Virus record (IMG/VR): IMGVR_UViG_3300048927_000157
Span: 1-64,000 of that record
Direction: 5' to 3' (one strand)
Origin: a virus
DNA length: 64,000 nt
Below the pieces are notes generated by a model. It saw nothing but the letters and a program-made list of their open reading frames with translations. It was not told where the DNA came from and searched no databases. The position numbers were made by a program, and so were the translations under genes. The first letter of the stretch is position 1, and the number at the start of each line of letters is the position of its first letter. Shown here in pieces: positions 1 through 64,000 of this stretch.

Positions 1-531
1 CCAGTCCTTACCAACCTTGTCCATCTTGAAGAATGGGTGAATGTTGTCAAGTCCATAATCTACATAATCGGCAATGTTATCTAAGTCTTTTTGGGTTCCT
101 CCAATAACTGAATTAACCCTCAATTCCCCTCCATATTTTGTTGTGGCATTGAATGCTAACCAAGAGGAAATAAATACAGATTTGGTAATCCTTCTGGCTC
201 CTACTCCAACAATTCCTTTATTCTCTTCTTGAGCTCTAAATAAAGCTTGTTGCAGCATCCATTCATTATCTCTTAAATCTGGATTTGCTTTTATAGATGT
301 GAAGTTTCCATTCTCATCTGGTGGTAAATCTTTTAGGAACTTCCAAAAATTTACATGCCAGTATAACCAAGGGTGAATCTTAACTCCTCCAATGGTTATT
401 CCTTTCTGTAACTTTCTAGCTTCCTCAATATAAAACTGCTGAACAATTCTCTTCTGTTCTTCAAAAGTCTTATCCTTAGCCCATTTAGGCTTGTCGGTCA
501 TGTTAATATATAACTGGCTGCTATACTTCAT
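1..531 (-). CDS. putative terminase large subunit, N-terminal fragment (continues beyond window start)
   Basis: Frame open from ATG at 529-531 to position 1 (177 codons; absent from the ORF track because truncated). MKYSSQLY...HPWLYWHVNFWKF...GVGARRITKS is a Walker-A-like loop. Assignment rests on motif memory only. Confidence 0.4.
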   Translation of the reverse strand, partial: MKYSSQLYINMTDKPKWAKDKTFEEQKRIVQQFYIEEARKLQKGITIGGVKIHPWLYWHVNFWKFLKDLPPDENGNFTSIKANPDLRDNEWMLQQALFRAQEENKGIVGVGARRITKSVFISSWLAFNATTKYGGELRVNSVIGGTQKDLDNIADYVDYGLDNIHPFFKMDKVGKDW

Positions 532-540
532 ATACAAGAA

Positions 541-566
541 AACCCACTACTTTTGTAGTGGGAATA
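541..566 (-). terminator. rho-independent terminator-like hairpin
   Basis: On the minus strand, CCCACTAC-AAAA-GTAGTGGG followed by TTTTCTT, immediately after the stop of 572..937. Confidence 0.6.
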
Positions 567-571
567 AATTT

Positions 572-937
572 TTAATAGTCTTCATCGTCATCATTGTCAT
601 CGTCATTCTTATCATCTAACTCCCCAGACTTAAGCATGTCTGCATAAGCACTTTTGTTAGACCCTTTCCTAACCTCTTTCACATCTCCTGTGTTGGTTAA
701 ATCTTTTAATGTGGATACCATACCAGAAAGATCTGCATACTGTGTAATCCACGTTATGTAGTTGTTGAAAAGACCAGATTGGAATTTAAATTCCTTTTCC
801 ATGTCATCTTGATTATCCTTCTCAGTCCATTTAACTGTATTAAGATAATCATTACAGTCTTCTAATCTGTCTTTCAAAAGCTCCAAACAGTGCTCTACAT
901 AATCAATGTGTGGTGTTAAATTCTTAGCCTTTGCCAT
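572..937 (-). CDS. hypothetical protein with poly-acidic C-terminus
   Basis: ORF directly upstream of the terminase-like gene. C-terminal DDKNDDDNDDDEDY. No catalytic motif recognised. Confidence 0.6.
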   Translation of the reverse strand: MAKAKNLTPHIDYVEHCLELLKDRLEDCNDYLNTVKWTEKDNQDDMEKEFKFQSGLFNNYITWITQYADLSGMVSTLKDLTNTGDVKEVRKGSNKSAYADMLKSGELDDKNDDDNDDDEDY

Positions 938-1409
938 CCTCGTTGTTAAAAGTTCTTATTTTTTCAATGTAGTCATCATCCCTAGAATCAGGTTGACTCA
1001 TTTTTTCCATTACAAAATCCTCAGCTTCCTTACTGAAGAATACCACTTCTCCTTTATCCAGGATAAAAGTTGGTTTTACGTTTGCCAGGTTGAACTCTAA
1101 AATTTCAATATCTTCTGGAGGTAGTTGTGGTTCAAAATCTAAGTACTTCATGAATGAGTAAATTTCATTCATTATTCTTACATTTATACCAACTTCGTTA
1201 GATTTAACATAAGAAAAAGAGTTTATCTTTTTCATTTCTGTAACTAACTTTCTGTTATTGTCTCTATCTCTGTCTGTGGTTCCTGAAGCTTTAATCTCGT
1301 TGATGATCTCAGCAGTTCTAAATTTATGCTCAGAAGCCTGGGCTGATAGAGTTTTAGTTACTGTAACTAACTCCTGTAGTCTCTTTTCTAATAAATCTGT
1401 TATCTCCAT
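924..1409 (-). CDS. hypothetical protein
   Basis: Co-directional ORF overlapping its neighbours by a few nt. No motif recognised. Confidence 0.6.
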   Translation of the reverse strand: MEITDLLEKRLQELVTVTKTLSAQASEHKFRTAEIINEIKASGTTDRDRDNNRKLVTEMKKINSFSYVKSNEVGINVRIMNEIYSFMKYLDFEPQLPPEDIEILEFNLANVKPTFILDKGEVVFFSKEAEDFVMEKMSQPDSRDDDYIEKIRTFNNEDGKG

Positions 1410-1645
1410 TATTTAGATTCTTCTGTATTTAAAGGTTCGTCCTGTTCAAATTTTATTGACTTTTCAATTGATTGGTAAATCTCTTGGTCACTTAATGCTC
1501 TTATGTCCTGTAATGTTTTTCCTGACAGCTCATTTTGTCTAAGGAAAGAATACATGATTTCCCCGAAGCTCATTTCAGGAAAAGTAATCTGGAAGTCTTT
1601 AAGTGAGGAAATAATAAGAGTTCCGTAGTTTTTTCTATCACTCAT
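1409..1645 (-). CDS. hypothetical protein
   Basis: Co-directional ORF with ATGA-type overlap with the downstream gene. Confidence 0.55.
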   Translation of the reverse strand: MSDRKNYGTLIISSLKDFQITFPEMSFGEIMYSFLRQNELSGKTLQDIRALSDQEIYQSIEKSIKFEQDEPLNTEESK

Positions 1646-1649
1646 TCTC

Positions 1650-2297
1650 TTATTGTTTAAATCCTGTTAATACTATTGTTGTTCTATGAGGAGTGTTTCC
1701 TACAATATATTCTACACCTACCTCTTTTGCAAACCTCCCTGCTCCAACAAATCCTAAATCAAGTCTAAAGTGAATAGTTCCTCTATTCTCAATTGTATGA
1801 AATTTAGTAACTGTGCAGCCACAAGTTGGGTTTACTGAATGTATTTTAAACGTTTCTGGTGAGTTGATATCTACTAACAATTCTACTTCAGTGGGATCTC
1901 CTAAATGAAGGAGTCCATAATCCAATACAAATTTGTTATTATCTAGCTTCAAATCTACCTTTACGTCTGATACGTTGGTTATATTTAAATCTTCGTTATT
2001 CATTGTTTCTAATCTGGTCTTAAACCATTTTTTTTCTTTATCTGCCATGTAAGCTGCACACTCTTCTAGAGGAGATTGAGTCTTCTCATGAATCTGGCAC
2101 TTGCAGAGAGTACAAAAGGCAGGAGTTATAGTACTTCTAAGATAGTCTATAGGACTTAATTGATCTGATGGTGTATTCACACTATTGTACTCACAGGCTC
2201 CACAAAGAGATCTTCTCTCTTCCTTCACCTTATCTGACACTGTTTCATCAGGAAAAAAGCCTTTGAAAATCTTTCTTGCTTTATTGATTTCCTTCAT
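1650..2297 (-). CDS. Cys-rich protein with DUF1573-like C-terminal domain
   Basis: N-terminal CGACEYN...CTLCKC...EECAAY cysteine cluster. C-terminal ...VNPTCGCTVTKF... resembles the sCGCT motif of Bacteroidetes DUF1573. Confidence 0.55.
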   Translation of the reverse strand: MKEINKARKIFKGFFPDETVSDKVKEERRSLCGACEYNSVNTPSDQLSPIDYLRSTITPAFCTLCKCQIHEKTQSPLEECAAYMADKEKKWFKTRLETMNNEDLNITNVSDVKVDLKLDNNKFVLDYGLLHLGDPTEVELLVDINSPETFKIHSVNPTCGCTVTKFHTIENRGTIHFRLDLGFVGAGRFAKEVGVEYIVGNTPHRTTIVLTGFKQ

Positions 2298-2821
2298 TAG
2301 TGGTTAATTGGCTTACCCTGTTTCTTATACCAGTTGTAAGCATAGTTGTTTTGCTGTTGTTCTGCCTCTTTCAGTTTCACCTTGTTGGTGTAATAACTAG
2401 CCTCAAACTTTGATGGTTTAAACATTGCATTTCTAGTTTTATTCAAAAATACTTTTGAAATCAAATCAGGATAGATGACCTTAAATTTCTCTTGTTCAAC
2501 CCTCATCCTTTTCTCTCTCACCTTAAAATTTTCCAGATATTGTTTGAGCTTTTGTTTTTTTATCTCGTCAGTCTCTTTATAGTGTTTATTGGTAAGTTTT
2601 CTGATGTTTTTATCCAGGTCTTTTTTATTGATAGACATTACTCCAAGGGGAGTTAATCCATAAAATAAATCATCTGTCTCCAGAATATGCTGCTTAAAAT
2701 CTTTCATGAAATCATTAAATACTTCCTTTACTAATGGCTCTTGCACTGAAATCCTCTTAGAAACCTCTCGGAAGATATCATTAGTAAACAAAATTTCTTT
2801 TTTAATTTCACCTTTCTTCAT
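2297..2821 (-). CDS. hypothetical basic protein
   Basis: Co-directional ORF, Lys-rich. No motif recognised. Confidence 0.6.
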   Translation of the reverse strand: MKKGEIKKEILFTNDIFREVSKRISVQEPLVKEVFNDFMKDFKQHILETDDLFYGLTPLGVMSINKKDLDKNIRKLTNKHYKETDEIKKQKLKQYLENFKVREKRMRVEQEKFKVIYPDLISKVFLNKTRNAMFKPSKFEASYYTNKVKLKEAEQQQNNYAYNWYKKQGKPINH

Positions 2822-3216
2822 TATTCAAAGTAGATTAAAATTGCTTTTCTAGTGTCAATTACTGGGGAAGCTAATGTTTCTTTCAATCTCAGAATATCTG
2901 GATGCAAATACTTTTTCCTAAAATTATTTTTATCTCTTATCAGGTATCCATTTCTGGTCAACTCTGCATTAATTTGTGTCAAATTGTCAGCAGAAATACC
3001 CAAGGTTTCAATAATCATTTTTTTAGTGTCAGGATTATATCCATTCAGAGCATAAAAGGCTAAAACATCTTCAAGTTTTCTTCTGATCTTAACTTTTCCT
3101 GTTCTAACTCTTTCCAGTGTAGCAAAGATGGCTACTGCTTTTTTCATAAGATCCAGTCTACTTTCAGTTTTAACTGGGTAGGCATAGACGTTATCTATTT
3201 TCTTTTCGTCACTCAT
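2821..3216 (-). CDS. putative winged-helix transcriptional regulator
   Basis: ...LAFYALNGYNPDTKKMIIETLGISADNLTQINAELTRNGYLIRD... is an HTH/wHTH-like segment. First gene of the minus-strand operon, next to inverted repeats. Confidence 0.5.
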   Translation of the reverse strand: MSDEKKIDNVYAYPVKTESRLDLMKKAVAIFATLERVRTGKVKIRRKLEDVLAFYALNGYNPDTKKMIIETLGISADNLTQINAELTRNGYLIRDKNNFRKKYLHPDILRLKETLASPVIDTRKAILIYFE

Positions 3217-3324
3217 ACTTTTAAGTTAAATAAAACAAAGGTCACCTATTTCTGACTTTTGCATAGTGGTTAATATAGTTATACTAAATAATTTAGATTA
3301 ACTATTACTGAAATAAACCAAAAG

Positions 3325-3368
3325 TTAAACCTAATACTAAAGGTTAAAATTAAACCTTTAAGGTTAAC
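3325..3368. promoter_or_regulatory. two inverted repeats with AACCT/AGGTT half-sites (candidate operator)
   Basis: TTAAACCT-N8-AGGTTAAA at 3325-3348 and TTAAACCT-TTA-AGGTTAA at 3350-3367, in the leader of the minus-strand operon. Confidence 0.45.
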
Positions 3369-3372
3369 GTTT

Positions 3373-3640
3373 GAACACACCTTCCCCTTATAGGGCTATG
3401 ATGTTTTCATTCCCTACTCTTTGGGGTTCGGTTGTGTTACTCTTGATTTTGGATTTAGAGAAACTTTTGCTGATTTAATTTAACTTTTACAATTTCCGAA
3501 CTGACTTATGTTTGAGGTATTTCCTCTCCCAGGCATTAAGTCTGTCACCTTGCCTACTCACTTTAGGGACCCTCATGGTAGTGAGTTTTTATCTTATGTT
3601 GCCACCGTATTCAACCGACCAACATAAGGAGTGTCACATT
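3373..3640 (-). ncRNA. candidate ~270-nt noncoding transcript or long structured 5' leader
   Basis: Consensus phage promoter on the minus strand at 3647-3680. The region is richer in G+C than its surroundings. The longest minus-strand ORF I found by eye is about 29 codons. Local hairpins are present (CTCACT..AGTGAG, GAGG-AAATA-CCTC). Confidence 0.3.
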
Positions 3641-3646
3641 TGACTT

Positions 3647-3680
3647 TGCAAATATAATACTTTTTTTTAACATGACCAAA
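3647..3680 (-). promoter_or_regulatory. phage consensus promoter (minus strand)
   Basis: The reverse complement reads TTTGGTCATGTTAAAAAAAAGTATTATATTTGCA. It matches the TTTGCATATGTCAAAA-N-TAnnTTTGCA motif seen throughout the window. Confidence 0.55.
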
Positions 3681-3791
3681 TACCTAATAAAAAATTTTAT
3701 CTTTTTGGTATTTTAATCAATCGTTTTGCAAATGTACGAAATTAATTTGAATTATGCAAGTATTATTTTTAAAAATATTTTTTGTTATAAA

Positions 3792-3825
3792 TTTGGTAGT
3801 TTCAAAATTTTTATATATCTTTGCA
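3792..3825 (+). promoter_or_regulatory. phage consensus promoter
   Basis: TTTGGTAGTTTCAAAATTTTTATATATCTTTGCA, 15 nt upstream of the ATG at 3840. Confidence 0.6.
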
Positions 3826-3839
3826 CAAAACAAACCACA

Positions 3840-4088
3840 ATGATAGTAAGTTACGATGAATTCTTCAATGACGTTTGGGATTATGTCTCTGAACACATTG
3901 TAGATGACGAATTATGGCAAAAACATGAAGATAAATTCTATGCTATGACCTTTGATCTATACGACTTGTACTCAAAGGCAAGCATCACTTTTCCTAACGG
4001 AGAAAGGCAAGAGTTACTCACACCAAAGGTATGTGCAAGGCTCATAGAATCATTCATAAAAAATTTCAAGTCAAGTATTAATTGTTAG
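3840..4088 (+). CDS. hypothetical protein
   Basis: Track ORF 3726..4088 trimmed to the first ATG downstream of the promoter (MIVSYDEFF...). Confidence 0.55.
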   Translation: MIVSYDEFFNDVWDYVSEHIVDDELWQKHEDKFYAMTFDLYDLYSKASITFPNGERQELLTPKVCARLIESFIKNFKSSINC

Positions 4089-4134
4089 TTAATTTGAGGA
4101 AGTATAAATTTTTTTGTACTTTCTCATTTTTTTA

Positions 4135-4168
4135 TTTGCATATGTCAGATTTTTTTCTTATATTTGCA
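4135..4168 (+). promoter_or_regulatory. phage consensus promoter
   Basis: TTTGCATATGTCAGATTTTTTTCTTATATTTGCA. Confidence 0.65.
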
Positions 4169-4180
4169 AAAAAGTAAATT

Positions 4181-4918
4181 ATGTTTTCAACAATAGATTT
4201 CGAGACAACAGGATTAAATCTCACATTAGATGAGATTTGTGAAGTAGCAGTTGTAAATTTTGACAAAGACTTTAACATAGAGAAAGAGTTTAGAACACTT
4301 TGTAGAACCTATAAACCCATACCTGAGGATGTAAGTAAAATTCATGGGATCACAAATGAAATGGTCCAGGATAAACCTTACTTCCATGAGGTTATTCCAA
4401 CGGTATTGCAGCTAATAAAGGGTAAGATCATCTGTGGACAAAACATCAGAAGATTCGATTTACCACTCTTAGCTGAGAAGTGCCTGTTGAGTGATTTCCC
4501 ATTCGATTTCAATGAATACAAAACTCTAGACACTTTGGTGATTGAGTCTGTATTAAAGCCTAGGAATCTCTCATTTCTGTATAAACAATATACTGGAAAA
4601 GACTTAGAGGATGCACACTCGGCACTGGTTGACTGTAAAGCTTCTATGGAGGTTCTAAAAGCACAAATAGAAACTAATAACCTAGATATTCACTCAGATG
4701 ATTTTAATGCAACTTTTGGCATTAAGGATGATGTTGTAGATCCTCTAGGTAAACTAAAATACATAGATGGAGTAGTTTGTTGGTCTATGGGGAAAAATAA
4801 AGATCAGGCAATCAGTAAAGATGTAGCTTATGCTAGATGGGCTCTTACGGCTGACTTCCCTAAATCAACAAAATTCTACATTCAAAAAGAATTAGACAAA
4901 ATAGACAAAGTAAAATAA
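4181..4918 (+). CDS. DnaQ-like DEDDh 3'-5' exonuclease
   Basis: Exo I IDFETTGL, Exo II CGQNIRRFDLPLL, Exo III HSALVDC. Confidence 0.85.
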   Translation: MFSTIDFETTGLNLTLDEICEVAVVNFDKDFNIEKEFRTLCRTYKPIPEDVSKIHGITNEMVQDKPYFHEVIPTVLQLIKGKIICGQNIRRFDLPLLAEKCLLSDFPFDFNEYKTLDTLVIESVLKPRNLSFLYKQYTGKDLEDAHSALVDCKASMEVLKAQIETNNLDIHSDDFNATFGIKDDVVDPLGKLKYIDGVVCWSMGKNKDQAISKDVAYARWALTADFPKSTKFYIQKELDKIDKVK

Positions 4919-4919
4919 T

Positions 4920-5885
4920 ATGGCAGAAAAGAAATTAAGTTTAGATGAGTTCCTAACATCAATGAATAAAAGTTTTGGGGAAGGAAGTTTAATAGTTCTA
5001 GGAAATGCTAACACTCAGAAAGTAGATTGTAATCCTGTTGGAGTTTATTCTATTGACGATTGTATGGGTGGTGGATTTGCTAAAGGTAGAATCATTGAAA
5101 TCTACGGTCCAGAATCTTCTGGTAAAACTTCATTAACCTTAATGGCTATTGCAGAAGCTCAAAAAGAAGGTAAGATTTGTGCTTTCGTAGACGTTGAGCA
5201 AGCCTTTGATGCAAGCTATGCAAAAAAATTAGGAGTAGATCTAGATAAACTGGTTGTAAACCAACCTGGATTTGGGGAAGAAGCTTTACAGATTTTAGAT
5301 AAAATGATTGAGTCAGGATTGTTTGACATCATTGTATTTGATTCTATTGCAGCAGTAACTCCTAAATCAGAACTAGAGGACGAAATGGGAACCAAGAAAA
5401 TGGGAGAGGTAGCAAGGCTTATGGCTCAGGCACTAAGAAAAATTACAGCTAAGACAAATGAGACCCATACTACTGTAATCTTTATCAATCAGTTGAGAGA
5501 AAAGATTGGTATTATGTTTGGTAATCCAGAGACCACAACAGGTGGTAATGCAATGAAGTTCTATGCTTCTCAAAGAATTGATGTAAGAAAAGGTCAACTA
5601 ATCAAAGAGGGAGACAATGTTATTGGTTATTTGATGAAAATTAAAGTAATCAAAAATAAGATTGCTGCTCCTTTTAAAGAAACAATTGTAAGTGTATATT
5701 ACAACGAGGGAGTTGATAAGATGCAGGACTTACTTGAGTTTGCCATCAAAAATGGTGTTGTCCAAAAGAATGGATCTTGGATAAGCTATGAAGGAACAAA
5801 CATTGCACAAGGGGCTCAGAAGGCAGCACAAATGCTAAAAGATAATCCAGAACTAGTGGATGAGATTATCTCTAAATTAAAATAA
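4920..5885 (+). CDS. recA: RecA recombinase
   Basis: GPESSGKTSLTL Walker A, IIVFDSIAA Walker B, and typical RecA length and L1/L2 region (FINQLREKIG...GNPETTTGGNAMKFYAS). Confidence 0.95.
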   Translation: MAEKKLSLDEFLTSMNKSFGEGSLIVLGNANTQKVDCNPVGVYSIDDCMGGGFAKGRIIEIYGPESSGKTSLTLMAIAEAQKEGKICAFVDVEQAFDASYAKKLGVDLDKLVVNQPGFGEEALQILDKMIESGLFDIIVFDSIAAVTPKSELEDEMGTKKMGEVARLMAQALRKITAKTNETHTTVIFINQLREKIGIMFGNPETTTGGNAMKFYASQRIDVRKGQLIKEGDNVIGYLMKIKVIKNKIAAPFKETIVSVYYNEGVDKMQDLLEFAIKNGVVQKNGSWISYEGTNIAQGAQKAAQMLKDNPELVDEIISKLK

Positions 5886-5891
5886 ACACAA

Positions 5892-6350
5892 ATGAATTGG
5901 ACTCTTAAAGGAAGGGAAGTCAAACACATAAAAGACTTCCCTGAAGGAGCCATCGGATTTATTTACATGCTTCACTTCTCAAACGGGAAGAAATACATTG
6001 GAAGAAAATCTTTATACTCTTATACTAAAAGAAATTTTGGTAAGAAAGAGTTGGCTCTTATTACAGACAAAAGGTTGAAAACTTATGAAATTGTCAAAAA
6101 AGAAGTTAAGTGGCAAAGTTATACTGGTTCCTCTGGAAGAGAAGCTAAAGGAGCAATGGATGACGGTGCTCACCTGGTTAAAAAAGAAATACTAAAAATA
6201 TGCTTTACCAAGAAGCAGATTACATATTATGAGACACAATGTTTGTTTGCATATGGTACTCTTGAAGGTGATGACTACTACAATGACAATATCTTAGGTA
6301 AATTTTATAGAAGAGACTTAGATTATGATAAAGAGATTTTATTGGAATGA
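5892..6350 (+). CDS. GIY-YIG-like nuclease domain protein
   Basis: GFIYMLHFSNGKKYIGRKS (GIY...YIG spacing), with downstream E and N residues. Confidence 0.5.
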   Translation: MNWTLKGREVKHIKDFPEGAIGFIYMLHFSNGKKYIGRKSLYSYTKRNFGKKELALITDKRLKTYEIVKKEVKWQSYTGSSGREAKGAMDDGAHLVKKEILKICFTKKQITYYETQCLFAYGTLEGDDYYNDNILGKFYRRDLDYDKEILLE

Positions 6351-6822
6351 TGAACTAAACGAAGAAACTTTTGAGGCTTTTCTTCAGTTCCAGAATGAAC
6401 TTCCTGAAGGTATGAAGTTCGAAGTGTGGTTAGATTCACCAGGAGGTAAGTGTATTATTGCAGAAATGCTAAGGGAAATCTTTGAGTCATATGACCCAGA
6501 ACAGTTTCAATTGGTTGCTTGTGGTAATATTTTTAGTGCAGCCTTTGATCTATTTGTTACTGTAAAATGTCCGAAGTATCTTGTTCCTGGAACATCAGGA
6601 ATGGTTCATACTACTTCTAGGAGAGTATCAGTAAGACCCGTTACAGGTAAGATAAAATTAGATTTCACAGAGGATAAGTTGCTTTATAAAATGAAGTATC
6701 CTATCGTTGAGGAAGTTGAGGCAAAATTACCAAGTATTCTAAGCAAAGAAGAGTTTGAAGCATACGAAAATGATGAGGACATATTCTTAACAACAGAAGA
6801 GATAAAAAAATTTTTAACATAA
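6325..6822 (+). CDS. ClpP/SppA-family serine protease-like protein (short)
   Basis: WLDSPGGKCIIAEML (ClpP INSPGG-like), GNIFSAAFDLF (Ser) and GMVHTT (His). Confidence 0.55.
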   Translation: MIKRFYWNDELNEETFEAFLQFQNELPEGMKFEVWLDSPGGKCIIAEMLREIFESYDPEQFQLVACGNIFSAAFDLFVTVKCPKYLVPGTSGMVHTTSRRVSVRPVTGKIKLDFTEDKLLYKMKYPIVEEVEAKLPSILSKEEFEAYENDEDIFLTTEEIKKFLT

Positions 6823-6837
6823 AATTAACTTTCATAT

Positions 6838-6871
6838 ATTTGCATATGTCAAAATAATATTGTACATTTGC
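6838..6871 (+). promoter_or_regulatory. phage consensus promoter
   Basis: TTTGCATATGTCAAAATAATATTGTACATTTGCA. Confidence 0.65.
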
Positions 6872-6908
6872 AATCTAATAAATAACTAATTAATAAAAAG
6901 TTTATAAC

Positions 6909-7730
6909 ATGGCAAAAGAATTCGGAACAGGAAGAAATTTCACATTTCTAAGAATCAATTCTAAAGGAGAATTATACGAGAGCTCAAAAGACCCTAAAGA
7001 AGGTTTTAATGAGATAGTTTTAGATCCAGGTACTCCAAATGAAAGAAAGACTTATCAAAAGTCTTATAAAAGTACCGATTATGGTAAGGTATCTTACCTT
7101 GCAATAACTGAGAAAAATTTCCCAAAAGGAAAGGTTAATTATGTGGAATTGTCAGTACAATCAGATGAAGATCCAACTGGAGTAGATGTGATTCAATTAC
7201 CACTAAGAAGCTTGAAAGGTGGATTAAATGATGAGGTAAAAAAATTGATTGCTATCCTACCAAGCTTAGATTACTCTAAGTCGATTATAATCTCTTCTAA
7301 TAGAGAGAAAAATCTGAGAGGATATGTAGACAAAATTTTGTATTTCAGATACAAACAAGAAGAAGGGCAAGATAAAGATACTCCAATTAAATTCTCATTG
7401 AAGTTCGGTGAAAAGGGAAATGTTCCTATGTTCTTAATTGAAGAGGACCCAATTAATCCGAGTCAGAAAACAATGAACTACAAAGATCAAGATAAATTTT
7501 TGTCTCAAGTTCTTATGTATGAGTTAAAAAGATACGAGGACTTTAAAGCTGGAAATGTATACCAATCTGAGTTTTACAAAGAGTGGGAACCAACTGAGGC
7601 TGATACAACAACTCCTCAAGCAACTACAGCACAACCAGCAGCTTCTCAAACTCCAGTTACAGCTACTACAACAGGTGAAAATCCTTTTGCAGCTAATGCA
7701 GTAGAGGAAGACGGGGATCTGCCATTCTAA
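6909..7730 (+). CDS. putative ssDNA-binding protein with SSB-type acidic C-terminal tip
   Basis: A Pro/Thr/Gln/Ala linker followed by ...EEDGDLPF at the extreme C-terminus (compare bacterial SSB DDDIPF). Located next to RecA and the exonuclease. Confidence 0.5.
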   Translation: MAKEFGTGRNFTFLRINSKGELYESSKDPKEGFNEIVLDPGTPNERKTYQKSYKSTDYGKVSYLAITEKNFPKGKVNYVELSVQSDEDPTGVDVIQLPLRSLKGGLNDEVKKLIAILPSLDYSKSIIISSNREKNLRGYVDKILYFRYKQEEGQDKDTPIKFSLKFGEKGNVPMFLIEEDPINPSQKTMNYKDQDKFLSQVLMYELKRYEDFKAGNVYQSEFYKEWEPTEADTTTPQATTAQPAASQTPVTATTTGENPFAANAVEEDGDLPF

Positions 7731-7741
7731 AAATTTGAAGT

Positions 7742-8005
7742 ATGAAAGGCTTATATGATATGGCTTTCCATAATCATTGGCTAAATGTAATAAGAAAAAT
7801 GAAGGGGGTTAAAAGTGTAATGCACATAAGAACTGCTACTAAACCCCCTAAATTCTTACTACATACAGTCTTGAATAATGGAAACGGAAGAGAAGTGATA
7901 AATTATAGATTAGACGAGGAACCTTCTACTAATATGGAAGACGAATATCTATTTATAATTAATGACCTAAAAAAGAAAGGTTATGGAGAACAACCCAAAA
8001 ATTAG
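7742..8005 (+). CDS. hypothetical protein
   Basis: Co-directional ORF with a TAG stop. Confidence 0.5.
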   Translation: MKGLYDMAFHNHWLNVIRKMKGVKSVMHIRTATKPPKFLLHTVLNNGNGREVINYRLDEEPSTNMEDEYLFIINDLKKKGYGEQPKN

Positions 8006-8195
8006 AGATCTGTATGATACGTTTCTTGATTCAGGTGAGTTACTGGTTATTATGCCAGAAGCAACTTGCATTTGGGACAAAGACAAAACTCTATTTAGCA
8101 GCATTTATTCAAATTTAGATGATACCTTGCTGCATATCAATGATTTATATGAAGAAGACGAAGAAGATTTTTTCTTTGATGAAGACTACTTTTAA
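7983..8195 (+). CDS. hypothetical acidic protein
   Basis: Co-directional ORF. C-terminal EEDEEDFFFDEDYF. Confidence 0.5.
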   Translation: MENNPKIRDLYDTFLDSGELLVIMPEATCIWDKDKTLFSSIYSNLDDTLLHINDLYEEDEEDFFFDEDYF

Positions 8196-8211
8196 TAAAA
8201 AGTTTTAGGTA

Positions 8212-8245
8212 TTTGCATTTTAGGATTTTATTTCTTATCTTTGCA
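8212..8245 (+). promoter_or_regulatory. phage consensus promoter (first of a tandem pair)
   Basis: TTTGCATTTTAGGATTTTATTTCTTATCTTTGCA. Confidence 0.55.
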
Positions 8246-8278
8246 TTACTAAAATTTAACAAAAATTTAACCAATTAA

Positions 8279-8313
8279 ATTTGCATATCTCGAAAGTATT
8301 TCGTATCTTTGCA
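8279..8313 (+). promoter_or_regulatory. phage consensus promoter
   Basis: TTTGCATATCTCGAAAGTATTTCGTATCTTTGCA, preceded by TTTAACAAAAATTTAAC. Confidence 0.65.
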
Positions 8314-8329
8314 AAGTAAATAAAACATA

Positions 8330-8446
8330 ATGAAAACATCTTATAACTTTTATTCGTTTGCCTTTAACCCTAGTGTACTGGGGGCAGATAAGTTATGGGA
8401 TAATAGCTCTACAATAGTAGGATTAAATATAAACACACAAACATGA
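8330..8446 (+). CDS. 38-codon ORF, or a short RNA, between promoter and terminator
   Basis: ATG 17 nt after the promoter (MKTSYNFYSFAFNP...). A terminator lies 35 nt downstream. Coding status unproven. Confidence 0.3.
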   Translation: MKTSYNFYSFAFNPSVLGADKLWDNSSTIVGLNINTQT

Positions 8447-8481
8447 TTTTGGTTCATAGTTTTAGTTTTTTGATTATTTAA

Positions 8482-8518
8482 ATCCCTACTTAGTAAAATT
8501 CGTAGGGATTTTTATTTT
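8482..8518 (+). terminator. rho-independent terminator
   Basis: ATCCCTAC-N12-GTAGGGAT followed by TTTTTATTTTT. Confidence 0.7.
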
Positions 8519-8527
8519 TATATAACT

Positions 8528-8603
8528 CGTGGTATATGCTCCATTGGATGGGGATTTAGACTGTCACTCTTCAAAAACGAGGGTTCGAATCCCTCTATCA
8601 CGG
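8528..8603 (+). tRNA. tRNA-Asp(GTC), weak anticodon and D stems (possibly degenerate)
   Basis: Acceptor CGTGGTA/TATCACG, T arm GAGGG-TTCGAAT-CCCTC, anticodon loop CTGTCAC. Only 3 bp of anticodon stem. Confidence 0.55.
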
Positions 8604-8610
8604 CAAACAT

Positions 8611-8682
8611 ACGTCTCTGGTGTTAATGGTAGCATAGGAGTCTCCAAAACTTTTGGTACGGGTTCGAATCCTGTGGGACGTG
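8611..8682 (+). tRNA. tRNA-Trp(CCA)
   Basis: Acceptor ACGTCTC/GGGACGT, loop CTCCAAA, T arm ACGGG-TTCGAAT-CCTGT. Confidence 0.85.
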
Positions 8683-8689
8683 CAAATTC

Positions 8690-8762
8690 GGGAGAATAGC
8701 TCCAGTGGTAGAGCAAGGGGCTGTTAACCTCTAGGTCGTGGGTTCGAATCCCACTTCTCCCT
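8690..8762 (+). tRNA. tRNA-Asn(GTT)
   Basis: GGGAGAA/TTCTCCC, D arm GCTC-CAGTGGTA-GAGC, loop CTGTTAA, T arm GTGGG-TTCGAAT-CCCAC. Confidence 0.9.
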
Positions 8763-8814
8763 CAATGATGTGCAGTCAAGCCTCTTTCCTATTTGGAAAC
8801 GTAACTGTACGATT

Positions 8815-8889
8815 GGGTCTAAGGTGTAATTAAGGTCTGCACGATAGTCTGAAAAACTGTAGGACTGGGTTCGATTCCCAGTGGACCCA
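8815..8889 (+). tRNA. tRNA-Phe(GAA)
   Basis: GGGTCTA/TGGACCC, loop CTGAAAA, T arm CTGGG-TTCGATT-CCCAG. CCA is encoded. Confidence 0.85.
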
Positions 8890-8895
8890 CCAATT

Positions 8896-8960
8896 CGGGT
8901 GGAAAGGTATTAGTGGAGTCGTGCACGGCTTACTAGGAGATTCAATTTCTCCCTGCTCGA
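8896..8960 (+). ncRNA. 65-nt tRNA-like element without an anticodon loop
   Basis: Acceptor CGGGTGG/CTGCTCG (with G-U pairs), T arm GGAGA-TTCAATT-TCTCC. The anticodon arm is replaced by AGTCG-TGCA-CGGCT (tetraloop) and the D region is truncated. Confidence 0.3.
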
Positions 8961-9030
8961 CAATTATGGGACTGTTACTAATTTATAGAATTCCTTAAAT
9001 GGAAATGAGCATAAAATTAGATTTTAAATT

Positions 9031-9111
9031 GGGTACTGAAAGTCATTTGGATATGGCAGCTTGTCTGTAAAACAGGTCTCTAGGGGAGTGGTTCGAGTCC
9101 ACCAGGACCCA
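9031..9111 (+). tRNA. tRNA-Tyr(GTA), long variable arm
   Basis: GGGTACT/AGGACCC (one mismatch), anticodon arm CTTGT-CTGTAAA-ACAGG, T loop TTCGAGT. CCA is encoded. Confidence 0.8.
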
Positions 9112-9117
9112 CCATAA

Positions 9118-9189
9118 CGGGTAGTATATCAATGGTCGATTACTTGCATTGGAAGCAAGAGGATGCAGGTTCGAGTCCTGTCTACCCGA
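9118..9189 (+). tRNA. tRNA-Pro(TGG)
   Basis: CGGGTAG/CTACCCG, CTTGC-ATTGGAA-GCAAG, GCAGG-TTCGAGT-CCTGT. Confidence 0.9.
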
Positions 9190-9301
9190 CAAAAATCCGT
9201 CAGTTAAAGCTGTAAGCCTTGAGGCAAGGTCGTTTTCGAGGATTAAGAAATCTAGGCAGTATATGTTTCGGGTTCGATTTCTGCTCTAAATCGAAAGAAA
9301 A

Positions 9302-9375
9302 GCTCCTATAGCTGAATTGGTTAAAGCAACATCCTTTTAAGATGTAGACTGAAGGTTCGAGTCCTTCTGGGGGCA
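9302..9375 (+). tRNA. tRNA-Lys(TTT)
   Basis: GCTCCTA/TGGGGGC, ACATC-CTTTTAA-GATGT, GAAGG-TTCGAGT-CCTTC. Confidence 0.9.
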
Positions 9376-9392
9376 CAATTAAAATTAATATT

Positions 9393-9590
9393 ATGTGGGC
9401 ACAATGCAACTTTAAGAAAAAAGATTCTGAAAAAACAACCCAAGGATGGATTCCTTTGAAACATGCTAAGGTTGGAAAATTCATGCAATTGCTCGACTTA
9501 GGTACTGACTTTTGGGAGGTAACTTTTGTAGGTACAACTACAGACAAAGATCCATCTATCAGTTATAGAACCTGGAATAACAACATTTAA
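9393..9590 (+). CDS. hypothetical protein
   Basis: 65-aa ORF filling the gap between tRNA-Lys and tRNA-Val. Confidence 0.45.
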   Translation: MWAQCNFKKKDSEKTTQGWIPLKHAKVGKFMQLLDLGTDFWEVTFVGTTTDKDPSISYRTWNNNI

Positions 9591-9648
9591 CTACCTACGG
9601 GTTCCAGTAAAAGTGAGATAAGTTTAGTTAGGACTCACATAGTTGTAT

Positions 9649-9719
9649 GCCTCGTTGATGTAATGGTAGCTTCCTTGTCTTACATACAAGTGGAAAAGGT
9701 TCGATTCCTTTACGAGGTA
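9649..9719 (+). tRNA. tRNA-Val(TAC)
   Basis: GCCTCGT/ACGAGGT, CTTGT-CTTACAT-ACAAG, AAAGG-TTCGATT-CCTTT. Confidence 0.9.
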
Positions 9720-9721
9720 CA

Positions 9722-9991
9722 ATGAAATATATTTGTGATAACAAAAGACATCTAGTCTGTTTGCCATATTCTAAACAGAATCTGCATAAAATGGCTAGAG
9801 ACCTTGGGATAAACATTTGCTGGTTTCATAAAAATCATTACGATATACCCAAGAGTAGAATTCAAGATGTGATGGAACGATGTACAGTAGTATCACCAAA
9901 GGACATAGTAAGAATTATAAAAGGAGAGTATGAAATTAAAGAACATAGTAATAGCATTGAAGGAGCAGCTTCCACTAAAGAGATTTATTAA
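9722..9991 (+). CDS. DUF4031-like protein
   Basis: ...LHKMARDLGINICWFHKNHYDIPKSRIQDVMERCTVVSPKDIVRII matches the remembered DUF4031 pattern (eLh.fA..lGi....f...HYDv). Confidence 0.55.
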   Translation: MKYICDNKRHLVCLPYSKQNLHKMARDLGINICWFHKNHYDIPKSRIQDVMERCTVVSPKDIVRIIKGEYEIKEHSNSIEGAASTKEIY

Positions 9992-10022
9992 GAATTTCTT
10001 TATAACCAGAAATGCCTGGGGA

Positions 10023-10205
10023 ATGTTCCATAAGAATTCTCATCAAAGATCTGATACAGGTAAACCTAAGGTAATGTATAATACCAGGGAGACTGCTTTG
10101 AAGTCAGCAATTAGTATGGGGAAAAAGAAAGGAGTACACTTTAGTACTTACAAATGTGTCTTCTGTGATGGTTATCACATAGGAAGAAACAGAGATAACA
10201 AATAA
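10023..10205 (+). CDS. small basic protein with C-terminal CxxC...H motif
   Basis: Track ORF 9930..10205 trimmed to MFHKNSHQRS... C-terminal YKCVFCDGYHIGRNR. Confidence 0.45.
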   Translation: MFHKNSHQRSDTGKPKVMYNTRETALKSAISMGKKKGVHFSTYKCVFCDGYHIGRNRDNK

Positions 10206-10207
10206 CT

Positions 10208-10280
10208 GGGCTGGTAGTTTAATTGGCTAAAACCAAAGTTTTGCAAACTTTAAACCAGGGTTCGATCCCCTGTCGGTCCA
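10208..10280 (+). tRNA. tRNA-Ala(TGC)
   Basis: GGGCTGG/TCGGTCC with the G3:U70 identity pair, AAAGT-TTTGCAA-ACTTT, CAGGG-TTCGATC-CCCTG. Confidence 0.9.
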
Positions 10281-10286
10281 CAAAAT

Positions 10287-10366
10287 GCTCTCATGGTGGA
10301 ATTGGTAGACACGTAAGACTTAAAATCTTATCCTTCGGGGTCTGGGTTCGAGTCCCAGTGGGAGTA
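10287..10366 (+). tRNA. tRNA-Leu(TAA)
   Basis: GCTCTCA/TGGGAGT, TAAGA-CTTAAAA-TCTTA, long variable arm, CTGGG-TTCGAGT-CCCAG. Confidence 0.9.
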
Positions 10367-10483
10367 CAAAGCCTATCCGAATTGAAGGAGTAGGGTATTG
10401 ATGAACTAGGGGTTCGATTCCCCTGACTTATGAAGGTTCGTAGCCTGACAGTGGTTGGTATCAAAAAGCAATTAGGGGTAATT

Positions 10484-10564
10484 GCCCATATGGTGGAATG
10501 GTAGACACGGCTGTCTTAGAAGCAGTTCCCGAAAGGGGTGTAGGTTCGAGTCCTACTATGGGTA
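10484..10564 (+). tRNA. tRNA-Leu(TAG)
   Basis: GCCCATA/TATGGGT, GCTGT-CTTAGAA-GCAGT, long variable arm, GTAGG-TTCGAGT-CCTAC. Confidence 0.9.
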
Positions 10565-10587
10565 CAATAATAATCAAAAGAGAAATA

Positions 10588-10971
10588 ATGAAAGCAATAG
10601 TAGCAAAAAACAATCTGTCAGTTATTGGTAATCATCATATGTTACCTTGGAAATGTAAGGAAGACTTGAAATTATTTAAGAGTCTAACCTTAGGACAAAA
10701 ATGTTTGGTAGGGTATAACACCTTTATCAACCTTCCTAAGTTAAAAGATAGAGAACTTATCCTGGATAAAAGAGGAGTTGAATTAATTACAGAGCCAGTT
10801 GACTGGTGTATTGGAGGAGCCAAAACTTATGAAAAGTATTGTCACTTATTTACAGAGTTGCACATTTCTATAATTGATAACAATTCTACAGGAGATACAA
10901 TATTTCCTAATCTACAAAACTTAAACAAAGATTGTAAAATAATCTTCCATTATTTCTCGGAAGATAAATAA
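10588..10971 (+). CDS. folA: dihydrofolate reductase
   Basis: MKAIVAKNNLSVIGNHHMLPW..EDLKLFKSLTLGQ..GYNTF...IGGAKTYEKY...GDTIFP is a classic DHFR motif order. The track ORF start at 10498 lies inside tRNA-Leu, so it was trimmed. Confidence 0.9.
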   Translation: MKAIVAKNNLSVIGNHHMLPWKCKEDLKLFKSLTLGQKCLVGYNTFINLPKLKDRELILDKRGVELITEPVDWCIGGAKTYEKYCHLFTELHISIIDNNSTGDTIFPNLQNLNKDCKIIFHYFSEDK

Positions 10972-10982
10972 AAGTTAAAACA

Positions 10983-11495
10983 ATGAAAAAAGTAGATTTT
11001 CGTAAATGCTTGGTACTTGATTCACAGTATTTACCTAGACAAATTGTGACATCTGAAAGAGCTTATGTAGTTTCTCTTAAAGGTAATGCAGATATTCTAC
11101 ATGAACACCCTGAGAGATTCGGGTTAGTAAACCCAGAATTGGAGATCTTCAGACCGTCCGTAATAAGAGTTCCGAGATTCATCAATCTGGATATCCACAA
11201 GGTTCCTTGTAACAGGGACAATGTTTTCAAAAGAGATAATTACACATGTGTGTACTGTGGAGAGGATGATGCAAGAGCAATGACTATTGACCACGTAATC
11301 CCTAAATCTAAAGGTGGAAAGGATACTTGGGACAACTTAGTAACTGCTTGTAAACCTTGTAACTCAGACAAAAATGACTTAACAATAGAAGAGTGGGGTA
11401 AGGAGAATCCAAATCCTAGAAGACCACACTACTTGATGTTTATCAAACATCTAGGTGCTATTCCAAAAGATTGGGAGCAGTACTTACTAAAATAA
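10983..11495 (+). CDS. HNH endonuclease
   Basis: CVYCGEDDARAMTIDHVIPKSKGGKDTWDNLVTACKPCNSDKN. Confidence 0.9.
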   Translation: MKKVDFRKCLVLDSQYLPRQIVTSERAYVVSLKGNADILHEHPERFGLVNPELEIFRPSVIRVPRFINLDIHKVPCNRDNVFKRDNYTCVYCGEDDARAMTIDHVIPKSKGGKDTWDNLVTACKPCNSDKNDLTIEEWGKENPNPRRPHYLMFIKHLGAIPKDWEQYLLK

Positions 11496-11579
11496 AAATA
11501 TCAATCCCCCAGATGCCTCTGCTTGTATGCACACTTTCTGGGGCTTGTAATCGGAGGGAATCTGGCTGGATGAAGAGCT

Positions 11580-11936
11580 ATGGATAATAAAACAATGTAT
11601 TCTCAATTAGGTGAGATAAAAGTAATGGCTGATTTAGCTAGTAAAGGTTATCACATTTTTAATCAAGTGAGTGGTAAAGCACCTTTTGATTTGTTCGTCT
11701 ATAAAGATGGAGAGTCTAAAAGAGTATCTGTTAAATCAACTATCAAAGATCCAAATAGTTTGGGCAAATATAACATAGAGCTAAGAAGAATTAGATCAAA
11801 CAAAAATACTAATACTATCTATAAAATAGAAGTTGATGAGTTTGACATTTTAGCCATCTATATACAAAAAGAAGATAGAATTGTCTACCTAAATATAGAC
11901 GAAGTTATTGGTAAGACGGCTATCTTTGTAAAATAA
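11580..11936 (+). CDS. PD-(D/E)XK-family endonuclease-like protein
   Basis: GEIKVMADLASKGYHIF...APFDLFVYKDGESKRVSVKST shows the D...(S/E)-x-K core typical of small PD-(D/E)XK or Hjc-like nucleases. Confidence 0.55.
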   Translation: MDNKTMYSQLGEIKVMADLASKGYHIFNQVSGKAPFDLFVYKDGESKRVSVKSTIKDPNSLGKYNIELRRIRSNKNTNTIYKIEVDEFDILAIYIQKEDRIVYLNIDEVIGKTAIFVK

Positions 11937-11942
11937 CAATTC

Positions 11943-12023
11943 GGAGGATTGGCAGAATGGTATTGCAGCAGTCTTGAAAACTGTGACCCTCTGGGTCTGA
12001 GAGTTCGAATCTCTCATCCTCCT
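11943..12023 (+). tRNA. tRNA-Ser(TGA)
   Basis: GGAGGAT/ATCCTCC, GCAGT-CTTGAAA-ACTGT, long variable arm, GAGAG-TTCGAAT-CTCTC. Confidence 0.9.
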
Positions 12024-12031
12024 CATATTAT

Positions 12032-12115
12032 GGAAGTTAAATCTATCGGGGTATAGACTTTGTTTGCTAAACAAATGGGACCTCAGGGTCTGGGAATCGT
12101 GCTCTCTGGCTTCCT
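12032..12115 (+). tRNA. tRNA-Ser(GCT) with a non-canonical T loop
   Basis: GGAAGTT/GGCTTCC, D arm TCTA-TCGGGGTA-TAGA, TTTGT-TTGCTAA-ACAAA, long variable arm. The T arm GGGA-ATCGTGC-TCTC lacks TTC. Confidence 0.55.
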
Positions 12116-12132
12116 CACTTAAATTATTTTTT

Positions 12133-12381
12133 ATGAGTAGAACTTACAGAAGACCATCTCAACATAGATGGATGGGTGTAAATCACTTAAAAACAGTAAG
12201 AGATGGTAGTAGAACGAGACCATCTAAATTTTGTGAGCATAATGGTGGATGCAATATTTGTGAGGGCAATAGAATGCATAAACATCAGAAACAGAGAACA
12301 TTAACACAGGAGATAGACCTATTTAACGAAGAGGAATACTGGATGTTTTTCGAGGATGAATACTGGGTTTATTTCTTTTAA
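12133..12381 (+). CDS. small basic protein with Cys/His cluster and aromatic-acidic tail
   Basis: Track ORF trimmed to MSRTYRRPSQHR... Contains CEHNGGCNICEGNRMHKH. The original start lay inside tRNA-Ser. Confidence 0.5.
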   Translation: MSRTYRRPSQHRWMGVNHLKTVRDGSRTRPSKFCEHNGGCNICEGNRMHKHQKQRTLTQEIDLFNEEEYWMFFEDEYWVYFF

Positions 12382-12412
12382 CAAAACTTTAACTAATAAT
12401 TTCTATTAGAAA

Positions 12413-12446
12413 TTTGCATATGTCAAAAACATTTTGTATATTTGCA
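12413..12446 (+). promoter_or_regulatory. phage consensus promoter
   Basis: TTTGCATATGTCAAAAACATTTTGTATATTTGCA, with upstream AACAAAACTTTAAC. Confidence 0.7.
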
Positions 12447-12463
12447 GAAGTAAAAATTTAAAC

Positions 12464-12553
12464 ATGACAACAACTAGACAACATATTGAGATAACTATTG
12501 GCTGCCAAGGGCAATCAACAGGGATTAGTTTGTCTGATGTCATCTATGATTAG
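12464..12553 (+). CDS. 29-codon ORF, or a short RNA, between promoter and terminator
   Basis: MTTTRQHIEITIGCQGQSTGISLSDVIYD with a TAG stop. Same cassette layout as 8279-8518. Confidence 0.3.
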   Translation: MTTTRQHIEITIGCQGQSTGISLSDVIYD

Positions 12554-12583
12554 ACAAATCAAATTTATTCTTCATAAATTTTA

Positions 12584-12628
12584 ATCCCTTGTGAATCCTC
12601 AACCGACTTTGCAGGGGATTTTTTATTT
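12584..12628 (+). terminator. rho-independent terminator
   Basis: ATCCCTTG...CAGGGGAT followed by TTTTTATTTT. Confidence 0.6.
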
Positions 12629-12629
12629 T

Positions 12630-12700
12630 GCCTCATTAGTATAATGGTATTATAGCTGCTTTGTAACCAGTAGATGTAGGTTCGATTCCTACATGAGGCT
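12630..12700 (+). tRNA. tRNA-Thr(TGT)
   Basis: GCCTCAT/ATGAGGC, loop TTTGTAA, GTAGG-TTCGATT-CCTAC. CCA is encoded. Confidence 0.8.
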
Positions 12701-12706
12701 CCAAAT

Positions 12707-12777
12707 GTGCTGTTGGTCGAGTGGTTAGACACTGCTCTGCAAAAGCAGGTACACTGGTTCGAATCCAGTACAGCACT
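12707..12777 (+). tRNA. tRNA-Cys(GCA)
   Basis: GTGCTGT/ACAGCAC, CTGCT-CTGCAAA-AGCAG, ACTGG-TTCGAAT-CCAGT. Confidence 0.9.
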
Positions 12778-12783
12778 CTAAAC

Positions 12784-12855
12784 AGACCTATCGTACAACG
12801 GTTAGTACACCTGACTTTGACTCAGGGTATCTAGGTTCGAATCCTAGTAGGTCTA
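12784..12855 (+). tRNA. tRNA-Gln(TTG)
   Basis: AGACCTA/TAGGTCT, CCTGA-CTTTGAC-TCAGG, CTAGG-TTCGAAT-CCTAG. Confidence 0.9.
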
Positions 12856-12877
12856 CAATGTTAAAGTTTGTTAAAAA

Positions 12878-12910
12878 CTTGCATATGTGAAAAAGTTTTT
12901 TTATCTTTGT
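12878..12910 (+). promoter_or_regulatory. phage consensus promoter
   Basis: CTTGCATATGTGAAAAAGTTTTTTTATCTTTGT. Confidence 0.6.
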
Positions 12911-12926
12911 AAAATTAATATCACAA

Positions 12927-13685
12927 ATGATACAAAAAAAATTTTATACAGAAAAAGAAGGAAGAGATCCAAATATCTACTTAGGTATTGATGAAAGTCA
13001 CATTCCTATTGAGTATGTAAAAGGAATATTTAGTGATGCAGGAAATGTCTACACTGATGACCCATTATGGGGAGAAGTACAATTTATAGTAACAGAAGAT
13101 GAAAAATCTTTAATACTGGTAACTACTAATCCTAACAGTTATGTAACAAAAGAAGATTTACAAAGCACTGATGTTTGGCATAAAATAGGATTTGCCTTTC
13201 CAGAGTATCAGGAGTTCACAAACTGGAGAAGTATCCAGGAATCCTTTGACTTAACTCCATTAGGTATATTGCTTAAAAGGTATAAAGCAGGAGAAACAGG
13301 TCTTTTAGAGTACGAAGAAAAGAAGTTTAATGATAAGGGTGAGTACATGAGGATTTATAGATCTTTTGATACAAGACCTCATCCAACAACTCCAGATGTT
13401 AGGGATACATTAAGAAGACACATTAATTTTGTGTATGCTGATGAACCCACTACAATGTGGCAGGACAGAGAAATGATTGTTAAGAGTAATACTAATAACA
13501 TCATGGAGCTTCTAAATTTAGAAGTTAAACCTCAGATTGATACATTGGCAGCAAATGGATTATTAAAGGTTTCAGAAGACCAAGAAAATAAAATTCAATT
13601 TATAATGGTCCCTAGTATGGGTAAACTCCAACTAGAATTTGATGAAACAATAGAAGATTTCTTCGTAACTAAAATAGATAAATAA
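12927..13685 (+). CDS. hypothetical protein
   Basis: 252-aa ORF following a promoter. No motif recognised. Confidence 0.65.
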   Translation: MIQKKFYTEKEGRDPNIYLGIDESHIPIEYVKGIFSDAGNVYTDDPLWGEVQFIVTEDEKSLILVTTNPNSYVTKEDLQSTDVWHKIGFAFPEYQEFTNWRSIQESFDLTPLGILLKRYKAGETGLLEYEEKKFNDKGEYMRIYRSFDTRPHPTTPDVRDTLRRHINFVYADEPTTMWQDREMIVKSNTNNIMELLNLEVKPQIDTLAANGLLKVSEDQENKIQFIMVPSMGKLQLEFDETIEDFFVTKIDK

Positions 13686-13922
13686 ATGAGTAAAACATTA
13701 GGACAAAAAAGAATTGGTGATTTCAACCCTTCAGGTGAAGGAGTAATTGATGGAATTAAACAAAGAGCTATTGAGCTTTTCGACTACATTAATGATAATG
13801 TGACAGCAGATTTAAATCCAGATGAAGCTTCTGAAATTTTGAGTTTGAAAACTTTAGCTTTGAGACTTGTAGAAGATGCAGCCATGAAAGGAGTGAAATC
13901 TTACATTCACTACAAAAAATAA
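13686..13922 (+). CDS. hypothetical protein
   Basis: The ORF abuts the previous stop. A hairpin ACCAGG-GAAA-CCTGGT follows it. Confidence 0.55.
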   Translation: MSKTLGQKRIGDFNPSGEGVIDGIKQRAIELFDYINDNVTADLNPDEASEILSLKTLALRLVEDAAMKGVKSYIHYKK

Positions 13923-13947
13923 AACATACCAGGGAAACCTGGTTTAA

Positions 13948-14021
13948 CTCCAGTTAGCTCAGTCTGGTAGAGCACTTCTCTGATAAGGAAGTTGTCATAG
14001 GTTCAAATCCTATACTGGAGA
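13948..14021 (+). tRNA. tRNA-Ile(GAT)
   Basis: CTCCAGT/ACTGGAG, GCTC-AGTCTGGTA-GAGC, CTTCT-CTGATAA-GGAAG, ATAGG-TTCAAAT-CCTAT. Confidence 0.9.
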
Positions 14022-14118
14022 CAAATAATAGTTGCCCACAAAACTTTCTACTTATGGACGGATGTCTATTAGGTGCACGAATCACTTTAATGTGAGAGTA
14101 GTTTGTCTATTATTAATT

Positions 14119-14190
14119 GCAGAATTCGTATAGGGGTTAATACTTCTGACTTCCAATCAGAAGACGTGAGTTCGAGTCTCACATTCTGCA
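14119..14190 (+). tRNA. tRNA-Gly(TCC)
   Basis: GCAGAAT/ATTCTGC, TCTGA-CTTCCAA-TCAGA, GTGAG-TTCGAGT-CTCAC. Confidence 0.9.
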
Positions 14191-14204
14191 CAAAATAAAA
14201 AACA

Positions 14205-14513
14205 ATGGATAGCTTATACTACGAATACAAAGATGTTTATGACACTTCAATGAAACAAATTCAAAACCTATTATTAATAGATTTGAAGCTTTCAGCATCA
14301 GGTAATACTCCAAAGGATTATATGCCACTTCACTCTGAAGATATAAAGTTTGAAGGAGATGTATTGAAGTCAATAAAGGTAAGACAAATGCCATTCTTAA
14401 TAAGTCCAAAGTTTGTTGACCAAGTAGATAATTTGTTAGGGTTAGCAAGATGGGCAAAGGAAAAAATGGAAAAAGAGCATATTAATGGGATTAGATATTC
14501 TACCTTACCATAA
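14205..14513 (+). CDS. hypothetical protein
   Basis: Co-directional ORF. The antisense ORF 14179..14457 is discounted. Confidence 0.55.
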   Translation: MDSLYYEYKDVYDTSMKQIQNLLLIDLKLSASGNTPKDYMPLHSEDIKFEGDVLKSIKVRQMPFLISPKFVDQVDNLLGLARWAKEKMEKEHINGIRYSTLP

Positions 14514-14514
14514 T

Positions 14515-14757
14515 ATGGCTGAAGTAAAAATTACAAATAAAGAAAAGCCTACTACATTCTTTGGGTTTAAAAGTAGACACTTTAAACTCTTAACAGATTT
14601 GTATTGGGTAGTAGATGTAAATTTTGAATCTGATACTAATTTTTATAACTATGTATGGCAAGGATTCAACCCAGAAATTTGGGAACTTAAAAATAGAAAT
14701 TATGTCCTTATAAAAGGACAACCCTATAGGGAATATTTATCAAGCAGAAAATTTTAA
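14515..14757 (+). CDS. hypothetical protein
   Basis: Track ORF trimmed to MAEVKITNKEK..., starting 1 nt after the previous stop. Confidence 0.55.
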   Translation: MAEVKITNKEKPTTFFGFKSRHFKLLTDLYWVVDVNFESDTNFYNYVWQGFNPEIWELKNRNYVLIKGQPYREYLSSRKF

Positions 14758-14777
14758 AATCAAAAAATAAAAGTAAA

Positions 14778-15200
14778 ATGGAATCAAAAATCAGAGAAGA
14801 CTATGTAAAAGCTTTAAAAGCAAAAGATGCAGTAACAAAGAGCACACTATCACTTTTAATTAGTGCAGTGGATAATGAAAAGATTGCTCTTAGAAGAGAT
14901 TTAACAGTAGATGAAGTTACCAAACTTATCTCAAGGGAAATAAAGAAAAGGAATCAATCTATTGAAGCCTACACCCTTTCCAAGAGAATTGATCTTGCTG
15001 TTAAGGAAGAATCAGAATTAAAAGTTCTTGAGTCTTACCTACCTCAGGCTTTAACTTATCCTGAATTAATCTCTTTGGTTAGACTAACTAAAGCAACTAA
15101 CCCAGGAATCCATGAAGGTAAACTATTTGGTTTAATCAACAAGGAATGTAAAGGTGTTACAAAAGCAGAGGAAATTAAAAAAGCAATAGCTGAAGCTTAA
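14778..15200 (+). CDS. GatB/YqeY-domain protein
   Basis: IREDYVKALKAKD...TLSLLISAV...EVTKLISREIKKRNQSIEAY...ELKVLESYLPQ follows the YqeY family pattern. Confidence 0.8.
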   Translation: MESKIREDYVKALKAKDAVTKSTLSLLISAVDNEKIALRRDLTVDEVTKLISREIKKRNQSIEAYTLSKRIDLAVKEESELKVLESYLPQALTYPELISLVRLTKATNPGIHEGKLFGLINKECKGVTKAEEIKKAIAEA

Positions 15201-15592
15201 TGAAAGTTATTATTGCAGGAGGAAGAGAGTTCAATAATTATGGACTTGTTAAAACCAAGTGTGATTACTTTCTAAAGAATCATGGTGACATCGAAATAGT
15301 TTCAGGCAGATGTTCTACGGGAATAAAAACATTCACAACATCAGACGGTATTAACGTATTTGGTGCAGATGGTCTCGGAGAATTATATGCTGCCGAAAAC
15401 AATTATAAAGTTCTACCCTATCCAGCCGATTGGAAAATGCATGGTAAAGCAGCAGGACCGATCAGAAATGAGCAAATGGCTCAGGAAGCTCATGTGCTTA
15501 TAGCTTTCTGGGACGGGATTAGCAAAGGAACAAAAGGAATGATAGATTATATGAAAAGTATGGGTAAACCAGTACGAGTAGTGTACTACTGA
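15200..15592 (+). CDS. SLOG-family (DUF2493-like) protein
   Basis: MKVIIAGGR...VSGRCSTG..GADGLGELYA...PADWKMHGKAAGPIRNEQM...LIAFWDGISKGTKGMI. Confidence 0.65.
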   Translation: MKVIIAGGREFNNYGLVKTKCDYFLKNHGDIEIVSGRCSTGIKTFTTSDGINVFGADGLGELYAAENNYKVLPYPADWKMHGKAAGPIRNEQMAQEAHVLIAFWDGISKGTKGMIDYMKSMGKPVRVVYY

Positions 15593-15648
15593 TAAACTTC
15601 GGGATAGTTTTGTATCTTTCAACCCCGTAAATAAAAGATACTTTATAT

Positions 15649-15721
15649 GGTGGTATTATTGTAGTGGTTAGCATGTTAGACTGTGACTCTGACGGGAAGG
15701 GTTCGAATCCCTTATATCACC
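15649..15721 (+). tRNA. tRNA-His(GTG) with encoded G-1
   Basis: G-1 plus GTGGTAT/ATATCAC and discriminator C, TTAGA-CTGTGAC-TCTGA, AAGGG-TTCGAAT-CCCTT. Confidence 0.85.
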
Positions 15722-15744
15722 CAAACTACAAGAAGGTAGATTAG

Positions 15745-15790
15745 ATGTTGTTAGTATGTGAAGTCTTATATTAACAACATTTTTATTTTA
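15745..15790 (+). terminator. rho-independent terminator
   Basis: ATGTTGTTA...TAACAACAT followed by TTTTTATTTT. Confidence 0.65.
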
Positions 15791-15891
15791 AAAAACATTA
15801 TGAGTTGGATTTATAAAATACCAGTCGAGAACATTGTTTTCATTGTCTTCTCAATCATCGAAAAACTTTAACAAAATTTTAACAAAAAATA

Positions 15892-15925
15892 TTTGCATAT
15901 TAAGAAAAGTTTTTATATCTTTGCA
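15892..15925 (+). promoter_or_regulatory. phage consensus promoter with upstream TTTAACAAAATTTTAAC element
   Basis: TTTGCATATTAAGAAAAGTTTTTATATCTTTGCA. The upstream element lies at 15866-15883. Confidence 0.7.
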
Positions 15926-15962
15926 AAGTAATAATTAATCAATAACCAAAAATCATAATAAG

Positions 15963-17639
15963 ATGTTCGACAGCAAACAAAAAAGTTTATTTGAAGTTAC
16001 TTCAAAAAACAAACCAGCAACATCTGCATTCGTTAATGCAGCTTTAAAGAAAGGAGCAGAAACACTATCGGGTAACGGAGCCCTAAAATATTCCTCAACA
16101 GGATCAGCATTAGTTGACCAGTTCGGAGTTATGGGTAAGTTCAAAGCACCAAGATCTTTCCAGGATATCAGTAGAGATGCTGAATTACTTTGGGCAGACG
16201 ATAAGTGGGATGCAGTAGCATTCTCTGTCTTCGTGAGAATGATCTCAAGACAGACTATGTATCAGGATGGTACAATGACTTCTGTTTCACAAAAAGGAGG
16301 AGAGCTTAGACATGAAGGTATCATGAGATTCTTATGGTTACACTTCAAGGATGAGAAAACTTTCTGGACTAACGTAGGTCTAATGATCTCAGCAGGATCA
16401 TGGAAAGATATCTTCACGATGCTTTCTTATGACTTAGTACACCACGGGTGGAATGGAAGAAAGTTAAACTGGAAAAAGTTTGGAGAACTTATCCTTTCAG
16501 GATTAGAAAATTCAAACACTAGTGACTTAATTAAAAAGTATCTTCCACAGATCAAAGCTAAATCTTCTTGCAAAACTGTTGAGGCTCAGGCTGATACAAT
16601 CATTGCTAAATGGATTTGCTCATTAGTATTCGGTACAAAAGAAAATGCAGGATCTACTTACAAACAGTACAGAAAATTAAAAACTTCTGGTACTGCTCAT
16701 GAATGGCAGAAGTTAATTTCTACAAAGCAATTTGATAGAATTGATTTCAACAAAGTTCATGGTAGAGCTCTTTCTAAACTTGTACAAGGTAAGTTCTTGT
16801 TCAACCAAAAACTTTCTGACAAGTATGCAGAGTGGATCAAGGCTCCAGAAACTAAAGAAGTTAAATACACAGGTTTCGTTCACGAGTTGTTCGAAGGTCT
16901 AGGTAAGAGAGCTAGAAGAAAAGTTACTTCTCAAGAGGAAGAAACTATTAACAAGCAATTTGCTACTCTTGTTAAAAAAGGTGGAGAGACTGGTCAAACT
17001 AGTCTAATTGTAGTAAGAGATACATCAGGATCTATGAGCTCACCAGCTACTGGAACTACGATGAGCTGCTACGATATTGCTAAGGCACTTGCCCTTTACT
17101 TCTCTGAATTCTTAACAGGTAGATTTGCAGATGCATGGATCGAGTTCAACTCAGATGCTCAGATGCATACTTGGAAAGGTCAGACTCCAGTAGACAAGTG
17201 GAAAAACGATCACTCAAGTTACGTTGGTGGTACTAACTTCCAATCAGTAATTAACCTTTTCGTTAATCTGAAGCAAAAAGGAATTTCAGAAGAAGATTTC
17301 CCAACAGGAATCTTATGTATCTCTGATAGTGAATTCAACCCAACTTCGTTAGGTAAAACTAACGTTGAAACTGCAAAGGAAACTTTGAGAAGAGCTGGGT
17401 TCTCTAAAGAGTATGTGGATAACTTTGTGATTGTTCTTTGGAACCTACAGTCAGGATACTACGGTAGAGGGACTGGAGAGAAGTTTGAAACTTATGGAGA
17501 CGTTAAAAACGTATTCTATTTCAGTGGATACTCTGCTACCACTGTAGGATTCTTGACTAACACCAAGATCAAAACAGCAGAAGAATTAGTAAGAGAGGCA
17601 TTGTCTCAGGAGCTGATTCAAAGAGTAGAAGTTCTATAA
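15963..17639 (+). CDS. DUF2828-like protein: helical N-terminal domain plus C-terminal vWA/MIDAS domain (Ro60-like architecture)
   Basis: N-terminal ...LSGNGALKYSSTGSALVDQFG... (remembered DUF2828 signature). A vWA MIDAS motif VVRDTSGSMSS sits near residue 350. 558 aa. Confidence 0.7.
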   Translation: MFDSKQKSLFEVTSKNKPATSAFVNAALKKGAETLSGNGALKYSSTGSALVDQFGVMGKFKAPRSFQDISRDAELLWADDKWDAVAFSVFVRMISRQTMYQDGTMTSVSQKGGELRHEGIMRFLWLHFKDEKTFWTNVGLMISAGSWKDIFTMLSYDLVHHGWNGRKLNWKKFGELILSGLENSNTSDLIKKYLPQIKAKSSCKTVEAQADTIIAKWICSLVFGTKENAGSTYKQYRKLKTSGTAHEWQKLISTKQFDRIDFNKVHGRALSKLVQGKFLFNQKLSDKYAEWIKAPETKEVKYTGFVHELFEGLGKRARRKVTSQEEETINKQFATLVKKGGETGQTSLIVVRDTSGSMSSPATGTTMSCYDIAKALALYFSEFLTGRFADAWIEFNSDAQMHTWKGQTPVDKWKNDHSSYVGGTNFQSVINLFVNLKQKGISEEDFPTGILCISDSEFNPTSLGKTNVETAKETLRRAGFSKEYVDNFVIVLWNLQSGYYGRGTGEKFETYGDVKNVFYFSGYSATTVGFLTNTKIKTAEELVREALSQELIQRVEVL

Positions 17640-17676
17640 GGTGAAAATCCTTTAACATAAAATTAACACTGCAAAA

Positions 17677-17710
17677 TTTGCATATCTCAAAAAGATTTTG
17701 TATCTTTGCA
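17677..17710 (+). promoter_or_regulatory. phage consensus promoter driving the tRNA-like array
   Basis: TTTGCATATCTCAAAAAGATTTTGTATCTTTGCA, with upstream TTTAACATAAAATTAAC. No ORF follows for about 1.06 kb. Confidence 0.7.
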
Positions 17711-17935
17711 GTGTTATTAATGAGGTTACTATCAGCAAATACACAACAAAAACATATAATTGATTCAAAAATAAGTAACGTAGAATGCAAAAGCACAGCC
17801 ATCTCTACACTTCGAGTCCTGTATGTGAGAAGTAAAATTGTATAGGAAGGTCTTGAGATGACTTTAAAAGCAAGCAGAGGATTAAAACCCTTGGTAACCT
17901 GTCTATAAAAACTCATACAGCAACTATAAAGCAAC

Positions 17936-18032
17936 GGTATCATAAACCCCAGTCAGAGGTTCGAATCCTCTCCTCCCAACAAAGTTAAATCTTAAAAAAT
18001 ACATCGGGAGGTAGTGAAGTGGTTATCACGGG
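17936..18032 (+). ncRNA. circularly permuted tRNA gene, initiator-like tRNA-Met(CAT): 3' half, 25-nt linker, 5' half
   Basis: 17936-17979 GGT-ATCATAA-ACCCC-AGTC-AGAGG-TTCGAAT-CCTCT-CCTCCCA-A; 18005-18032 CGGGAGG-TA-GTGA-AGTGGTTA-TCAC-G-GG. Joined, they give a 72-nt cloverleaf with a C1xA72 mismatch and anticodon stem GGGGT/ACCCC. Confidence 0.65.
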
Positions 18033-18085
18033 TAAAAGCAAAAAGTGAGTTTTGATAAAGTTTCATACAGCAAACACACAGTTAA

Positions 18086-18179
18086 GCATTGAAAGCCGTT
18101 GGTCGGGGGTTCGAGTCCTTCCTCCCAAACAAAGTTAAATCTAGAAATCTTTGGGAGTAGCTCAGTTGGTAGAGCAACG
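18086..18179 (+). ncRNA. circularly permuted tRNA gene, anticodon TGA with short variable arm: 3' half, 21-nt linker, 5' half
   Basis: 18086-18129 GC-ATTGAAA-GCCGT-TGGTC-GGGGG-TTCGAGT-CCTTC-CTCCCAA-A; 18151-18179 TTGGGAG-TA-GCTC-AGTTGGTA-GAGC-A-ACG. Joined, every stem is fully paired (73 nt; G-U pairs in the T stem). Confidence 0.65.
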
Positions 18180-18497
18180 TTAAAACAAAAAATGAAACTT
18201 GAATAAGAACAGTAACAGCAAATTTTATCACAGAAACTACCATCTTAAGTTTTATGGTGTAACAGGTAGCACACTGGGAATAAGAATCCCAGAGGTTTTG
18301 GTTCGAATCCATCTTAGATAATCTGTTCTGACAAGATTGCTAACAGCAAATTAAACAAACACTTGAATTTTAATCAAACCTAGTTTAGTATGCAATCTGA
18401 AAAAATTACCTACAGCAAACTAAAACAAAATCAAAATAGGAAATTTGAAAAACAAAAGGTAATTTGATAAAGCTACACACAGCAAATAAACGTTTAT

Positions 18498-18599
18498 AAA
18501 TTTTTATTTGGATTAAAAACGATTTGGGTTCGAATCCCGAAGCCCTTGACCGAGGCACTTGGATGTGGAATATCGGTGTCAACAAGACCTGTAGCTTGT
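18498..18599 (+). ncRNA. degenerate permuted tRNA-like module (anticodon arm, T arm, closed helix, D-like hairpin)
   Basis: TTTTA-TTTGGAT-TAAAA (TGG loop), TTGGG-TTCGAAT-CCCGA, helix TTGACCGA/TCGG(TG)TCAA capped by a 19-nt loop, then CAAG-ACCTGTAG-CTTG. The geometry is imperfect. Confidence 0.3.
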
Positions 18600-18603
18600 A
18601 TTT

Positions 18604-18675
18604 GGTCCGTTCGTCTATCGGTGAGGACATTAGATTTTCGATCTAAGAAGATGGGTTCGATTCCCATACGGACTA
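18604..18675 (+). tRNA. tRNA-Glu(TTC)
   Basis: GGTCCGT/ACGGACT, TTAGA-TTTTCGA-TCTAA, ATGGG-TTCGATT-CCCAT. Confidence 0.9.
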
Positions 18676-18680
18676 CAATT

Positions 18681-18754
18681 GGTTCTTTAGCTCAACTAGG
18701 TAGAGCAGCAGTCTCTAAAACTGTGTGTTATGGGTTCGAATCCCATAAGAATCA
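18681..18754 (+). tRNA. amber suppressor tRNA, anticodon CTA
   Basis: GGTTCTT/AAGAATC, GCTC-AACTAGGTA-GAGC, GCAGT-CTCTAAA-ACTGT, GTGTT, ATGGG-TTCGAAT-CCCAT. The 7-nt loop has U33, CTA and A37. Confidence 0.85.
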
Positions 18755-18774
18755 CAACCAAAATTTTATACATT

Positions 18775-19134
18775 ATGAAAAAAGGAGACGAATTAGTAGG
18801 TTAGGTTGGAAATGAATTCCTAACTATTATTACAAGAGAAGACCTGAAACCAGGTTACAAATGTGTGCAAAGTGCACATGCATTGGCTGATTTTGCAGTC
18901 AAGTTTGAAGATGAATTTAAGCAGTGGCAGTTGGGTAGTAATTACCTGTGTTGCCTGGAAGCTTCGGAATCCAAAATTGAAAGGATACTCCACAGATTAG
19001 ATGACTTAAAAATTAAGTACCATAAATTCTTGGAACCTGATATCGGAAACCAAATGACAGCAGTAGCTGTTGAAGCAATCTCCAGAGAACAACATAAAAA
19101 ACTTTTTAAGAATTTACAACTAACATTAAATTAA
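18775..19134 (+). CDS. PTH2-like (peptidyl-tRNA hydrolase 2 family) protein with an in-frame TAG at codon 10
   Basis: ATG 18775, then MKKGDELVG-TAG(18802)-VGNEFLTIITREDLKPGYKCVQSAHA... The LTIITREDL..G.K.VQSAHA block matches the PTH2 N-terminus and lies upstream of the GTG (18865) used in the track. There is no in-frame start between 18805 and 18864. Confidence 0.5.
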
Positions 19135-19141
19135 AATTATC

Positions 19142-19417
19142 ATGAAAAAATTTGAGGCAATCAGACAAGCAATAAAAACATTATCAGAGGACCAAAAAAA
19201 ATACAAGCCTTTGAGAAAACCTTCTAACATTAAAGCAGATGACCCAGACTCTCCAGAATGGTATCAGCAAGCTGTTAGAAGTAACAAATATGAGCTAAGA
19301 CACTTATTCCAGGCTTACTCTGTACTGAAAGGAAAGCAAAGGCAGGAAACAAAAAGAAAGGAGATCTCCGAATCTTATGTAACTAAACTTGTGCAGCAGT
19401 ATGGAGACAATTTGTAA
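19142..19417 (+). CDS. hypothetical protein
   Basis: Co-directional ORF. No motif recognised. Confidence 0.55.
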   Translation: MKKFEAIRQAIKTLSEDQKKYKPLRKPSNIKADDPDSPEWYQQAVRSNKYELRHLFQAYSVLKGKQRQETKRKEISESYVTKLVQQYGDNL

Positions 19418-19649
19418 AAGTTCCAGGATAGTGTTCCACTTCAATAAGAAACACAATGAAGACAAAGATGTCCCAGCATGGGTGGTGAAGTGTAAAGGTG
19501 AGACGTACTATGTGGATCATTTAGATTCCAGGGTCGGCTTCACAACTAAGGAGACTCCAGACAACAGTCATACAAAAGGAAGTCTTCAGTTTAAAGGCTC
19601 ATTAAAAATTATTAAAGAAAACAACATGACTACTGCTCTTATTGAGTAG
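19401..19649 (+). CDS. hypothetical protein
   Basis: Track ORF 19389 trimmed to METICKSS... Ends in a tandem TAG TAG. Confidence 0.55.
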   Translation: METICKSSRIVFHFNKKHNEDKDVPAWVVKCKGETYYVDHLDSRVGFTTKETPDNSHTKGSLQFKGSLKIIKENNMTTALIE

Positions 19650-19827
19650 TAGTCTATTATAAGCAGAGTGTACCATTAGGTGTGGGTTTAGTGTGCAAGC
19701 TAAACGAAAGTTTGCTGCCGAGTAGAAAGAATTCAAAGTTACAAAGGAGTCATGACTGGAGTAATGAGAAGGGCAACTACAGAGTTTCAAACGGAAGTGG
19801 TTCGATTCCTCCTCTCTGCTCCAATAT

Positions 19828-19900
19828 TGCTACATGGAGAAATAGGTTACCTCGTCAGTCTCATAAGCTGAAGATCCAGGTTCGAGTCCTGGTGGAGCTA
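19828..19900 (+). tRNA. tRNA-Met(CAT)-like, weak acceptor stem
   Basis: TCAGT-CTCATAA-GCTGA and CCAGG-TTCGAGT-CCTGG are perfect. Acceptor TGCTACA/TGGAGCT pairs at only 5 of 7 positions. Alternative 5' strand TGCTCCA at 19817. Confidence 0.55.
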
Positions 19901-20089
19901 CTAATCCCTTGAAAGAGTTCAGCCTTTGAGTGAGGTGTGTAAGGTTAAATAACACTGGGCACGAGAGGTACTTTATGAGTTTTTGTGTTTAAAAAACTTA
20001 GGTTTGGTTGCAGTGTGCTGCCTTTCCCTTAAAAATGGAAGCAAGAAGTAAAAGAGGATATCAGCCTGATTAGCTTCACGTCCTCATTT

Positions 20090-20161
20090 CCTGATATGGT
20101 ATAGTGGCTATTACGTGACCCTCATAAAGTCAACAGCCAAGTTCGATTCTTGGTATCGGGA
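20090..20161 (+). tRNA. tRNA with CAT anticodon (elongator Met or Ile2)
   Basis: CCTGATA/TATCGGG, loop CTCATAA, CCAAG-TTCGATT-CTTGG. Confidence 0.8.
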
Positions 20162-20269
20162 CAAAAATAACTGAAGTAAAATAGAGTATCTGAGGAGTCC
20201 TTTTTAGGGGGTGTTGATACAGAGAGGGTAGCCCTGTTACAAGGGTGTAGTTTGAAAGTTATTTTATTT

Positions 20270-20342
20270 GCCCTCATAGCTCAACTGCATAGAGCAACTC
20301 CCTTCTAAGGTGTCGATACAGGTTGGAATCCTGTTGGGGGCT
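20270..20342 (+). tRNA. tRNA-Arg(TCT)
   Basis: GCCCTCA/TGGGGGC, GCTC-AACTGCATA-GAGC, loop CTTCTAA, ACAGG-TTGGAAT-CCTGT. Confidence 0.85.
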
Positions 20343-20355
20343 CAAAATTAAAATT

Positions 20356-20865
20356 ATGAATAATTGTTTGCACTGTGGTACAGAGACTACAAATCCAAAA
20401 TATTGTTGTAGGTCATGTTCTGCTAAGCATACAAATGTTAAATTTCCTAAAAAGAAATTAACTAGGACTTGTAGTAAGTGTAGCTCAGTTGTAAAATCTT
20501 ATAAACATAGTTTATGTGAATTCCATCATGAAGAATTAAAACAAACAAAGTATGAGGTTACAAAAAATTTAACTCTACAAGATTACTGGAATAAAAAATC
20601 ATTAGATGGTTTACATACTTCTTCAAAAAATGCACATATAAGACAGTTAGGTCGAACTAAATTTAAAGACCTTTTGAGAAAGCCTTGTGCTAATTGTGGG
20701 TATTCTAAACATGTGGAGTTATGTCATATTAAACCAATAAGGGATTTTAAACCAACTGATAAAGTAGACCTAGTCAATGCAAGAGATAATGTGATACAAC
20801 TTTGTCCAAACTGTCACTGGGAATTTGATAATGGATATTTAAAATTGTTAAGGCAATTATTATAA
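20356..20865 (+). CDS. HNH homing-type endonuclease
   Basis: N-terminal Cys clusters. C-terminal CANCGYSKHVELCHIKP...NVIQLCPNCHWEFDNG. Sits between two tRNA genes. The track start at 20323 is inside tRNA-Arg. Confidence 0.75.
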   Translation: MNNCLHCGTETTNPKYCCRSCSAKHTNVKFPKKKLTRTCSKCSSVVKSYKHSLCEFHHEELKQTKYEVTKNLTLQDYWNKKSLDGLHTSSKNAHIRQLGRTKFKDLLRKPCANCGYSKHVELCHIKPIRDFKPTDKVDLVNARDNVIQLCPNCHWEFDNGYLKLLRQLL

Positions 20866-20940
20866 GGCTTCTTAGCTCAGCCTGGTCAGAGCAGCTCCCT
20901 CATAAGGAGAAGGTCACAGGTTCAAATCCTGTAGGAGCCA
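20866..20940 (+). tRNA. tRNA-Met(CAT)
   Basis: GGCTTCT/AGGAGCC, GCTC-AGCCTGGTCA-GAGC, loop CTCATAA, ACAGG-TTCAAAT-CCTGT. Starts 1 nt after the HNH stop. Confidence 0.85.
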
Positions 20941-20956
20941 CATCAAAAATTTAAAA

Positions 20957-21241
20957 ATGAAACAAGAGAGATTAAATGAACTAGGATTTCATGTCCATGT
21001 GATAAAAAAAGAAACTCCTATGCTTGGAAAAGTAATATTCAGAAAAAAAGGATTTTCTCACGGGTGGGAACTTACTCTTCCTTATACAACACATCACGGA
21101 TCTTTTCTTGGGAATGACATCCAACTTACTTCCACACTATATAAAGTAACAGGAGACCAAAGAGAACTTTTAGTTCAAGTTAAAGGAGATCTTTCTGATG
21201 CAGCTATGGAAGAAATAATCACCAATGCAATAAGGGAGTAA
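20957..21241 (+). CDS. hypothetical protein
   Basis: Co-directional ORF. Confidence 0.55.
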   Translation: MKQERLNELGFHVHVIKKETPMLGKVIFRKKGFSHGWELTLPYTTHHGSFLGNDIQLTSTLYKVTGDQRELLVQVKGDLSDAAMEEIITNAIRE

Positions 21242-21714
21242 TGTACGAAGCAAGAAAATTTTCTCAGGAGAGTTACAATAAGTACAATGACTCTACAATC
21301 AATAAAGTAATCACTCACTTAGAATCATTAGGTTACAAAATAATCAGAAGAGATGAAACTTTCTCCCATGATTTAATCATTCAAAAAGCTGATGGACCAG
21401 AAGTATACGTTGAAGTAGAAGCAAGTGCTGCCTGGGAATTTACAACAAGGGACACTTACAAATATCCAAATGTTAACTTTCTTGGAAGAAAACAAAAGAT
21501 GCACATTGAACATCCCTTCATGTATATCATTGTCTGTGTAAAAACAGACTGGGCTTTAGCATGTGATTCTAATGTTATCTATAATACAGGAAGAAGAAAA
21601 GAGATTCATGTAAACTCTCAATTCAAGAAAGGCTCTGATGAAGTCTTCTATCTTCCAAAAGATAAAGTATCATTTTTCAAATTAAATCTTGATGGGTCCA
21701 AACAGACACAATAA
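21241..21714 (+). CDS. hypothetical protein (possible PD-(D/E)XK-like core)
   Basis: ...SHDLIIQKADGPEVYVEVEAS... is weakly nuclease-like. Otherwise unassigned. Confidence 0.55.
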   Translation: MYEARKFSQESYNKYNDSTINKVITHLESLGYKIIRRDETFSHDLIIQKADGPEVYVEVEASAAWEFTTRDTYKYPNVNFLGRKQKMHIEHPFMYIIVCVKTDWALACDSNVIYNTGRRKEIHVNSQFKKGSDEVFYLPKDKVSFFKLNLDGSKQTQ

Positions 21715-21847
21715 AAGAAAACAGAAGAAAGGTTGTGGATGCAAACTCTGCAAACCTCATAAAGGAGTTTGGGCTCCTTTCCATAAAGAAAAATTCAGAG
21801 CCAAAATGAAGGCTCAGTTACAAGACATTACCAATCCAATCTGGTAA
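21692..21847 (+). CDS. small basic Cys-containing protein
   Basis: MGPNRHNKRKQKKGCGCKLCKPHKGVW..., 51 aa, not in the track (<60 aa). A terminator follows. Confidence 0.4.
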   Translation: MGPNRHNKRKQKKGCGCKLCKPHKGVWAPFHKEKFRAKMKAQLQDITNPIW

Positions 21848-21859
21848 TTTTCATTTTGT

Positions 21860-21889
21860 CCTATCTGCACTAACAGGTAGGATTTTTTA
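21860..21889 (+). terminator. rho-independent terminator
   Basis: CCTATCTG-CACTAA-CAGGTAGG followed by ATTTTTT. Confidence 0.7.
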
Positions 21890-21896
21890 TTAGATA

Positions 21897-21929
21897 CTTG
21901 CACATAACAAAAAAATTTCTTATCTTTGT
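21897..21929 (+). promoter_or_regulatory. phage consensus promoter
   Basis: CTTGCACATAACAAAAAAATTTCTTATCTTTGT. Confidence 0.6.
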
Positions 21930-21949
21930 GATATAAAAATCAATAATAC

Positions 21950-23869
21950 ATGGCAACATTTCAGGGACCTGGAATCAAGGTCTTAAAACAATATCAAGGG
22001 CAGGACGGTAAAACTTATGTGCAGTTAAGCACAGGAGAAACCCTGGCAACCGATTCTATGGACTACCAGGATTACTATGCAGAAGGTCTTCTTTACGGTG
22101 AAGATGAAAGAGGAAATTTCTATCCTCAGGAAGGAGCACACGATATACTGAAACAATATCAGCAGCTTACCCAACAAAACAGTTTTGAAAATTATATGAA
22201 GCCTTACTTTGAGGATGAGATGACTGGAGCAATAGCCAGAGGTCTTGGTCAAAGTATGGACAAGTTCTGGGATGTGAATCCTTCTTATAAACAAAACTAT
22301 GATAATCAGATCCAGCAGCAACTGGTAGATCAATATCTGAAAAACAATCCAAGACAGGATGATGAAGCTAGAGGAGCCTACTTCAACAGAATAAATAAAA
22401 TGCTTCCAAATGAAGTAAGAGACTTTATCATGGACTCAGGAAACCCTGGAGTAGAACCTGGATACTGGGCAGATTTCAGAAGAGGTCTTTACACGACTCT
22501 TGCAGACCAAATGGGTGGAGGAGATCAGCAGCTTATCAGAAGTATAAACCAAGATCCTAACCTAACCAATAGTGAAAGAAACAGATTAAGCTATGACATT
22601 CAAGAAGGCAGCTATGGTGGGATGAGAAAGGTAGGAGATAAGCTTGGAATACTTGCTCCCCTGGCAGTTCCAGCAAAGGTTGTGCAGTCTGCTTACATGA
22701 ATGACTATCAATTTGAGGATGCCATAGCTGGTAGAAAGAACAATGCAACTTTGGCTGAAGATATCTTAACTGACCCACTAACTTATGCAGGTCTTGGAAT
22801 AGCTGAGAATGCTGGAAAGATTTCAGGAGCAGTAGGTAGAGTTGCCAGTAAGATCCCAACTGAAGCAGAAGCAATAGCAGCCATCGACAGGTTTGGTAAT
22901 GCCAATCTTCCTAATGCTTACAAGTACAATCCATTTGCTTTCAGACCAAAATCAAATGCTTTCTACAGACAGCTTGAAGGAGATGCAGTAGGAGCCCTGG
23001 ATGAAACTATGGGACTAGTGAAAGGATCAGACTATGGTCCAGCCTCATTTACCAAAGGGTCTCTTTACACAGGAAACAATACTCCAGAGATGTTGATTGA
23101 AGCCAGAAACCAAGCAAGTAACTTTACTCCTGTCGATGATCTTATTTCTGATGCCAACAATGTTTACCTATCAAACAGAGATGTAGACATTCTAGGACCA
23201 GATGTATCCAGATACGAGAGAAACTGGCTATCAGGTTACAAAAGAATGGGACAGCCTAATGGAGTAGAAGTAGATCTAGGAGGAGGGCAAAAGATGAGAA
23301 GAATGGCTTCTAATCCAAATGATATTTCGGTCTACCAAAGAGTACCAGAGTGGGACCCGATAGACGAGATGGAATATCTAAAGGCAGAAGAGGTAAGGCT
23401 CCAAAAGTACGAACATGAAGGAGAGGATTTCTATAACTTCTATGCCAACATGCCCTCATCAAAACTTAAAGCAGGAAAGGCTTATCATGCATTAGATAAA
23501 TTCATTCCAGTAGGAGGTAAGCTAAGAGAACCAGGCTCACTAAGCTGGGACTCCTTCCAGAACATTCTAAAGAAAGCCCAGGAAGGTAAAAAGTTTGAAG
23601 CCTCTCAGGATGGGTTTATCCCAATGAATGGAATGAGCCAGAATGAGAAAAAGGCATATCCTTTCTTTGGGAGCCAGGAAAAGATGGACGAAGTTCTAGG
23701 AGAGCTTTACCCTAAACTAGATGAGTTAGGATTTGACAGACCTAGGCTGCTGGAAGACAGTAATGACAAATTCAAGTCGATTAGAAAGAGAGCCAATTTT
23801 CCAAACATTGTACTGAAGAAAAACTATGAACAGGGAGGAATGATCCTGCCTGACTGGTTGTTCGAATAA
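21950..23869 (+). CDS. large hypothetical protein (639 aa)
   Basis: Long uninterrupted ORF with its own promoter. No motif recognised. Antisense ORFs inside it are discounted. Confidence 0.75.
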   Translation: MATFQGPGIKVLKQYQGQDGKTYVQLSTGETLATDSMDYQDYYAEGLLYGEDERGNFYPQEGAHDILKQYQQLTQQNSFENYMKPYFEDEMTGAIARGLGQSMDKFWDVNPSYKQNYDNQIQQQLVDQYLKNNPRQDDEARGAYFNRINKMLPNEVRDFIMDSGNPGVEPGYWADFRRGLYTTLADQMGGGDQQLIRSINQDPNLTNSERNRLSYDIQEGSYGGMRKVGDKLGILAPLAVPAKVVQSAYMNDYQFEDAIAGRKNNATLAEDILTDPLTYAGLGIAENAGKISGAVGRVASKIPTEAEAIAAIDRFGNANLPNAYKYNPFAFRPKSNAFYRQLEGDAVGALDETMGLVKGSDYGPASFTKGSLYTGNNTPEMLIEARNQASNFTPVDDLISDANNVYLSNRDVDILGPDVSRYERNWLSGYKRMGQPNGVEVDLGGGQKMRRMASNPNDISVYQRVPEWDPIDEMEYLKAEEVRLQKYEHEGEDFYNFYANMPSSKLKAGKAYHALDKFIPVGGKLREPGSLSWDSFQNILKKAQEGKKFEASQDGFIPMNGMSQNEKKAYPFFGSQEKMDEVLGELYPKLDELGFDRPRLLEDSNDKFKSIRKRANFPNIVLKKNYEQGGMILPDWLFE

Positions 23870-24272
23870 TATTTATACTTAAGCCCTGGGGAGAGATCCC
23901 TGGGGTTTTCTATTTTATTACTGATACCCCTGTATTATTTAAGGTCGAATTTTAATGGTAAGTGATACCCTGATAGCATTTAGTGAAACCCCATTATATG
24001 TGTACTTCGAGTACCCATATAGAAAACAACCCCTCCCCCTCTTCAGACTTTTTGGCACACCCCCATGAAATGAAGTGACTTTTTGGCAGGGATTTTTATC
24101 CAGTCTAAATAAATTTAATTTTCTGAGTTTTTATTTTTTGGGTTTTCTGGTTTTATCTGTGCTCAGTGGTAGCCGTGAGAGGTGACAATGTGACAGCCTG
24201 AAAAGTCCATTTTGACATTCTGACAAAAACAAATGTGATGACTAATTTATATTTAGTCTAAATAATAATTTT

Positions 24273-24534
24273 AATTGCAAATTGATTTTAACAAATTTTA
24301 ACTAAATTGCTATTGTGTATTCCAAATTGCCTTTAAATTGCTTATCTCTTCATAGGTGGATACGTAACACATAATAATTATTTGAGGCTTTATTTGAGCT
24401 TATAAACTATGTTTTTAACACTTTAATTTGTCAGAATTGAGTGAAGCCGTTATTTAATTGCTGGATAGTATGCAATGAATAGTTAAAAAAGCAAAAGTTT
24501 AAACTAAATAGTTTGGTGATGTCATTTTAATTGC
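24273..24534 (+). repeat. six same-orientation (A/T)AATTGC repeats in an ORF-free region (iteron-like)
   Basis: AATTGC at 24273, 24305, 24325, 24336, 24456 and 24529. Confidence 0.5.
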
Positions 24535-25090
24535 TTAAAGGGATCACAAATAAAAAAATCGGGTCAATCATACTGACAAAACAAAAGAGGTACACAAATA
24601 CACATACACACTAAACACTCTCACGGGGTCGGGTCGGCACAGGCTAAAAGCCTGTTTATAGGGGTTTACACTGTGTTGGATTCGGTTTAAACATTATCAA
24701 ATCAATAATAAATCAATTGTTTTGTTAAATTATTTACATTGAAGGCTCGATTTTCCACGGGGTTAATACTTTAATGTAACAGAAATTAATTGTTTTCATT
24801 ACGAAATTCATAATTATTATTTTTAATTGGGTTTTATGTCGGTGAAAAGTGGGGTGTATCCCTTTCGAGGGGTGGGAATGTATAATTGTTTCTGAACTTT
24901 CAATAATTACTGAAACTTTGATAAATTACCCTTGTAAAGCCACACATCTAATATTTTACATATTAACACACTGATAATCAATGAGTTATTAAAAACAAAT
25001 GGCAGATTGATAAAAATATGTTCCCTTTTATGCTGGTTTACATTATCAATGCTATATCTTTGCACCACTAACAAACAAATACATATTATC

Positions 25091-25282
25091 ATGACTACAT
25101 TTAAAAGCTATTCCGATTTATTACAGGCTATTCCAGAGGCTCAGTATTGTGACATTGAATTTAACCAATTAACGGGCTTATGGGAGTACAATAAACAGGA
25201 ATCTAAAACAGAGTTGTTTTTATTGGGGCTTGCTTCCATTGTGTTAACTCTTATTAGTATTACTATTTATACACTGTGTTAA
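25091..25282 (+). CDS. small membrane protein
   Basis: MTTFKSYSDLL... with a C-terminal hydrophobic helix LFLLGLASIVLTLISITIYTL. A -7 element TATATCTTTGCA lies at 25053-25064. Confidence 0.45.
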   Translation: MTTFKSYSDLLQAIPEAQYCDIEFNQLTGLWEYNKQESKTELFLLGLASIVLTLISITIYTLC

Positions 25283-25304
25283 ACACTATCTGAAACAAAA
25301 CCTT

Positions 25305-25336
25305 TAAGGCTTGCATTAACTTGTAAGCCTTTTTTA
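25305..25336 (+). terminator. rho-independent terminator
   Basis: TAAGGCTT...AAGCCTT followed by TTTTAT. Confidence 0.6.
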
Positions 25337-25826
25337 TGTTTTAAGGGGTAAATAAGCCTGTTTAATGGCTTCAATCTATTTAGTAAGGTGTTTATACTAC
25401 TTTAAAAAGATAATTGATTTTAGAGGGGTTTATGTGTGTTTTAATGTATTCTATTGTATTGTATTATAACTACTCTTTTATTTCAGTAAGGATTTGCCCA
25501 TTTTTCAGGGTTATTTAATCACATTCAACACTCACAACATAAGAGCCAAAAAATAAATGAAATTTTTCTCACTGATTTTCAATCACTTACATAAAAAAGA
25601 TAAAATTTTTTCAAATCTATTTTTAAAAATTGAGGTCCCTATTCATGGGCTTTTCCAAAGGTTTTTCTTCTGTAACACCGATAAACAGGGCATTTGTTTG
25701 GTATTACTTAATTTCACATCTTTGCAATGTCAAAACGACAGAGCAACAGTTTTTAAACATCAAAACCACGGGAACACTGATTAATACAGGGTTTTTAAAA
25801 ATAAATGAAAATTTTTTTACATTTTA

Positions 25827-25859
25827 TTTGGTGGTTTAAAATTTAATTGTAACTTTGCA
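25827..25859 (+). promoter_or_regulatory. phage promoter variant (TTTGGTGGT type)
   Basis: TTTGGTGGTTTAAAATTTAATTGTAACTTTGCA. The same -33 variant occurs at 55988. Confidence 0.55.
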
Positions 25860-26583
25860 ACAGAAACACAGAGAGACAATAAGTAAGGCACTGACAGCCA
25901 AGTCACTATATAATAGTTATAAGCCTTATTAAAACTCTGAAACGTAGGGTAAAACCGAGAGCAGAATTCTTTGAAAATTGGGACTTTATAAAATAGATTA
26001 ACTTATCAGCCCTCACGGGTTTAATGTTTAAGTATTGGGATTAATAAAGTCGTTTTTGTTTGAAATTTCAGGTGAAGGAAATATAGCAGAAAATCTACTA
26101 TATGACAATGCAAAAGATAATGAATACCTGACAGAGTAAAGAATGAAACAAACTAATAAGTAGGAGTTTTCCCACCCTTTGGGGTCGGGGTCTTTGAATT
26201 CAACGGGATAAATAGGTGTGCAACGGGATTGCATAGGTTTTTAGTAATAGGCAAGCATATTAAAGAGGGTACGAATTATGGCAAATTCTGAGGGGCTTTA
26301 ATACATAGATTTTTGTTTGCTGAAAGGTGTAGCTCTAATAAAGGCAGTAAGAGGCACGGGACTATTAAGAAAATCTGATTTTATCAGCACGGGCATGACG
26401 TGTTTAAAGCAAACATGCAACGGGTGTACTCATAGGAGTTATTTCTCACACATGAAATTAAGTGAAGTGCCGTCCCTAATGGCAGACGGTCTTACCCAAC
26501 GAAGTACGTACAAAGTAATGATACAGAATAGGGGCATTCGGTTGCCTCACACCCACAATATTAATCAAAAAATACATACAAAA
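25860..26583 (+). ncRNA. candidate ~720-nt structured noncoding RNA or long leader
   Basis: Promoter-proximal, with no convincing ORF (the only long frame needs a TTG start at 26317). Locally higher G+C. Six CA(A)CGGG motifs and several local hairpins (CCGTC..GACGG, GCATG..CATGC, GCAA-CGGGA-TTGC). Confidence 0.3.
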
Positions 26584-27018
26584 ATGAATACAGGAGCTAT
26601 TAAAACAGGTTACGAATATGCACAACTACATGGAGGGGTGACATTCAACGGATTTGAATTAAATCCAGATTTGGGGTACATGGTATCATTCCCAGGATTA
26701 GAGCTAAAATTGAATATAAATGAGTTTAGTTTAAGAGCCCTTGAAAGGTTTGTCAGTGAGAATTTACCGATTTTAGAGAGTGTTTCAAACTCATTTGTCG
26801 GTGTGTGGCTTAATCCAGACGATAATTGCTATTATTTAGACATATCTGAGCAGTTATTTGACAAAGAACATGCTTTAAGAACTGGTATGTTAAGGGATCA
26901 ACTTGCAATTTTCGACCTGAGTGAAGGTAAAACAATCAATCTGCCTTCCAGACAGAAAACAGGCACAGAATATCAGCAAAAAACATACATTAATCAGGTA
27001 GTAAGAGGGCTTTTATAA
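26584..27018 (+). CDS. hypothetical protein
   Basis: Track ORF 26317..27018 trimmed to the first ATG (MNTGAIKTGYEY...). Confidence 0.55.
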   Translation: MNTGAIKTGYEYAQLHGGVTFNGFELNPDLGYMVSFPGLELKLNINEFSLRALERFVSENLPILESVSNSFVGVWLNPDDNCYYLDISEQLFDKEHALRTGMLRDQLAIFDLSEGKTINLPSRQKTGTEYQQKTYINQVVRGLL

Positions 27019-27045
27019 GTCCTCTTTAACCATAAATTAAACAAA

Positions 27046-27267
27046 ATGAAATTAGATCACTTTAATTTTGCAATTCGTATTATTACGTTTCATCATACCT
27101 CAGAAATAGTTATAAATCATACTGAGCCGAATGGACAGGTAAAAAACGACCCAGAAAATCCCACACTACACATAAAAAAATGCTGTCCTTCGGTGGTATC
27201 AAAACTCATTGAAAATGGCTATTCACTTGGTATGGATGGGGGATTAATGAGTGTAAATAAGTATTAA
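27046..27267 (+). CDS. hypothetical protein
   Basis: Co-directional ORF. Confidence 0.5.
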   Translation: MKLDHFNFAIRIITFHHTSEIVINHTEPNGQVKNDPENPTLHIKKCCPSVVSKLIENGYSLGMDGGLMSVNKY

Positions 27268-27338
27268 ACAACACCCGTTTGAACGTTAATAACGTGCATT
27301 ACACAGTGAGAGTGTAAACGGGTCAAAATATTAGTAAA

Positions 27339-27581
27339 ATGGATCTAGTAATACAATTTCTAAACAAGTTCGGGTTCCAATATGTACCTGAAAATGCAGA
27401 AGACGAAACAGAATATTTCACGTTTACAGATTTTCAGCATGAGTGTGAAGAGGCTTTTGCAGATAATCCAGAGTTAAGAGAGAAATTTGCAGATAGTAAT
27501 GCACTATTGTCTCACATGATAGATAATATAGAATGGGAATTCCCTTCTACCTTTATTGAAGACCAAATAAATTTCGACTAA
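27339..27581 (+). CDS. hypothetical acidic protein
   Basis: Co-directional ORF. Confidence 0.5.
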   Translation: MDLVIQFLNKFGFQYVPENAEDETEYFTFTDFQHECEEAFADNPELREKFADSNALLSHMIDNIEWEFPSTFIEDQINFD

Positions 27582-27766
27582 TGGAGGAAATTAACAAATT
27601 AAAGAAGGGTGACGTTTTTAAACGTACAGAAAAGGCAAAAGAGGTTTATGTGTATGACGGTTATAACCGTTTTACACGTAAATATTCGGCACATAAATTT
27701 GACGATATTAGTGCCTATATGGAATTTAAAAAGGGAAAACAAGTATTTATTAACTTTGAATTTTAA
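27581..27766 (+). CDS. hypothetical protein
   Basis: ATGA overlap with the previous gene. Confidence 0.5.
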   Translation: MEEINKLKKGDVFKRTEKAKEVYVYDGYNRFTRKYSAHKFDDISAYMEFKKGKQVFINFEF

Positions 27767-27769
27767 GCA

Positions 27770-28378
27770 ATGGCAGCAAAGATCACATTTAAGCATAAGG
27801 AGTATACATTGAACAAAGTAACTAAAAACATAATGAGTGTTTTCATGTTGTGTAGTGATAAGGATAAATATGACTGGTATAAAGAAGCTCACAATTTTGC
27901 TATCTATTTAAGTCAGGCATATAATGTACAATTGTTTGTTGCATGTGGTGTAATTGCTGCCCTATCACCTGTCAAAAGATGGGACGATAATAAAAGAATT
28001 GCAGAATTGTTTATTAAATCCAGAGGCAAAGAACGTTCTCATATGAGACAATTCTGTGAAAAGGCTCAAAACATTATGGATTTGGCATTAAATGAAGAGC
28101 AGGTTTATAAAATCCTTAATGGTAGAAAAATAACTGCCTTTTGTAAGAATATATTGCACCCTAACAATGGAGAAAATATCACCATTGACAGGCATGCTTT
28201 AAGCATTGCAACGGGTATTGTTTGCACTGATGACTTTTATCAGGGTATGACAAAGATACAATACGAGTTCTTTGTATCTGCTTATCAAAAGGCAGGTGAA
28301 AAACTAAATGTAAGCCCTTTAATTGTACAGTCTGCTACATGGGTTTATTTCAGAAATAATAAAACCGATTTTAAATAG
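27770..28378 (+). CDS. hypothetical protein
   Basis: 202-aa ORF with a TAG stop. Confidence 0.6.
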   Translation: MAAKITFKHKEYTLNKVTKNIMSVFMLCSDKDKYDWYKEAHNFAIYLSQAYNVQLFVACGVIAALSPVKRWDDNKRIAELFIKSRGKERSHMRQFCEKAQNIMDLALNEEQVYKILNGRKITAFCKNILHPNNGENITIDRHALSIATGIVCTDDFYQGMTKIQYEFFVSAYQKAGEKLNVSPLIVQSATWVYFRNNKTDFK

Positions 28379-28384
28379 AATATC

Positions 28385-28558
28385 ATGGTACGGGATAACT
28401 CATATAAGATCACAGAAAAACAGTACAATTATTTATTGCCTGTGTTTGGTCTATCTGCAAAAGGAGTGACTAAATTGCACACTTCTAGAGGTCAATATTA
28501 CTTTATTGGAACCTATGAAGACTACAAAGATATGTTAAACAGATGTAAATACCTTTAA
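28385..28558 (+). CDS. hypothetical small protein
   Basis: 57-aa ORF MVRDNSYKITEKQ..., in frame with and 2 codons after the TAG at 28376. Confidence 0.4.
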   Translation: MVRDNSYKITEKQYNYLLPVFGLSAKGVTKLHTSRGQYYFIGTYEDYKDMLNRCKYL

Positions 28559-28560
28559 TC

Positions 28561-28935
28561 ATGGATAATATCATTGAAAATAACTTATTAATTGCCCAAT
28601 TTATGGGTGGAAAACTCAAAGATAAAACTATCATAAGCATAGATCAGAATGAAATTTGGCTGCCTTATCATGGGGTTTGTAGGTTTGATAGATACGGCAT
28701 AGGTAGTGGAAAATCCCTCCTATATCACACATCATGGGACTGGCTTATTCCTGTAGCTATAAAGTGTAGAAACACAATGCAATTTCATGAGAAGGATCAC
28801 CCAGATGAAATAAAAAATATGGCAGGGTGGTTTGGTATATCTTTAACAACATTAGACATTGAAAGAATATACAACTCTATAATTGAGTTTATAAATTGGT
28901 TTAATACAAACATTCAAAACAATGAAACTAATTAA
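28561..28935 (+). CDS. hypothetical protein, paralog of 34886..35224
   Basis: Shares SWDW...and ...IEFI(N/K)WFN... with the ORF at 34886. Confidence 0.6.
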   Translation: MDNIIENNLLIAQFMGGKLKDKTIISIDQNEIWLPYHGVCRFDRYGIGSGKSLLYHTSWDWLIPVAIKCRNTMQFHEKDHPDEIKNMAGWFGISLTTLDIERIYNSIIEFINWFNTNIQNNETN

Positions 28936-29278
28936 AACAGAGAAGGTTAACACCTGTAACGGTTGGGGTTTTGGTGGCTGGGCTGGTAAGGCTGAGACAT
29001 ATGATAATGGAATGGTTTTTGAGAGTGGTAAACAATATTACAGGCATTCAAAACCTTCTACCTTCAAACGTTGGTTGTTTCCTTATAATGACTATCTCTG
29101 GGATCTTCGTAATGATAAGACAGCAAAGCATAAATTTGCAGTCATGTATCATTGTGTTACTCCTGAGTATACGAGTAGAAAGGCAGCACTTTTCACTGAA
29201 ACAGAAATTGAGCCTTTTACAGAAGAGTACAGAGGCATTAACCTCGAATACGAAATTGTTAAAATCATAGAGTTATGA
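28922..29278 (+). CDS. hypothetical protein
   Basis: Co-directional ORF. The alternative-frame ORF 28971..29270 is discounted. Confidence 0.55.
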   Translation: MKLIKTEKVNTCNGWGFGGWAGKAETYDNGMVFESGKQYYRHSKPSTFKRWLFPYNDYLWDLRNDKTAKHKFAVMYHCVTPEYTSRKAALFTETEIEPFTEEYRGINLEYEIVKIIEL

Positions 29279-29436
29279 CAAATTATAAAGTAACTATTGA
29301 GACTTCAATCTCACAACGTAGACATTTTATTAACCAGAAAGAAACGGCTGACTGGTTAAACATAAAGAACTCATCTAAAAAGGCAATAGAAGCCCGTGCA
29401 AAGAAATTCGGGTACACTGTAATATATAACGATTAA
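29275..29436 (+). CDS. small hypothetical protein
   Basis: 53-aa ORF MTNYKVTIETS... with ATGA overlap. Confidence 0.35.
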   Translation: MTNYKVTIETSISQRRHFINQKETADWLNIKNSSKKAIEARAKKFGYTVIYND

Positions 29437-29440
29437 AATC

Positions 29441-29746
29441 ATGGCAGAAAAAATAACTTCTGAGCAGTTCAAAGAAAACACTTTAAGGCTTAAAATTGAG
29501 AGCCGTGGGGGTGGAATAGAGATTGATCTAAAAGACTTCGGTTTTGCAGGTCGTATGACAGCACACCAACATTATTTGGGTGGTGGTATGTTGGGTAGCA
29601 TTAAGAATGATTGCACCATAAAAGACTGGAAAACTATTCCTGAATTAAATCAGATAGCCTCACAATTAGCTGAATATTATCACCAATTAAGAGAAGACGG
29701 CACAGAGTTTGAAGAGGTTCAAACATTGCCTCACAGTGCTTATTAA
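29441..29746 (+). CDS. hypothetical protein
   Basis: Co-directional ORF. Confidence 0.55.
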   Translation: MAEKITSEQFKENTLRLKIESRGGGIEIDLKDFGFAGRMTAHQHYLGGGMLGSIKNDCTIKDWKTIPELNQIASQLAEYYHQLREDGTEFEEVQTLPHSAY

Positions 29747-29772
29747 ATTGTATAATCTAAAAATTAAATATC

Positions 29773-29898
29773 ATGTCACTAGAATCATTAGAAATAGAAA
29801 AAGAAGAGTTTATCATTGCAGGTGAAATTGCATTGAGTGAAATTGAAAAAGAATATCCTGAGCCTGTAGAAGACGAAAGGGAAGCAATAATTTTTTAA
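29773..29898 (+). CDS. small acidic hypothetical protein
   Basis: 41-aa ORF MSLESLEIEKEE... Confidence 0.3.
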   Translation: MSLESLEIEKEEFIIAGEIALSEIEKEYPEPVEDEREAIIF

Positions 29899-29981
29899 CC
29901 AAAATCATTTTGACTGGTAAAAGGAGGGGATAAATTTTCCCCTCTGTATTCCAGCCTGTAAACATCAAAAAACGAAGTATC

Positions 29982-30749
29982 ATGGCAAGTAGAAAAGAAA
30001 TATTAGCACAGTACTTAAAAGTAAATAGTGATCTTATTGAATATTTAGGCAGTGGCAACTTTGCAGAGGCTTATTTATACAATAAGAGAGTATATAAAAT
30101 TACTCGTGATTTGGATGACTACCTTATGGCAACAAAGCTAGTTAAGGAGGGCAAAAGATTTGATTGTTTTGTCAAAGTATATAAGACTAGAATATTCAAC
30201 GTACTGGAAAATAACAGAACTCAGGAACTGTATCTAATTGTTTCAGAACATGTTACACCACTTGACAAGTCACCTGACAGGACAGCTAAAAGAATATGGC
30301 AGGAACTTTGTGAAACCAATGATACTAGGGATATTTTGAGTGGTGAGCAGGATGAATTGGCATTTCCTTTATTCCTTTCCAGAACTCCATTAGCAGAACA
30401 TCTTTATAATGAAATGGACAGAATATTGAAGCTTTACAAAAGATGGGGTATGAAGTGTTGGGATAATCCACCACGTAATCTTGCCTACATTGATGGTAAA
30501 ATAAAGATCTTTGACTTCGGATTCTCTGCCCTGAAAGGTAAGGGTAATTATAGATACAGTAAAAGAAAAACTGTTACCTTTAATTTTAAAAAGGAGATTC
30601 CTAAGAAAGATCCCATTCCAGAGCCTGAACTTGAAAGTACAACTTTCAGATTAATTGATCTTAAATCTTCACCATTATTCACAACAGGTAGAAGACCTTC
30701 ATTAACCTTTCCTACTTTTACAGAATTTTGTAGAATGTTACAACACTAA
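29982..30749 (+). CDS. protein kinase-like fold protein
   Basis: Gly-rich loop LGSGNFAEAY, Lys in RVYKITRD, catalytic-loop-like CWDNPPRNL, and DFG in KIFDFGFS. Confidence 0.55.
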   Translation: MASRKEILAQYLKVNSDLIEYLGSGNFAEAYLYNKRVYKITRDLDDYLMATKLVKEGKRFDCFVKVYKTRIFNVLENNRTQELYLIVSEHVTPLDKSPDRTAKRIWQELCETNDTRDILSGEQDELAFPLFLSRTPLAEHLYNEMDRILKLYKRWGMKCWDNPPRNLAYIDGKIKIFDFGFSALKGKGNYRYSKRKTVTFNFKKEIPKKDPIPEPELESTTFRLIDLKSSPLFTTGRRPSLTFPTFTEFCRMLQH

Positions 30750-30763
30750 TAAATTACATCATT

Positions 30764-31657
30764 ATGAAACCAAGAGAAACAGTTTTTTTAAACAAAGAAT
30801 TCCAGAATGATAATGTCTATGGAGACGTTATTGCAGTGCCAACCTCTGATTATTTTGGAGGTATGCCAGTGGCAAAGAAAATGTCACAAACAATTATCTC
30901 GAATGGTACAGTGGTACACACAGGCTCACCGACCTACGGATTGCTACCAAATAAGGACTTTTTCGGCAGAATGGAACACGAACTCATTGAGCAGAATATA
31001 AACTACAAACAACGTTCTTTTAACCTTGAGGAAAGCCGTTTCTATGTAGACTACATTCTGGATGATGAAAGTAAGATCATCACCATCAATGGCAACACTC
31101 AGGCAGGTGTAGATGATACCATTGTACCAATGATAAGATTAACAAACTCTTATGACGGTACATTGAAGAAAGCAGGTTATCTTGGTTTTTTCAGAAAGGT
31201 TTGTCACAACGGTATGCACATGACCCACACACAGATTGAGTTCTCAATCAAAGCTACCAAAGGTAACATGCAGTCATTCGTTCCGAAGATTGATGACATT
31301 GTGAAACGTTTTCTGGATAATGAAATGTACTCAATCAAAGATAAGATTGATAAGATGAAAGTATGTTTCATTGATGAGAAAAAGATCTTTGACTGGATTA
31401 AAGATCTTAATGAGCAGGACAAAGTTTTCAGGTTTGATAAATCAGATAAGAATGATGCTCCTTCTCTGAATTCGGAACTGGTTCACGACATTGTTATTCG
31501 TGATGCTATTGCCACGGGAACCGAGCCTAATGCATGGCTTGTTTACTCTGCCTTCAATGAATTAATTCATGGTAAATTGCAGAAAAACTTCACAGATCAG
31601 AAGGCACTGGATACAAAAGTCTTCAATACTATTAATCAAATGGTGGGGGCTTTATAG
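30764..31657 (+). CDS. DUF932-like protein
   Basis: ...IVPMIRLTNSYDGTLKKAGYLGFFRKVCHNGM... matches the remembered DUF932 core (l.NShDGs...G.fR.vC.NG). Confidence 0.55.
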   Translation: MKPRETVFLNKEFQNDNVYGDVIAVPTSDYFGGMPVAKKMSQTIISNGTVVHTGSPTYGLLPNKDFFGRMEHELIEQNINYKQRSFNLEESRFYVDYILDDESKIITINGNTQAGVDDTIVPMIRLTNSYDGTLKKAGYLGFFRKVCHNGMHMTHTQIEFSIKATKGNMQSFVPKIDDIVKRFLDNEMYSIKDKIDKMKVCFIDEKKIFDWIKDLNEQDKVFRFDKSDKNDAPSLNSELVHDIVIRDAIATGTEPNAWLVYSAFNELIHGKLQKNFTDQKALDTKVFNTINQMVGAL

Positions 31658-31681
31658 CCTCTACCTTTAAAACTAAATAAA

Positions 31682-32056
31682 ATGAAAAAGTCAACATTTA
31701 TAGCAATGGTTCAGAAGGAACTGGACAATATAAAGGAAAAGGCTACACCAAAAGAATTAAAAAGACTTGTCTTCAAAGATTTTAATCCTGCAAGTGGTTT
31801 TGGTTGTGTGTATGGTTTATTAACAGGAGTGTGGCATACAAAAAGAGCTAAAGAGTTTCAAAAGAAATTCTTTCAGCATCTACATGGGTTTGGTGGTAAT
31901 TCTTTTGACTGTCATAACCTAGATAAGAAAGTAGCAGGTACTACAGGTTACACAGCCCTTGAAAAATATATTCTGATGGTGAAGCCTTCTAAGAATAGAG
32001 AGATCTTCCAATACCTAAAAGGAAAAAGAGAAACAATTGATTTAAACGTTATATAA
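31682..32056 (+). CDS. hypothetical protein, tandem paralog 1 of 3
   Basis: Shared pattern F(I/V)..VQKEL..IK..ATP.EL..L......C(V/I)YG(L/Q)(L/M)TG...RA..F......(Y/F)TALEK(Y/F)...........YLKGK.ETI.L. Confidence 0.65.
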   Translation: MKKSTFIAMVQKELDNIKEKATPKELKRLVFKDFNPASGFGCVYGLLTGVWHTKRAKEFQKKFFQHLHGFGGNSFDCHNLDKKVAGTTGYTALEKYILMVKPSKNREIFQYLKGKRETIDLNVI

Positions 32057-32065
32057 ATTATCATC

Positions 32066-32446
32066 ATGAAAAAAGAGAAATTCATAGCAAAAGTGCAAAA
32101 AGAGTTAGCAAAAATTAAAAAATTAGCAACTCCTGAGGAATTAGCCAAGTTAAAATTCAAAATGTATGATCCAAATGATCCAAGCTATTGCATTTATGGA
32201 TTGATGACAGGAAATGCTGGTAGTGACAGGGCTAAGGTATTTAAAAAGAAACAATTCCAGTTTGTAGGTCAACTTCCTAATTCAGGTAAAGACTCAAGAA
32301 AATTTGAAGATCACTCTTTTGATAAAGGAGAGAAATTCACAGCCCTTGAGAAGTTCCTAATGATGGTTGAAGGTAAGAAAGAAGTAAAGGGACTTTTTAA
32401 ATACCTTAAAGGTAAAACAGAAACCATTAACTTAGATCTTATTTAA
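32066..32446 (+). CDS. hypothetical protein, tandem paralog 2 of 3
   Basis: Same family as 31682..32056. Confidence 0.65.
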   Translation: MKKEKFIAKVQKELAKIKKLATPEELAKLKFKMYDPNDPSYCIYGLMTGNAGSDRAKVFKKKQFQFVGQLPNSGKDSRKFEDHSFDKGEKFTALEKFLMMVEGKKEVKGLFKYLKGKTETINLDLI

Positions 32447-32449
32447 ATC

Positions 32450-32815
32450 ATGGAAAGAACAGAATTTGTACAACAGGTAATTGCAGAAGTTGAAAATCTC
32501 AAACTAAATGCAACAGAAGTGGAGAAGGCAAAGCTAGATAGATCTAGTTTAAGACATTATACAGCAGGAGGCTGTATCTATGGTCAATTAACAGGTGCTT
32601 CATTTAGTGAGAGAGCTCACGAATTAAGCCCAAAAATTTATGAGAATGCAACTGGGAAAATGAAATTATTTGATACTCAATATGAGGACTTAGATTTCAG
32701 TAAAGGTGTATGGTTCACAGCCTTAGAGAAATACCTGTATATCATCACACAGGAAGAGAGAATTCACATACTGGATTACATCAAAGGAGATACTGAAACC
32801 TTAAATATCAAATAG
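32450..32815 (+). CDS. hypothetical protein, tandem paralog 3 of 3
   Basis: Same family, more divergent. TAG stop. Confidence 0.65.
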   Translation: MERTEFVQQVIAEVENLKLNATEVEKAKLDRSSLRHYTAGGCIYGQLTGASFSERAHELSPKIYENATGKMKLFDTQYEDLDFSKGVWFTALEKYLYIITQEERIHILDYIKGDTETLNIK

Positions 32816-32816
32816 A

Positions 32817-32921
32817 ATGGAAAAACTAAAATTAAAACCACAGTTTGCAGAGGTTATAAATAACACAGATAAAGTCAGATACATTGAGGCACGATTTATA
32901 ACACAAAACGAGGGGAAATAA
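32817..32921 (+). CDS. 34-codon ORF
   Basis: MEKLKLKPQFAEV... The stop lies in the loop of hairpin AGGGG-AAATAA-CCCCT. Confidence 0.25.
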   Translation: MEKLKLKPQFAEVINNTDKVRYIEARFITQNEGK

Positions 32922-32931
32922 CCCCTCACAC

Positions 32932-32994
32932 ACCACTTCTCAGGTTTGAGGTTCTGAAATAATAGGAACGGAGGTTCGATTCCTTCTTGTGGTA
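32932..32994 (+). ncRNA. compact 63-nt tRNA-like element (pseudo-tRNA or att-like relic)
   Basis: T arm GGAGG-TTCGATT-CCTTC, acceptor ACCACTT/TTGTGGT (5 of 7), short D hairpin CTCA-GGTT-TGAG, and GTTC-(11-nt loop)-GAAC in place of an anticodon arm. Confidence 0.3.
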
Positions 32995-33013
32995 CTAAAT
33001 AAAATAAGAAATC

Positions 33014-33253
33014 ATGACAATATTAGAAATTACAGGGAGTTTAGAGTTAATATTCTCTGACCCTCACTCAGGAAAACCATTATCAGCAGAAGAAACTTCT
33101 ATGATAACAGAGAAATTGCAGACAGGTGAATTTTGTATCACCTTAGCACAGGGAGAAGTTAGAGATGTTGAAACAATGAGACATGTAGCTGACTTCACCT
33201 TTGAGGTACTGGATGACACAGAGTATAATTTTGTAGAAGAAAAAGAAGATTAA
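33014..33253 (+). CDS. hypothetical protein
   Basis: Co-directional ORF. Confidence 0.5.
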   Translation: MTILEITGSLELIFSDPHSGKPLSAEETSMITEKLQTGEFCITLAQGEVRDVETMRHVADFTFEVLDDTEYNFVEEKED

Positions 33254-33254
33254 C

Positions 33255-33509
33255 ATGAAAAATTTCTTATCAATCTTAGGAATGATTGCACTTGTAATAT
33301 TTGCATTCTCCTTTTCAGACAGTGGTGTGATGGTTACAAAACCTGCTACACCTAGACAAACAGCCTTTCTAACTGTAGATACTTTTGGAAATCATATTGA
33401 GCAAAGTAAAGCTGATTTGTTAAAGTATGCCAAGGCAGGTTGGATAGTATCAGAGACTATTACAAATGGTCAGTCAGATAGAGTAATTGTAGTACTTGTT
33501 AAATATTAA
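33255..33509 (+). CDS. hypothetical protein with N-terminal signal/TM segment
   Basis: MKNFLSILGMIALVIFAFSF... Confidence 0.55.
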   Translation: MKNFLSILGMIALVIFAFSFSDSGVMVTKPATPRQTAFLTVDTFGNHIEQSKADLLKYAKAGWIVSETITNGQSDRVIVVLVKY

Positions 33510-33513
33510 GATC

Positions 33514-34302
33514 ATGGGAAGACCTAAAAGAGTCATATTTGAGAACTTTTCTCAATACAACAAATTTCATACAATCAAACAAAAAATGTATTGTGGTGTG
33601 GAATTAACAGTTTTACATCCAATTAAAGAAACAGCTCAATTCTGGATGAGTCCTGAGGTTTGGGCTTGGTGTGCTACTAAGTTTAGAAAGAAAAAGAAAT
33701 TTCTTTCAGAATTGAGTGTTGATATTCCTGTTTTAACTGATGAAAAGGCTTTAGCACACCTTGATAAAAGGGCTTGGCATGATTGGGTTGCTAAAGAAAG
33801 AAAGGACACGGATATTAAAGAGGCTATCCAATATATGAAACAACTTTTCCCTAACCATGAGTACATTTATTTTTATGAGTTAGACAGAATAATTTCAGAA
33901 TTTACTAATGGTAGTCTAATTCCAGATAAAACCCCTACAGAACATATGAAGTGGGTTAATATGCACATTGGGAATAAAAATGACTGGATGATTCAATACC
34001 CAGAAGTTAAAGCTAAATTTGAGGCTTATTCAAATTGCAAGGGTAGTGAAGATAAAAAGTCAAAACTTTATTCTGAATACTCAGATTTAGCAGAACAAGT
34101 AGCATGGGATAAACAAAATATGATGTCTGTTCTAAACACAATAGGTGAGAACACAGTTTGTTATCCTGTAGCCTTTTCAAGAGGTACAGCAGAATGGGCA
34201 ATTGAAAAATATGGTAAACCAATGTCCTATTCAAATGCAGGAGAGATATTCTTCATAGTAACTCCTGATAGAATATACTTTGAAACTAAAAGACACTATT
34301 AA
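33514..34302 (+). CDS. hypothetical protein
   Basis: Track ORF trimmed to MGRPKRVIFENF... Confidence 0.6.
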   Translation: MGRPKRVIFENFSQYNKFHTIKQKMYCGVELTVLHPIKETAQFWMSPEVWAWCATKFRKKKKFLSELSVDIPVLTDEKALAHLDKRAWHDWVAKERKDTDIKEAIQYMKQLFPNHEYIYFYELDRIISEFTNGSLIPDKTPTEHMKWVNMHIGNKNDWMIQYPEVKAKFEAYSNCKGSEDKKSKLYSEYSDLAEQVAWDKQNMMSVLNTIGENTVCYPVAFSRGTAEWAIEKYGKPMSYSNAGEIFFIVTPDRIYFETKRHY

Positions 34303-34304
34303 TC

Positions 34305-34448
34305 ATGTCAAAAACTAGAAAAGACAATACACTTAGAGAGGTGACATTCACCATGCAAGAGATCTGGCAACACACAATGCCAAAGGTACAAAAATCAAAG
34401 AAAGCTTATCAACGTAAACCAAAACATAAAAACAAAGGTTATGAATAA
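34305..34448 (+). CDS. small basic hypothetical protein
   Basis: 47-aa ORF MSKTRKDNTLRE...KPKHKNKGYE. Confidence 0.3.
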   Translation: MSKTRKDNTLREVTFTMQEIWQHTMPKVQKSKKAYQRKPKHKNKGYE

Positions 34449-34875
34449 TACAAGAATACCTTCTGTAGTAATATGTGCCAATTGTAAAACCTTTTGGCAC
34501 TCTTCCAAAGAAGTATGCACTGAATGTGGATGCTCTACATTAGAACCAACCTCAGAACTCAATGCTGAAAGAATTAAATGGATTCTCACAGATCCTGATA
34601 ACTTTCAATTAGGTAGACAGATTGGTGACAGGTTATATGAATTCAAAGAATTCACAGGAATGATAACTGAGGGGATGTCTCTAGATGAGGCATTAACCAG
34701 ACAGTTTGACTGGACTGAATATAACGTTGATTTAGATGACTATTCAGAGGCTGAAAGGGAAAAGGTAGCCGAAGGCTATTATGGAAGCTTAGATGAGCTA
34801 AAAGAGCAATGTGGAGACTCATGGGAGTGGATACTTGCTGAGTGTATCTTTGAACAGGAAACAGGTTTATATTAA
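34441..34875 (+). CDS. hypothetical protein with N-terminal zinc-ribbon-like CxxC...CxxC
   Basis: CANCKTFWHSSKEVCTECGC. Confidence 0.6.
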   Translation: MNNTRIPSVVICANCKTFWHSSKEVCTECGCSTLEPTSELNAERIKWILTDPDNFQLGRQIGDRLYEFKEFTGMITEGMSLDEALTRQFDWTEYNVDLDDYSEAEREKVAEGYYGSLDELKEQCGDSWEWILAECIFEQETGLY

Positions 34876-34885
34876 ACAACATATT

Positions 34886-35224
34886 ATGACTAGAGATAAC
34901 GAGAAACTAATTGAAGGCTTCTTTGGATTTAAAGACTGTCCTTGTGGGTGTAGCTTACTACTAACTGGTGAGGGAGATCCCATGTATGATTTTTACACTG
35001 AATCCTGGGACTGGGTTATGGCTGTAGTTTCTAAGATTGAGGAACTGGGATATGATGTAGACATTACTTATTCCAGAATTGAGAAGACTCATTTTTGTAA
35101 AATCACAGATGATGCTGACGTTATTTTCTCATCTAGTGATAATGACAAGATGGTAGCCATTCAAGATGCTACTATAGAGTTTATTAAATGGTTTAACGAA
35201 AAAAATATAATTACCCATGAGTAA
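34886..35224 (+). CDS. hypothetical protein, paralog of 28561..28935
   Basis: Track ORF trimmed to MTRDNEKLIEGF... Contains ESWDWVMAVVSKIE and ATIEFIKWFNEKN. Confidence 0.6.
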   Translation: MTRDNEKLIEGFFGFKDCPCGCSLLLTGEGDPMYDFYTESWDWVMAVVSKIEELGYDVDITYSRIEKTHFCKITDDADVIFSSSDNDKMVAIQDATIEFIKWFNEKNIITHE

Positions 35225-35465
35225 GAGAATGTTTTTAATAGTACTATTAGGTGAGAGAAAAGATGATAAAGTTTACACCTTTTCTTTTTCCCTAGACACA
35301 GTGTTTGACAAGTTCAATAATAATCAGGAGTTGTGTGATACAGAATTGGCATACACTTTGATAGATGACATTGACTTCCTTTTAGATTTAAAGGAAGGAG
35401 AAACAGTCCAGTATTTCTCTGATAGAGCAAAAGAATTTCCTTGCCTACTAAAGAGAACAAATTAG
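35217..35465 (+). CDS. hypothetical protein
   Basis: Co-directional ORF with a TAG stop. Confidence 0.5.
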   Translation: MSKRMFLIVLLGERKDDKVYTFSFSLDTVFDKFNNNQELCDTELAYTLIDDIDFLLDLKEGETVQYFSDRAKEFPCLLKRTN

Positions 35466-35505
35466 TCACAATAATTATTCAAAAAACTAAATACATTTTT
35501 CTATT

Positions 35506-35832
35506 ATGAAAATTTCAATCAAACAAATTTATATTGTTGGAATCGTAAAGCCAGTGGCTTTTGTATCAGAAGGATTATTCGGAAATAATCATTCAACAGG
35601 TTATAAGTGTGTAGTTGGTGTTGGTGTAATGGTAGTAGGGGTAAATGTAGCTCACCTAGCTGAGGTTGTACATTTTGGTGGTCAAGTATTCGATTTAATT
35701 GGATATTTGATTCACGGTGCAGGTGGAATTCCTTTTATTGAAGGAATTCACAAGTGGACAGACAAAATGATGTCTGAGTCAGAACAAGAGGTTCAAGAAA
35801 TTAAAAGCTTTGAAAATCATGGTGCTGAATAG
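35506..35832 (+). CDS. membrane protein, Gly/Val-rich
   Basis: GYKCVVGVGVMVVGVNVAHLAEVVHFGG... Confidence 0.55.
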   Translation: MKISIKQIYIVGIVKPVAFVSEGLFGNNHSTGYKCVVGVGVMVVGVNVAHLAEVVHFGGQVFDLIGYLIHGAGGIPFIEGIHKWTDKMMSESEQEVQEIKSFENHGAE

Positions 35833-35972
35833 AAAGAAAAAACAAACCGTTAAGCAAGAGCTTGACGAGTTTAAACAGGACGTAGAGTTTGAGATTCACC
35901 ATGTATTTTTCATGGTGATCTCTCTACTAGGATTATGTGTAGTCTTTTCATGTGTAGCTTAAATTATACAAA

Positions 35973-36146
35973 ATGAAATTCAAATTACTTAAAATAAAAA
36001 AGAGAACTCCAAAGGTTCAAGATACTACGAATGATTTAATTCCTCAGGGAATAAACAAAACAGTAGGAGAGAAATTACCATTCAATGAAATGGGAGCAAA
36101 GCAATTACCATCAACAACAAAGTACACTAACATTTCAAATGATTAA
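35973..36146 (+). CDS. small hypothetical protein
   Basis: 57-aa ORF MKFKLLKIKKRTPKV..., not in the track. Confidence 0.3.
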   Translation: MKFKLLKIKKRTPKVQDTTNDLIPQGINKTVGEKLPFNEMGAKQLPSTTKYTNISND

Positions 36147-36312
36147 TATGAGAGGATTATTAATAGCAGGAATAGTTTGTACATTATTAGGGTTCACATT
36201 TTGTTATGTGATAGCTGATACTATGTTTGAGTTATCATATTGGTGTGGTGTAATAATGTGTTCAATAGGAGGATCTATGATTGGATCATATGTATTTAGT
36301 AGAAAAAATTAA
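36085..36312 (+). CDS. small membrane protein
   Basis: Two hydrophobic helices (LLIAGIVCTLLGFTFCYVIA, WCGVIMCSIGGSMIGSYVF). The true start may be the ATG at 36139. Confidence 0.5.
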   Translation: MKWEQSNYHQQQSTLTFQMINMRGLLIAGIVCTLLGFTFCYVIADTMFELSYWCGVIMCSIGGSMIGSYVFSRKN

Positions 36313-36332
36313 CTAAAGTTTAACAGATAAAA

Positions 36333-36366
36333 TTTGGCATTGTCAAATTTTTTAATAATATTTGCA
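36333..36366 (+). promoter_or_regulatory. phage consensus promoter
   Basis: TTTGGCATTGTCAAATTTTTTAATAATATTTGCA. Confidence 0.6.
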
Positions 36367-36368
36367 AA

Positions 36369-36926
36369 ATGAAAGTAGAAGTAAACGTTGAAAACATACT
36401 GAAACAGATCGGAGAAGGTGACAAACCAGCTTATTCATTAAAAGTCGTAAAAGAAGTAGCCAATAAAGTTGAGTACTTATTCAGAAAAGCTGGATATGGT
36501 ATTGACACTGGATCACCTGTAATTGTACAGCCTGTTACTCTTCCAACAGTAGTTGAGTCTGAGGCAGACAAGTGTGATAATGATCCTCACTCTTATGTAC
36601 CGAAATTTAAAAGGTGTAAACCTAACCATATTAAGAAAGGAGACCTGTTCTTAGGATTCTCAGTCAATGGTAAGGGACGACCTGTGGTAGTAGCCAAAAT
36701 TGTTAAGGACATTGCCTATTGTATTGCCCTTACAACTACCGAAGATGAGTACACATTGATGCCTCACAATTCAAGATTCTTGGAAGAAGGGTTTTTCTCT
36801 AACTCATTCATGGTGGCTAAGACTTCCTACATCAAACAAAACTTTATTGGGGTGATGGATGACACCAGAACTCTGAATAAAGCAATCAAAATCATCAAAG
36901 AAAAAGTAAAAGCAGATCTAAAATGA
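36369..36926 (+). CDS. hypothetical protein
   Basis: ORF 3 nt after the promoter's -7 element region. No motif recognised. Confidence 0.6.
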   Translation: MKVEVNVENILKQIGEGDKPAYSLKVVKEVANKVEYLFRKAGYGIDTGSPVIVQPVTLPTVVESEADKCDNDPHSYVPKFKRCKPNHIKKGDLFLGFSVNGKGRPVVVAKIVKDIAYCIALTTTEDEYTLMPHNSRFLEEGFFSNSFMVAKTSYIKQNFIGVMDDTRTLNKAIKIIKEKVKADLK

Positions 36927-37456
36927 AAAAAGCATACCTAGACAACGTAAATAAGAGACTTAAAGTAGAAATAGTAGGGGAAACTTTCACTATTGAACTT
37001 AAAGGAGAGGCAGTAGAATCTGGTTTAATTAGAACCAAGCAAGGTAATTATATCACTAGGTTTGATTTCAGTGATGTTCTGCCTGAATTTTCAATTATAA
37101 AAGACAATGTGGTTGGAGAGTACCTTCAAAAGGGTGATTTTAGTGCTCTTCTTGGAGAAAGAGAAGACTACAATGTCATTCAAGACAGAGGCTCTCGTGA
37201 GGATTACTTTGGACTATCATTTCCGAATGGATACATTTCATACATGGAAACCTATGGAATTATGATGAGAGAAATTTCTTATTCTCCTGAGTATGACAGA
37301 TGGGCTTCTAATCAGGGTTCTATATACATGTTAGAGGTAGTAAGAAAGTGGGCTTTAGAGTTTGAAAAAGCCCACGAAAACACTCAGTGGGAAGAAGAGG
37401 AAACTGATTGGGACGAACAAGTAATTCAATTTTTAGACCTAAAATTAAGAGACTAA
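36923..37456 (+). CDS. hypothetical protein
   Basis: ATGA overlap. No motif recognised. Confidence 0.6.
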   Translation: MKKAYLDNVNKRLKVEIVGETFTIELKGEAVESGLIRTKQGNYITRFDFSDVLPEFSIIKDNVVGEYLQKGDFSALLGEREDYNVIQDRGSREDYFGLSFPNGYISYMETYGIMMREISYSPEYDRWASNQGSIYMLEVVRKWALEFEKAHENTQWEEEETDWDEQVIQFLDLKLRD

Positions 37457-37653
37457 TGAAAAACAAAGGAAGACGACATAAATCAGGTCGAGGTCCCTAT
37501 GCTGATGGTAATTGTAAAGGGATGTTGTGTGGTATCACTAGACCCATCAATCAAATGGGACATAGAGATTCTTTTGATAAATTTGCTAAGAGTAAATGGC
37601 AAAAAAGAATTCGAGGGTATTTCAAATCTAAAATTAAATCACTTTTAAACTAA
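37456..37653 (+). CDS. small basic Cys-containing protein
   Basis: MKNKGRRHKSGRGPYADGNCKGMLCG... Resembles the 21692 and 12133 products in composition. Confidence 0.45.
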   Translation: MKNKGRRHKSGRGPYADGNCKGMLCGITRPINQMGHRDSFDKFAKSKWQKRIRGYFKSKIKSLLN

Positions 37654-37658
37654 ACAAA

Positions 37659-37928
37659 ATGAACTACAGAGATATTAGCACAATTGTGCAACAACAATCA
37701 GTACCAACAGATATTCAAACTGATGTACTAAAGAAAGCCAAAGCATTCATCAACGATGGATTAGAAGTAGAGGCTGTAGTGAGCACCAACACCATTACTT
37801 TAGATGTGTATGATGAGCAAGGTGTGAGAGTAGATAGAATCAACACTACCTTCTCCAAGATGCCAGTGATCCAAGACGACTCAGACGAAGAAATTATTAA
37901 CCCAGAAGATGTAGAAATTACAGATTAA
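37659..37928 (+). CDS. hypothetical acidic protein
   Basis: Co-directional ORF. Confidence 0.55.
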   Translation: MNYRDISTIVQQQSVPTDIQTDVLKKAKAFINDGLEVEAVVSTNTITLDVYDEQGVRVDRINTTFSKMPVIQDDSDEEIINPEDVEITD

Positions 37929-38033
37929 TGAAGATACTATTTTTAATTATCCTTGTCTTCGTTATTCTTCCCCTTGCAGTAGGAAACCAAGTAGAATACA
38001 AAAAAAGAGAATTTAAAAATCATAATAAAAACA

Positions 38034-38543
38034 ATGAGAAATCCAAACAGAATTCCAATACTCCTTGATGTGTATCAAAGAGAGACAGTGAAAGAGTCCT
38101 ACCTTAAAAACGTGGTGGGATTGGCTTCCAAAGCTGATGTCACACGATTCCTTAACAAATGGAACTTGAAAGAGTCCCAAGGTGAGGTTGAAAAGGTGTG
38201 GAAAGAGAATCCAGACTTTAGAATGAGTCAGGTTCTTATAGCTGCCAAAGTTCTACCTAATTTTGCAGGGTCTTGGTTTAACACAGAAGACGAAAAGTTC
38301 ATGAAACAGTACGGTATTGCTGATGAAAGGCTTACCACAGTCTGGAACAAGAAAGATGGAGACCTAAAAGAAAGAGGAATCCCTTTGAAAAGTATCTCTG
38401 ATAGAGATTTATTTCTACTTAAACAAGAAGTTGGAGAGGAAAACTTCCCTGTTTACTTAGAAAAAGAGATTGAATACCGAAAAGGAAACGGTATCAAAGT
38501 AACAGAAACAAATAACCCGTATTATAGTTTAGACATTGACTAA
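38034..38543 (+). CDS. hypothetical protein
   Basis: Co-directional ORF. Confidence 0.6.
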   Translation: MRNPNRIPILLDVYQRETVKESYLKNVVGLASKADVTRFLNKWNLKESQGEVEKVWKENPDFRMSQVLIAAKVLPNFAGSWFNTEDEKFMKQYGIADERLTTVWNKKDGDLKERGIPLKSISDRDLFLLKQEVGEENFPVYLEKEIEYRKGNGIKVTETNNPYYSLDID

Positions 38544-39181
38544 TGCAAGAAACATTTACAGTAACTAAAGATCAAGTATTAGAGGCATTTGATGCCTCTA
38601 ATCATACTTGGAAGATTAAGATCAAAGAGTGGTTTCCAGAAGCCTTTAAAACCGAGTTAATTATCGGAAATTGGTACAAAACCCACATTAATTCAAGTGG
38701 AGGATTTCTACTTTTCATTTGGAGTGGTAATTATGGAAACTATACTCAGAAAGGCTTTGATATAAATGGAGATTGGAAAGATAAACTTGGATTTCATGAA
38801 TATGATACAGTAGAAGATGCTGATGAAGATGAAGTTGTAGTTGCTCTTACTGAGGAATATAAAAAGAGAGGTTTCAATAAAGGAGCTAAGTTCAAGTGTT
38901 TATCTGCTCCAACCGAAACCTACACTGTGACTGTGGAGAACCCTATATTTTGGAATTTAGATGATCCAAAAGTAGAGAATGATCCAAACAAATATAACAT
39001 TTCAGGAACTAAAACTCCTGGGGGTGTAATATTTAGAAAGGGTGAGTGGGCTAAACTTGTGTCTCCAGTGGTTGAAGACTCATCAGCCAGTATGAAAGAG
39101 GAAGAAGTACCTCCTACTCAGGAAGAAATTCAGAGAGTTCTTAAACATCTAATTAGTGAAAGAGTTTCTAAACAAAATTAA
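38543..39181 (+). CDS. hypothetical protein
   Basis: Co-directional ORF with ATGA-type junction. Confidence 0.6.
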   Translation: MQETFTVTKDQVLEAFDASNHTWKIKIKEWFPEAFKTELIIGNWYKTHINSSGGFLLFIWSGNYGNYTQKGFDINGDWKDKLGFHEYDTVEDADEDEVVVALTEEYKKRGFNKGAKFKCLSAPTETYTVTVENPIFWNLDDPKVENDPNKYNISGTKTPGGVIFRKGEWAKLVSPVVEDSSASMKEEEVPPTQEEIQRVLKHLISERVSKQN

Positions 39182-39194
39182 AAAAGAAAATTAA

Positions 39195-39704
39195 ATGAAA
39201 TTAACAGTAGACGAAAATTCATTAAACTATCCTTGCTCAGTGGTTACCATTGGGCAGGTGTATGATATTCCTAAAGCAGATCCGTTTAACTACGGAAATG
39301 GTAGAGTATATGATGAAACGACTAGTCCTACAGGAAAAGAGTTAAAAGAGTTTTTCTCTAAAATTGAAGCTAATACAGCCAATCAACATGAAATAAAAAA
39401 GTTCAAAGAATTTTTAATTAAACCAAACAAAATTATGACTATTACAAAAGAAAATTTATTAGCATTAGGATTTGATGCTAGAGAGGATGATGACACAGTT
39501 TTTGGATTAGATTTAAAACAATCTGATGTAGAAAATGGACTAACAACTGAGAAATCTATGTTAGAAGTAGATTTGGAGCTAGAGCTTGTATCACTGTTTA
39601 TATTTAACACAGATACTGAGGAAGAGGGAAGATTGGTTTTTTTCAACAATATTCAAACAGATGCCCAACTGACAAGTTTTGTCAATCTGATAGTTAAGAA
39701 ATAA
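39195..39704 (+). CDS. chimeric protein: first ~28 aa duplicate the RNA ligase N-terminus, remainder unrelated
   Basis: MKLTVDENSLNYPCSVVTIGQVYDIPKAD versus MRLSVSEDSLNYPCSVVTIGQVFDIKNAD at 40450. Confidence 0.55.
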   Translation: MKLTVDENSLNYPCSVVTIGQVYDIPKADPFNYGNGRVYDETTSPTGKELKEFFSKIEANTANQHEIKKFKEFLIKPNKIMTITKENLLALGFDAREDDDTVFGLDLKQSDVENGLTTEKSMLEVDLELELVSLFIFNTDTEEEGRLVFFNNIQTDAQLTSFVNLIVKK

Positions 39705-39763
39705 TTTTATCTATTTGGATTTGTAAGTAAAATGTAGTACTTTTGTATTACAAATTACCTATA

Positions 39764-39916
39764 ATGAAAGATGAACTTTTACAAGTGAGGGTTTCCACCG
39801 AGACAAAGGAAACCCTCCAAATTATGGCAAAACAGTTGGGATTAACCACCAGTGCATTTATCAGAATGATATTACTTCAAAAAATAAAAGATGAAGCAAA
39901 GAAAACTAATAGATGA
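39764..39916 (+). CDS. ribbon-helix-helix (CopG/Arc-like) small protein
   Basis: MKDELLQVRVSTETKETLQIMAKQLGLTTSAFIRMILLQKI... shows a beta-alpha-alpha RHH pattern. 50 aa, not in the track. Confidence 0.45.
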   Translation: MKDELLQVRVSTETKETLQIMAKQLGLTTSAFIRMILLQKIKDEAKKTNR

Positions 39917-40460
39917 GACTGGTAATGTTTATGGTAAACTAACAGTAGTATCAAGAGCTGACAATGACAAAAATGGATTTGGAAAATGGATATGTAAATG
40001 TGATTGTGGAAATAAGTCTATAGTAGCAGGGATTAATCTGAGAAAAGAAAAAGGAACAAGGTCTTGTGGGTGCTTAAAAAATGAAATAATGTTTACTAAA
40101 AGGAGTGGGAATGCAGTTTTTGGAATCATCCTAAGAAACATTAAAAGTGATTGTAAAAAGAGAAATCTACCTTTTAACATAACCTTAGAGGATGTAAAAG
40201 AGATTACTGTTCAACCTTGTAGTTATTGTAAGAGAGAACCTTATGAATTAAAATGTAGGTATCAAAGACCAGATTCCACTGTAGAGAATGACTGTTTACT
40301 TTTGAATGGTATAGATAGAATCATACCATCAAAAGGTTATACTAAAGGAAATATTACTCCCTGTTGTAAGTACTGTAACAGAGCTAAAAGTGATTTGACT
40401 TTAGATGAATTTAAAAATTTAATCAAATTAATTTATAAAAACTATATTAATGAGACTTAG
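39891..40460 (+). CDS. HNH-type homing endonuclease-like protein
   Basis: CKCDCGN...CGC Cys cluster. C-terminal NGIDRIIPSKGYTKGNITPCCKYCNRAKSD. Confidence 0.6.
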   Translation: MKQRKLIDETGNVYGKLTVVSRADNDKNGFGKWICKCDCGNKSIVAGINLRKEKGTRSCGCLKNEIMFTKRSGNAVFGIILRNIKSDCKKRNLPFNITLEDVKEITVQPCSYCKREPYELKCRYQRPDSTVENDCLLLNGIDRIIPSKGYTKGNITPCCKYCNRAKSDLTLDEFKNLIKLIYKNYINET

Positions 40461-41736
40461 TGTTAGTGAAGATTCACTTAATTACCCTTGTTCAGTTGTA
40501 ACAATTGGACAAGTTTTCGATATAAAAAATGCCGATAACATCAAAAGAGTAGTTCTGTATGGAAACAACGTAATTGTCTCTAAAGACGTTAAACAGGGAG
40601 ACACAATGCTTTACTTTGTAGCAGGTACACAATTGTCAGAGGATCTTTGCTTCAATAACAACCTTTATGATGAGGTCCAGCTTAACAAAGATGTGACAGA
40701 TAAGAAAGGTTACATTTCTGCCAAAAGAAGACTTGTAAAAACTCTTAAACTAAAAGAAACTCTTTCTGATGGAATGTTACTTCCTATTGAAGCTCTAAAC
40801 TACTTAGAGGAGGGTAAACTTGATGCTAAAGGATTCTTGAAAATTGGGGATACATTCACTCACATTGGAGACACTATGATTTGTCAGAAATATGTTCCAC
40901 CAGTTAAGCAATCTGGACTACCAAAAGGTGAGAAGCAGCCTAAAGAAAATAGATTGAAAGATCTACTATTGGATAATCAATTCAGATTCCACTCAGACAC
41001 AGCTCATTTTGCCAGAAATCTGGATAAGTTTGGAGCAGGAACTCAAATTGTTGTGACTAGGAAGTATCATGGGTCTTCATTGATCCTAAGTCATGTGTTA
41101 GTGAAGAAAGAGCTTAACTGGTTTGAGAAATTGATTGACAAGTATATTACTCCACTTCCTAAAACTCAATGGGGGTACATTCACTCATCTGGTAAACCTA
41201 AATCAAGACTGCCTAAAGGGGTGGAAGCTGAGCAGGTTGGATGGACTTCTCACACTCCTAGTTTCTACTCTGCCAATATTTGGAAGAGAGCAATGGAAAT
41301 GCATAAACACAACCTTGAGAAAGGAATCACTATTTATGGTGAAATTGTGGGTCAGGGAGTTCAGGGTGAGGGTTTCACTTATGGTTTCGAGTATGAGATC
41401 TTTGTGTATAGAATCACTTATACCAACCCAGATGGACAGGTTTACGAGTTCTCATGGGAGGCAGTGAAGAGGTACTGTGATAAGTATGGAATCAAGTATG
41501 TTGAAGAGTACTTCTCAGGTAAAGTACATGAAATAGTAGGAAAACAAGGAACTACAGAAGATCTGTTGGAGAGATTAAAGGATGCTTATCTTGATAAATC
41601 CTACCCAGACTGTAAGGTTGATGAGGGAATCTGTATCAGAGTAGCTGAGACGGATGAGATCTTCAAACTAAAATCTCCTAAGTTTATTGATGGGGAATCT
41701 AAGGAATTAGAGCAAGGAATCTCCGATGGAGAATAA
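40450..41736 (+). CDS. RNA ligase (Rnl-family nucleotidyltransferase)
   Basis: Motif I TRKYHGSS (K-x-H-G, as in Rnl2 KIHGTN), motif IV-like DEGICIRV, motif V FKLKSPKF. Confidence 0.7.
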   Translation: MRLSVSEDSLNYPCSVVTIGQVFDIKNADNIKRVVLYGNNVIVSKDVKQGDTMLYFVAGTQLSEDLCFNNNLYDEVQLNKDVTDKKGYISAKRRLVKTLKLKETLSDGMLLPIEALNYLEEGKLDAKGFLKIGDTFTHIGDTMICQKYVPPVKQSGLPKGEKQPKENRLKDLLLDNQFRFHSDTAHFARNLDKFGAGTQIVVTRKYHGSSLILSHVLVKKELNWFEKLIDKYITPLPKTQWGYIHSSGKPKSRLPKGVEAEQVGWTSHTPSFYSANIWKRAMEMHKHNLEKGITIYGEIVGQGVQGEGFTYGFEYEIFVYRITYTNPDGQVYEFSWEAVKRYCDKYGIKYVEEYFSGKVHEIVGKQGTTEDLLERLKDAYLDKSYPDCKVDEGICIRVAETDEIFKLKSPKFIDGESKELEQGISDGE

Positions 41737-41771
41737 TTAACAAAACTTTAACATAAAAGACACCTGTAAAA

Positions 41772-41805
41772 TTTGCAGGTGTCAATTTTTTTACATATAT
41801 TTGCA
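41772..41805 (+). promoter_or_regulatory. phage consensus promoter
   Basis: TTTGCAGGTGTCAATTTTTTTACATATATTTGCA, with upstream AACAAAACTTTAAC. Confidence 0.65.
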
Positions 41806-41823
41806 TCATTAAATTAAAAAAAT

Positions 41824-42516
41824 ATGAAACCAACATCAAAACATTCACAATACGTTGTAATCTGTAAGAGTTCTTACGAAGTAAACACAGTTTTATCATT
41901 CCTGAAAGGAAAAGTAACACATTATGGTAATTGGGTGTATGTCTTCAACTCTGAGAAAAAAGCTGGAGCAACCAGTAAATTAGTCGGGTATCAAAAGAAG
42001 CTGCCAGTGTTAACCTTTGGAGAATGGCAAACATTACCAGATTCAGAACTTGGTACTTTTAAGTTTCCAACAGAAACTGCTCCTTTACAGGAGAAAAACT
42101 TAATGGTACAGCCAAGATTTAAGAAAGTATTTGAAACTCTGGTTGCTGCCGAATTCCCGTTCAAAATCAATCCTGATAGAATCTTCGGAGCCACTGAGCA
42201 GGTTGTTAGAACAATCAACAAATTAGGATTCTCAAGTATCTTCACTGAGATTAGAGCCCCAAGGCTGCCAAGACTACATTTATTCCCTAACATTGACGGG
42301 GTGGTAGAAAAGGCTGAGAACCTTACAGTTTTTAGATACGGAAAGAATCTTCTTAATAGGGGTTGGTTCATTGGCAACTCGGCAGGAGCACCACTGGCAA
42401 TCACTCTTCAAAATGGATTAGTTATCCAAGAAGGAGACATCACACGAATCAGAGAATATCTGAAAGAAGTGTACAACTACGAAACATTAGCATCAACTAA
42501 AATCAATAAAAATTAA
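41824..42516 (+). CDS. hypothetical protein
   Basis: 230-aa ORF. The antisense ORF is discounted. Confidence 0.65.
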   Translation: MKPTSKHSQYVVICKSSYEVNTVLSFLKGKVTHYGNWVYVFNSEKKAGATSKLVGYQKKLPVLTFGEWQTLPDSELGTFKFPTETAPLQEKNLMVQPRFKKVFETLVAAEFPFKINPDRIFGATEQVVRTINKLGFSSIFTEIRAPRLPRLHLFPNIDGVVEKAENLTVFRYGKNLLNRGWFIGNSAGAPLAITLQNGLVIQEGDITRIREYLKEVYNYETLASTKINKN

Positions 42517-42520
42517 TTTT

Positions 42521-42733
42521 ATGGCAATTTACAATCCAATCGAAACACCTGAACAAACAGAACAATGGATCAACTGGCTAGAAAACGTAGCTAAAGATCT
42601 TAACGGAATGGAGCCTAATGGTGAACCTTCCAGAGAAATTCTGAACACGGAGGAAGGAGACCTGCATGAGTTCAAAAACATGGTAGGTAATTTCCTAGCA
42701 ACGTTGAAAAAGCAAATCGTAATCATTCAATAA
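42521..42733 (+). CDS. hypothetical protein
   Basis: Co-directional ORF. Confidence 0.5.
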   Translation: MAIYNPIETPEQTEQWINWLENVAKDLNGMEPNGEPSREILNTEEGDLHEFKNMVGNFLATLKKQIVIIQ

Positions 42734-42750
42734 AACAAGCAACTAAATTT

Positions 42751-43545
42751 ATGAAAAACATATTCAAACTCCTTTTAGGATTAACACTATTTATTAGCAC
42801 AGTATCGTGCAGACAGAACAGACAGCCGTATCATGAGGTGGTTTACAATGCTCAGGGAGAGCAAATGGTTAAAGTCCAGGACTATGACCAGAATGGTAAT
42901 CTGATCGAGTATTACATTGCTTATGCAATGTTCAACCAATTGTATAACAATGGTGGCTACAGATCGGTGAATCATTACTATTATGACAACAGACCTGCTT
43001 TTGATAGAAGCTATGTAAATTATGACAGAGCCTATCAATATGATACTAATCCAAGGCAGACATACCAAGATCAGAATGTAGCTGTTACTGAGCCTCAGAA
43101 ACCAGCTTACAGACCATCTTCACCGAAAACCTCGAATGTAACATATACTGATAGTAAACCAACGAAAGTAACTTACAGACCAAGTAGTCCTACAACTTCA
43201 AGTTATACAACTACAAAACCTGTGACTTATAGACCTTCGTCTCCAACTACTACATCAAGTTATAGACCGAGCAGCCCGTCATCAACAACTTCTTCTTACA
43301 GGTCTTCTTCACCGAGTTCCAGTTACAAGAGCAGCTCTTCATACAGTAGTTCATCATACAGAAGTAGCTCACCAAGTTCTTCAAGTTCAAGTAGCTATAG
43401 AAGTAGTTCACCTTCTTCTTATTCATCTTCATCATCTTCTTCGTATAGGAGTTCTTCACCAAGTTCTTACTCTTCATCAAGTAGTTCTTACAGAAGTTCG
43501 TCTCCAAGCTCTAGTTCAAGCTACAGCTCATCTTCAAGAAGATAA
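42751..43545 (+). CDS. lipoprotein with a long Ser/Pro/Tyr/Arg tandem-repeat tail
   Basis: Lipobox MKNIFKLLLGLTLFISTVSC. C-terminal half consists of YRPSSP / YRSSSPSS(S)n repeats. Confidence 0.7.
   Translation: MKNIFKLLLGLTLFISTVSCRQNRQPYHEVVYNAQGEQMVKVQDYDQNGNLIEYYIAYAMFNQLYNNGGYRSVNHYYYDNRPAFDRSYVNYDRAYQYDTNPRQTYQDQNVAVTEPQKPAYRPSSPKTSNVTYTDSKPTKVTYRPSSPTTSSYTTTKPVTYRPSSPTTTSSYRPSSPSSTTSSYRSSSPSSSYKSSSSYSSSSYRSSSPSSSSSSSYRSSSPSSYSSSSSSSYRSSSPSSYSSSSSSYRSSSPSSSSSYSSSSRR
43108..43545 (+). repeat. coding low-complexity tandem repeats (YR[PS]SSP-Sn)
   Basis: At least 10 iterations of TAYAGR-(C/A)CN-AGY-TCN-CCN followed by Ser codons. Confidence 0.8.
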
Positions 43546-43555
43546 TTATATGGAT

Positions 43556-43641
43556 CAGTGTATAACTCAATGGTAGAGTCTTGCTGGGATGAGTAGAAAT
43601 ACTCGGAGTGAGGTTAGGGGGTTCGATTCCCCCTTACACTA
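43556..43641 (+). ncRNA. tRNA-like gene whose anticodon loop is replaced by a GAAA-capped extension
   Basis: Acceptor (C)AGTGTA/TACACT(A), D arm ACTC-AATGGTA-GAGT, T arm GGGGG-TTCGATT-CCCCC, stem TTGCT/AGTGA enclosing GGGAT-[GAGTA-GAAA-TACTC]-GG. No 7-nt anticodon loop. Confidence 0.4.
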
Positions 43642-43654
43642 CAAATTTTAGAGT

Positions 43655-43861
43655 ATGATTATAAAAATAACTAATTGTACAACAACTACAGGTGGTGGTA
43701 AAGGTACACCACTTAGATGGAGACAAAATCAGAATGTCACTATTGTAATTTCTGATAATAGTGATCCTTATAAATGGGCTAAACCTAACAGAATGTTTAT
43801 TATTCGAGGTAGACCATATTATACCACAAAAGAGTCAAAAAGTATTATAATAAAAAATTAA
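43655..43861 (+). CDS. hypothetical protein
   Basis: Co-directional ORF. Confidence 0.5.
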   Translation: MIIKITNCTTTTGGGKGTPLRWRQNQNVTIVISDNSDPYKWAKPNRMFIIRGRPYYTTKESKSIIIKN

Positions 43862-43864
43862 ATT

Positions 43865-44206
43865 ATGACACATACAATAACTTTAGACACTCCAATGAAT
43901 TTTTTGGAAGCCATGCAGTATCTTGCTGATGGTAAATGTGTGGGAATTAAACCAAAGGGAAACTCTCATTATTTAGTTCCATACAGACCTCATTTTTGGA
44001 ATGCTAAGGATAAAAGAATAGCTTTAGCTTGGTATAGGTCTTACAAAGATGGAACAGTTAGCAACACAATATCTGATGAGTCTTATTTAGGAGAGTGGTT
44101 TCCTGTAGTACTTGATACTAGAAGGTTACCAATAGAAATTAAACACAGCTTATTGCTGGAGAATATTACAGGGGTTTTAGATAATTTAACCTACGAAAAA
44201 AATTAA
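43865..44206 (+). CDS. hypothetical protein (possibly DUF2829-like)
   Basis: MNFLEAMQYLADGKCVGIKPKG... resembles the remembered DUF2829 N-terminus. Weak. Confidence 0.5.
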   Translation: MTHTITLDTPMNFLEAMQYLADGKCVGIKPKGNSHYLVPYRPHFWNAKDKRIALAWYRSYKDGTVSNTISDESYLGEWFPVVLDTRRLPIEIKHSLLLENITGVLDNLTYEKN

Positions 44207-44208
44207 AT

Positions 44209-44394
44209 ATGACAAAGTTAACACTATTTAGAATCACATTAATTGTCACAGTTGTGATGATGATGCTTGGAGGAGCCTTGATGACAGCTAAGACTGTAGG
44301 CTTGGGAATTATATTGGTGGTATTAGGAATTGTAGGATTTATCTGTTCTCCTTTTATCAGTCAATTAGGAAAAGATGACGATAATAAATCTTAA
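44209..44394 (+). CDS. small membrane protein
   Basis: Two hydrophobic helices. Confidence 0.5.
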   Translation: MTKLTLFRITLIVTVVMMMLGGALMTAKTVGLGIILVVLGIVGFICSPFISQLGKDDDNKS

Positions 44395-44398
44395 AATT

Positions 44399-44797
44399 AT
44401 GAAAAAATTACTTTTAATACTGATGATGACACTATCTTTTATTGGGTGTTCTTCATCAAATGACGAACAATTAGTTCAACCTAACAAACAGTACTTTCAC
44501 CCACCAACGTGGATTCAAGGTACTTGGGTTATTTCTGGAACTAACACTCAGTATTTCAAATTCACCTTGGATGACTTCATCCTGATATCACCATATACTA
44601 GCTATACTGAAGTGATGCAGAAAGCAGCAGCCACAGGACAAACAGCCAAAGTTGATGAGCAAATAAGTGAGACAAATTACACATTCTCAATGACAGCAGG
44701 AATATCATATGGGACTTATATCTTCACAAAGATCAGTCCAACAAAGATACAGAGATCTGGGAATGGTTCATCAATTGTTTACTTTGATAAATTATAA
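44399..44797 (+). CDS. lipoprotein
   Basis: MKKLLLILMMTLSFIGCSSS lipobox. Track start trimmed. Confidence 0.6.
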   Translation: MKKLLLILMMTLSFIGCSSSNDEQLVQPNKQYFHPPTWIQGTWVISGTNTQYFKFTLDDFILISPYTSYTEVMQKAAATGQTAKVDEQISETNYTFSMTAGISYGTYIFTKISPTKIQRSGNGSSIVYFDKL

Positions 44798-44803
44798 AAT
44801 TAT

Positions 44804-45169
44804 ATGAGCTTAATTTTCAATCCAGAAGTTAGAAAATGCTTTGCACCATGTGCAGAATCTCTCAGAGGAGAGTGGTGTCAATGCCAAATGCCACGACCTG
44901 TAGAAAATGTTGAGGTAAATAAAGTAAAAACCTTTGAAGAAGTTGCAGAAGCCTTTAAGCAGCAGATGATAAAAGAAAACAAAGACAATGCTGAGAAGGG
45001 AGATATTTTAACATTCACCAACGTAGATCAGGCTTTATTAGAGCTTGAGTATCACAAGTCAAAGTTATACTTTGCATTAAAAGCCCAGAAGCCTGAAAGG
45101 GTTAAGGAGTATCTAGCAGACTGTGCTAACTTCCTTCTTACTATTGGTAATGCCTGGGAATTATATTAA
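44804..45169 (+). CDS. hypothetical protein
   Basis: Co-directional ORF. Confidence 0.55.
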   Translation: MSLIFNPEVRKCFAPCAESLRGEWCQCQMPRPVENVEVNKVKTFEEVAEAFKQQMIKENKDNAEKGDILTFTNVDQALLELEYHKSKLYFALKAQKPERVKEYLADCANFLLTIGNAWELY

Positions 45170-45189
45170 TCAAAATCAAAATTAAAACT

Positions 45190-45585
45190 ATGTTAACACA
45201 CATTTTTTACCTTATAGGAGGGTTCTTAATTATTATGGAACTCAGTGATCTTTTCAACGTCAAAGCAGTAGTCAAAAAGACTGAGGAGTTGGAGAAGTGG
45301 GATATGGATAATCCTGATGTAGATTATGAAAACAAACCTAAGTTCTACATAGATTTCATCCAGTCAAGAACGGTATTCACTTGGACATTCTTACTGTGGG
45401 CTATTTTAGGCTTATTTACGAAGTATTATATGGATTTCATATTCTTCTTCGTCATGACTCTTTTGGTTTATCCTAAGGTCTCTAGTGCACTACATGGAAG
45501 ACCATTCAGATTAATATTCAGTGCTGTGAATTCACTTTTTGTCATTGGATTCATAATGTACGAAATCATAAAACATTATCATTAA
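45190..45585 (+). CDS. integral membrane protein
   Basis: Four predicted hydrophobic segments. Confidence 0.6.
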   Translation: MLTHIFYLIGGFLIIMELSDLFNVKAVVKKTEELEKWDMDNPDVDYENKPKFYIDFIQSRTVFTWTFLLWAILGLFTKYYMDFIFFFVMTLLVYPKVSSALHGRPFRLIFSAVNSLFVIGFIMYEIIKHYH

Positions 45586-46364
45586 TGAAAAATTACAAAT
45601 TATATAAAGTAGGAGGGTGTATCAGAGATGCACTATTGGGAGTCAGAAGTAAGGACATTGATTTTACTTTTGAATTTTCACAAGAGTTTGTGGATTCAAT
45701 CCATAGAAAATCTGATGTTACGGCTGAGTGGTTTTACCATTCAATGAACAACATTCTAAAACAAGATGGATTCGATATCAAGCTTGAAGTTCCAGAAGCC
45801 TTTACTACAAGAGCTTTATTTCCAAAGGATCACAAGTATGCTGGACTAGGAGCAGACTTCGTTCTGGCTAGAAAAGAGACTTACCCTGATCCTGAAACAA
45901 GAATGCCAAAGGTAGAAATTGGCACACTGTTTGATGATCTACAGAGAAGGGATTTTACAGTAAATGCTATTGCTGAAGATGAAGATGGTATTTTGATTGA
46001 CCCATTTGGAGGTCAGGCAGATTTGAAGCAAGGCATTTTGAGATGTCCCATTTCAGCCCAAACCTCTTTCAATGATGATCCTCTAAGAATGTTGAGAGCT
46101 CTTAGATTCTCTATCACAAAGAACTTTACAATGGATTCATCTATTGAGAGAGTGATTCTTAAAGATCAGGAGATGTGGATGAAGTTTTTAAATGTAGTTT
46201 CTGAAGAAAGAATTAGAGATGAAGTTTATAAGATGTTCAAGCATGACACGATAAAGACACTTAGATTACTAAGTGATCTGGAAAAATTGACAGATATTTC
46301 TGTATTAAAATACATATTCGGTGAAAACATGTGGTTGGAGCCGACAACTAAAAAAAGAAAGTAA
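45585..46364 (+). CDS. tRNA nucleotidyltransferase (CCA-adding enzyme / poly(A) polymerase family), short form
   Basis: YKVGGCIRDALLG...KDIDF, RRDFTVNAIA, DPLRMLRALRF. Confidence 0.85.
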   Translation: MKNYKLYKVGGCIRDALLGVRSKDIDFTFEFSQEFVDSIHRKSDVTAEWFYHSMNNILKQDGFDIKLEVPEAFTTRALFPKDHKYAGLGADFVLARKETYPDPETRMPKVEIGTLFDDLQRRDFTVNAIAEDEDGILIDPFGGQADLKQGILRCPISAQTSFNDDPLRMLRALRFSITKNFTMDSSIERVILKDQEMWMKFLNVVSEERIRDEVYKMFKHDTIKTLRLLSDLEKLTDISVLKYIFGENMWLEPTTKKRK

Positions 46365-46576
46365 TGAAAATTTTATCAATTGAGGAAGAAGTACCAAGAC
46401 CAAGTAAGTTGCCTAATGGTAGATATACAGGAACTTGGGGAGGAAATATAATTAAAATCTTCTGGGAAGGAAGAGCTTATAGTCTTACAACAGAAGAAGG
46501 GGTAAGAGGTATAGGATTCAGGGTTGTAGTAACCATTGATGGTGAAAATATGACATTCGAAGAACTTAAAAATTAA
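46364..46576 (+). CDS. hypothetical protein
   Basis: ATGA overlap. Confidence 0.5.
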   Translation: MKILSIEEEVPRPSKLPNGRYTGTWGGNIIKIFWEGRAYSLTTEEGVRGIGFRVVVTIDGENMTFEELKN

Positions 46577-46592
46577 CCTAAATAGAAAATAA

Positions 46593-46814
46593 ATGAACAA
46601 AATTGTCGAAACCATTGTACTAGGTTTAATAGTACTAGTTATTGTAGCATTCTTTGCTTTACTACTGGCATTCCCAACTATGGTGTTGTGGAACTGGTTA
46701 ATGCCTGTGATCTTTGGATTAACCAAGATTACATTCTGGCAAGCTGTAGGGATTAACTTTTTGAGTGGGATTCTGTTTAAAAGCAGCTCCAGCTCAGCTA
46801 AATCTTCTAGCTAA
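46593..46814 (+). CDS. small membrane protein
   Basis: Two to three hydrophobic helices and a Ser-rich tail. Confidence 0.5.
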   Translation: MNKIVETIVLGLIVLVIVAFFALLLAFPTMVLWNWLMPVIFGLTKITFWQAVGINFLSGILFKSSSSSAKSSS

Positions 46815-47515
46815 TGGATAAGAAAACAAGGATTTTCTTGATTGTGATTGGAGCACTACTACTTTGTAGTGCTCTTCTTACCTTGAAGACATGTAGAGAT
46901 GCTGATAAAGTTGCTGAGCAATCAGGACTTATCAATAGTTTGAATGACACAGTGAAGATTTGGAAGGATAAAAACGGTTTAAGCAACACAAAAACATCTG
47001 TTGTTACTACACAAGACCCGAAAGATTTCATCAAACTGAAAAATCAGGATGAGACTATCCAAAAACTTCAAGCTGAAGTAAAAAAATACGAGAAACAACT
47101 TAAAAAAGGAGGTAATGTTACCAACTTTACAAGTGAAACTAAGATATCTACTACTGTTCCGACCAAAGTTGACACAGTTTATACTGTAGAACAGGCTAAA
47201 AAGTTAATATATAGAAGTGAATTCAATAAAGAAGGGTGGGTATTTGGTAATACAGTGGCTACTCCAGACTCTACTACTATCAATATTCATACTAAAGATG
47301 AGTACACTGTAGTGGTAGGATTTGAGAATACTGGCTTCCTAGGACTAGGTAAAGGTACACCATTTAGTTTGGTGAATAATAAAAACCCATATTCTACTAC
47401 TCCTGAGCTTAAAACCTATCAGGTTACTATCCAAAATAAGAAATACACTTGGGTGATGCCTGTAGCAGTAGCTTTAGCTTTGGGGATTATAGGAGGAGTT
47501 TTAATAGCAAAATAA
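46814..47515 (+). CDS. membrane-anchored protein (N- and C-terminal TM segments)
   Basis: IFLIVIGALLLCSALL at the N-terminus, MPVAVALALGIIGGVLIA at the C-terminus, and a coiled-coil segment. Confidence 0.6.
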   Translation: MDKKTRIFLIVIGALLLCSALLTLKTCRDADKVAEQSGLINSLNDTVKIWKDKNGLSNTKTSVVTTQDPKDFIKLKNQDETIQKLQAEVKKYEKQLKKGGNVTNFTSETKISTTVPTKVDTVYTVEQAKKLIYRSEFNKEGWVFGNTVATPDSTTINIHTKDEYTVVVGFENTGFLGLGKGTPFSLVNNKNPYSTTPELKTYQVTIQNKKYTWVMPVAVALALGIIGGVLIAK

Positions 47516-48177
47516 TGGATAACACACTAGAAAACAAAGAGAAGTTTATATCTCAATACTGGGGTCAAGTTTTAATTTCTGATTTAACGAATGGAGGAGT
47601 AAGGACTTTATATCCTATAGGACATAGTAACTTATATAATTTAGATGAGATCTACTTAGAATTGAAACCTATTTCTCAGATGACTCTGAAGGAAGGTCAG
47701 AAATTTTTAGAGGCTTTCTTTAGATTCAATACAAAAAGTGAAGTTGTCAACATTATTGTGATACCTGAAAAATGCTTCATTATTGAGTTTAAATATCCAG
47801 ACAACGAAACTCCTGAAGATGACGAAGGATTTTCTTACAGTTCAGTAACTATTGATGCAGAAAGAACTTCTTATGAACATATTGATTGGTTAAGGTATCA
47901 TGGTTTTGCCGTAACTTGGATGGGATTAGATGTTCCCACACTTTTAAGCTATGGTTGGATCAAACTAAAAGAGCTGCCCAGTTTACGAAAGCATGTTACC
48001 AAAAAGAGAAAGGTTGATGAAAAACCAGAGTATTGTCCTGAGGAAGATGGTGATGGAGATACTTGCAAAGAATGTTCTTTTCTTAGTTCTGAGAGAGTAG
48101 GACACCCAGGAGGTTCCAGTTATCATTCAGTAGACAAATTCACATGTACTCTAGGGTACTGGGAAGATAATTTTTAA
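47515..48177 (+). CDS. hypothetical protein
   Basis: Track ORF trimmed to MDNTLENKEKF... C-terminal Cys cluster CPEEDGDGDTCKEC. Confidence 0.6.
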   Translation: MDNTLENKEKFISQYWGQVLISDLTNGGVRTLYPIGHSNLYNLDEIYLELKPISQMTLKEGQKFLEAFFRFNTKSEVVNIIVIPEKCFIIEFKYPDNETPEDDEGFSYSSVTIDAERTSYEHIDWLRYHGFAVTWMGLDVPTLLSYGWIKLKELPSLRKHVTKKRKVDEKPEYCPEEDGDGDTCKECSFLSSERVGHPGGSSYHSVDKFTCTLGYWEDNF

Positions 48178-48187
48178 ACTAAACATT

Positions 48188-48370
48188 ATGATTTACATTT
48201 TAATTGCACTCGTATGGGTTATGTATGGAGCTATTGCTGCTATACAAGATAAAACTACTGAAGATAGTACTCAAGATGTGATAATATTCAAGTGGTGTGT
48301 AATGATTGTTCTAGCCCCTGCAATTTTTGTAGGCAAATGTTTGTATGGAGCATTTAAAGAATATCATTAA
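48188..48370 (+). CDS. small membrane protein
   Basis: Two hydrophobic helices. Confidence 0.5.
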   Translation: MIYILIALVWVMYGAIAAIQDKTTEDSTQDVIIFKWCVMIVLAPAIFVGKCLYGAFKEYH

Positions 48371-48390
48371 TTTTAACAAAATTTTAACAG

Positions 48391-48419
48391 TGAGATTCTT
48401 GTGAGTCTCATTTTTTTTA
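48391..48419 (+). terminator. rho-independent terminator
   Basis: TGAGA...TCTCA hairpin followed by T8. A -7 element TTATATTTGCA follows at 48420-48431. Confidence 0.65.
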
Positions 48420-48449
48420 TTTATATTTGCACTATCAATAATCGAAACT

Positions 48450-48740
48450 ATGGAAAGACCAAATTTAAAAATAGCAAAGTTTACCAATCCAAACCAAACT
48501 TTCATCACTGAAAGGTATGTGGTAGAGAATGAAGAAGATCTCAAACTCTTACTGGCAGAATTCCCTCAGTTAGATAACAATGCAATGGGAGTAGCTGGCA
48601 ATTGGCAGCAAGCCTTAGATGAAGGTAGAATTCTATTAATCACAGATGAATCTTGGATTGGGTATCCAACTTATCAATTCGAGTCTCCAGTAGGATCAAC
48701 TCATCCAAGTTGTTTAATTAGAGTAACACTTGATACATAA
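48450..48740 (+). CDS. hypothetical protein
   Basis: Co-directional ORF. Confidence 0.55.
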   Translation: MERPNLKIAKFTNPNQTFITERYVVENEEDLKLLLAEFPQLDNNAMGVAGNWQQALDEGRILLITDESWIGYPTYQFESPVGSTHPSCLIRVTLDT

Positions 48741-48991
48741 TGAATCCAAAGGTTAAGAAACTGTACAAAGACACTCTGAAAGATTTGTTATCTCAATGTA
48801 CAGAAGATGAGCAAATGGTTTTTAAGAGAATGTATTCTCACAAAAACTTAGAGTTGGATATCAATACAGTTGTTGACAACATGGATGAGAGTAAGTATGA
48901 TTGGGCTATCACCCAGTGTGAGCAAACTATAGCAAGCAAAAAGAAAGTATTAAGTAAATCTTTAACCAATGACACCAATACAAAAACTTAA
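48740..48991 (+). CDS. hypothetical protein
   Basis: Co-directional ORF. Confidence 0.55.
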   Translation: MNPKVKKLYKDTLKDLLSQCTEDEQMVFKRMYSHKNLELDINTVVDNMDESKYDWAITQCEQTIASKKKVLSKSLTNDTNTKT

Positions 48992-49292
48992 AGAAGAGAA
49001 TATGATTCTTAGAAAAGGTTTGAACGATACCTTAGAAAAATTGAATCAAGTTCATGATGAGTCTGTCAGAGCTATTGAAAAATTGAATCACAATGAAAGA
49101 GAGTATGATAAGTTCAATAAAATAAATAATATGTATGATGTTGATCTTAGCTATATGATGAGAACTGGAAGATTTGCTTGGGGAGAAAGAGGAAAACAAA
49201 TAGCAGGATTTTATGTAAGACCTGTAATCATGAACACATTAGACAAATTAAAAAAATTAAATGAAAGTACTAGTAATTCATCCACAGGATAG
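48969..49292 (+). CDS. hypothetical protein
   Basis: Co-directional ORF. Alternative start at 49002. Confidence 0.55.
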   Translation: MTPIQKLKEENMILRKGLNDTLEKLNQVHDESVRAIEKLNHNEREYDKFNKINNMYDVDLSYMMRTGRFAWGERGKQIAGFYVRPVIMNTLDKLKKLNESTSNSSTG

Positions 49293-49782
49293 CACAACAG
49301 ATTTCTTATGTCCTACTTACACAAAGGACTTCACAGTAATTAGAACTGAAATTGGAGATTCCTTGTTAAAAAGTTTAATTAGGCAACATGATGTCATCAT
49401 AATGATGGGTCACGGGGATACCAGAGGACTATATGGATTTGATAGACACATTGTAGATGCTTCCTTTGTTGATGAGTTAAGAAAGAAGATCTGTATTTGT
49501 ATCTGGTGCTATGCTGCTGACTTTGTTGAACATTATGATCTTAAATCTCCATTTTCAACTGGAATGTTTATTTCAGAATCAGAAGAAGCCGATGCTTTAG
49601 GAGAAGAGTATGATGAGGGAGACATAGAAGAGTCAAACTTTTGGTTTACAGAAGCTTTGAAAGGTTTTTTCTCAGACTTAGAAAAATACGATTACAAGAA
49701 ACTAAACCGATGCTACAACGTAGGATTAAACAGTATCACAGAATATAACAGAAAACAATTTATACAAACATGGCACACTTAA
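49261..49782 (+). CDS. hypothetical protein with His-Gly ... Cys pattern
   Basis: VIIMMGHGDTRGLY ... ICICIWCYAADF. Very tentatively caspase-fold-like. Confidence 0.55.
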   Translation: MKVLVIHPQDSTTDFLCPTYTKDFTVIRTEIGDSLLKSLIRQHDVIIMMGHGDTRGLYGFDRHIVDASFVDELRKKICICIWCYAADFVEHYDLKSPFSTGMFISESEEADALGEEYDEGDIEESNFWFTEALKGFFSDLEKYDYKKLNRCYNVGLNSITEYNRKQFIQTWHT

Positions 49783-50912
49783 AAGCACAGGATTTCGAGA
49801 CAGAGAAGGAAAACTTCAGAAAGATGATTCCTTGGATTGAAGAGTCAAGAAACGTTAAAATCCTTCTGGCATTCGTAAGAGGAAGCCATATGTATGGAAC
49901 CAACACGGAGCAGTCAGATGTAGACATTACTTTTGTTTATCAGCAGCCAACCAATGAGATCCTGAAAAACAATTACAAGAAAGATATGAGTATTGGGGGA
50001 GATGATGTAGTTGGGTTTGAGATCCAGAATTTCATGGAACTTCTGGTTAAGAACAACCCAAACATGATTGAGGCTCTTGATATTCCAGATGAGTGTATAA
50101 TCTACAAAAACCCAGTAATGCATGTATTTGATGATTCCAAGCCTTGGATCACAACACTTACTGAAAAAACCATTTTGGGTTATGCAGACTCTCAGATCAA
50201 GAAAGCAACAGGACTTAATAAGAAGATGAATAATCCTCAGCCAAAAGAGAGAAAATCAATTTTGGATTTCTGTTATGTTATCTCAGGTCATAATTCAATT
50301 CCACTCCTAAGATGGGCAGACCAGTTGAATATCAATTTGGATACTTGTGGATTAGTGGATCTTCCAGTAGGAAAAGGACTTCATGGTCTTTATGTAGACA
50401 ATGAAAATAAGTATCAGCTTAGAGGTCTGATTAAAGATGAGGATTCAGTTAACCTGAGACTTTCTTCTATCCCTAAAGAGCTGGCAACAAATTTTGAAGC
50501 TGTCACCATGTATTACAACTTAGATGGTTTCCAAGTTCATTGTAAGGATCATAAAGAGTACTGGGAATGGGAAGCTAAAAGAAATGAAGAAAGATTCAAT
50601 GCTAACCAAAAGGCAGGGCAAGGAGTTGATCTTAAAAATATGTCTCACCTATTCAGACTTCTTGATATGGCTGATAACATTTCCACAGGAAAAGGTCTTA
50701 AAGTGAAATCAGATAACGTGGAGTTCTTGAGAGCTATTAGAGCAGGAGAGTACAACTATGAAGATCTGATGAAACAGGCTGAGGAAAGGTTTCATACCAT
50801 CAAAGGAAATTACATCACAGTTGATCTTCCAGAAGAAGTGGATATCAGCAGGATGAAAGATCTTCTATTACAGTTTAGATTAAATACAGTAAACAGTGGA
50901 ACAAAGTTTTAA
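49770..50912 (+). CDS. RlaP-like nucleotidyltransferase (Pol-beta superfamily, RNA-repair associated)
   Basis: LLAFVRGSHMYGTNTEQSDVDITFVY fits the GS..YG......SD.D motif of the ligase-associated nucleotidyltransferase family. Confidence 0.6.
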   Translation: MAHLKAQDFETEKENFRKMIPWIEESRNVKILLAFVRGSHMYGTNTEQSDVDITFVYQQPTNEILKNNYKKDMSIGGDDVVGFEIQNFMELLVKNNPNMIEALDIPDECIIYKNPVMHVFDDSKPWITTLTEKTILGYADSQIKKATGLNKKMNNPQPKERKSILDFCYVISGHNSIPLLRWADQLNINLDTCGLVDLPVGKGLHGLYVDNENKYQLRGLIKDEDSVNLRLSSIPKELATNFEAVTMYYNLDGFQVHCKDHKEYWEWEAKRNEERFNANQKAGQGVDLKNMSHLFRLLDMADNISTGKGLKVKSDNVEFLRAIRAGEYNYEDLMKQAEERFHTIKGNYITVDLPEEVDISRMKDLLLQFRLNTVNSGTKF

Positions 50913-51186
50913 AATAGAAACAGTTTGGGGAGATAAGTTAATTCCCACCGTTAGAACAACAAACGGTAGGACAGATTATTCTCCTAAAGATTTAGAAGGT
51001 AAACTGGTCTATAACAAAAGTCAAGATGTTACAGGGATCTTCAGAGCAGCAGGAAGTCATACTTCCAGAGGTGGTCATGGAGAAGGAGACTGGACAACAA
51101 ATGACTATGTTATAGTAACAGGGAAATATGAACTCAAGTGGGTTCGAGATGGAAATATCTTAATCCTTAAAAACGGTAAAATTTAA
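50896..51186 (+). CDS. hypothetical protein
   Basis: Co-directional ORF. Confidence 0.55.
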   Translation: MEQSFKIETVWGDKLIPTVRTTNGRTDYSPKDLEGKLVYNKSQDVTGIFRAAGSHTSRGGHGEGDWTTNDYVIVTGKYELKWVRDGNILILKNGKI

Positions 51187-51190
51187 TGCA

Positions 51191-51967
51191 ATGAGTGCAA
51201 AATTAAAATCAGAATTACAAAAAGTAAAACAAAAAGAAAATGCTCCTATTGAGAGTGTTATGGACCAAGTAAAAACTCTACTTATCGGATATGATAATGA
51301 GTCTGAGAAGATTCTAAAGCAAGCTGGATTGTCAAGTAATCCTGTTGAGCCTAGGCTCACAGAAGACTACAAGAGAACCAAAGCAGTTGAAGAAAGATAC
51401 AAAGTAGAGTCTTATACTGGATCTCAGATTAAAGAGCTTTGTAATATGTATAACTTGAGAATGCTGCCAACTTCTTATTACAAGGGAACTGTTCCTGCTG
51501 ATACGGCTGACTACATCAAGGATTTCTGTGATAAAAACAACCTAGTGATTACCAACAGAGATATGTTTATCCTGGCTCCAGTAGAAATGTTTGAAACTAA
51601 ACAATTTTATGTGGATAGAGACCCCATTCTGTTTTATAGAACAGACAAGAGAAACTCTTACAATGATAAAGCTCAACTAGATGATGTTTTCTCTCAGGTT
51701 CACAATTGGGGAAATGATTTTCAAGAATCAAGAAAATTATGGTTCTTAGGGGATAGAGTTAACAGGGATTTTATGTCTAATAGAGCAAGATTCATACTAT
51801 TTATGGCTATGATAACTTTATTTTTAGTATCTATAGCTATTGGGTTTGGTCCTTTTATAGGAATTGCTGCATTTAGTTTATTAACAGCTACCCTGTTTTT
51901 TTCATTCACTAATATTTCTAACCTTAAAAATGACGAGCCGTGGAATACAGACGTAATATTCTCCTAA
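51191..51967 (+). CDS. hypothetical protein with C-terminal TM segments
   Basis: FILFMAMITLFLVSIAIGFGPFIGIAAFSLLTATLFF. Confidence 0.6.
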   Translation: MSAKLKSELQKVKQKENAPIESVMDQVKTLLIGYDNESEKILKQAGLSSNPVEPRLTEDYKRTKAVEERYKVESYTGSQIKELCNMYNLRMLPTSYYKGTVPADTADYIKDFCDKNNLVITNRDMFILAPVEMFETKQFYVDRDPILFYRTDKRNSYNDKAQLDDVFSQVHNWGNDFQESRKLWFLGDRVNRDFMSNRARFILFMAMITLFLVSIAIGFGPFIGIAAFSLLTATLFFSFTNISNLKNDEPWNTDVIFS

Positions 51968-51969
51968 AA

Positions 51970-52236
51970 ATGATTCTTCCTGTCCTGATTTTAATACCTA
52001 TTTTAATCTGGTTTAGACTAACTCCATCAAGTTATGAACAAATGGTTACTGTCAGAGAAGTTGTACCTCAGGAGAAGCTAATCAAAAACAACAAAGAAAT
52101 TGACATCAACAAAGAGTATTATACTGAGGAAATGATGCTGGTTAAAAAAGAAAGAACTTGGATTCCTTTCTATACCAGAACAGTAGATACAATTCAAACA
52201 ACAGGTAAAAAGGGCTGGAGCAGACCAAGAGAATGA
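51970..52236 (+). CDS. small membrane-anchored protein
   Basis: Track ORF trimmed to MILPVLILIPILIWF... Confidence 0.5.
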   Translation: MILPVLILIPILIWFRLTPSSYEQMVTVREVVPQEKLIKNNKEIDINKEYYTEEMMLVKKERTWIPFYTRTVDTIQTTGKKGWSRPRE

Positions 52237-52439
52237 TAAAAATAATCACATTTTGTATAGGAGTGGATGTCCTAGGATTTCCACTCTTTCATCAGCACAG
52301 GTTAAAGTTTAGAACTGAAAGTAAATATATCATAGGTTATGATAAAATTTCAGGAACTGGTGACAGTATAGGTGCTTTTTATAATACTCAAACAGGGGAA
52401 AGAGGAATAATTCAAAGAAAACATTTAGATAAAGAATAA
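52233..52439 (+). CDS. hypothetical protein
   Basis: ATGA overlap. Confidence 0.5.
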   Translation: MIKIITFCIGVDVLGFPLFHQHRLKFRTESKYIIGYDKISGTGDSIGAFYNTQTGERGIIQRKHLDKE

Positions 52440-52465
52440 ATTTAACAAAGTTTTAACTAAAAAGA

Positions 52466-52499
52466 TTTGCATATGTCAATTATTTTTCCTACCTTTGCA
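52466..52499 (+). promoter_or_regulatory. phage consensus promoter
   Basis: TTTGCATATGTCAATTATTTTTCCTACCTTTGCA, with upstream TTTAACAAAGTTTTAAC. Confidence 0.7.
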
Positions 52500-52533
52500 A
52501 TCTAATTAATCAACTAACTAAAACATCAAGCCT

Positions 52534-53460
52534 ATGAGTTTAATCACCGTTTTAATCGGTATATCTGGAGCAGGAAAAACAACATTTTCAACTCCTTTAC
52601 TAAAAGATAAAAATACTATCAGAGTAAACAGGGATGATGCCAGAACCATGTTATTTGGAGTAAGTCAATCAGATCAGACTTATTACAACAGAAAAGACAT
52701 TAGAGCATGTGAGGATCTGGTTTCAGAAACCATTGAAGACACAGTTTATAATGCCTTGAATAAAGGAAAAAACATTGTTTTCGATAACACTCATCTTCAA
52801 AAGAAGTATATTGATGAGATTTTATTCAAGTATAATCACTTGGCTGACATTGAGTTAGTATTTTGTGATGTTCCTTTGAAGGAAGCTCAAGATAGAGTTG
52901 TTAAAAGAAACTCATTGGCTTCAGTCCCTGTATACATTGAGAAACACTACAATGACTACATCAAGCTTAAAAAAGCAATGCATGGTCAGCAGTTATTCTA
53001 CCCTCAAACAGCTCCCCAAGTTAAATTCAATTCTTCTCTTCCAGACACTTACATAGTGGATATTGATGGAACGGTTGCTTTGAAAGGAGATAGAGATATC
53101 TTTGATGACTCTAAGCTTCACTTGGATACTGAAATTAAAGAGGTTGGGCACATTATTAGAGCACTCCATAAAGATGGTTTCAAGATAGTGTTTGTATCGG
53201 GAAGACAAGATTCCTGCAAAGATACTACCACTCAATGGTTAAAGGATAAAAACCTCTGGATGACAGATTCTGAAATCTTCATGAGGAAAGCCAAAGACCA
53301 AAGAAATGACAGTATTGTCAAAGAAGAAATAGTATTAAGAGACTTGCTACCAAGATTCAACGTTGTTGGAGTATTGGATGACAGAATAGGGGTGACTAGA
53401 AACTTCCACAAGTTGGGAATGTTCGTCCTGAATGTAAATCAAGGTTTCGTAAAATTTTAA
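52534..53460 (+). CDS. polynucleotide 5'-kinase / 3'-phosphatase (Pnkp, T4 Pnk-like)
   Basis: N-terminal P-loop LIGISGAGKTTF. C-terminal HAD phosphatase motifs IVDIDGTVA, VSGR and LDDR. Confidence 0.85.
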   Translation: MSLITVLIGISGAGKTTFSTPLLKDKNTIRVNRDDARTMLFGVSQSDQTYYNRKDIRACEDLVSETIEDTVYNALNKGKNIVFDNTHLQKKYIDEILFKYNHLADIELVFCDVPLKEAQDRVVKRNSLASVPVYIEKHYNDYIKLKKAMHGQQLFYPQTAPQVKFNSSLPDTYIVDIDGTVALKGDRDIFDDSKLHLDTEIKEVGHIIRALHKDGFKIVFVSGRQDSCKDTTTQWLKDKNLWMTDSEIFMRKAKDQRNDSIVKEEIVLRDLLPRFNVVGVLDDRIGVTRNFHKLGMFVLNVNQGFVKF

Positions 53461-53474
53461 AAGTAATTATTATA

Positions 53475-54329
53475 ATGAGTATCAAATTTTTTGAAAAAGC
53501 ATTAGCTTCATTTAAGAAAGCTAATTTATTAAGAAGAGACAAATTAGCTAAGGAAGCTGGGTATGCAAATGCAGATCTTTATAAGGCTTTCTTAGAGGGC
53601 ATGATTGGATCACCATCACAAACCATTTCTGATGCTAAAGTAGATGCAACACCAAAACCAGCCAAAGTTAAAAAAGAAAAAGTGGTAAAGGTAAAACCAA
53701 GGATCGTTATGATTGACATCTTAGATGTTAGTACTTCAATGAGAGATGGTGATAAAATTGGAAAAGCTGTATCTGGAATTAAAGAAGCATTAGTAGCCTT
53801 AAAAGGCAGCAAAGAACCAGTAGATTATTTCTATGGAATTACAACTTTCAGTTACCCTCAATACATTGATGTAGCTAGAATTGAGAAATTATCTAGCAGT
53901 ACAGCAGTTCCAAAGTTTGAAATGAGAGGTGCAACAGCCCTTTACGATGCTATTGGAAAAACTCTCAACATGTTAACTGACATGAAAAGATCTGCTGACT
54001 TCAAGGATGCTAAAGTTCTGGTAAACATCTACACGGATGGAGAAGAAAATTCTTCTAAAGCATTCAGAAGTGCAACCATCAAAAGTATGATTTCTGAGTT
54101 GGAAAAAGATGGATTTACCATCACTTTCGTAGGAACTCATGAGGATGTAAAAGAGATTCAAAAAGACATCAACATCCATGCTTCAAACACATTAGGATAT
54201 GATGGTACAGCAAAAGGTTTACAGACAGCTATGTCAGTAACATTAGACTCTAGGTTTGCCTACGTTTCAAATGTAGTTCAAGGAAAAGAGGTAACAAGAG
54301 GATTTTACAAAACAGTTAACAAAAAGTAA
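53475..54329 (+). CDS. vWA-domain protein
   Basis: MIDAS DILDVSTSM...; ...YTDGEENSS. Confidence 0.7.
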   Translation: MSIKFFEKALASFKKANLLRRDKLAKEAGYANADLYKAFLEGMIGSPSQTISDAKVDATPKPAKVKKEKVVKVKPRIVMIDILDVSTSMRDGDKIGKAVSGIKEALVALKGSKEPVDYFYGITTFSYPQYIDVARIEKLSSSTAVPKFEMRGATALYDAIGKTLNMLTDMKRSADFKDAKVLVNIYTDGEENSSKAFRSATIKSMISELEKDGFTITFVGTHEDVKEIQKDINIHASNTLGYDGTAKGLQTAMSVTLDSRFAYVSNVVQGKEVTRGFYKTVNKK

Positions 54330-54339
54330 TATTACAGCA

Positions 54340-54927
54340 ATGAGTAAACAAACATTCAAAAAAGGAGACATTTTATCAGAAACAGCTTATTATGTTGTTG
54401 AAAAATCTGATGGTAAAGGAGGAGTTATCGTAAATGATGACATGGGTAACGAGATTACCTTGAGTAAAGATTATGTGGATAGTGATATCCTAGTTTCAGG
54501 AGACTACTTTGCTTCTCAAGAAGACAAGACTGCCACTGAATTAGCCGAGCTTTTCTTGGCAAATCCTTACAGAGTTCTGACAGTGTGTTTCATCCCACAA
54601 GGAAAAGAAAAAGGTAAAACTGCCTTAGCAAAAGAAAGAGCAGCATGGGCTGAGGAAGTTGGAAAAGCTTTCATGGCTAAAGGTGCAAGTGCAATCGAGG
54701 AGTATGCTTCAAAGCCAGTTGAACTGAGAGAGAAGACAGATCCAAGAGTCATGAGAGGAAGATGGCACGGAGCTCAGGATAACTTTGGTAGAGTAAACTT
54801 CGTTGATATGGAGAAACCTCTTCCAGCTCCAGGAGCTACTTATGACAGTAGACTAAGACAGGTTGATACAAGAACGATCCAGTATCTAATTGTAGACAAC
54901 GTGAAGTACAACTTGAAAAAGAAGTAA
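54340..54927 (+). CDS. hypothetical protein
   Basis: Co-directional ORF. Confidence 0.6.
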   Translation: MSKQTFKKGDILSETAYYVVEKSDGKGGVIVNDDMGNEITLSKDYVDSDILVSGDYFASQEDKTATELAELFLANPYRVLTVCFIPQGKEKGKTALAKERAAWAEEVGKAFMAKGASAIEEYASKPVELREKTDPRVMRGRWHGAQDNFGRVNFVDMEKPLPAPGATYDSRLRQVDTRTIQYLIVDNVKYNLKKK

Positions 54928-54928
54928 G

Positions 54929-55222
54929 ATGCAGAAACTCATTAGAATTTTAGATCATAATCCACATGATGCTGATGAGTTGAATGAATACCTTTCAACT
55001 GGGTGGGAAGTAGTAAACTTTATTACTTTCCCCCACGGTACTCATTTTTTAATTCAAGAAAAGGATGATTCTAACGTAACCTTAAAACTCTTGATGGGTA
55101 ATAAAGGTTTGAATTACAAAGGAAACATTGAAGTTGAGCATCCACAAATTCCAGAAGGCAGTTTAATAATCACAGATCTGGACAAAAGAATAACAACCTG
55201 CTACTCAGTAGGTAAAAAATAA
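54929..55222 (+). CDS. hypothetical protein
   Basis: Co-directional ORF. Confidence 0.55.
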   Translation: MQKLIRILDHNPHDADELNEYLSTGWEVVNFITFPHGTHFLIQEKDDSNVTLKLLMGNKGLNYKGNIEVEHPQIPEGSLIITDLDKRITTCYSVGKK

Positions 55223-55273
55223 AAGAACAATTCAAATTTAAACAAAACAATTTTTTAAAACATTTTAATTATT

Positions 55274-55909
55274 ATGGCAAATCCTAAAGCAACAACAGCA
55301 AGAAAAACAAACGTAGCAACAGAAACAGTAATCGGAGCATCGGCTCAGGCTCTATCTAAGGCAGTGTCTGAATTCAAGTCAGCAATCTCTCATGTAGATG
55401 GGTTAGAAGACAGAGCAGCAGAGCTTTCTCTTCAAGTAGCAAACAAAACTGCTGAAGTAGAAGGGTTGGATACAATCTACTCTGAGAAATTAAGACAAAA
55501 AGAAGTTGAATTTGGATTGCAGTTCAAAGAAAATTCGGAAAAAGTAGTAAACGATCATCTGGCAACAAGTGGTAAGATAGCTATCTCAAAGGCTGACTTC
55601 CAAGCTCTTCAAAGTGACCTAGAAGCTGCTAGAGCAAACACTAAGAAAGAAGTAGATGCTGCTACAGCTATCGTAGGAAACACGTTGAAGTCTCAGTATG
55701 AAGCAGCAGCTAAATTAGCTGAAGCCAACCACAAGACTGATACAATTGAGAGCAAGTCTCAAATTGCTTCTCTAACTGAGAAAAATGAGTTCTTGGAAAA
55801 ACAGAACAACCAGTTAATTGAACAGTTAAATGCTGAAAGACAGGCTTCTATCGAAAGAGCAAAAGCTGGTGCAATCGGTACTATTAGTGTTAACGGTGCT
55901 GCAAAGTAA
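55274..55909 (+). CDS. Ala-rich coiled-coil protein
   Basis: Heptad-like, low-complexity A/E/K/Q sequence. A terminator follows. Confidence 0.6.
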   Translation: MANPKATTARKTNVATETVIGASAQALSKAVSEFKSAISHVDGLEDRAAELSLQVANKTAEVEGLDTIYSEKLRQKEVEFGLQFKENSEKVVNDHLATSGKIAISKADFQALQSDLEAARANTKKEVDAATAIVGNTLKSQYEAAAKLAEANHKTDTIESKSQIASLTEKNEFLEKQNNQLIEQLNAERQASIERAKAGAIGTISVNGAAK

Positions 55910-55930
55910 TCGTACACTCTCTAAACAATT

Positions 55931-55958
55931 ATCCCTTGCTTCGGTGAGGGATTTTTTG
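55931..55958 (+). terminator. rho-independent terminator
   Basis: ATCCCT-TGCTTCGGTG-AGGGAT followed by TTTTTGTTT. Confidence 0.75.
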
Positions 55959-55987
55959 TTTATAAAGGTAAAATTAATTCAAATAAA

Positions 55988-56021
55988 TTTGGTGGTCTGG
56001 ATATTTTTTCGTATCTTTGCC
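55988..56021 (+). promoter_or_regulatory. phage promoter variant (TTTGGTGGT type)
   Basis: TTTGGTGGTCTGGATATTTTTTCGTATCTTTGCC. Confidence 0.6.
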
Positions 56022-56037
56022 TTCTAACAGTAACGAG

Positions 56038-56676
56038 ATGAGAAAATTATTATTAAAGCTTCAAGGGTATGTTCAGATTGACGAGGTGAATGCTGAGTGG
56101 GAGATCTTACAATACAACCTAGATGGAGAAGCTGTGAGTGATGTAGACTACTCTAAATACTATATATTTTACAACCCAAGAAAAGATCATTACGACATGA
56201 TTGTAGGAGGATTCAGACCTTTCAAGAATCTTATGCATACAGAACTTAGATCAATTCTGAATTTCATCAATACAAAGCCAGCAGCCAGTAAGATTAAATT
56301 CTGGGAAAATAGCCAAGACTACTTCATTCAAAAGGCAAACCTTGAGAAGATGATTCAAGAATCTTATGAAGTGGACATGGAATCTAAACAACCCGAACAA
56401 AAGGAACCTGAGCAGAATAACACTGACATGATGAACAGAGTAAGGGTGGTTAGGGCAGATCTCACCAACTACAAGGATAACTTAGATAAAATGAGGTCCA
56501 AAGATCAGAGATTAATTAATACTATGCAGGAGTACAAGAAAAATGTACTTCAAAAAAATCCAACAGTTGATATCTGGGAAGATTACGGAAACGTGATTAT
56601 CACTTCAGAAGGATGCTACTTTTCAACTTACCACAAATATTTAGATTTTAATGGGGACAACAACGAAAAAGAATAA
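56038..56676 (+). CDS. hypothetical protein
   Basis: Track ORF trimmed to MRKLLLKLQGYV... Confidence 0.6.
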   Translation: MRKLLLKLQGYVQIDEVNAEWEILQYNLDGEAVSDVDYSKYYIFYNPRKDHYDMIVGGFRPFKNLMHTELRSILNFINTKPAASKIKFWENSQDYFIQKANLEKMIQESYEVDMESKQPEQKEPEQNNTDMMNRVRVVRADLTNYKDNLDKMRSKDQRLINTMQEYKKNVLQKNPTVDIWEDYGNVIITSEGCYFSTYHKYLDFNGDNNEKE

Positions 56677-57613
56677 CAGTTTTGTTTTAACACAAAAGGA
56701 TGAGAAATCAGAGTTTACTTTGATAGAAGAACCTTTAAAAGAACTACCAAAAAAGATATACGGAGAAATTGATAAAAAGGCTACCAAAATTCTGACAACT
56801 TTCAAAGATAGACCAACTAACCTGGGAGTTCTTTGTTCAGGTCTTAAAGGTAACGGAAAAACCCTTGTGTGCCTTATGACATGTAGAATGGCAATGGAGC
56901 AGGGAACCAGAATTGTAATGATAACAGAAGCCTTCACAGGAGATAAGTTCAAAAACTTTGTCAATACCTCAGAGAATACTCTTTTCTTTATTGATGAGTT
57001 TGAGAAGATTTATAACACTCAGGAACTGCAAGATGAATTCTTAACGATCCTAGATGGAGCCTCTGGAGGAAAAAAACTTTTTCTCTTCACTTCTAATAGT
57101 GGAAAGATCAGTCAATATCTGAAGAATAGACCAAACAGGATTTTCTATCACCTAGAATATGAGAATCTAGCTGAATCTACAGTAGATGACATCATAGATA
57201 AGGAGTTAAAAGAAAAGCAGTTTGAGCAGGATTTAAGAGAACTTCTTATTATCCTTGGGACAGTTTCTTTTGATGTACTCCTTAATTTGATAGATGAAAT
57301 CAATAGGTACAAAGAGTCTCCTAAAAAATTAATTCAGGATTTGAATATCCAAGTCGAGCAGACTAACTTCGATGTAACAATGTTCCTTAACGGAAAAAGG
57401 TATAAAACTCAGATTGAGTATAATCCTCTTACTGTTCAAAGGTTTGACATTGACTATAAGAAGCCAGGAAAAGAAGGTTGGGAAGCTTGGGGATACTTCA
57501 ATGATGCCGTTTCCAATTATGAAATGTACACTGACAGGGGTGCTTTCATCTTTGAGAATGGAACCAACAAACTGGTCTTTAGACCATATAAACCATTTAA
57601 ATTTCAATTATGA
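56651..57613 (+). CDS. AAA+ ATPase
   Basis: Walker A GLKGNGKTLV, Walker B LFFIDEFE. Confidence 0.75.
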   Translation: MGTTTKKNNSFVLTQKDEKSEFTLIEEPLKELPKKIYGEIDKKATKILTTFKDRPTNLGVLCSGLKGNGKTLVCLMTCRMAMEQGTRIVMITEAFTGDKFKNFVNTSENTLFFIDEFEKIYNTQELQDEFLTILDGASGGKKLFLFTSNSGKISQYLKNRPNRIFYHLEYENLAESTVDDIIDKELKEKQFEQDLRELLIILGTVSFDVLLNLIDEINRYKESPKKLIQDLNIQVEQTNFDVTMFLNGKRYKTQIEYNPLTVQRFDIDYKKPGKEGWEAWGYFNDAVSNYEMYTDRGAFIFENGTNKLVFRPYKPFKFQL

Positions 57614-57861
57614 GTAAAACAGAGTATTTAGCAACCGTATTAAAGTTGGCAGGATTTAGTAATATCAAAATAGATATGGAAAGAGGTGATGGAGTTTCTT
57701 ATTCAGGAGAGGGACATAGAATCCATCCAGACGGTGAAAGAGAAGTTGTATCTTTTCATGGAACTAATTTTCCTACAGCTTTGGCTAGTTTACTAGCAAT
57801 TTTGTATGATACAGATAATATTGATTTTGAAACAAATGCTGCTCTTATATTTGGAGATTAA
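57610..57861 (+). CDS. hypothetical protein
   Basis: ATGA overlap. Confidence 0.5.
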   Translation: MSKTEYLATVLKLAGFSNIKIDMERGDGVSYSGEGHRIHPDGEREVVSFHGTNFPTALASLLAILYDTDNIDFETNAALIFGD

Positions 57862-57863
57862 TT

Positions 57864-58394
57864 ATGATAAGAAAATTGCCAATCAAAACCAAAAAGAAAA
57901 AGTGTGTGATCTGTGGGGAAGAGACAATCATCTGGAGTAAACACAGATGTAAGGCTTGCACCATGAAACAGGATGCTAAACCTCTCACCAGATCCACTAC
58001 AACAACTATTAAAAAGACTCCTAAACCTAAAAACAAACAGTTGGAAACATATTTTGAGAAGCACATTGAGGAATTATATAAATTTAAAGTAAGTGAGGAA
58101 TCGGGACAGAGAATTCCTTATCCAACAAAAGTCAACATCTGTCATCTTTTCCCAAAGAGAAATCATAAGTCAGTTGAATCTCACGATCAAAACTGTATCT
58201 ATCTAACTTGGGATGAACATACTAAATTGGACTCTACTTATCTTGATAAGCACAACTTTGCTGGATTGAAAGAAGGATTCCCCAACTCATGGAAGCTAAT
58301 AATTAGAAGAATGAGGATTGTGAGATTAGGTATTACAGAAAAGACCAATTTCGTAGAATCTTTTGATAAGTTTAATGAAACTTTAGACTTTTAA
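57864..58394 (+). CDS. zinc-finger protein, possibly NinG/Rap-like endonuclease
   Basis: CVICGEE...HRCKAC at the N-terminus and ICHLFPKRNHKSVESHDQNCIYLTWDEH at the C-terminus. Weak family assignment. Confidence 0.45.
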   Translation: MIRKLPIKTKKKKCVICGEETIIWSKHRCKACTMKQDAKPLTRSTTTTIKKTPKPKNKQLETYFEKHIEELYKFKVSEESGQRIPYPTKVNICHLFPKRNHKSVESHDQNCIYLTWDEHTKLDSTYLDKHNFAGLKEGFPNSWKLIIRRMRIVRLGITEKTNFVESFDKFNETLDF

Positions 58395-58416
58395 CAAAAT
58401 TTTAACACAAAGAAAC

Positions 58417-58449
58417 TTGCAGGATTCAAAAATTATACGTAGATTTGCA
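58417..58449 (+). promoter_or_regulatory. phage consensus promoter
   Basis: CTTGCAGGATTCAAAAATTATACGTAGATTTGCA, with upstream TTAACAAAATTTTAAC. Confidence 0.6.
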
Positions 58450-58498
58450 GAGTTAAGTTTTCAAAGAAACAATAAAATTAATTAAAACAAACAAAATT

Positions 58499-59086
58499 AT
58501 GAGTACACACGATCAAAATCAAACAGACAACCAAAGTGCACTAATTCTTGCTTTAATGCAAGCAGCAGCAAAATCGGCTGAACTTAGAAAAAGAGCAGCT
58601 TTGGAAGGTAAGGAAGTAAGAACAAATATTGAAGATGCTGCCCATGTACCACCAGCAGAAATTAGAAATGCTGCATTAAATGCAATAGGTACTACACAGC
58701 CAGAAGGACACATAACTCCAGGTGCTCCAGTACATGATAAGTCTGACTTTATGAACAGTCCTTTTGTTCAGCATTTAATTGAGTTAGCAGAAATTCAAAA
58801 TAGACCTACAGGAACAGAATTGAAAGGAGAGATTGAGTTTCTTAAAGAGGACTACAGAAATAAAAAAATCTCTATCAAGATTGCTGTTACAGACACAGAG
58901 ACTGGAGACAAGCAAAAATCTAAAATCAATATTGGAGTTAATAAGAATGGATCTGCCTCTTTCAAAGGAGATACAGGACTTACAGAAGCTGAAACTCCTT
59001 TAGAGAGAGCCAGTGTAGTTGTCTTCTCAACAGTAGTTGATGCCTTGAAAGACTTTGTAGAAGAATTAACCTCAGGAGACGACTAA
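58499..59086 (+). CDS. hypothetical protein
   Basis: Co-directional ORF. Confidence 0.6.
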   Translation: MSTHDQNQTDNQSALILALMQAAAKSAELRKRAALEGKEVRTNIEDAAHVPPAEIRNAALNAIGTTQPEGHITPGAPVHDKSDFMNSPFVQHLIELAEIQNRPTGTELKGEIEFLKEDYRNKKISIKIAVTDTETGDKQKSKINIGVNKNGSASFKGDTGLTEAETPLERASVVVFSTVVDALKDFVEELTSGDD

Positions 59087-59087
59087 T

Positions 59088-59534
59088 TTGGAAATCTACA
59101 CTGATGGAGCATGTCAAATGTCCACCCGAAATGGAGGGTGGGCTTTTGTTGTAGTTAAGGATGACGAAGCTTTATCTGAGTTGTGGGGGAATACTAAAGA
59201 GACGACCAACAATGTTATGGAACTGACAGCTTTAAGAAATGGGCTGTTATTTGGTCTTGAAACTTTAGAAAAAGAATCCACCACAAAAGATAAGTTCTCA
59301 GAGATAACGATTTTTACAGATTCTCAGTATTGCTCGAAAGGGTACAATGAATGGTGTAAGAATTGGGAGAAAAAGAATTGGAAAACTTCTACCAATAAGA
59401 AAGTTGAAAATTTGGAATTGTGGCAAGAAATTCACAAACTGAGGCATCCTTATATTAAGGTTCAGTGGGTGAGAGGTCATGATGGAAATAAATGGAATGA
59501 ATATTGTGACAGTTTAACTAGAAATTATGAGTAA
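59088..59534 (+). CDS. rnhA: ribonuclease HI
   Basis: EIYTDGAC, NNVMELTAL, FTDSQY, VQWVRGHDGN..NEYCDSL (DEDD residues in order). TTG start. Confidence 0.9.
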   Translation: MEIYTDGACQMSTRNGGWAFVVVKDDEALSELWGNTKETTNNVMELTALRNGLLFGLETLEKESTTKDKFSEITIFTDSQYCSKGYNEWCKNWEKKNWKTSTNKKVENLELWQEIHKLRHPYIKVQWVRGHDGNKWNEYCDSLTRNYE

Positions 59535-59949
59535 CCAACTAATAAAATTTAAAACAGCCCAATTAGCCAAGAAAAAAGGTTTTGACATTCCTGTGAATAA
59601 CTACTACGACAGAATTTCTGGATTAGATAACGGGGATGGAGACTGTGAGTTTATTAATTTGAACCACAACAAGTATGATGAGCTGCATTCAGCTCCTACA
59701 CAAACTACCTTACAAACATGGTTAAGAGTCGAGCATAACATAGAAGTAGTTGTGCATAGAGATTTAGAAGTTCATTATCAAAATGAAGTCAAATGGGTAG
59801 TTTCAGTTAATAACTGGAATGCTGTAGCAGAGATTAATACTCCTATAGCTGTTCTATCCAGACCTCAATATACAAATAAAATTGACTTTACTTCTTATGA
59901 AGATGCTTTAGAAGAAGGATTAAGAATTGGATTAAACTATATACCATGA
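59527..59949 (+). CDS. hypothetical protein
   Basis: Co-directional ORF. Confidence 0.55.
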   Translation: MSNQLIKFKTAQLAKKKGFDIPVNNYYDRISGLDNGDGDCEFINLNHNKYDELHSAPTQTTLQTWLRVEHNIEVVVHRDLEVHYQNEVKWVVSVNNWNAVAEINTPIAVLSRPQYTNKIDFTSYEDALEEGLRIGLNYIP

Positions 59950-60194
59950 AAAAGATAATTGCAGTTGTAGGATTATTTAGTTTAATAGCTTGTACTCCTT
60001 CTACCCCGAACAAAGGGGACACAACACAGACCTATGGAGACTTTAAACTTAGAGTCATTGATAGCTGTGAATACATTGAGTATGATAGGACTTTAGGAGT
60101 TGATGGTCAATACTCACTAACTCATAAAGGAAATTGTAAATTTTGTAAAGAAAGAAACGAAAAAGTATGGAAAGGTTTAATTCAAAAGCATTAA
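59946..60194 (+). CDS. lipoprotein
   Basis: MKKIIAVVGLFSLIAC lipobox. Confidence 0.55.
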   Translation: MKKIIAVVGLFSLIACTPSTPNKGDTTQTYGDFKLRVIDSCEYIEYDRTLGVDGQYSLTHKGNCKFCKERNEKVWKGLIQKH

Positions 60195-60694
60195 CATCGG
60201 CTATTAATAAAGCTGTATCAGAGACAAGTTATACTCTTAAAGGTACTAGTTATAGTTCAGAAAGAGAAGTAATACCAGCAATTTTACATGAACCATATGG
60301 TGAACTAAGATCCCAATTCGTCCCATTTATAGAGGCTTTTCAATTGAAACAATTAGGATTTGATGAAGAGTGTTTTGGGGCTTGGATAAAAGATAGTCGT
60401 CACCCATCAATGGGTTATTATAGAGATCAAGTAATGGCAGACCTATCTAATGGTTGTTTAGCTCCACTTTGGGAACAGGCTTTTGACTTCTTTTTTAAAA
60501 AGTATAAACTTAGTAGTTTTAGGAGGCAATCTAAATCTTTGGCTCCTACAGAGCATATTCTTTATTGGTGGACAATTAAAATACTAGAAACTGAAAAAGA
60601 AATAAAAGGTTATTCAAATCACAGTATTAATCTTGAGATGTCAAAATTAGATTGTTTAAGAAAATTAATTGATTTAGCAGAGAATGGATACTAA
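60167..60694 (+). CDS. hypothetical protein
   Basis: Co-directional ORF. Confidence 0.55.
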   Translation: MERFNSKALTSAINKAVSETSYTLKGTSYSSEREVIPAILHEPYGELRSQFVPFIEAFQLKQLGFDEECFGAWIKDSRHPSMGYYRDQVMADLSNGCLAPLWEQAFDFFFKKYKLSSFRRQSKSLAPTEHILYWWTIKILETEKEIKGYSNHSINLEMSKLDCLRKLIDLAENGY

Positions 60695-62987
60695 AACTTA
60701 CTTCGTTGCCAAGTATAAAGTAGAGGGAGTTGAAGATTATGCCACCATTCAGGACTGTTATGAGTTCATCAAAAATAAGAAGCTCCTAGGACTCGATATA
60801 GAGACCACAAGGAAGTTCCAGGATAGGAAAGAAGCCAAGGGAGAGGTTTACAAAGGAGGTTTAGATCCTTATCTATCAAATGTAGTAATGCTTCAGATAG
60901 GGAACCTTGAGAGAATCTACGTTATAGACGTTAGAGATTTTAGCAAAAAAGAGCTTAAACCTATCATCAAGTTCATCAATTGGAATAAGCAATGTACCTT
61001 CATTGGAGTTAATCTAAAGTTTGAGGGAAAACACTTGAGACACACTTATGGAATCAGGTTGAAAAAAGTCTGGGATTGTATGATTGCTGAAATGTGTTTA
61101 TACAATGGAATGCAGAGAGGTTTCTCCTTGGCTGGTATGGCTGCCGAATACTTAGGAGTTAAAAAGGTTGAGGATATCAACTTATTTGAGTCTGAGAAAG
61201 AAGCAACTCTTAATGATGAATTCATTGCTGAGAATGAATACTTACTGACTCCTTTCGAGATTGCTAACACAGAACAGATTGACAAGTCTACAAGGATGGA
61301 GTTTGTTACAATTGGTATCAGAAACTTTACAGCAAAACAAATTCTCTATGGATCGGATGACATTTTGTATCCTATCCTAATAATGGAGAGACAACTACTG
61401 GGAAGAAAACTTCCAAATGGTGAGGTTTATTTGCCTCATAAATTATTCAGAATGGAAAATTCCTTTACTCAGTGTATTGCTGACATGGAGTTGAACGGAA
61501 TGCCATTCAGTGAAGAGGTTTGGTTAGAGATAGCAGTAGCTCAGGAGGCTATTTATGATGAAAGATTTGCTATCATCAATAAGTATGTAGAGCAGCTTTA
61601 TCCTAAATTTGTTGAACCACCCAATCTTTTCGATTTCCATCAAAGATGTAAAATTGAATGGACCTCATCAACCCAGGTTGTGGAATTCTTCAGATACCTT
61701 GAAATATGCCCGAAAGAGTTCAGTAAACAGACTAAAAAGATGGATTGGACAGTAGGAGCCACAGCCTTACTAAAAACCCTAGGAAATGACCTTAAAACGG
61801 CTTATCTGGAACAGACATGGTTAGGGTTTGAAACCAATGAAGATGGAACTTATGTTGAAGATCACCAGAGACTGATTCTAGCTTATCTCTTATTTAAGAG
61901 ATCAGAACAGAACACAACTACCTTTGGAAGAAAATGGCTTAAGTATGTTCATCCAATCACTGGAAGAGTTCACACCAACTTTAGACAGATCCTTAACTCA
62001 GGAAGGATGGCAAGTTCCTCTCCAAATGTCCAACAAATTCCTGGAGGTATCTATAGAGATGCTTTCAAGGTGCTTGAGGACTTTAAAACTTTGATCTTTG
62101 CCGATTTCAGTAACCAGGAGGTTAGAACAGTGGCATGTTTGGCTGAAGAGGACGTAATGATTGATTTCTTCATTAACGGTCACCCGATCTATGGAGATGA
62201 TATGCACACGTATACAGCTAACAACATGAATAAGGCTCACGACCCAGGTGCTGCTGATTTTCCTCATGCTAAAGATCCGTCATTTACTTCTTTCCACAAA
62301 AAGAAAAGAGGAGAAGCTAAGATTATCTCTTTTGGTCTTCTGTATGGAAAAGAAGCCAAGGGCTTTGCTGAAGACTTTGGTCTTACTCCTGATGAAGCTC
62401 AGGTATTCATTGATAACTTCTTTGATGCTTACCCTAAGTTAAGAGAAGCAATGGAGAAATGGGCTGCCCACACCTTCAAGAATCAATACATCCAGATTGA
62501 CCAAGTGGTTGACAGAAGATGGTTTAGTGTTGATTTCGAGGAGATGGAAGCAACTAATGAAGAGGTAAGAGAATACTATCCTGAAGAGTATTTCAAAAGA
62601 GGAGAAATGAGTAAGGAAGAAAAGGCTGCCTTAAAAGAGGAATTAAATGAGCAGTATCCTGAGATTAAACAACTTTGGAGAAAATTCTTTGGTATCAAAG
62701 GTTCTCTTCAGAGAAAATCAACCAACTACAGAATTCAGGGAACAAGTAGTTCGGAAACTAAGACAGCTCTAATCATGATGAGAAATGAATTGATTGAGAA
62801 AGAGATTGAAGATGTCTTATTAATCGTTGCAGTCCATGATGAAATTGGATTGGAATCGTTAAACCCAGAAAGAAATGATTTCTGTAAAGAGTTTATTGAA
62901 AGAAATATGATGGAGGGAGCCAATGTGTTCTTAAATCCTCCTATTATGAAAGCAGAAGCTGTTCAAGGAAATCACTGGATTCACTAA
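60684..62987 (+). CDS. polA: family-A DNA polymerase with 3'-5' exonuclease domain
   Basis: Exo LGLDIETT, motif A IFADFSNQEVR, motif B RGEAKIISFGLLYG, motif C VAVHDEI. Confidence 0.95.
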   Translation: MDTKTYFVAKYKVEGVEDYATIQDCYEFIKNKKLLGLDIETTRKFQDRKEAKGEVYKGGLDPYLSNVVMLQIGNLERIYVIDVRDFSKKELKPIIKFINWNKQCTFIGVNLKFEGKHLRHTYGIRLKKVWDCMIAEMCLYNGMQRGFSLAGMAAEYLGVKKVEDINLFESEKEATLNDEFIAENEYLLTPFEIANTEQIDKSTRMEFVTIGIRNFTAKQILYGSDDILYPILIMERQLLGRKLPNGEVYLPHKLFRMENSFTQCIADMELNGMPFSEEVWLEIAVAQEAIYDERFAIINKYVEQLYPKFVEPPNLFDFHQRCKIEWTSSTQVVEFFRYLEICPKEFSKQTKKMDWTVGATALLKTLGNDLKTAYLEQTWLGFETNEDGTYVEDHQRLILAYLLFKRSEQNTTTFGRKWLKYVHPITGRVHTNFRQILNSGRMASSSPNVQQIPGGIYRDAFKVLEDFKTLIFADFSNQEVRTVACLAEEDVMIDFFINGHPIYGDDMHTYTANNMNKAHDPGAADFPHAKDPSFTSFHKKKRGEAKIISFGLLYGKEAKGFAEDFGLTPDEAQVFIDNFFDAYPKLREAMEKWAAHTFKNQYIQIDQVVDRRWFSVDFEEMEATNEEVREYYPEEYFKRGEMSKEEKAALKEELNEQYPEIKQLWRKFFGIKGSLQRKSTNYRIQGTSSSETKTALIMMRNELIEKEIEDVLLIVAVHDEIGLESLNPERNDFCKEFIERNMMEGANVFLNPPIMKAEAVQGNHWIH

Positions 62988-62988
62988 T

Positions 62989-63315
62989 ATGAAGAAAGTA
63001 TATACAGTTAGAGAGTACTTTGTAAGCCCAGTACTCGGACCTATGTATGCAGGTCAAAATGTCCAAGAGTATCTTCTTGGATATTTAACCCCTGCTGAAA
63101 GATCAAAACTAGATGTTAAGGAACTATCTACAGATTTTTCAGTATTTGGTTATGGCTTAATTTTCTACAGTACCGAGATGCCGTTCCCAGATGAAGTACC
63201 AGATGAGACGTATGAAGAAATGGAATGTAGAATATTGAATGAAATGAATGATTGTTGTCCACCTGGCAACGATAAACCCTTTTTAAACGAAGAAACAAAT
63301 GGAGAGACAAATTAA
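62989..63315 (+). CDS. hypothetical protein
   Basis: Co-directional ORF. Confidence 0.55.
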   Translation: MKKVYTVREYFVSPVLGPMYAGQNVQEYLLGYLTPAERSKLDVKELSTDFSVFGYGLIFYSTEMPFPDEVPDETYEEMECRILNEMNDCCPPGNDKPFLNEETNGETN

Positions 63316-63691
63316 ACACATTAGAGAATTTCAAGAGAAAATTGCTGAAAAAGAAGAAGGCAGCCTAGTAAAAGATTTACCAACAGGAACACTACTGGAA
63401 GCAATTAAACTCAGAGAAGATCTTTTGATGGAGGAAGTAAGAGAGCTTAACAAAGCCATGAATGAATTGGATGAGGTTGAAATTCTGGATGCTGGAGTAG
63501 ATATCCTGTACATTGTTCTTGGAACAATGCATGAAGCAGGAGTACTGGATAAGTTTTCACAAGCTTGGGATCTGGTACACTTCAATAACATGACTAAACT
63601 TGATGAACATGGAAAAGTTCACAAAAATGAAAACGGAAAGGTCATCAAACCAGCAAATTACAAACCAGTTAATTTAAACCAACTATTCTAA
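63299..63691 (+). CDS. MazG-like nucleotide pyrophosphohydrolase family protein
   Basis: LMEEVRELNKA...EILDAGVDILYIVLG is an all-alpha NTP-PPase EExxE...D pattern. Confidence 0.55.
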   Translation: MERQIKHIREFQEKIAEKEEGSLVKDLPTGTLLEAIKLREDLLMEEVRELNKAMNELDEVEILDAGVDILYIVLGTMHEAGVLDKFSQAWDLVHFNNMTKLDEHGKVHKNENGKVIKPANYKPVNLNQLF

Positions 63692-63954
63692 TGACAATCT
63701 TAAAATTTTACGGAGACTGGTGTGCTCCTTGCAGAACACTAACAACAATGCTAGATGGAGCAAATTTTCCCATCAAATCAATCAACACAGACTTAGAACC
63801 AGAACAATCAATAAAGTACAATATTAGGAAAGTTCCTACTCTTGTGTTTGTCAACGAAGCTGGAGACGAACTACACAGAGAAACAGGAATAGTTTCTATG
63901 GAAAAAGTAAAAGAGATTCTGGATGGATTACAAGACAATAAAACAGCACAATAA
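63691..63954 (+). CDS. thioredoxin-fold protein
   Basis: KFYGDWCAPCRTL (WCxxC) and VPTLVF (cis-Pro loop). Confidence 0.85.
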   Translation: MTILKFYGDWCAPCRTLTTMLDGANFPIKSINTDLEPEQSIKYNIRKVPTLVFVNEAGDELHRETGIVSMEKVKEILDGLQDNKTAQ

Positions 63955-64000
63955 GAAACTAAAAGAACCATTTAAAAAAGTAAATTTCACGGAAGAGGGT

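What the first reader, a model, noticed from the sequence alone, without database searches (positions are those of the whole stretch)
17936..18179. Two circularly permuted tRNA genes (3' half, linker, 5' half) in a phage
Unit 1, read 5'->3': 17936-17979 = GGT|ATCATAA|ACCCC|AGTC|AGAGG|TTCGAAT|CCTCT|CCTCCCA|A. That is nt 29-31, the anticodon loop, the 3' strand of the anticodon stem, the variable region, a complete T arm, the acceptor 3' strand and the discriminator. A 25-nt linker follows. Then 18005-18032 = CGGGAGG|TA|GTGA|AGTGGTTA|TCAC|G|GG, which is the acceptor 5' strand, the D arm and nt 26-28. Joining 18032 to 17936 gives a 72-nt cloverleaf with every stem in register.

Unit 2: 18086-18129 = GC|ATTGAAA|GCCGT|TGGTC|GGGGG|TTCGAGT|CCTTC|CTCCCAA|A, then a 21-nt linker, then 18151-18179 = TTGGGAG|TA|GCTC|AGTTGGTA|GAGC|A|ACG. 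Joined, this pairs at 7/7 acceptor, 4/4 D, 5/5 anticodon and 5/5 T positions.

Both 3' parts are exactly 44 nt. The conventional reading (5' half at 18005 plus 3' half at 18086 across the 53-nt spacer, as an intron) fails: the acceptor strands are out of register and the D and anticodon stems break. An indel covaries across the linker, not across the spacer (an extra G in CGGGAGG is matched by an extra C in CCTCCCA).

To my knowledge, permuted tRNA genes are established only in a red alga, some green algae or nucleomorphs, and one archaeon. I know of none in bacteria or phages. Permuted two-piece tmRNA shows that bacteria can mature permuted tRNA-like genes.
Basis: partly seen in the sequence, partly recalled or inferred. 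Interest (0 to 1): 0.95.

Follow-up and report, generated by a model that had tools for sequence, protein, structure and literature searches.

The report
Permuted tRNAs inside phage Y-RNA-like modules
The two circularly permuted tRNA sequences are real and conserved, but each sits inside a stem-closed RNA module in a tandem array next to a Ro60-like protein gene, so they are most likely tRNA-shaped parts of Y-RNA-like particles and not ordinary tRNA genes.

Summary
Joining 18005-18032 to 17936-17979, and 18151-18179 to 18086-18129, gives canonical cloverleaves with anticodons CAU and UGA. Related phages carry at least 16 such permuted tRNAs with strong compensatory covariation. The conventional intron reading fails.

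Each unit lies inside a module: a 7-9 bp closing helix whose sequence differs between modules, an invariant ACAGCAA box, the cargo, an A-rich tract, then the helix 3' strand. Seven modules (17723-18597) follow one promoter directly downstream of a 558-aa protein whose predicted fold is Ro60 (TROVE + vWA). I found 176 modules in 43 of 49 loci carrying this protein family. Other cargos are bare anticodon-stem-loop hairpins or T-arm elements.

The closest known things are YrlA-type tRNA-mimic Y RNAs, which are encoded beside Ro60 genes, also in phages, and have the same permuted topology. What differs here: a complete anticodon arm, a different handle that resembles Dictyostelium Class I RNA, a divergent Ro60 paralogue (DUF2828/DUF7788), and tandem arrays.

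The phage also encodes a nick-sealing-type RNA ligase, Pnkp and RlaP, so maturation into true tRNAs is not excluded (about 0.2). Verdict: new variant of a known kind, with high interest.

The parts
15963..17639 (+). Ro60-like protein gene (TROVE-like ring + vWA; DUF2828/DUF7788 family), 558 aa
   Evidence: PF25043 here and PF11443+PF25043 in homologues. phrog_850 'RNA-binding protein'. AF2 model pLDDT 81. The top 9 PDB fold matches are all Ro60/TROVE, best 9KOP (phage phiLo Ro60), E=1.7e-7. The MIDAS motif D353-x-S355-x-S357 is invariant.
15961..16025 (+). Module overlapping the start codon of the Ro60-like gene (helix AGATGTT/AACATCT, ACAGCAA box); candidate autoregulatory site
   Evidence: conserved in L001, L002, L037-L040, L043. 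Rfam Class I RNA hit at 30.9 bits. Residues 1-26 of the protein are low-confidence.
17677..17708 (+). Promoter-like element TTTGCATAT...TATCTTTG (fits the Bacteroidota -33/-7 type) inside inverted repeat 17664-17716; probable start of the array transcript
   Evidence: The same motif recurs upstream of genes across the window and at the same place in L001, L002, L037, L039 and L040. Function is inferred.
17723..17900 (+). Module M0: helix AGGTTAC/GTAACCT, variant box TCAGCAA, 155-nt conserved cargo of unknown nature
   Evidence: conserved in L001 and L002.
17908..18053 (+). Module M1 (contains unit 1): 5' helix strand 17908-17916, box 17917-17923, 5' flank 17924-17935, cargo, 3' flank 18033-18045, 3' helix strand 18046-18053
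   Evidence: The MFE fold recovers the closing helix, T arm, capped acceptor stem and D arm.
17936..17979 (+). Unit 1, 3' piece: nt 29-73 of tRNA(CAU)
17980..18004 (+). Unit 1 linker capping the acceptor stem; begins CAA like the trailers of the phage's ordinary tRNAs; conserved CAARGTTAA(A)TCYT
18005..18032 (+). Unit 1, 5' piece: nt 1-28
18058..18200 (+). Module M2 (contains unit 2): 5' helix strand 18058-18066, box 18067-18073, 5' flank 18074-18085, cargo, 3' flank 18180-18191, 3' helix strand 18192-18200
   Evidence: Orthologues in L002 and L040 show three compensatory acceptor pairs.
18086..18129 (+). Unit 2, 3' piece: nt 30-73 of tRNA(UGA), class I body
18130..18150 (+). Unit 2 linker
18151..18179 (+). 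Unit 2, 5' piece: nt 1-29
   Evidence: Rfam YrlA match over 18097-18180.
18206..18329 (+). Module M3: degenerate, non-permuted tRNA-like cargo (anticodon-like loop AUAAGAA; acceptor unpaired)
18334..18398 (+). Module M4: cargo is an anticodon-stem-loop-like hairpin (loop AUUUUAA, UUU)
   Evidence: Rfam Class I RNA 27.9 bits.
18403..18465 (+). Module M5: short hairpin cargo
   Evidence: Rfam Class I RNA 21.3 bits.
18470..18597 (+). Module M6: conserved T-arm-containing element, last in the array in all close relatives
40450..41736 (+). RNA ligase, DraRnl/Rnl2-like with N-terminal OB domain (candidate nick sealer)
   Evidence: phrog_968, PF09414, PF21189, TIGR02306 below cutoff.
49770..50912 (+). 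RlaP-family nucleotidyltransferase (RNA-repair associated)
   Evidence: PF10127, phrog_388.
52534..53460 (+). Polynucleotide kinase-phosphatase (T4 Pnkp-like)
   Evidence: PF25109 + PF13671, phrog_505.

Best explanation
Units 1 and 2 are the cargo domains of two members of a tandem family of Y-RNA-like non-coding RNAs. One promoter (about 17677-17708) drives seven modules, which run on into ordinary tRNAs. Each module folds on its own. A 7-9 bp helix joins its two ends and is followed at once by a single-stranded ACAGCAA box. Together these form a constant 'handle', probably the binding site of the Ro60-like protein encoded just upstream. A variable cargo hangs on the handle through two A-rich strands of 6-13 nt. 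In units 1 and 2 the cargo is a whole tRNA written in permuted order. Its acceptor stem is capped by the linker, and its two ends leave through a nick in the 5' strand of the anticodon stem (28|29 and 29|30). This places an intact anticodon loop next to the handle and the acceptor end far from it. The particle therefore displays a tRNA shape, or in neighbouring modules only an anticodon stem-loop, on a Ro60-like ring, as YrlA RNAs do for bacterial Ro60. It would act as a tether or bait for tRNA-recognising enzymes within the phage's RNA-repair / anti-anticodon-nuclease toolkit (ligase, Pnkp, RlaP). Shown: the sequences, folds, covariation, synteny and protein fold. Inferred: protein binding to the handle; opening of the acceptor cap by RNase P and 3' processing with CCA addition (suggested by the CAA trailer signature and by the M. 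smegmatis YrlA precedent); and the biological role.
For: Handle: 135 of 192 plus-strand ACAGCAA sites have a perfect helix of >=7 bp at a fixed 9-nt offset, against 0 of 36 on the minus strand and 1 of 77 for control motifs. Helix sequences differ between modules. There are 176 modules in 43 of 49 loci, and adjacent modules are 4-5 nt apart. Synteny with the Ro60-like gene holds from 93% down to about 22% protein identity, including arrays found from the RNA side only. One handle overlaps the protein's own start codon. The Ro60 fold was found. The best match, 9KOP, binds Y-like RNAs encoded beside its gene (PMC12135203). [quoted passage not shown] Rfam YrlA hit at 36.2 bits, E=1.3e-5, on the T / capped acceptor / D core of unit 2. 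Cargo varies while the handle is constant: 33 of 87 short modules carry anticodon-stem-loop-like hairpins versus 7% of shuffles, 16 of them UUU. Several relatives cap the acceptor stem with only 3-5 nt (G|AAA, C|UUG). Ser, Tyr and Leu anticodons sit on class I bodies, whereas the phage's ordinary Ser, Tyr and Leu tRNAs are 81-84 nt class II. Anticodons CAU and UGA are already covered by ordinary tRNAs in the window. Iyer et al. describe TROVE plus a tRNA-like partner as an RNA-repair platform in some jumbo phages (PMC7824862).
Against: No binding, expression or processing data exist. The canonical Ro60-binding motif of Y RNAs (GNCGAAN0-1G) is absent, and neither Rfam YrlA nor Class I RNA reaches its gathering score. 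Unlike YrlA, the cargo keeps a complete, canonical anticodon arm and all universal tRNA nucleotides, which a mere scaffold would not obviously need. The linkers of units 1 and 2 start with the same CAA that follows the discriminator of nearly all genuine tRNAs in this phage. Modules also lie within tRNA arrays, so synteny with the protein could partly reflect a shared 'translation/RNA' gene neighbourhood.
Confidence: 0.6

Rival explanations
1. These are genuine permuted tRNA genes. The handle and flanks act as a removable 'permuted intron'. Nucleases trim both flanks to the nick in the anticodon stem, Pnkp heals the ends, the phage nick-sealing ligase joins nt 28/29 (29/30), and RNase P, 3' processing and CCA addition remove the linker. 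The result is a contiguous, translating tRNA.
For: Perfect canonical cloverleaves with U33, R37, the G18G19 region and TTCRA T loops (cons 7/7). Junctions always lie in or at the edge of a helix (28|29, 29|30, 31|32, or about 67|68), which is the substrate geometry of Rnl2/DraRnl-type ligases (ligase family). Pnkp and RlaP are encoded in the window. The linkers share the CAA trailer signature of bona fide tRNAs. Some relatives encode CCA after the discriminator (L021 and L028). Orthologous slots keep anticodons within one codon box (UGA and GGA, both Ser-box).
Against: No endonuclease that would define the two cut sites is evident, and there is no bulge-helix-bulge motif. The same handle carries cargos that cannot become tRNAs, namely anticodon-stem-loop-only and T-arm-only cargos. 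Some acceptor stems are capped by tetraloop-like 3-5 nt linkers. Ser, Tyr and Leu anticodons on class I bodies would not be charged by the cognate bacterial synthetases (established identity rules). The anticodons are redundant with ordinary tRNAs in the window. Ligase, Pnkp and RlaP are common phage anti-anticodon-nuclease genes in their own right (PMC7824862).
Confidence: 0.2
2. The stem + ACAGCAA handle is a transcript-punctuation, processing or stability element of this phage group (for example a nuclease or chaperone site) unrelated to the Ro60-like protein, and the permuted tRNAs are one kind of stabilised small RNA.
For: Modules are packed 4-5 nt apart like processing units and lie among tRNAs. 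No direct evidence links the protein and the RNA.
Against: The association with the Ro60-like gene persists to 22-28% identity, and in every genuine array recovered by an RNA-only search the modules directly flank the gene. One handle overlaps the protein's own start codon. Ordinary tRNAs elsewhere in the array lack handles.
Confidence: 0.12
3. Conventional or split reading: the 5' half at 18005 joins the 3' half at 18086 across a 53-nt intron, or the halves are transcribed separately and assembled in trans.
For: Partial complementarity (4/7) between the two units' acceptor strands, because the units are paralogous.
Against: ARAGORN finds no tRNA with the spacer as an intron. The acceptor pairs at 1-4/7 across the spacer against 6-7/7 across the linker in five loci, and the anticodon-stem register breaks. 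L037 has a single permuted module with no downstream partner. Linkers as short as 3 nt leave no room for a promoter.
Confidence: 0.01
4. Rearranged tRNA pseudogenes, recombination debris or an assembly artefact.
For: tRNA arrays with interspersed HNH endonuclease genes are recombination-prone.
Against: The same architecture occurs in dozens of independent metagenomic contigs, with compensatory changes in every stem and conserved flanking helices.
Confidence: 0.02

Closest known systems
YrlA-type bacterial and phage Y RNAs (Rfam RF02553; Chen et al. 2014, PMC4201824; Thermus phage phiLo Yrl1/2, PMC12135203)
   Same: Encoded beside a Ro60-fold protein gene, often several in tandem. The 5' and 3' ends pair to form the protein-binding module. 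The effector domain mimics a tRNA in permuted order (T arm, acceptor stem closed by a loop, D arm). M. smegmatis YrlA is opened by RNase P and receives CCA. The unit 2 core aligns to the YrlA model (36 bits).
   Different: Here the complete anticodon stem-loop is present, so a full cloverleaf can be rejoined. The handle is a variable helix plus ACAGCAA, not the GNCGAAN0-1G helix. The protein is a divergent DUF2828/DUF7788 paralogue, not a Pfam TROVE member. Arrays have up to 7-10 modules, including anticodon-stem-loop-only cargos. Scores are below the Rfam gathering threshold.
Circularly permuted tRNA genes of Cyanidioschyzon merolae, some green algae and nucleomorphs, and Thermofilum pendens (from my own knowledge: Soma et al. 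2007; Maruyama et al. 2010; Chan et al. 2011)
   Same: The order is 3' half, linker, 5' half. The rejoined sequence is a canonical tRNA. The flanks pair with each other.
   Different: Those use a bulge-helix-bulge motif at the junction, cut by the archaeal/eukaryal splicing endonuclease, and go through a circular intermediate. Here there is no BHB and no such endonuclease is known. The flanks form a distal helix with a conserved box, and the same flanks also carry non-tRNA cargos.
Dictyostelium Class I RNAs (Rfam RF01414; Kjellin et al. 2021, PMC7919456)
   Same: A short stem joins the 5' and 3' ends, a conserved motif containing ACAGCAA lies right after the 5' strand, the remainder is variable, the 3' part is A-rich, and the ends are G...CUG. 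Three window modules align over the full model length (31, 28 and 21 bits).
   Different: Scores are below the gathering threshold (41.5). The source is a phage, not Dictyostelia. Units 1 and 2 are 143-146 nt, versus 42-65 nt. The known Dictyostelium partner is the RRM protein Rnp1A. Whether a DUF2828 protein is involved there is unknown.
Two-piece (permuted) tmRNA
   Same: A bacterial precedent for a permuted tRNA-like gene whose acceptor end is opened by processing.
   Different: There is no tag reading frame and no alanine identity pair, and an anticodon loop is present. Rfam tmRNA_permuted scores only 16 bits against a gathering score of 47.

Membership tests
Circularly permuted tRNA gene (C. 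merolae type) | 3' half upstream of 5' half on one strand; rejoining gives a canonical cloverleaf | tested here: met
   covariation.
Circularly permuted tRNA gene (C. merolae type) | Bulge-helix-bulge motif formed by leader and trailer at the junction | tested here: not met
   The flanks next to the junction are A-rich and unpaired in sequence and in MFE folds. Pairing is a distal 7-9 bp helix separated by 19 and 12-13 nt.
Circularly permuted tRNA gene (C. merolae type) | Circular intermediate and a contiguous mature tRNA | not testable with these tools
   Needs RNA-seq, northern blots or divergent RT-PCR.
YrlA-type Y RNA (RF02553) | Encoded adjacent to a Ro60 orthologue | tested here: met
   The Ro60 fold of the neighbouring gene. 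Modules are present in 43 of 49 loci with this protein. The protein is Ro60-like by fold, not by Pfam TROVE.
YrlA-type Y RNA (RF02553) | tRNA-like domain: T arm, loop-capped acceptor stem, D arm, with the RNA ends entering at the anticodon-stem position | tested here: met
   cmscan alignment to model positions 23-86; folds.
YrlA-type Y RNA (RF02553) | Ro60-binding helix with the conserved GNCGAAN0-1G motif | tested here: not met
   Absent from 15900-18700; present in 2 of 176 modules.
YrlA-type Y RNA (RF02553) | Score at or above Rfam gathering (69 bits) | tested here: not met
   36.2 bits. No hit at gathering in 11 relatives.
YrlA-type Y RNA (RF02553) | Bound by the Ro60 protein | not testable with these tools
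   Needs RIP or EMSA.
Dictyostelium Class I RNA (RF01414) | Short stem joining the 5' and 3' ends | tested here: met
Dictyostelium Class I RNA (RF01414) | Conserved 11-nt motif (CCUUACAGCAA in the Rfam consensus) adjacent to the 5' stem strand | tested here: inconclusive
   ACAGCAA is invariant at the same place. The four upstream positions are only partly similar (C at position 7 in 74%, U at position 9 in 52%) and lie within the helix.
Dictyostelium Class I RNA (RF01414) | Length 42-65 nt | tested here: not met
   Units 1 and 2 are 146 and 143 nt. The neighbouring modules M4 and M5 (65 and 63 nt) do fit.
Dictyostelium Class I RNA (RF01414) | Score at or above Rfam gathering (41.5 bits) | tested here: not met
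   Best score 30.9 bits.
Two-piece (permuted) tmRNA | tRNA-Ala-like domain plus tag reading frame; Rfam RF04321 gathering score 47 | tested here: not met
   16.2 bits. ARAGORN finds no tmRNA. An anticodon loop is present.

The most novel reading that the evidence does not exclude
The permuted units are true tRNA precursors. The Ro60-like particle holds the two ends of the nicked anticodon stem together through the handle, the flanks are trimmed, and the phage's Pnkp and nick-sealing ligase join nt 28/29. This would be an RNA-level 'un-permutation' of tRNAs in a bacterial virus, independent of the archaeal/eukaryal splicing endonuclease.
Probability: 0.2. Interest if true: 0.9.

Novelty: new variant of a known kind. 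Interest (0 to 1): 0.74.

Why it matters
The finding has three consequences.

1. It shows complete tRNAs, anticodon loop included, encoded in circularly permuted form in a large clade of phages. This extends the YrlA idea of a 'tRNA-mimic Y RNA' to full tRNAs. It also poses a sharp, testable question: are these ever sealed into working tRNAs by the phage's own ligase?

2. It assigns a probable RNA partner, and so a function class (Ro60-like RNP), to the large uncharacterised DUF2828/DUF7788 protein family.

3. The handle is nearly the same as the defining stem + ACAGCAA motif of Dictyostelium Class I RNAs. Those are abundant RNAs of unknown mechanism that were reported as unique to dictyostelids (PMC7919456). 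If the resemblance is homology, Class I RNAs may be Y-RNA equivalents of a Ro60 paralogue, and that can be tested directly.

The frequent display of a Lys-UUU anticodon loop, together with the co-encoded ligase, Pnkp and RlaP, also points to the phage-host conflict over tRNA cleavage.

Tried and rejected
- Megablast of 17000-21000 against GenBank phages gave no match. An exact 27-mer scan of IMG/VR gave none.
- ARAGORN with introns allowed found no conventional solution.
- My first permuted-tRNA finder was swamped by ordinary tRNAs and was replaced by orphan-T-arm and strict-cloverleaf scans.
- MAFFT on whole modules slipped register because linkers vary in length. I used parsed pieces instead.
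- Self-cleaving ribozyme in the flanks: no Rfam ribozyme hit in the window, even at E<=10.
- Bulge-helix-bulge motif at the junction: not present.
- Short direct repeats flanking the pieces (TTAA, TAT, TAAAGCAA): not consistent across orthologues, and best explained by both flanks being A-rich. Dropped.
- Initiator identity of unit 1 (C1xA72): not conserved in L037 or L038.
- Permuted tmRNA: 16 bits only.
- The genome-contig scan returned only phage-like contigs binned in MAGs.
- The triple ACAGCAA scan of IMG/VR was mostly repeats and noise. Only 4 of 80 loci were genuine, and all 4 lie beside Ro60-like genes.
- The identity of DDB_G0281243, the uncharacterised protein pulled down with a Class I RNA, could not be resolved. 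Avesson 2011 is not in the library.

Full report
**Observation.** The window carries a large plus-strand tRNA array at 8.5-21 kb, with 23 ARAGORN/Rfam tRNAs including a CUA suppressor. No standard tool calls a tRNA at 17936-18179. Rejoined in silico, ARAGORN folds them as tRNA(CAT), with all stems perfect except C1xA72, and tRNA(TGA), with 21/21 pairs. It finds nothing when the 53-nt spacer is treated as an intron.

The sequences flanking each unit are complementary to each other, and the pairing differs in sequence between units: AAAACTCA/TGAGTTTT around unit 1 and AAGTTTCAT/ATGAAACTT around unit 2. Each 5' strand is followed at once by ACAGCAA. The region 17723-18597 is seven such modules in tandem, 4-7 nt apart. 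I used the 558-aa ORF just upstream (15963-17639) to fetch relatives and obtained 48 loci.

- Across these and the window there are 176 modules in 43 of 49 sources.
- At a fixed 9-nt offset, 135 of 192 plus-strand ACAGCAA sites have a perfect closing helix of >=7 bp, against 0 of 36 on the minus strand and 1 of 77 for control motifs.
- The module consensus is A-G-R-N-N-W-C-W-U, then ACAGCAA, the cargo, an A-rich tract, the complementary strand ending YCU, then G.

**The permuted tRNAs are real.** I circularised every payload at all trim points and applied a strict cloverleaf test. This recovered canonical permuted tRNAs in the window (2) and in L001, L002, L007, L019, L021, L028, L033 and L038-L040.

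- Anticodons are CAT, TGA, GGA, TCA, GTA, GTG, TCT, TAT, TGT and GAG.
- Junctions are at 28|29, 29|30 or 31|32, and linkers are 3-26 nt.
- The filter is not trivial: >=20/21 pairs in 17 of 42 real payloads against 1 of 84 shuffled payloads.
- On 16 of them (alignment A3), 98.8% of cells pair against 63.7% in shuffles. Nineteen of 21 pairs change on both sides. The covariation score is 0.94 against 0.25 (0/500 shuffles), and slid controls give 36-55%.
- This includes the two anticodon-stem pairs whose strands lie at opposite ends of the module.
- Examples of compensatory change: the unit 2 acceptor is TTGGGAG/CTCCCAA in the window and AGAGGAG/CTCCTCT in L040. The GUA module's anticodon stem is ATAGT/ACTGT in L001 and GCAGA/TCTGC in L039.

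The intron reading fails in all five adjacent pairs: the acceptor pairs at 1-4/7 across the spacer against 6-7/7 across the linker. L037 has a single permuted module with no possible downstream partner. MFE folds of both modules recover the closing helix, T arm, linker-capped acceptor stem and D arm.

**Context.**

- *The neighbouring protein.* It matches only DUF7788, and its homologues also match DUF2828. It falls in a PHROG annotated 'RNA-binding protein'. An AlphaFold model (pLDDT 81) gives Ro60/TROVE proteins as its nine best PDB matches over the full length. The best is 9KOP, the Ro60 of Thermus phage phiLo. A vWA MIDAS motif is invariant. phiLo Ro60 binds two Y-like RNAs encoded beside its gene (PMC12135203).
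- *The YrlA precedent.* Chen et al. (PMC4201824) showed that YrlA Y RNAs lie beside Ro60 genes in more than 250 bacteria and phages. Their tRNA-like domain has a T arm, an acceptor stem closed by a loop, and a D arm. M. smegmatis YrlA is cut by RNase P and receives CCA. That is the topology of units 1 and 2. Unit 2 hits Rfam YrlA over that core at 36.2 bits (E=1.3e-5), which is below the gathering score of 69.
- *Strength of the association.* The RNA-protein association persists to 22-28% protein identity. In an RNA-only search of IMG/VR, every genuine array (4 of 80 hits) directly flanks a Ro60-like gene. One module overlaps the protein's own start codon in the window and its relatives, as expected for autoregulation by an RNA-binding protein.
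- *Transcription and repair genes.* A promoter-like element of the kind repeated throughout the window sits at 17677-17708, and there is no terminator inside the array. The window also encodes a DraRnl/Rnl2-like RNA ligase, a Pnkp and an RlaP nucleotidyltransferase. Iyer et al. (PMC7824862) describe this RNA-repair set for jumbo phages, sometimes together with a TROVE protein and 'a tRNA-like partner'.

**True tRNA or mimic?**

For a mimic or scaffold:
- The constant part is the handle and the cargo varies.
- 33 of 87 short modules carry only an anticodon-stem-loop-like hairpin, against 7% of shuffles, and 16 of those are UUU. Others carry only a T arm.
- Several relatives cap the acceptor stem with 3-5 nt.
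- Ser, Tyr and Leu anticodons sit on class I bodies, whereas the phage's ordinary Ser, Tyr and Leu tRNAs are 81-84 nt class II.
- CAU and UGA are already covered by ordinary tRNAs.
- Anticodons change at a given array slot between close relatives.

For a real tRNA:
- The cloverleaf is complete, with all universal nucleotides.
- Junctions always lie in helices, which is the geometry a nick-sealing ligase needs.
- The linkers of units 1 and 2 begin with the same CAA that follows the discriminator of almost every ordinary tRNA in this phage.
- CCA is encoded in some relatives.

I therefore favour a Y-RNA-like particle displaying a permuted tRNA (0.6), possibly opened at the acceptor end as in M. 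smegmatis. Maturation into a contiguous tRNA stays a live alternative (0.2).

**Differences from known families.** The canonical Ro60-binding motif GNCGAAN0-1G is absent. No module reaches an Rfam gathering score. The anticodon arm is retained. The protein is a divergent paralogue. The handle matches the Rfam consensus of Dictyostelium Class I RNA (GaUcuCCUUACAGCAA...A-rich...GagAuCUG), with full-length alignments for three window modules at 31, 28 and 21 bits against a gathering score of 41.5. That class is defined by exactly these features and was reported as unique to Dictyostelia (PMC7919456). One of four proteins pulled down with a Class I RNA, DDB_G0281243, is uncharacterised. I could not determine whether it is a DUF2828 protein.

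**Verdict.** This is a new variant of a known kind, the Ro60/Y-RNA tRNA-mimic system. It has several new features and two testable, potentially important extensions.

Noticed in passing
window 15961-16025, 18334-18398, 18403-18465 (and about 90 short modules in L001-L048): The short 'empty' modules align over the full length of Rfam Dicty_Class_I_RNA (RF01414) at 31, 28 and 21 bits. They share its terminal stem, ACAGCAA box, A-rich 3' part and CUG end. Class I RNAs were reported as unique to Dictyostelia. This may be homology or convergence, and may link them to DUF2828 Ro60-like proteins.
   Followed up: partly
window 18470-18597 (M6); L001 8454-8579; L002 8223-8346; L037 5610-5734; L039 5845-5967; L040 5972-6098: The last module of every close relative's array carries a conserved cargo: a U-rich tract, a T-arm-like hairpin with covarying stem, and a hairpin with the conserved loop GGCACUUGGUGUGGAAUAU. 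Its nature is unknown.
   Followed up: partly
window 17723-17900 (M0): The first module after the promoter has a variant box (TCAGCAA) and a 155-nt conserved cargo with no tRNA features and no Rfam hit.
   Followed up: partly
L007 8989-9102; L021 4528-4642; L028 13491-13610: A second permutation class. The tRNA is broken at about nt 67|68 in the acceptor 3' strand. The last acceptor nucleotides plus discriminator (and CCA in L021 and L028) are placed upstream of nt 1.
   Followed up: partly
L003 9520-9658; L005 8645-8871; L007 9107-9295: L003 has a permuted tRNA with a 9-nt anticodon loop. L005 and L007 have permuted tRNAs whose linker is a 60-90-nt structured insertion.
   Followed up: no
window, 3' ends of the tRNAs listed: Nearly every ordinary tRNA of this phage has CAA (not CCA) immediately after the discriminator. 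This is a phage-specific trailer signature that the long linkers of the permuted units share.
   Followed up: partly
window 18681-18755: A suppressor tRNA with anticodon CUA sits directly after the module array. L001 and L039 carry a permuted tRNA with anticodon UCA. This may indicate stop-codon recoding in this phage group.
   Followed up: no
window 19663-19818, 10341-10433, 32837-32995, 43557-43642, 8528-8604: Orphan T arms outside called tRNAs. One is a roughly 155-nt tRNA-like sequence whose acceptor strands AGCAGAG/CTCTGCU enclose a long insertion. There are several other long or odd tRNA-like elements, and a low-scoring tRNA-Asp.
   Followed up: no
window 4135, 6839, 8212, 8280, 12413, 15892, 17677, 41772, 52466 (start positions): A recurrent 32-nt promoter-like motif TTTGCATAT...TAT(C/A)TTTG fits the Bacteroidota -33/-7 consensus and suggests a Bacteroidota host.
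   Followed up: partly
L020 4514-4599; L022 1065-1249; L031 12824-13111; L033 8540-8755; L027 2190-2739; L028 627-1178: Relatives carry Hatchet ribozymes, group I introns and a tmRNA close to their tRNA/module arrays, all above the Rfam gathering scores.
   Followed up: no
window 10983-11495, 20323-20865: HNH endonuclease genes are interspersed in the tRNA array. LAGLIDADG genes lie next to the Ro60-like gene in L037 and L038.
   Followed up: no

Follow-up and report, generated by a model that had tools for sequence, protein, structure and literature searches.

Does a phage that encodes an amber-suppressor tRNA also decode UAG in its own genes? This question is raised by a gene at 18681-18754 (+ strand) of the stretch of 64,000 nucleotides analyzed here (positions 1 to 64,000 of the IMG/VR virus record IMGVR_UViG_3300048927_000157; hereafter the window), which specifies a 74-nt tRNA with the anticodon CUA.

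Structure and conservation of the CUA tRNA

The initial annotation described a canonical 74-nt cloverleaf with the anticodon CTA, and this description was borne out by ARAGORN, by Rfam and by folding, as well as by an alignment of six orthologues. ARAGORN called a tRNA with anticodon cta at 18681-18755 (+); the tag 'Pyl' attached to this call is merely the program's name for a CTA anticodon. In a search of the whole window, the Rfam family RF00005 (gathering score 29 bits) matched 18681-18754 over its complete length (model 1-71/71) with 67.2 bits (E = 1.9e-12), ranking fourth among the 23 Rfam tRNA matches in the window. The covariance-model alignment, in which posteriors were maximal at all positions, comprises an acceptor stem GGUUCUU/AAGAAUC, a D arm GCUC/GAGC, an anticodon stem GCAGU/ACUGU and a T arm AUGGG/CCCAU, and it keeps CUA at 34-36 rather than moving the anticodon elsewhere. 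The features of an elongator tRNA are present throughout: a full cloverleaf, a 7-nt anticodon loop (C-U-C-U-A-A-A) with U33, CUA at 34-36 and a purine, A37, at its 3' side, and a GTTCGAATC-type T loop. The discriminator is A73, position 20 is U, the D loop has 9 nt, the anticodon stem 5 bp and the short variable loop 5 nt. The minimum free energy fold is likewise the cloverleaf (-19.8 kcal/mol, z = -2.1). The gene has no encoded CCA, and CAACC comes next.

Hallmarks of pylT are a short D loop, a 6-bp anticodon stem, a 3-nt variable loop, an atypical T loop and pylS/pylBCD nearby. Identity as tRNA-Pyl was ruled out by the ordinary cloverleaf, the 5-bp anticodon stem and the canonical T loop, and no Pyl genes were among the Pfam matches of the scanned window ORFs.

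Relatives of the phage were collected by a homologue search with the neighbouring Ro-like protein. The suppressor was present in six of the seven genomes of the clade (the window, L012, L013, L091, L093 and L094), the Ro-like proteins of the suppressor-bearing relatives being 93-74 % identical to that of the window. In L092 (Ro-like protein 84 % identical) the suppressor is missing, tRNA-Glu is kept and there is no obvious replacement; the suppressor is therefore dispensable at least in this member of the clade. In the six-sequence alignment, 98.4 % of stem cells were paired, and double-sided compensatory changes were found at 9 of the 21 stem pairs, including six of the seven acceptor pairs. 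The covariation score was 0.463 versus 0.183 for shuffled alignments (0 of 500 shuffles attained the observed value), and in slid controls covariation did not exceed 0.163, with at most 55 % of cells paired. No variation was seen in the anticodon loop (CTCTAAA), in the T loop or at A73. The spacer between tRNA-Glu and the suppressor, which measures from 4 nt to nearly 290 nt, was freely rearranged among the genomes. Paired and covarying stems together with a fixed anticodon loop amid a variable spacer argue for a maintained working tRNA and not for a decaying copy, and comparison of the six diverged genomes indicates a functional gene that is under purifying selection on structure and anticodon.

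These data bear directly on the proposal that the gene has no function and is a pseudogene or neutral relic which came by its CTA through anticodon drift and persists solely by linkage to the array. Such a relic would agree with the loss in L092, and with the findings, described below, that no phage gene requires the suppressor and that TAG-terminated genes are unadapted to it. We nevertheless consider it improbable, given that all helices were kept via nine double-compensated pairs though the neighbouring protein is down to 74-76 % identity, that anticodon loop, T loop and A73 contrast in their invariance with the spacer, and that the suppressor orthologues score 67-69 bits with Rfam, near the top of the array.

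The gene for tRNA-Glu(UUC) (18604-18675, +; ARAGORN and Rfam) ends 5 nt upstream of the suppressor and is its upstream neighbour in all six suppressor-bearing genomes, for which reason the two tRNAs are probably co-transcribed. About 4-5 nt separate them in the window and 4 nt in L091; the other four genomes carry an insert of ~160-290 nt before the suppressor (L012 10069-10229; L013 12426-12710; L093 12626-12840; L094 13283-13567). A T-arm-like and a D-arm-like stretch can be discerned in this insert by eye, and nothing was called in it by ARAGORN or by Rfam at E <= 1. In a distant clade (Ro-like protein ~55 % identical), ARAGORN called an identical 81-nt tRNA(cta) gene, with the anticodon at position 38 by this call only, in L021 (4001-4081), L022 (4869-4949), L025 (6473-6553), L026 (6434-6514) and L047 (3167-3247). 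It adjoins an 88-nt tRNA-Lys, and sister contigs are without it; many tRNAs of this distant clade are 83-92 nt long, which could represent insertions or introns.

Affiliation of the phage and use of TAG in its genes

The window has a GC content of 35 % and is densely coding on the + strand. Its proteins match exactly the 160,171-bp Logan contig SRR35925735_585701, the two sequences being identical over their overlap, and genes from both window ends fit only a circular map of about 160.14 kb. To the left of the window lie genes for a large terminase (TerL; PHROG 6681, E = 2.5e-81), a portal protein (PHROG 6547) and a 566-aa virion protein. Identity of TerL is 41 % with its counterpart in csAssE-Sib, 37 % with those of Cellulophaga phages phi17:2 and phi4:1, and ~21 % with those of crAss-like phages; by these identities the phage is crAss-related, in line with the reference to crAss-like phages in the initial annotation. 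Yutin et al. (2021, PMC7886860) assign phage phi17:2 to Epsilon, a group of crAss-like phages with genomes of ~150 kb, and from the relation to this branch the host is probably a member of the Bacteroidota. The closest IMG/VR relative, 3300048926_000088 (159,132 bp), shows 93-100 % amino-acid identity, and a second one, 3300049033_000018 (157,140 bp), about 74-85 %. No near-identical phage was found in INPHARED by megablast of the region, and a scan of JGI metagenomes matched relatives only at 73 % or less.

Several other features of the genome were recorded. Cargo that is unusual in a phage (L087 1-5908 and L097 17036-20597) includes an ABC transporter (permease and ATPase), a 604-aa OmpA-domain protein, a GroEL-like Cpn60, and NAMPT with a phosphoribosyltransferase and an ADP-ribosylglycohydrolase. 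The thymidylate synthases of the window's genome (L087 10001-11113, 370 aa) and of its relative (L095 2848-4059, 403 aa) share 72 % identity; amid an otherwise 93-100 % identity this points to local mosaicism or gene replacement. At 3217-3725, where the late module (- strand) and the early module (+ strand) diverge, an intergenic region coincides both with the minimum of the cumulative GC skew (about 4000) and with the start of 3300049033_000018; it may be an origin or terminus, or no more than the point at which transcription switches. Downstream of a 639-aa ORF (21950-23869), ~2.4 kb at 23870-26300 contain no ORF in six frames, and reading TAG as sense does not rescue any. This segment, for which no Rfam family matched, aligns to five relatives at 68-87 % identity with many indels and is hence a conserved non-coding block.

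A CUA tRNA had been read in the initial annotation as a sign of stop-codon recoding. Whether the phage genes use TAG as a sense codon was evaluated on a composite genome consisting of the window, its own flanks (L004, L001 and L097) and a relative, with the remainder walked in 10-kb steps. The late module was read in relatives (L011, L048, L050, L052, L055, L057 and their partners), namely the 93-100 % identical one and one of ~84 % identity, with the TerL, portal, 405-aa and 566-aa genes taken from the window's own assembly; the metabolic block was read in L087. The pieces share sequence at two places, next to TerL and at the ABC-transporter genes, and together they close into the complete circle of ~160 kb. 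For genomes larger than 100 kb, a gain in coding coverage of at least 5 % has been used as the criterion of recoding (PMC10879173), and TGA read as sense on the same sequence served as control. In the window, coding regions cover 86.2 % of the sequence under the standard code; this figure becomes 88.7 % when TAG, and 89.0 % when TGA, is translated. The corresponding values were 89.3 %, 90.8 % and 91.1 % for 90,962 bp of the window's genome (+1.5 points for TAG, +1.8 for TGA), and 96.6 %, 96.3 % and 96.6 % for 80,854 bp of the relative that include the whole late module (-0.2 points for TAG, 0.0 for TGA). Re-prediction with TAG as sense over the whole genome, the check that the initial annotation had proposed, thus yielded no gain in coding density beyond the TGA control, and its statement that the code is not reassigned wholesale agrees with the coverage of the whole composite.

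Across the composite genome, no in-frame TAG was found in late, structural or other ORFs of at least 50 aa. TerL (706 aa), the portal protein (936 aa), a 566-aa structural protein and the giant ORFs were uninterrupted in two to three genomes, the full series of uninterrupted late-module ORFs being 706, 936, 405, 566, 768, 615, 566, 750, 2221, 464, 1369, 848, 2017, 765 and 2022 aa. No lysis genes were identified by name, and zero late-module ORFs of at least 50 aa were broken by TAG. TAG joined adjacent in-frame segments (at least 35 codons) 19 times in the window, as compared with 25 times for TGA and 40 times for TAA, and only 2 of the 19 TAG-joined pairs sit on the coding strand. A 59-codon extension past the TAG of 27770-28378 was rejected, as the 57 aa encoded at 28385-28558 form an independent ORF that starts with an ATG at 28385. 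Likewise rejected was a fusion, by readthrough of the TAG that ends the DUF932 gene (30764-31657), to the ORF at 31682-32056, since L054, the closest relative, has a 1-nt deletion immediately behind this TAG. An apparent collapse of ~6 kb without ORF in L050/L051, where TAG as sense had seemed better, was actually one stop-free 2221-aa ORF running off the end of the locus; substitutions between the two relatives show perfect 3-periodicity in a single frame, that of the 2221-aa ORF. No Pfam families of release factor (RF2) or aminoacyl-tRNA synthetases were found in the scanned window ORFs, a set that left out some ORFs, e.g. 6325-8005 and 9722-10205, or among the precomputed Pfam matches of the fetched loci. 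The phage genes use the standard code, without reassignment.

TAG serves these genes as an ordinary stop. The greedy ORF set of the window ends in TAA 93 times, TGA 17 times and TAG 14 times, and over ~200 ORFs the shares were 81.5 % TAA, 10 % TGA and 8.5 % TAG (17 of 200), in keeping with the TAA majority and TAG minority noted initially; the individual TAG stops then listed (8003, the TAGTAG at 19644-19649, 28376, 32813, 35463 and 35830) are all present. The TAGs at 8003, 19644 and 32813 are TAA in relatives, 1-nt indels immediately follow the TAGs at 31657 and 19649 among relatives, and in late genes TAG and TAA are exchanged between two relatives. TAGs of late genes have a back-up TAA or TAG 0-1 codons on or overlap with the next start. 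Over the TAG-terminated genes as a set, back-up stops were not enriched, the next stop being no nearer than in other genes (Fisher p = 0.44, Mann-Whitney p = 0.83), and in 5 of the 17 the next stop is again TAG. This absence of adaptation argues for weak or cheap suppression. No conserved readthrough extension of TAG-terminated genes was found among the relatives compared. TAG is thus an exchangeable plain terminator in about 8.5 % of genes, with no conserved programmed readthrough, and the earlier proposal that the phage suppresses stops of its own genes partially or under temporal control finds no support in stops that exchange, are followed by indels and lack conserved extensions.

Recoding of the code-15 type, partial or limited to late and lysis genes and timed by expression of the suppressor, would be attractive on general grounds, since the phage is crAss-related, shares low GC (35 %) and a predominance of TAA stops with the relatives of recoded phages (bioRxiv 10.1101/2021.08.26.457843), and carries its suppressor among early/middle genes, a position also seen in recoded crAss-like phages. 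It is rendered very improbable by the lack of in-frame TAG in ORFs of at least 50 aa, by a TAG-sense gain not above the TGA control, by TAG stops that exchange with TAA and are followed by indels, with both same-frame neighbours explained, and by the lack of RF2 or synthetase families in the Pfam scans run and in the Pfam matches of the fetched loci. The inference of recoding from the CUA tRNA, attractive as it was, is herewith corrected. Alternative coding does not follow from the mere presence of a CUA tRNA in a phage related to crAss, and genes of this phage should therefore be called with table 11.

The tRNA array, charging and possible roles of the suppressor

Together, we regard it as likely that the gene encodes a bona fide, expressed-type CUA elongator tRNA and represents a suppressor without reassignment, housed in the large tRNA array of a phage that has a circular genome of ~160 kb, uses the standard code and is akin to the Epsilon branch. 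The array comprises 24 tRNA genes (8611-20941, +), 23 called by ARAGORN plus a tRNA-Phe from Rfam. It provides about one tRNA per amino acid, mostly with U34 or G34 anticodons, and contains three CAU tRNAs and the suppressor. tRNA-Phe(GAA) (8815-8889, +) scored 54.5 bits with Rfam and was missed by ARAGORN; conversely, tRNA-Tyr(GTA) (9031-9114, +) was called by ARAGORN and is not in the Rfam gathering list. No tRNA-Asp was called in the window; in relatives, one is located at the head of the array. Scattered through the array are small ORFs and genes of homing endonucleases (HNH, PDDEXK_5 and DHFR according to the gene table); homing-endonuclease-type genes in and around it are SegE GIY-YIG, HNH and PDDEXK_5, at 5892-6350, 10983-11495 and 11580-11936. 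Relatives have LAGLIDADG genes at other array positions. These arrangements suggest active endonuclease turnover in the array.

Genes for the maintenance of tRNAs are numerous. The suppressor and most other tRNAs of the array lack an encoded CCA. This end may be supplied by a nucleotidyltransferase with a PolyA_pol head domain (45585-46364, +; Pfam PF01743, 70.9 bits), whose family also comprises CCA-adding enzymes. An RNA ligase (40450-41736), an RlaP nucleotidyltransferase (49770-50912) and a polynucleotide kinase-phosphatase (52534-53460) form part of a tRNA maturation and repair kit. Inside the array, a YqeY-like protein with a tRNA-binding domain of the GatB-tail type (14778-15200, +; Pfam PF09424, 95.2 bits) is conserved in the relatives L091, L092 and L094; its gene and one for a YAcAr SLOG-domain protein lie back to back (14778-15592), and both are kept in relatives. 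A YqeY domain is described as aiding the binding of tRNA-Gln by Deinococcus GlnRS (PMC1865053), and any link of the YqeY-like protein to charging of the suppressor is speculative. The Ro-like/DUF7788 'RNA-binding protein' gene (15963-17639) is followed, in the region 18097-18321, by a sub-threshold match to the Y-RNA-like family YrlA (36.2 bits, E = 9e-5). YrlA also matched in the relatives L092 (4531-4593, 39.9 bits) and L013 (11949-12075, 35.5 bits, full model). A weak 'tRNA-Leu(aag)' just downstream of the match in the window (18248-18321, 32.8 bits) is a doubtful tRNA call. By sequence, the Ro-like gene and the Y-RNA-like element resemble an Rsr/Y-RNA module carried by the phage, about 0.4 kb before the suppressor.

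The amino acid carried by the suppressor was considered from its identity elements. A parent tRNA within the array was sought and dismissed, the best paralogue being only 63 % identical; the window's own tRNA-Arg(UCU) (20270-20343, +) is dissimilar to the suppressor (56 % identity). The closest database tRNAs are Crassvirales tRNA-Arg(UCU), those of cr111_1 (MT774387) and of the gut phage scaffold MT835482 being 76-78 % identical over the whole suppressor tRNA. Both kinds of tRNA agree almost completely in the acceptor stem (GGTTCYN/NRGAATC), the D and T arms and A73, whereas the anticodon loop is CUUCUAA in tRNA-Arg(UCU) and CUCUAAA in the suppressor, the 31-39 pair differs, and position 20 is A versus U. 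ArgRS identity requires A20 and C35. The suppressor has U20 and U35 in their place, which makes its charging uncertain despite the Arg-like closest matches. CUA suppressors of E. coli are mostly charged with Gln or Lys, because GlnRS and LysRS both key on U35; Lys identity includes A73, and Gln identity includes U1-A72, G2-C71, G3-C70 and G73 (PMC1483225). A73 of the suppressor fits Lys, and the Gln acceptor set (U1-A72, G2-C71, G3-C70, G73) is missing from it. A single change, G36A, separates its anticodon arm from that of tRNA-Gln(CUG) of Prevotellaceae/Paludibacteraceae, and another, C35U, from that of tRNA-Trp(CCA) found elsewhere in the Bacteroidota. Since the identical arm was found with Cys, Trp, Gln, Leu, Met and Arg anticodons, it does not settle the identity; the same tRNA with CTA had no match in 185,579 species genomes. 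By analogy with the E. coli suppressors, the putative amino acid is Gln or Lys.

A different proposal holds that the RNA is made but is no translational suppressor, acting instead as a decoy or sponge for an anticodon nuclease or a tRNA-directed defence, or reading another codon through a modified C34. Strong tRNA-targeting pressure is indeed suggested by the RNA ligase, the polynucleotide kinase-phosphatase, RlaP, the CCA-type nucleotidyltransferase, the Ro-like and Y-RNA-like pair and YqeY, and the uncertain charging of a tRNA that resembles tRNA-Arg(UCU) yet lacks the Arg identity bases would be in keeping with it. Against this, U33, A37, a canonical T loop and D arm make the molecule a normal elongator tRNA in every respect, and the three anticodon bases are strictly conserved, as predicted for a tRNA that reads codons. 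We know of no nuclease documented as targeting a CUA tRNA. A decoy, sponge or modified tRNA appears unlikely, to much the same degree as a relic.

For a working CUA suppressor in a standard-code phage, the following course can be envisaged. The tRNA would be transcribed together with tRNA-Glu, would receive its CCA end from the phage PolyA_pol/CCA-type nucleotidyltransferase or from a host enzyme, and would be aminoacylated by a host synthetase keyed on U35 (GlnRS or LysRS); once charged, it would compete with release factor 1 at UAG. Since no phage gene needs UAG decoded, the only possible translational effect is readthrough at terminators, which would be limited to those of host mRNAs and of roughly 17-20 phage genes. 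Retention of the suppressor suggests some benefit, such as host-directed readthrough, anti-defence or tolerance of nonsense mutations, rather than recoded late genes, and its conservation through substantial divergence without in-frame TAG fits a standing benefit better than a fleeting intermediate. More specifically, and as a tentative idea that we hold to be possible but rather doubtful, the suppressor may be selected for a job apart from decoding the phage's own genes, either as a UAG-readthrough weapon against host mRNAs or as a counter to a host activity that acts at UAG codons or that creates nonsense codons. Such a job would be compatible with a tRNA selected in six genomes, the lack of any phage gene in need of it, and the investment of the genome in tRNA maintenance. 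If true, host-directed readthrough of UAG-terminated mRNAs would amount to host shut-off or to disabled defence proteins, and a long-lived suppressor without recoding would be a stable strategy and not a brief intermediate toward a new code.

Comparison with known systems

Phages that have reassigned TAG to Gln (code 15; crAss-like and Lak phages) have been validated by metaproteomics (PMC9523058). The phage described here shares with them a tRNA-Sup(CUA), the same broad assemblage, and location of the tRNA on the standard-code early/replication side. Code-15 phages differ in having in-frame TAG in structural and lysis genes and a density gain of at least 5-10 %, neither of which is seen here. 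Suppressor tRNAs of recoded phages are often, though not always, adjoined by theta/HDV-like ribozymes (PMC10879173). No match to a ribozyme family was obtained with Rfam 15 at E <= 1 in 8000-27000 of the window, a negative that extends to theta/HDV-like ribozymes next to the tRNA as far as Rfam models them. There is no recoded sister lineage among the three genomes whose late genes were read, a comparison that leaves out the late regions of L091, L093 and L094; the late modules of 3300048926_000088 and 3300049033_000018 use the standard code. Judging from the sample and contig names of relatives, samples of the clade appear to be environmental rather than from the human gut.

A tandem tRNA-Sup(CUA) of the Xanthomonas jumbo phage XacN1 (AP018399), which has a very large tRNA set, has the same CUCUAAA loop and T arm as the suppressor (alignment over 58 % of a 161-nt query, 74 % identity). 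It differs by an encoded CCA and by other acceptor and anticodon stems, and it belongs to an unrelated phage and host phylum. To our knowledge, no recoding has been reported for XacN1.

The closest parallels are suppressors without reassignment. These have been described in crAss-like phages, where they were termed pre-emergence or incipient change and where anti-defence or host-directed readthrough was suggested for them in general terms (Yutin et al. 2021, PMC7886860), and a standard-code Agate phage with a TGA suppressor has been reported (Borges 2021, bioRxiv 10.1101/2021.08.26.457843). As in these cases, a tRNA with a stop anticodon is found here in a low-GC, TAA-dominated, crAss-related phage of standard code that shows no trace of reassignment. 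The suppressor tRNA described here reveals no new mechanism; its clade, modestly useful for learning how phage recoding starts and what suppressors do before or without it, offers a reasonable comparative and experimental system with its loss variant L092 and its rich set of tRNA-processing and repair genes. The published pre-emergence cases are presented as recent, each a point mutation of the anticodon in one genome or a fresh acquisition. Unlike them, the suppressor of this clade appears to be old, with nine compensated pairs in six genomes and a fixed anticodon. A suppressor without recoding is thus an already described state, and what sets this clade apart, as judged from the alignment of its members, is the persistence of the suppressor through their divergence.
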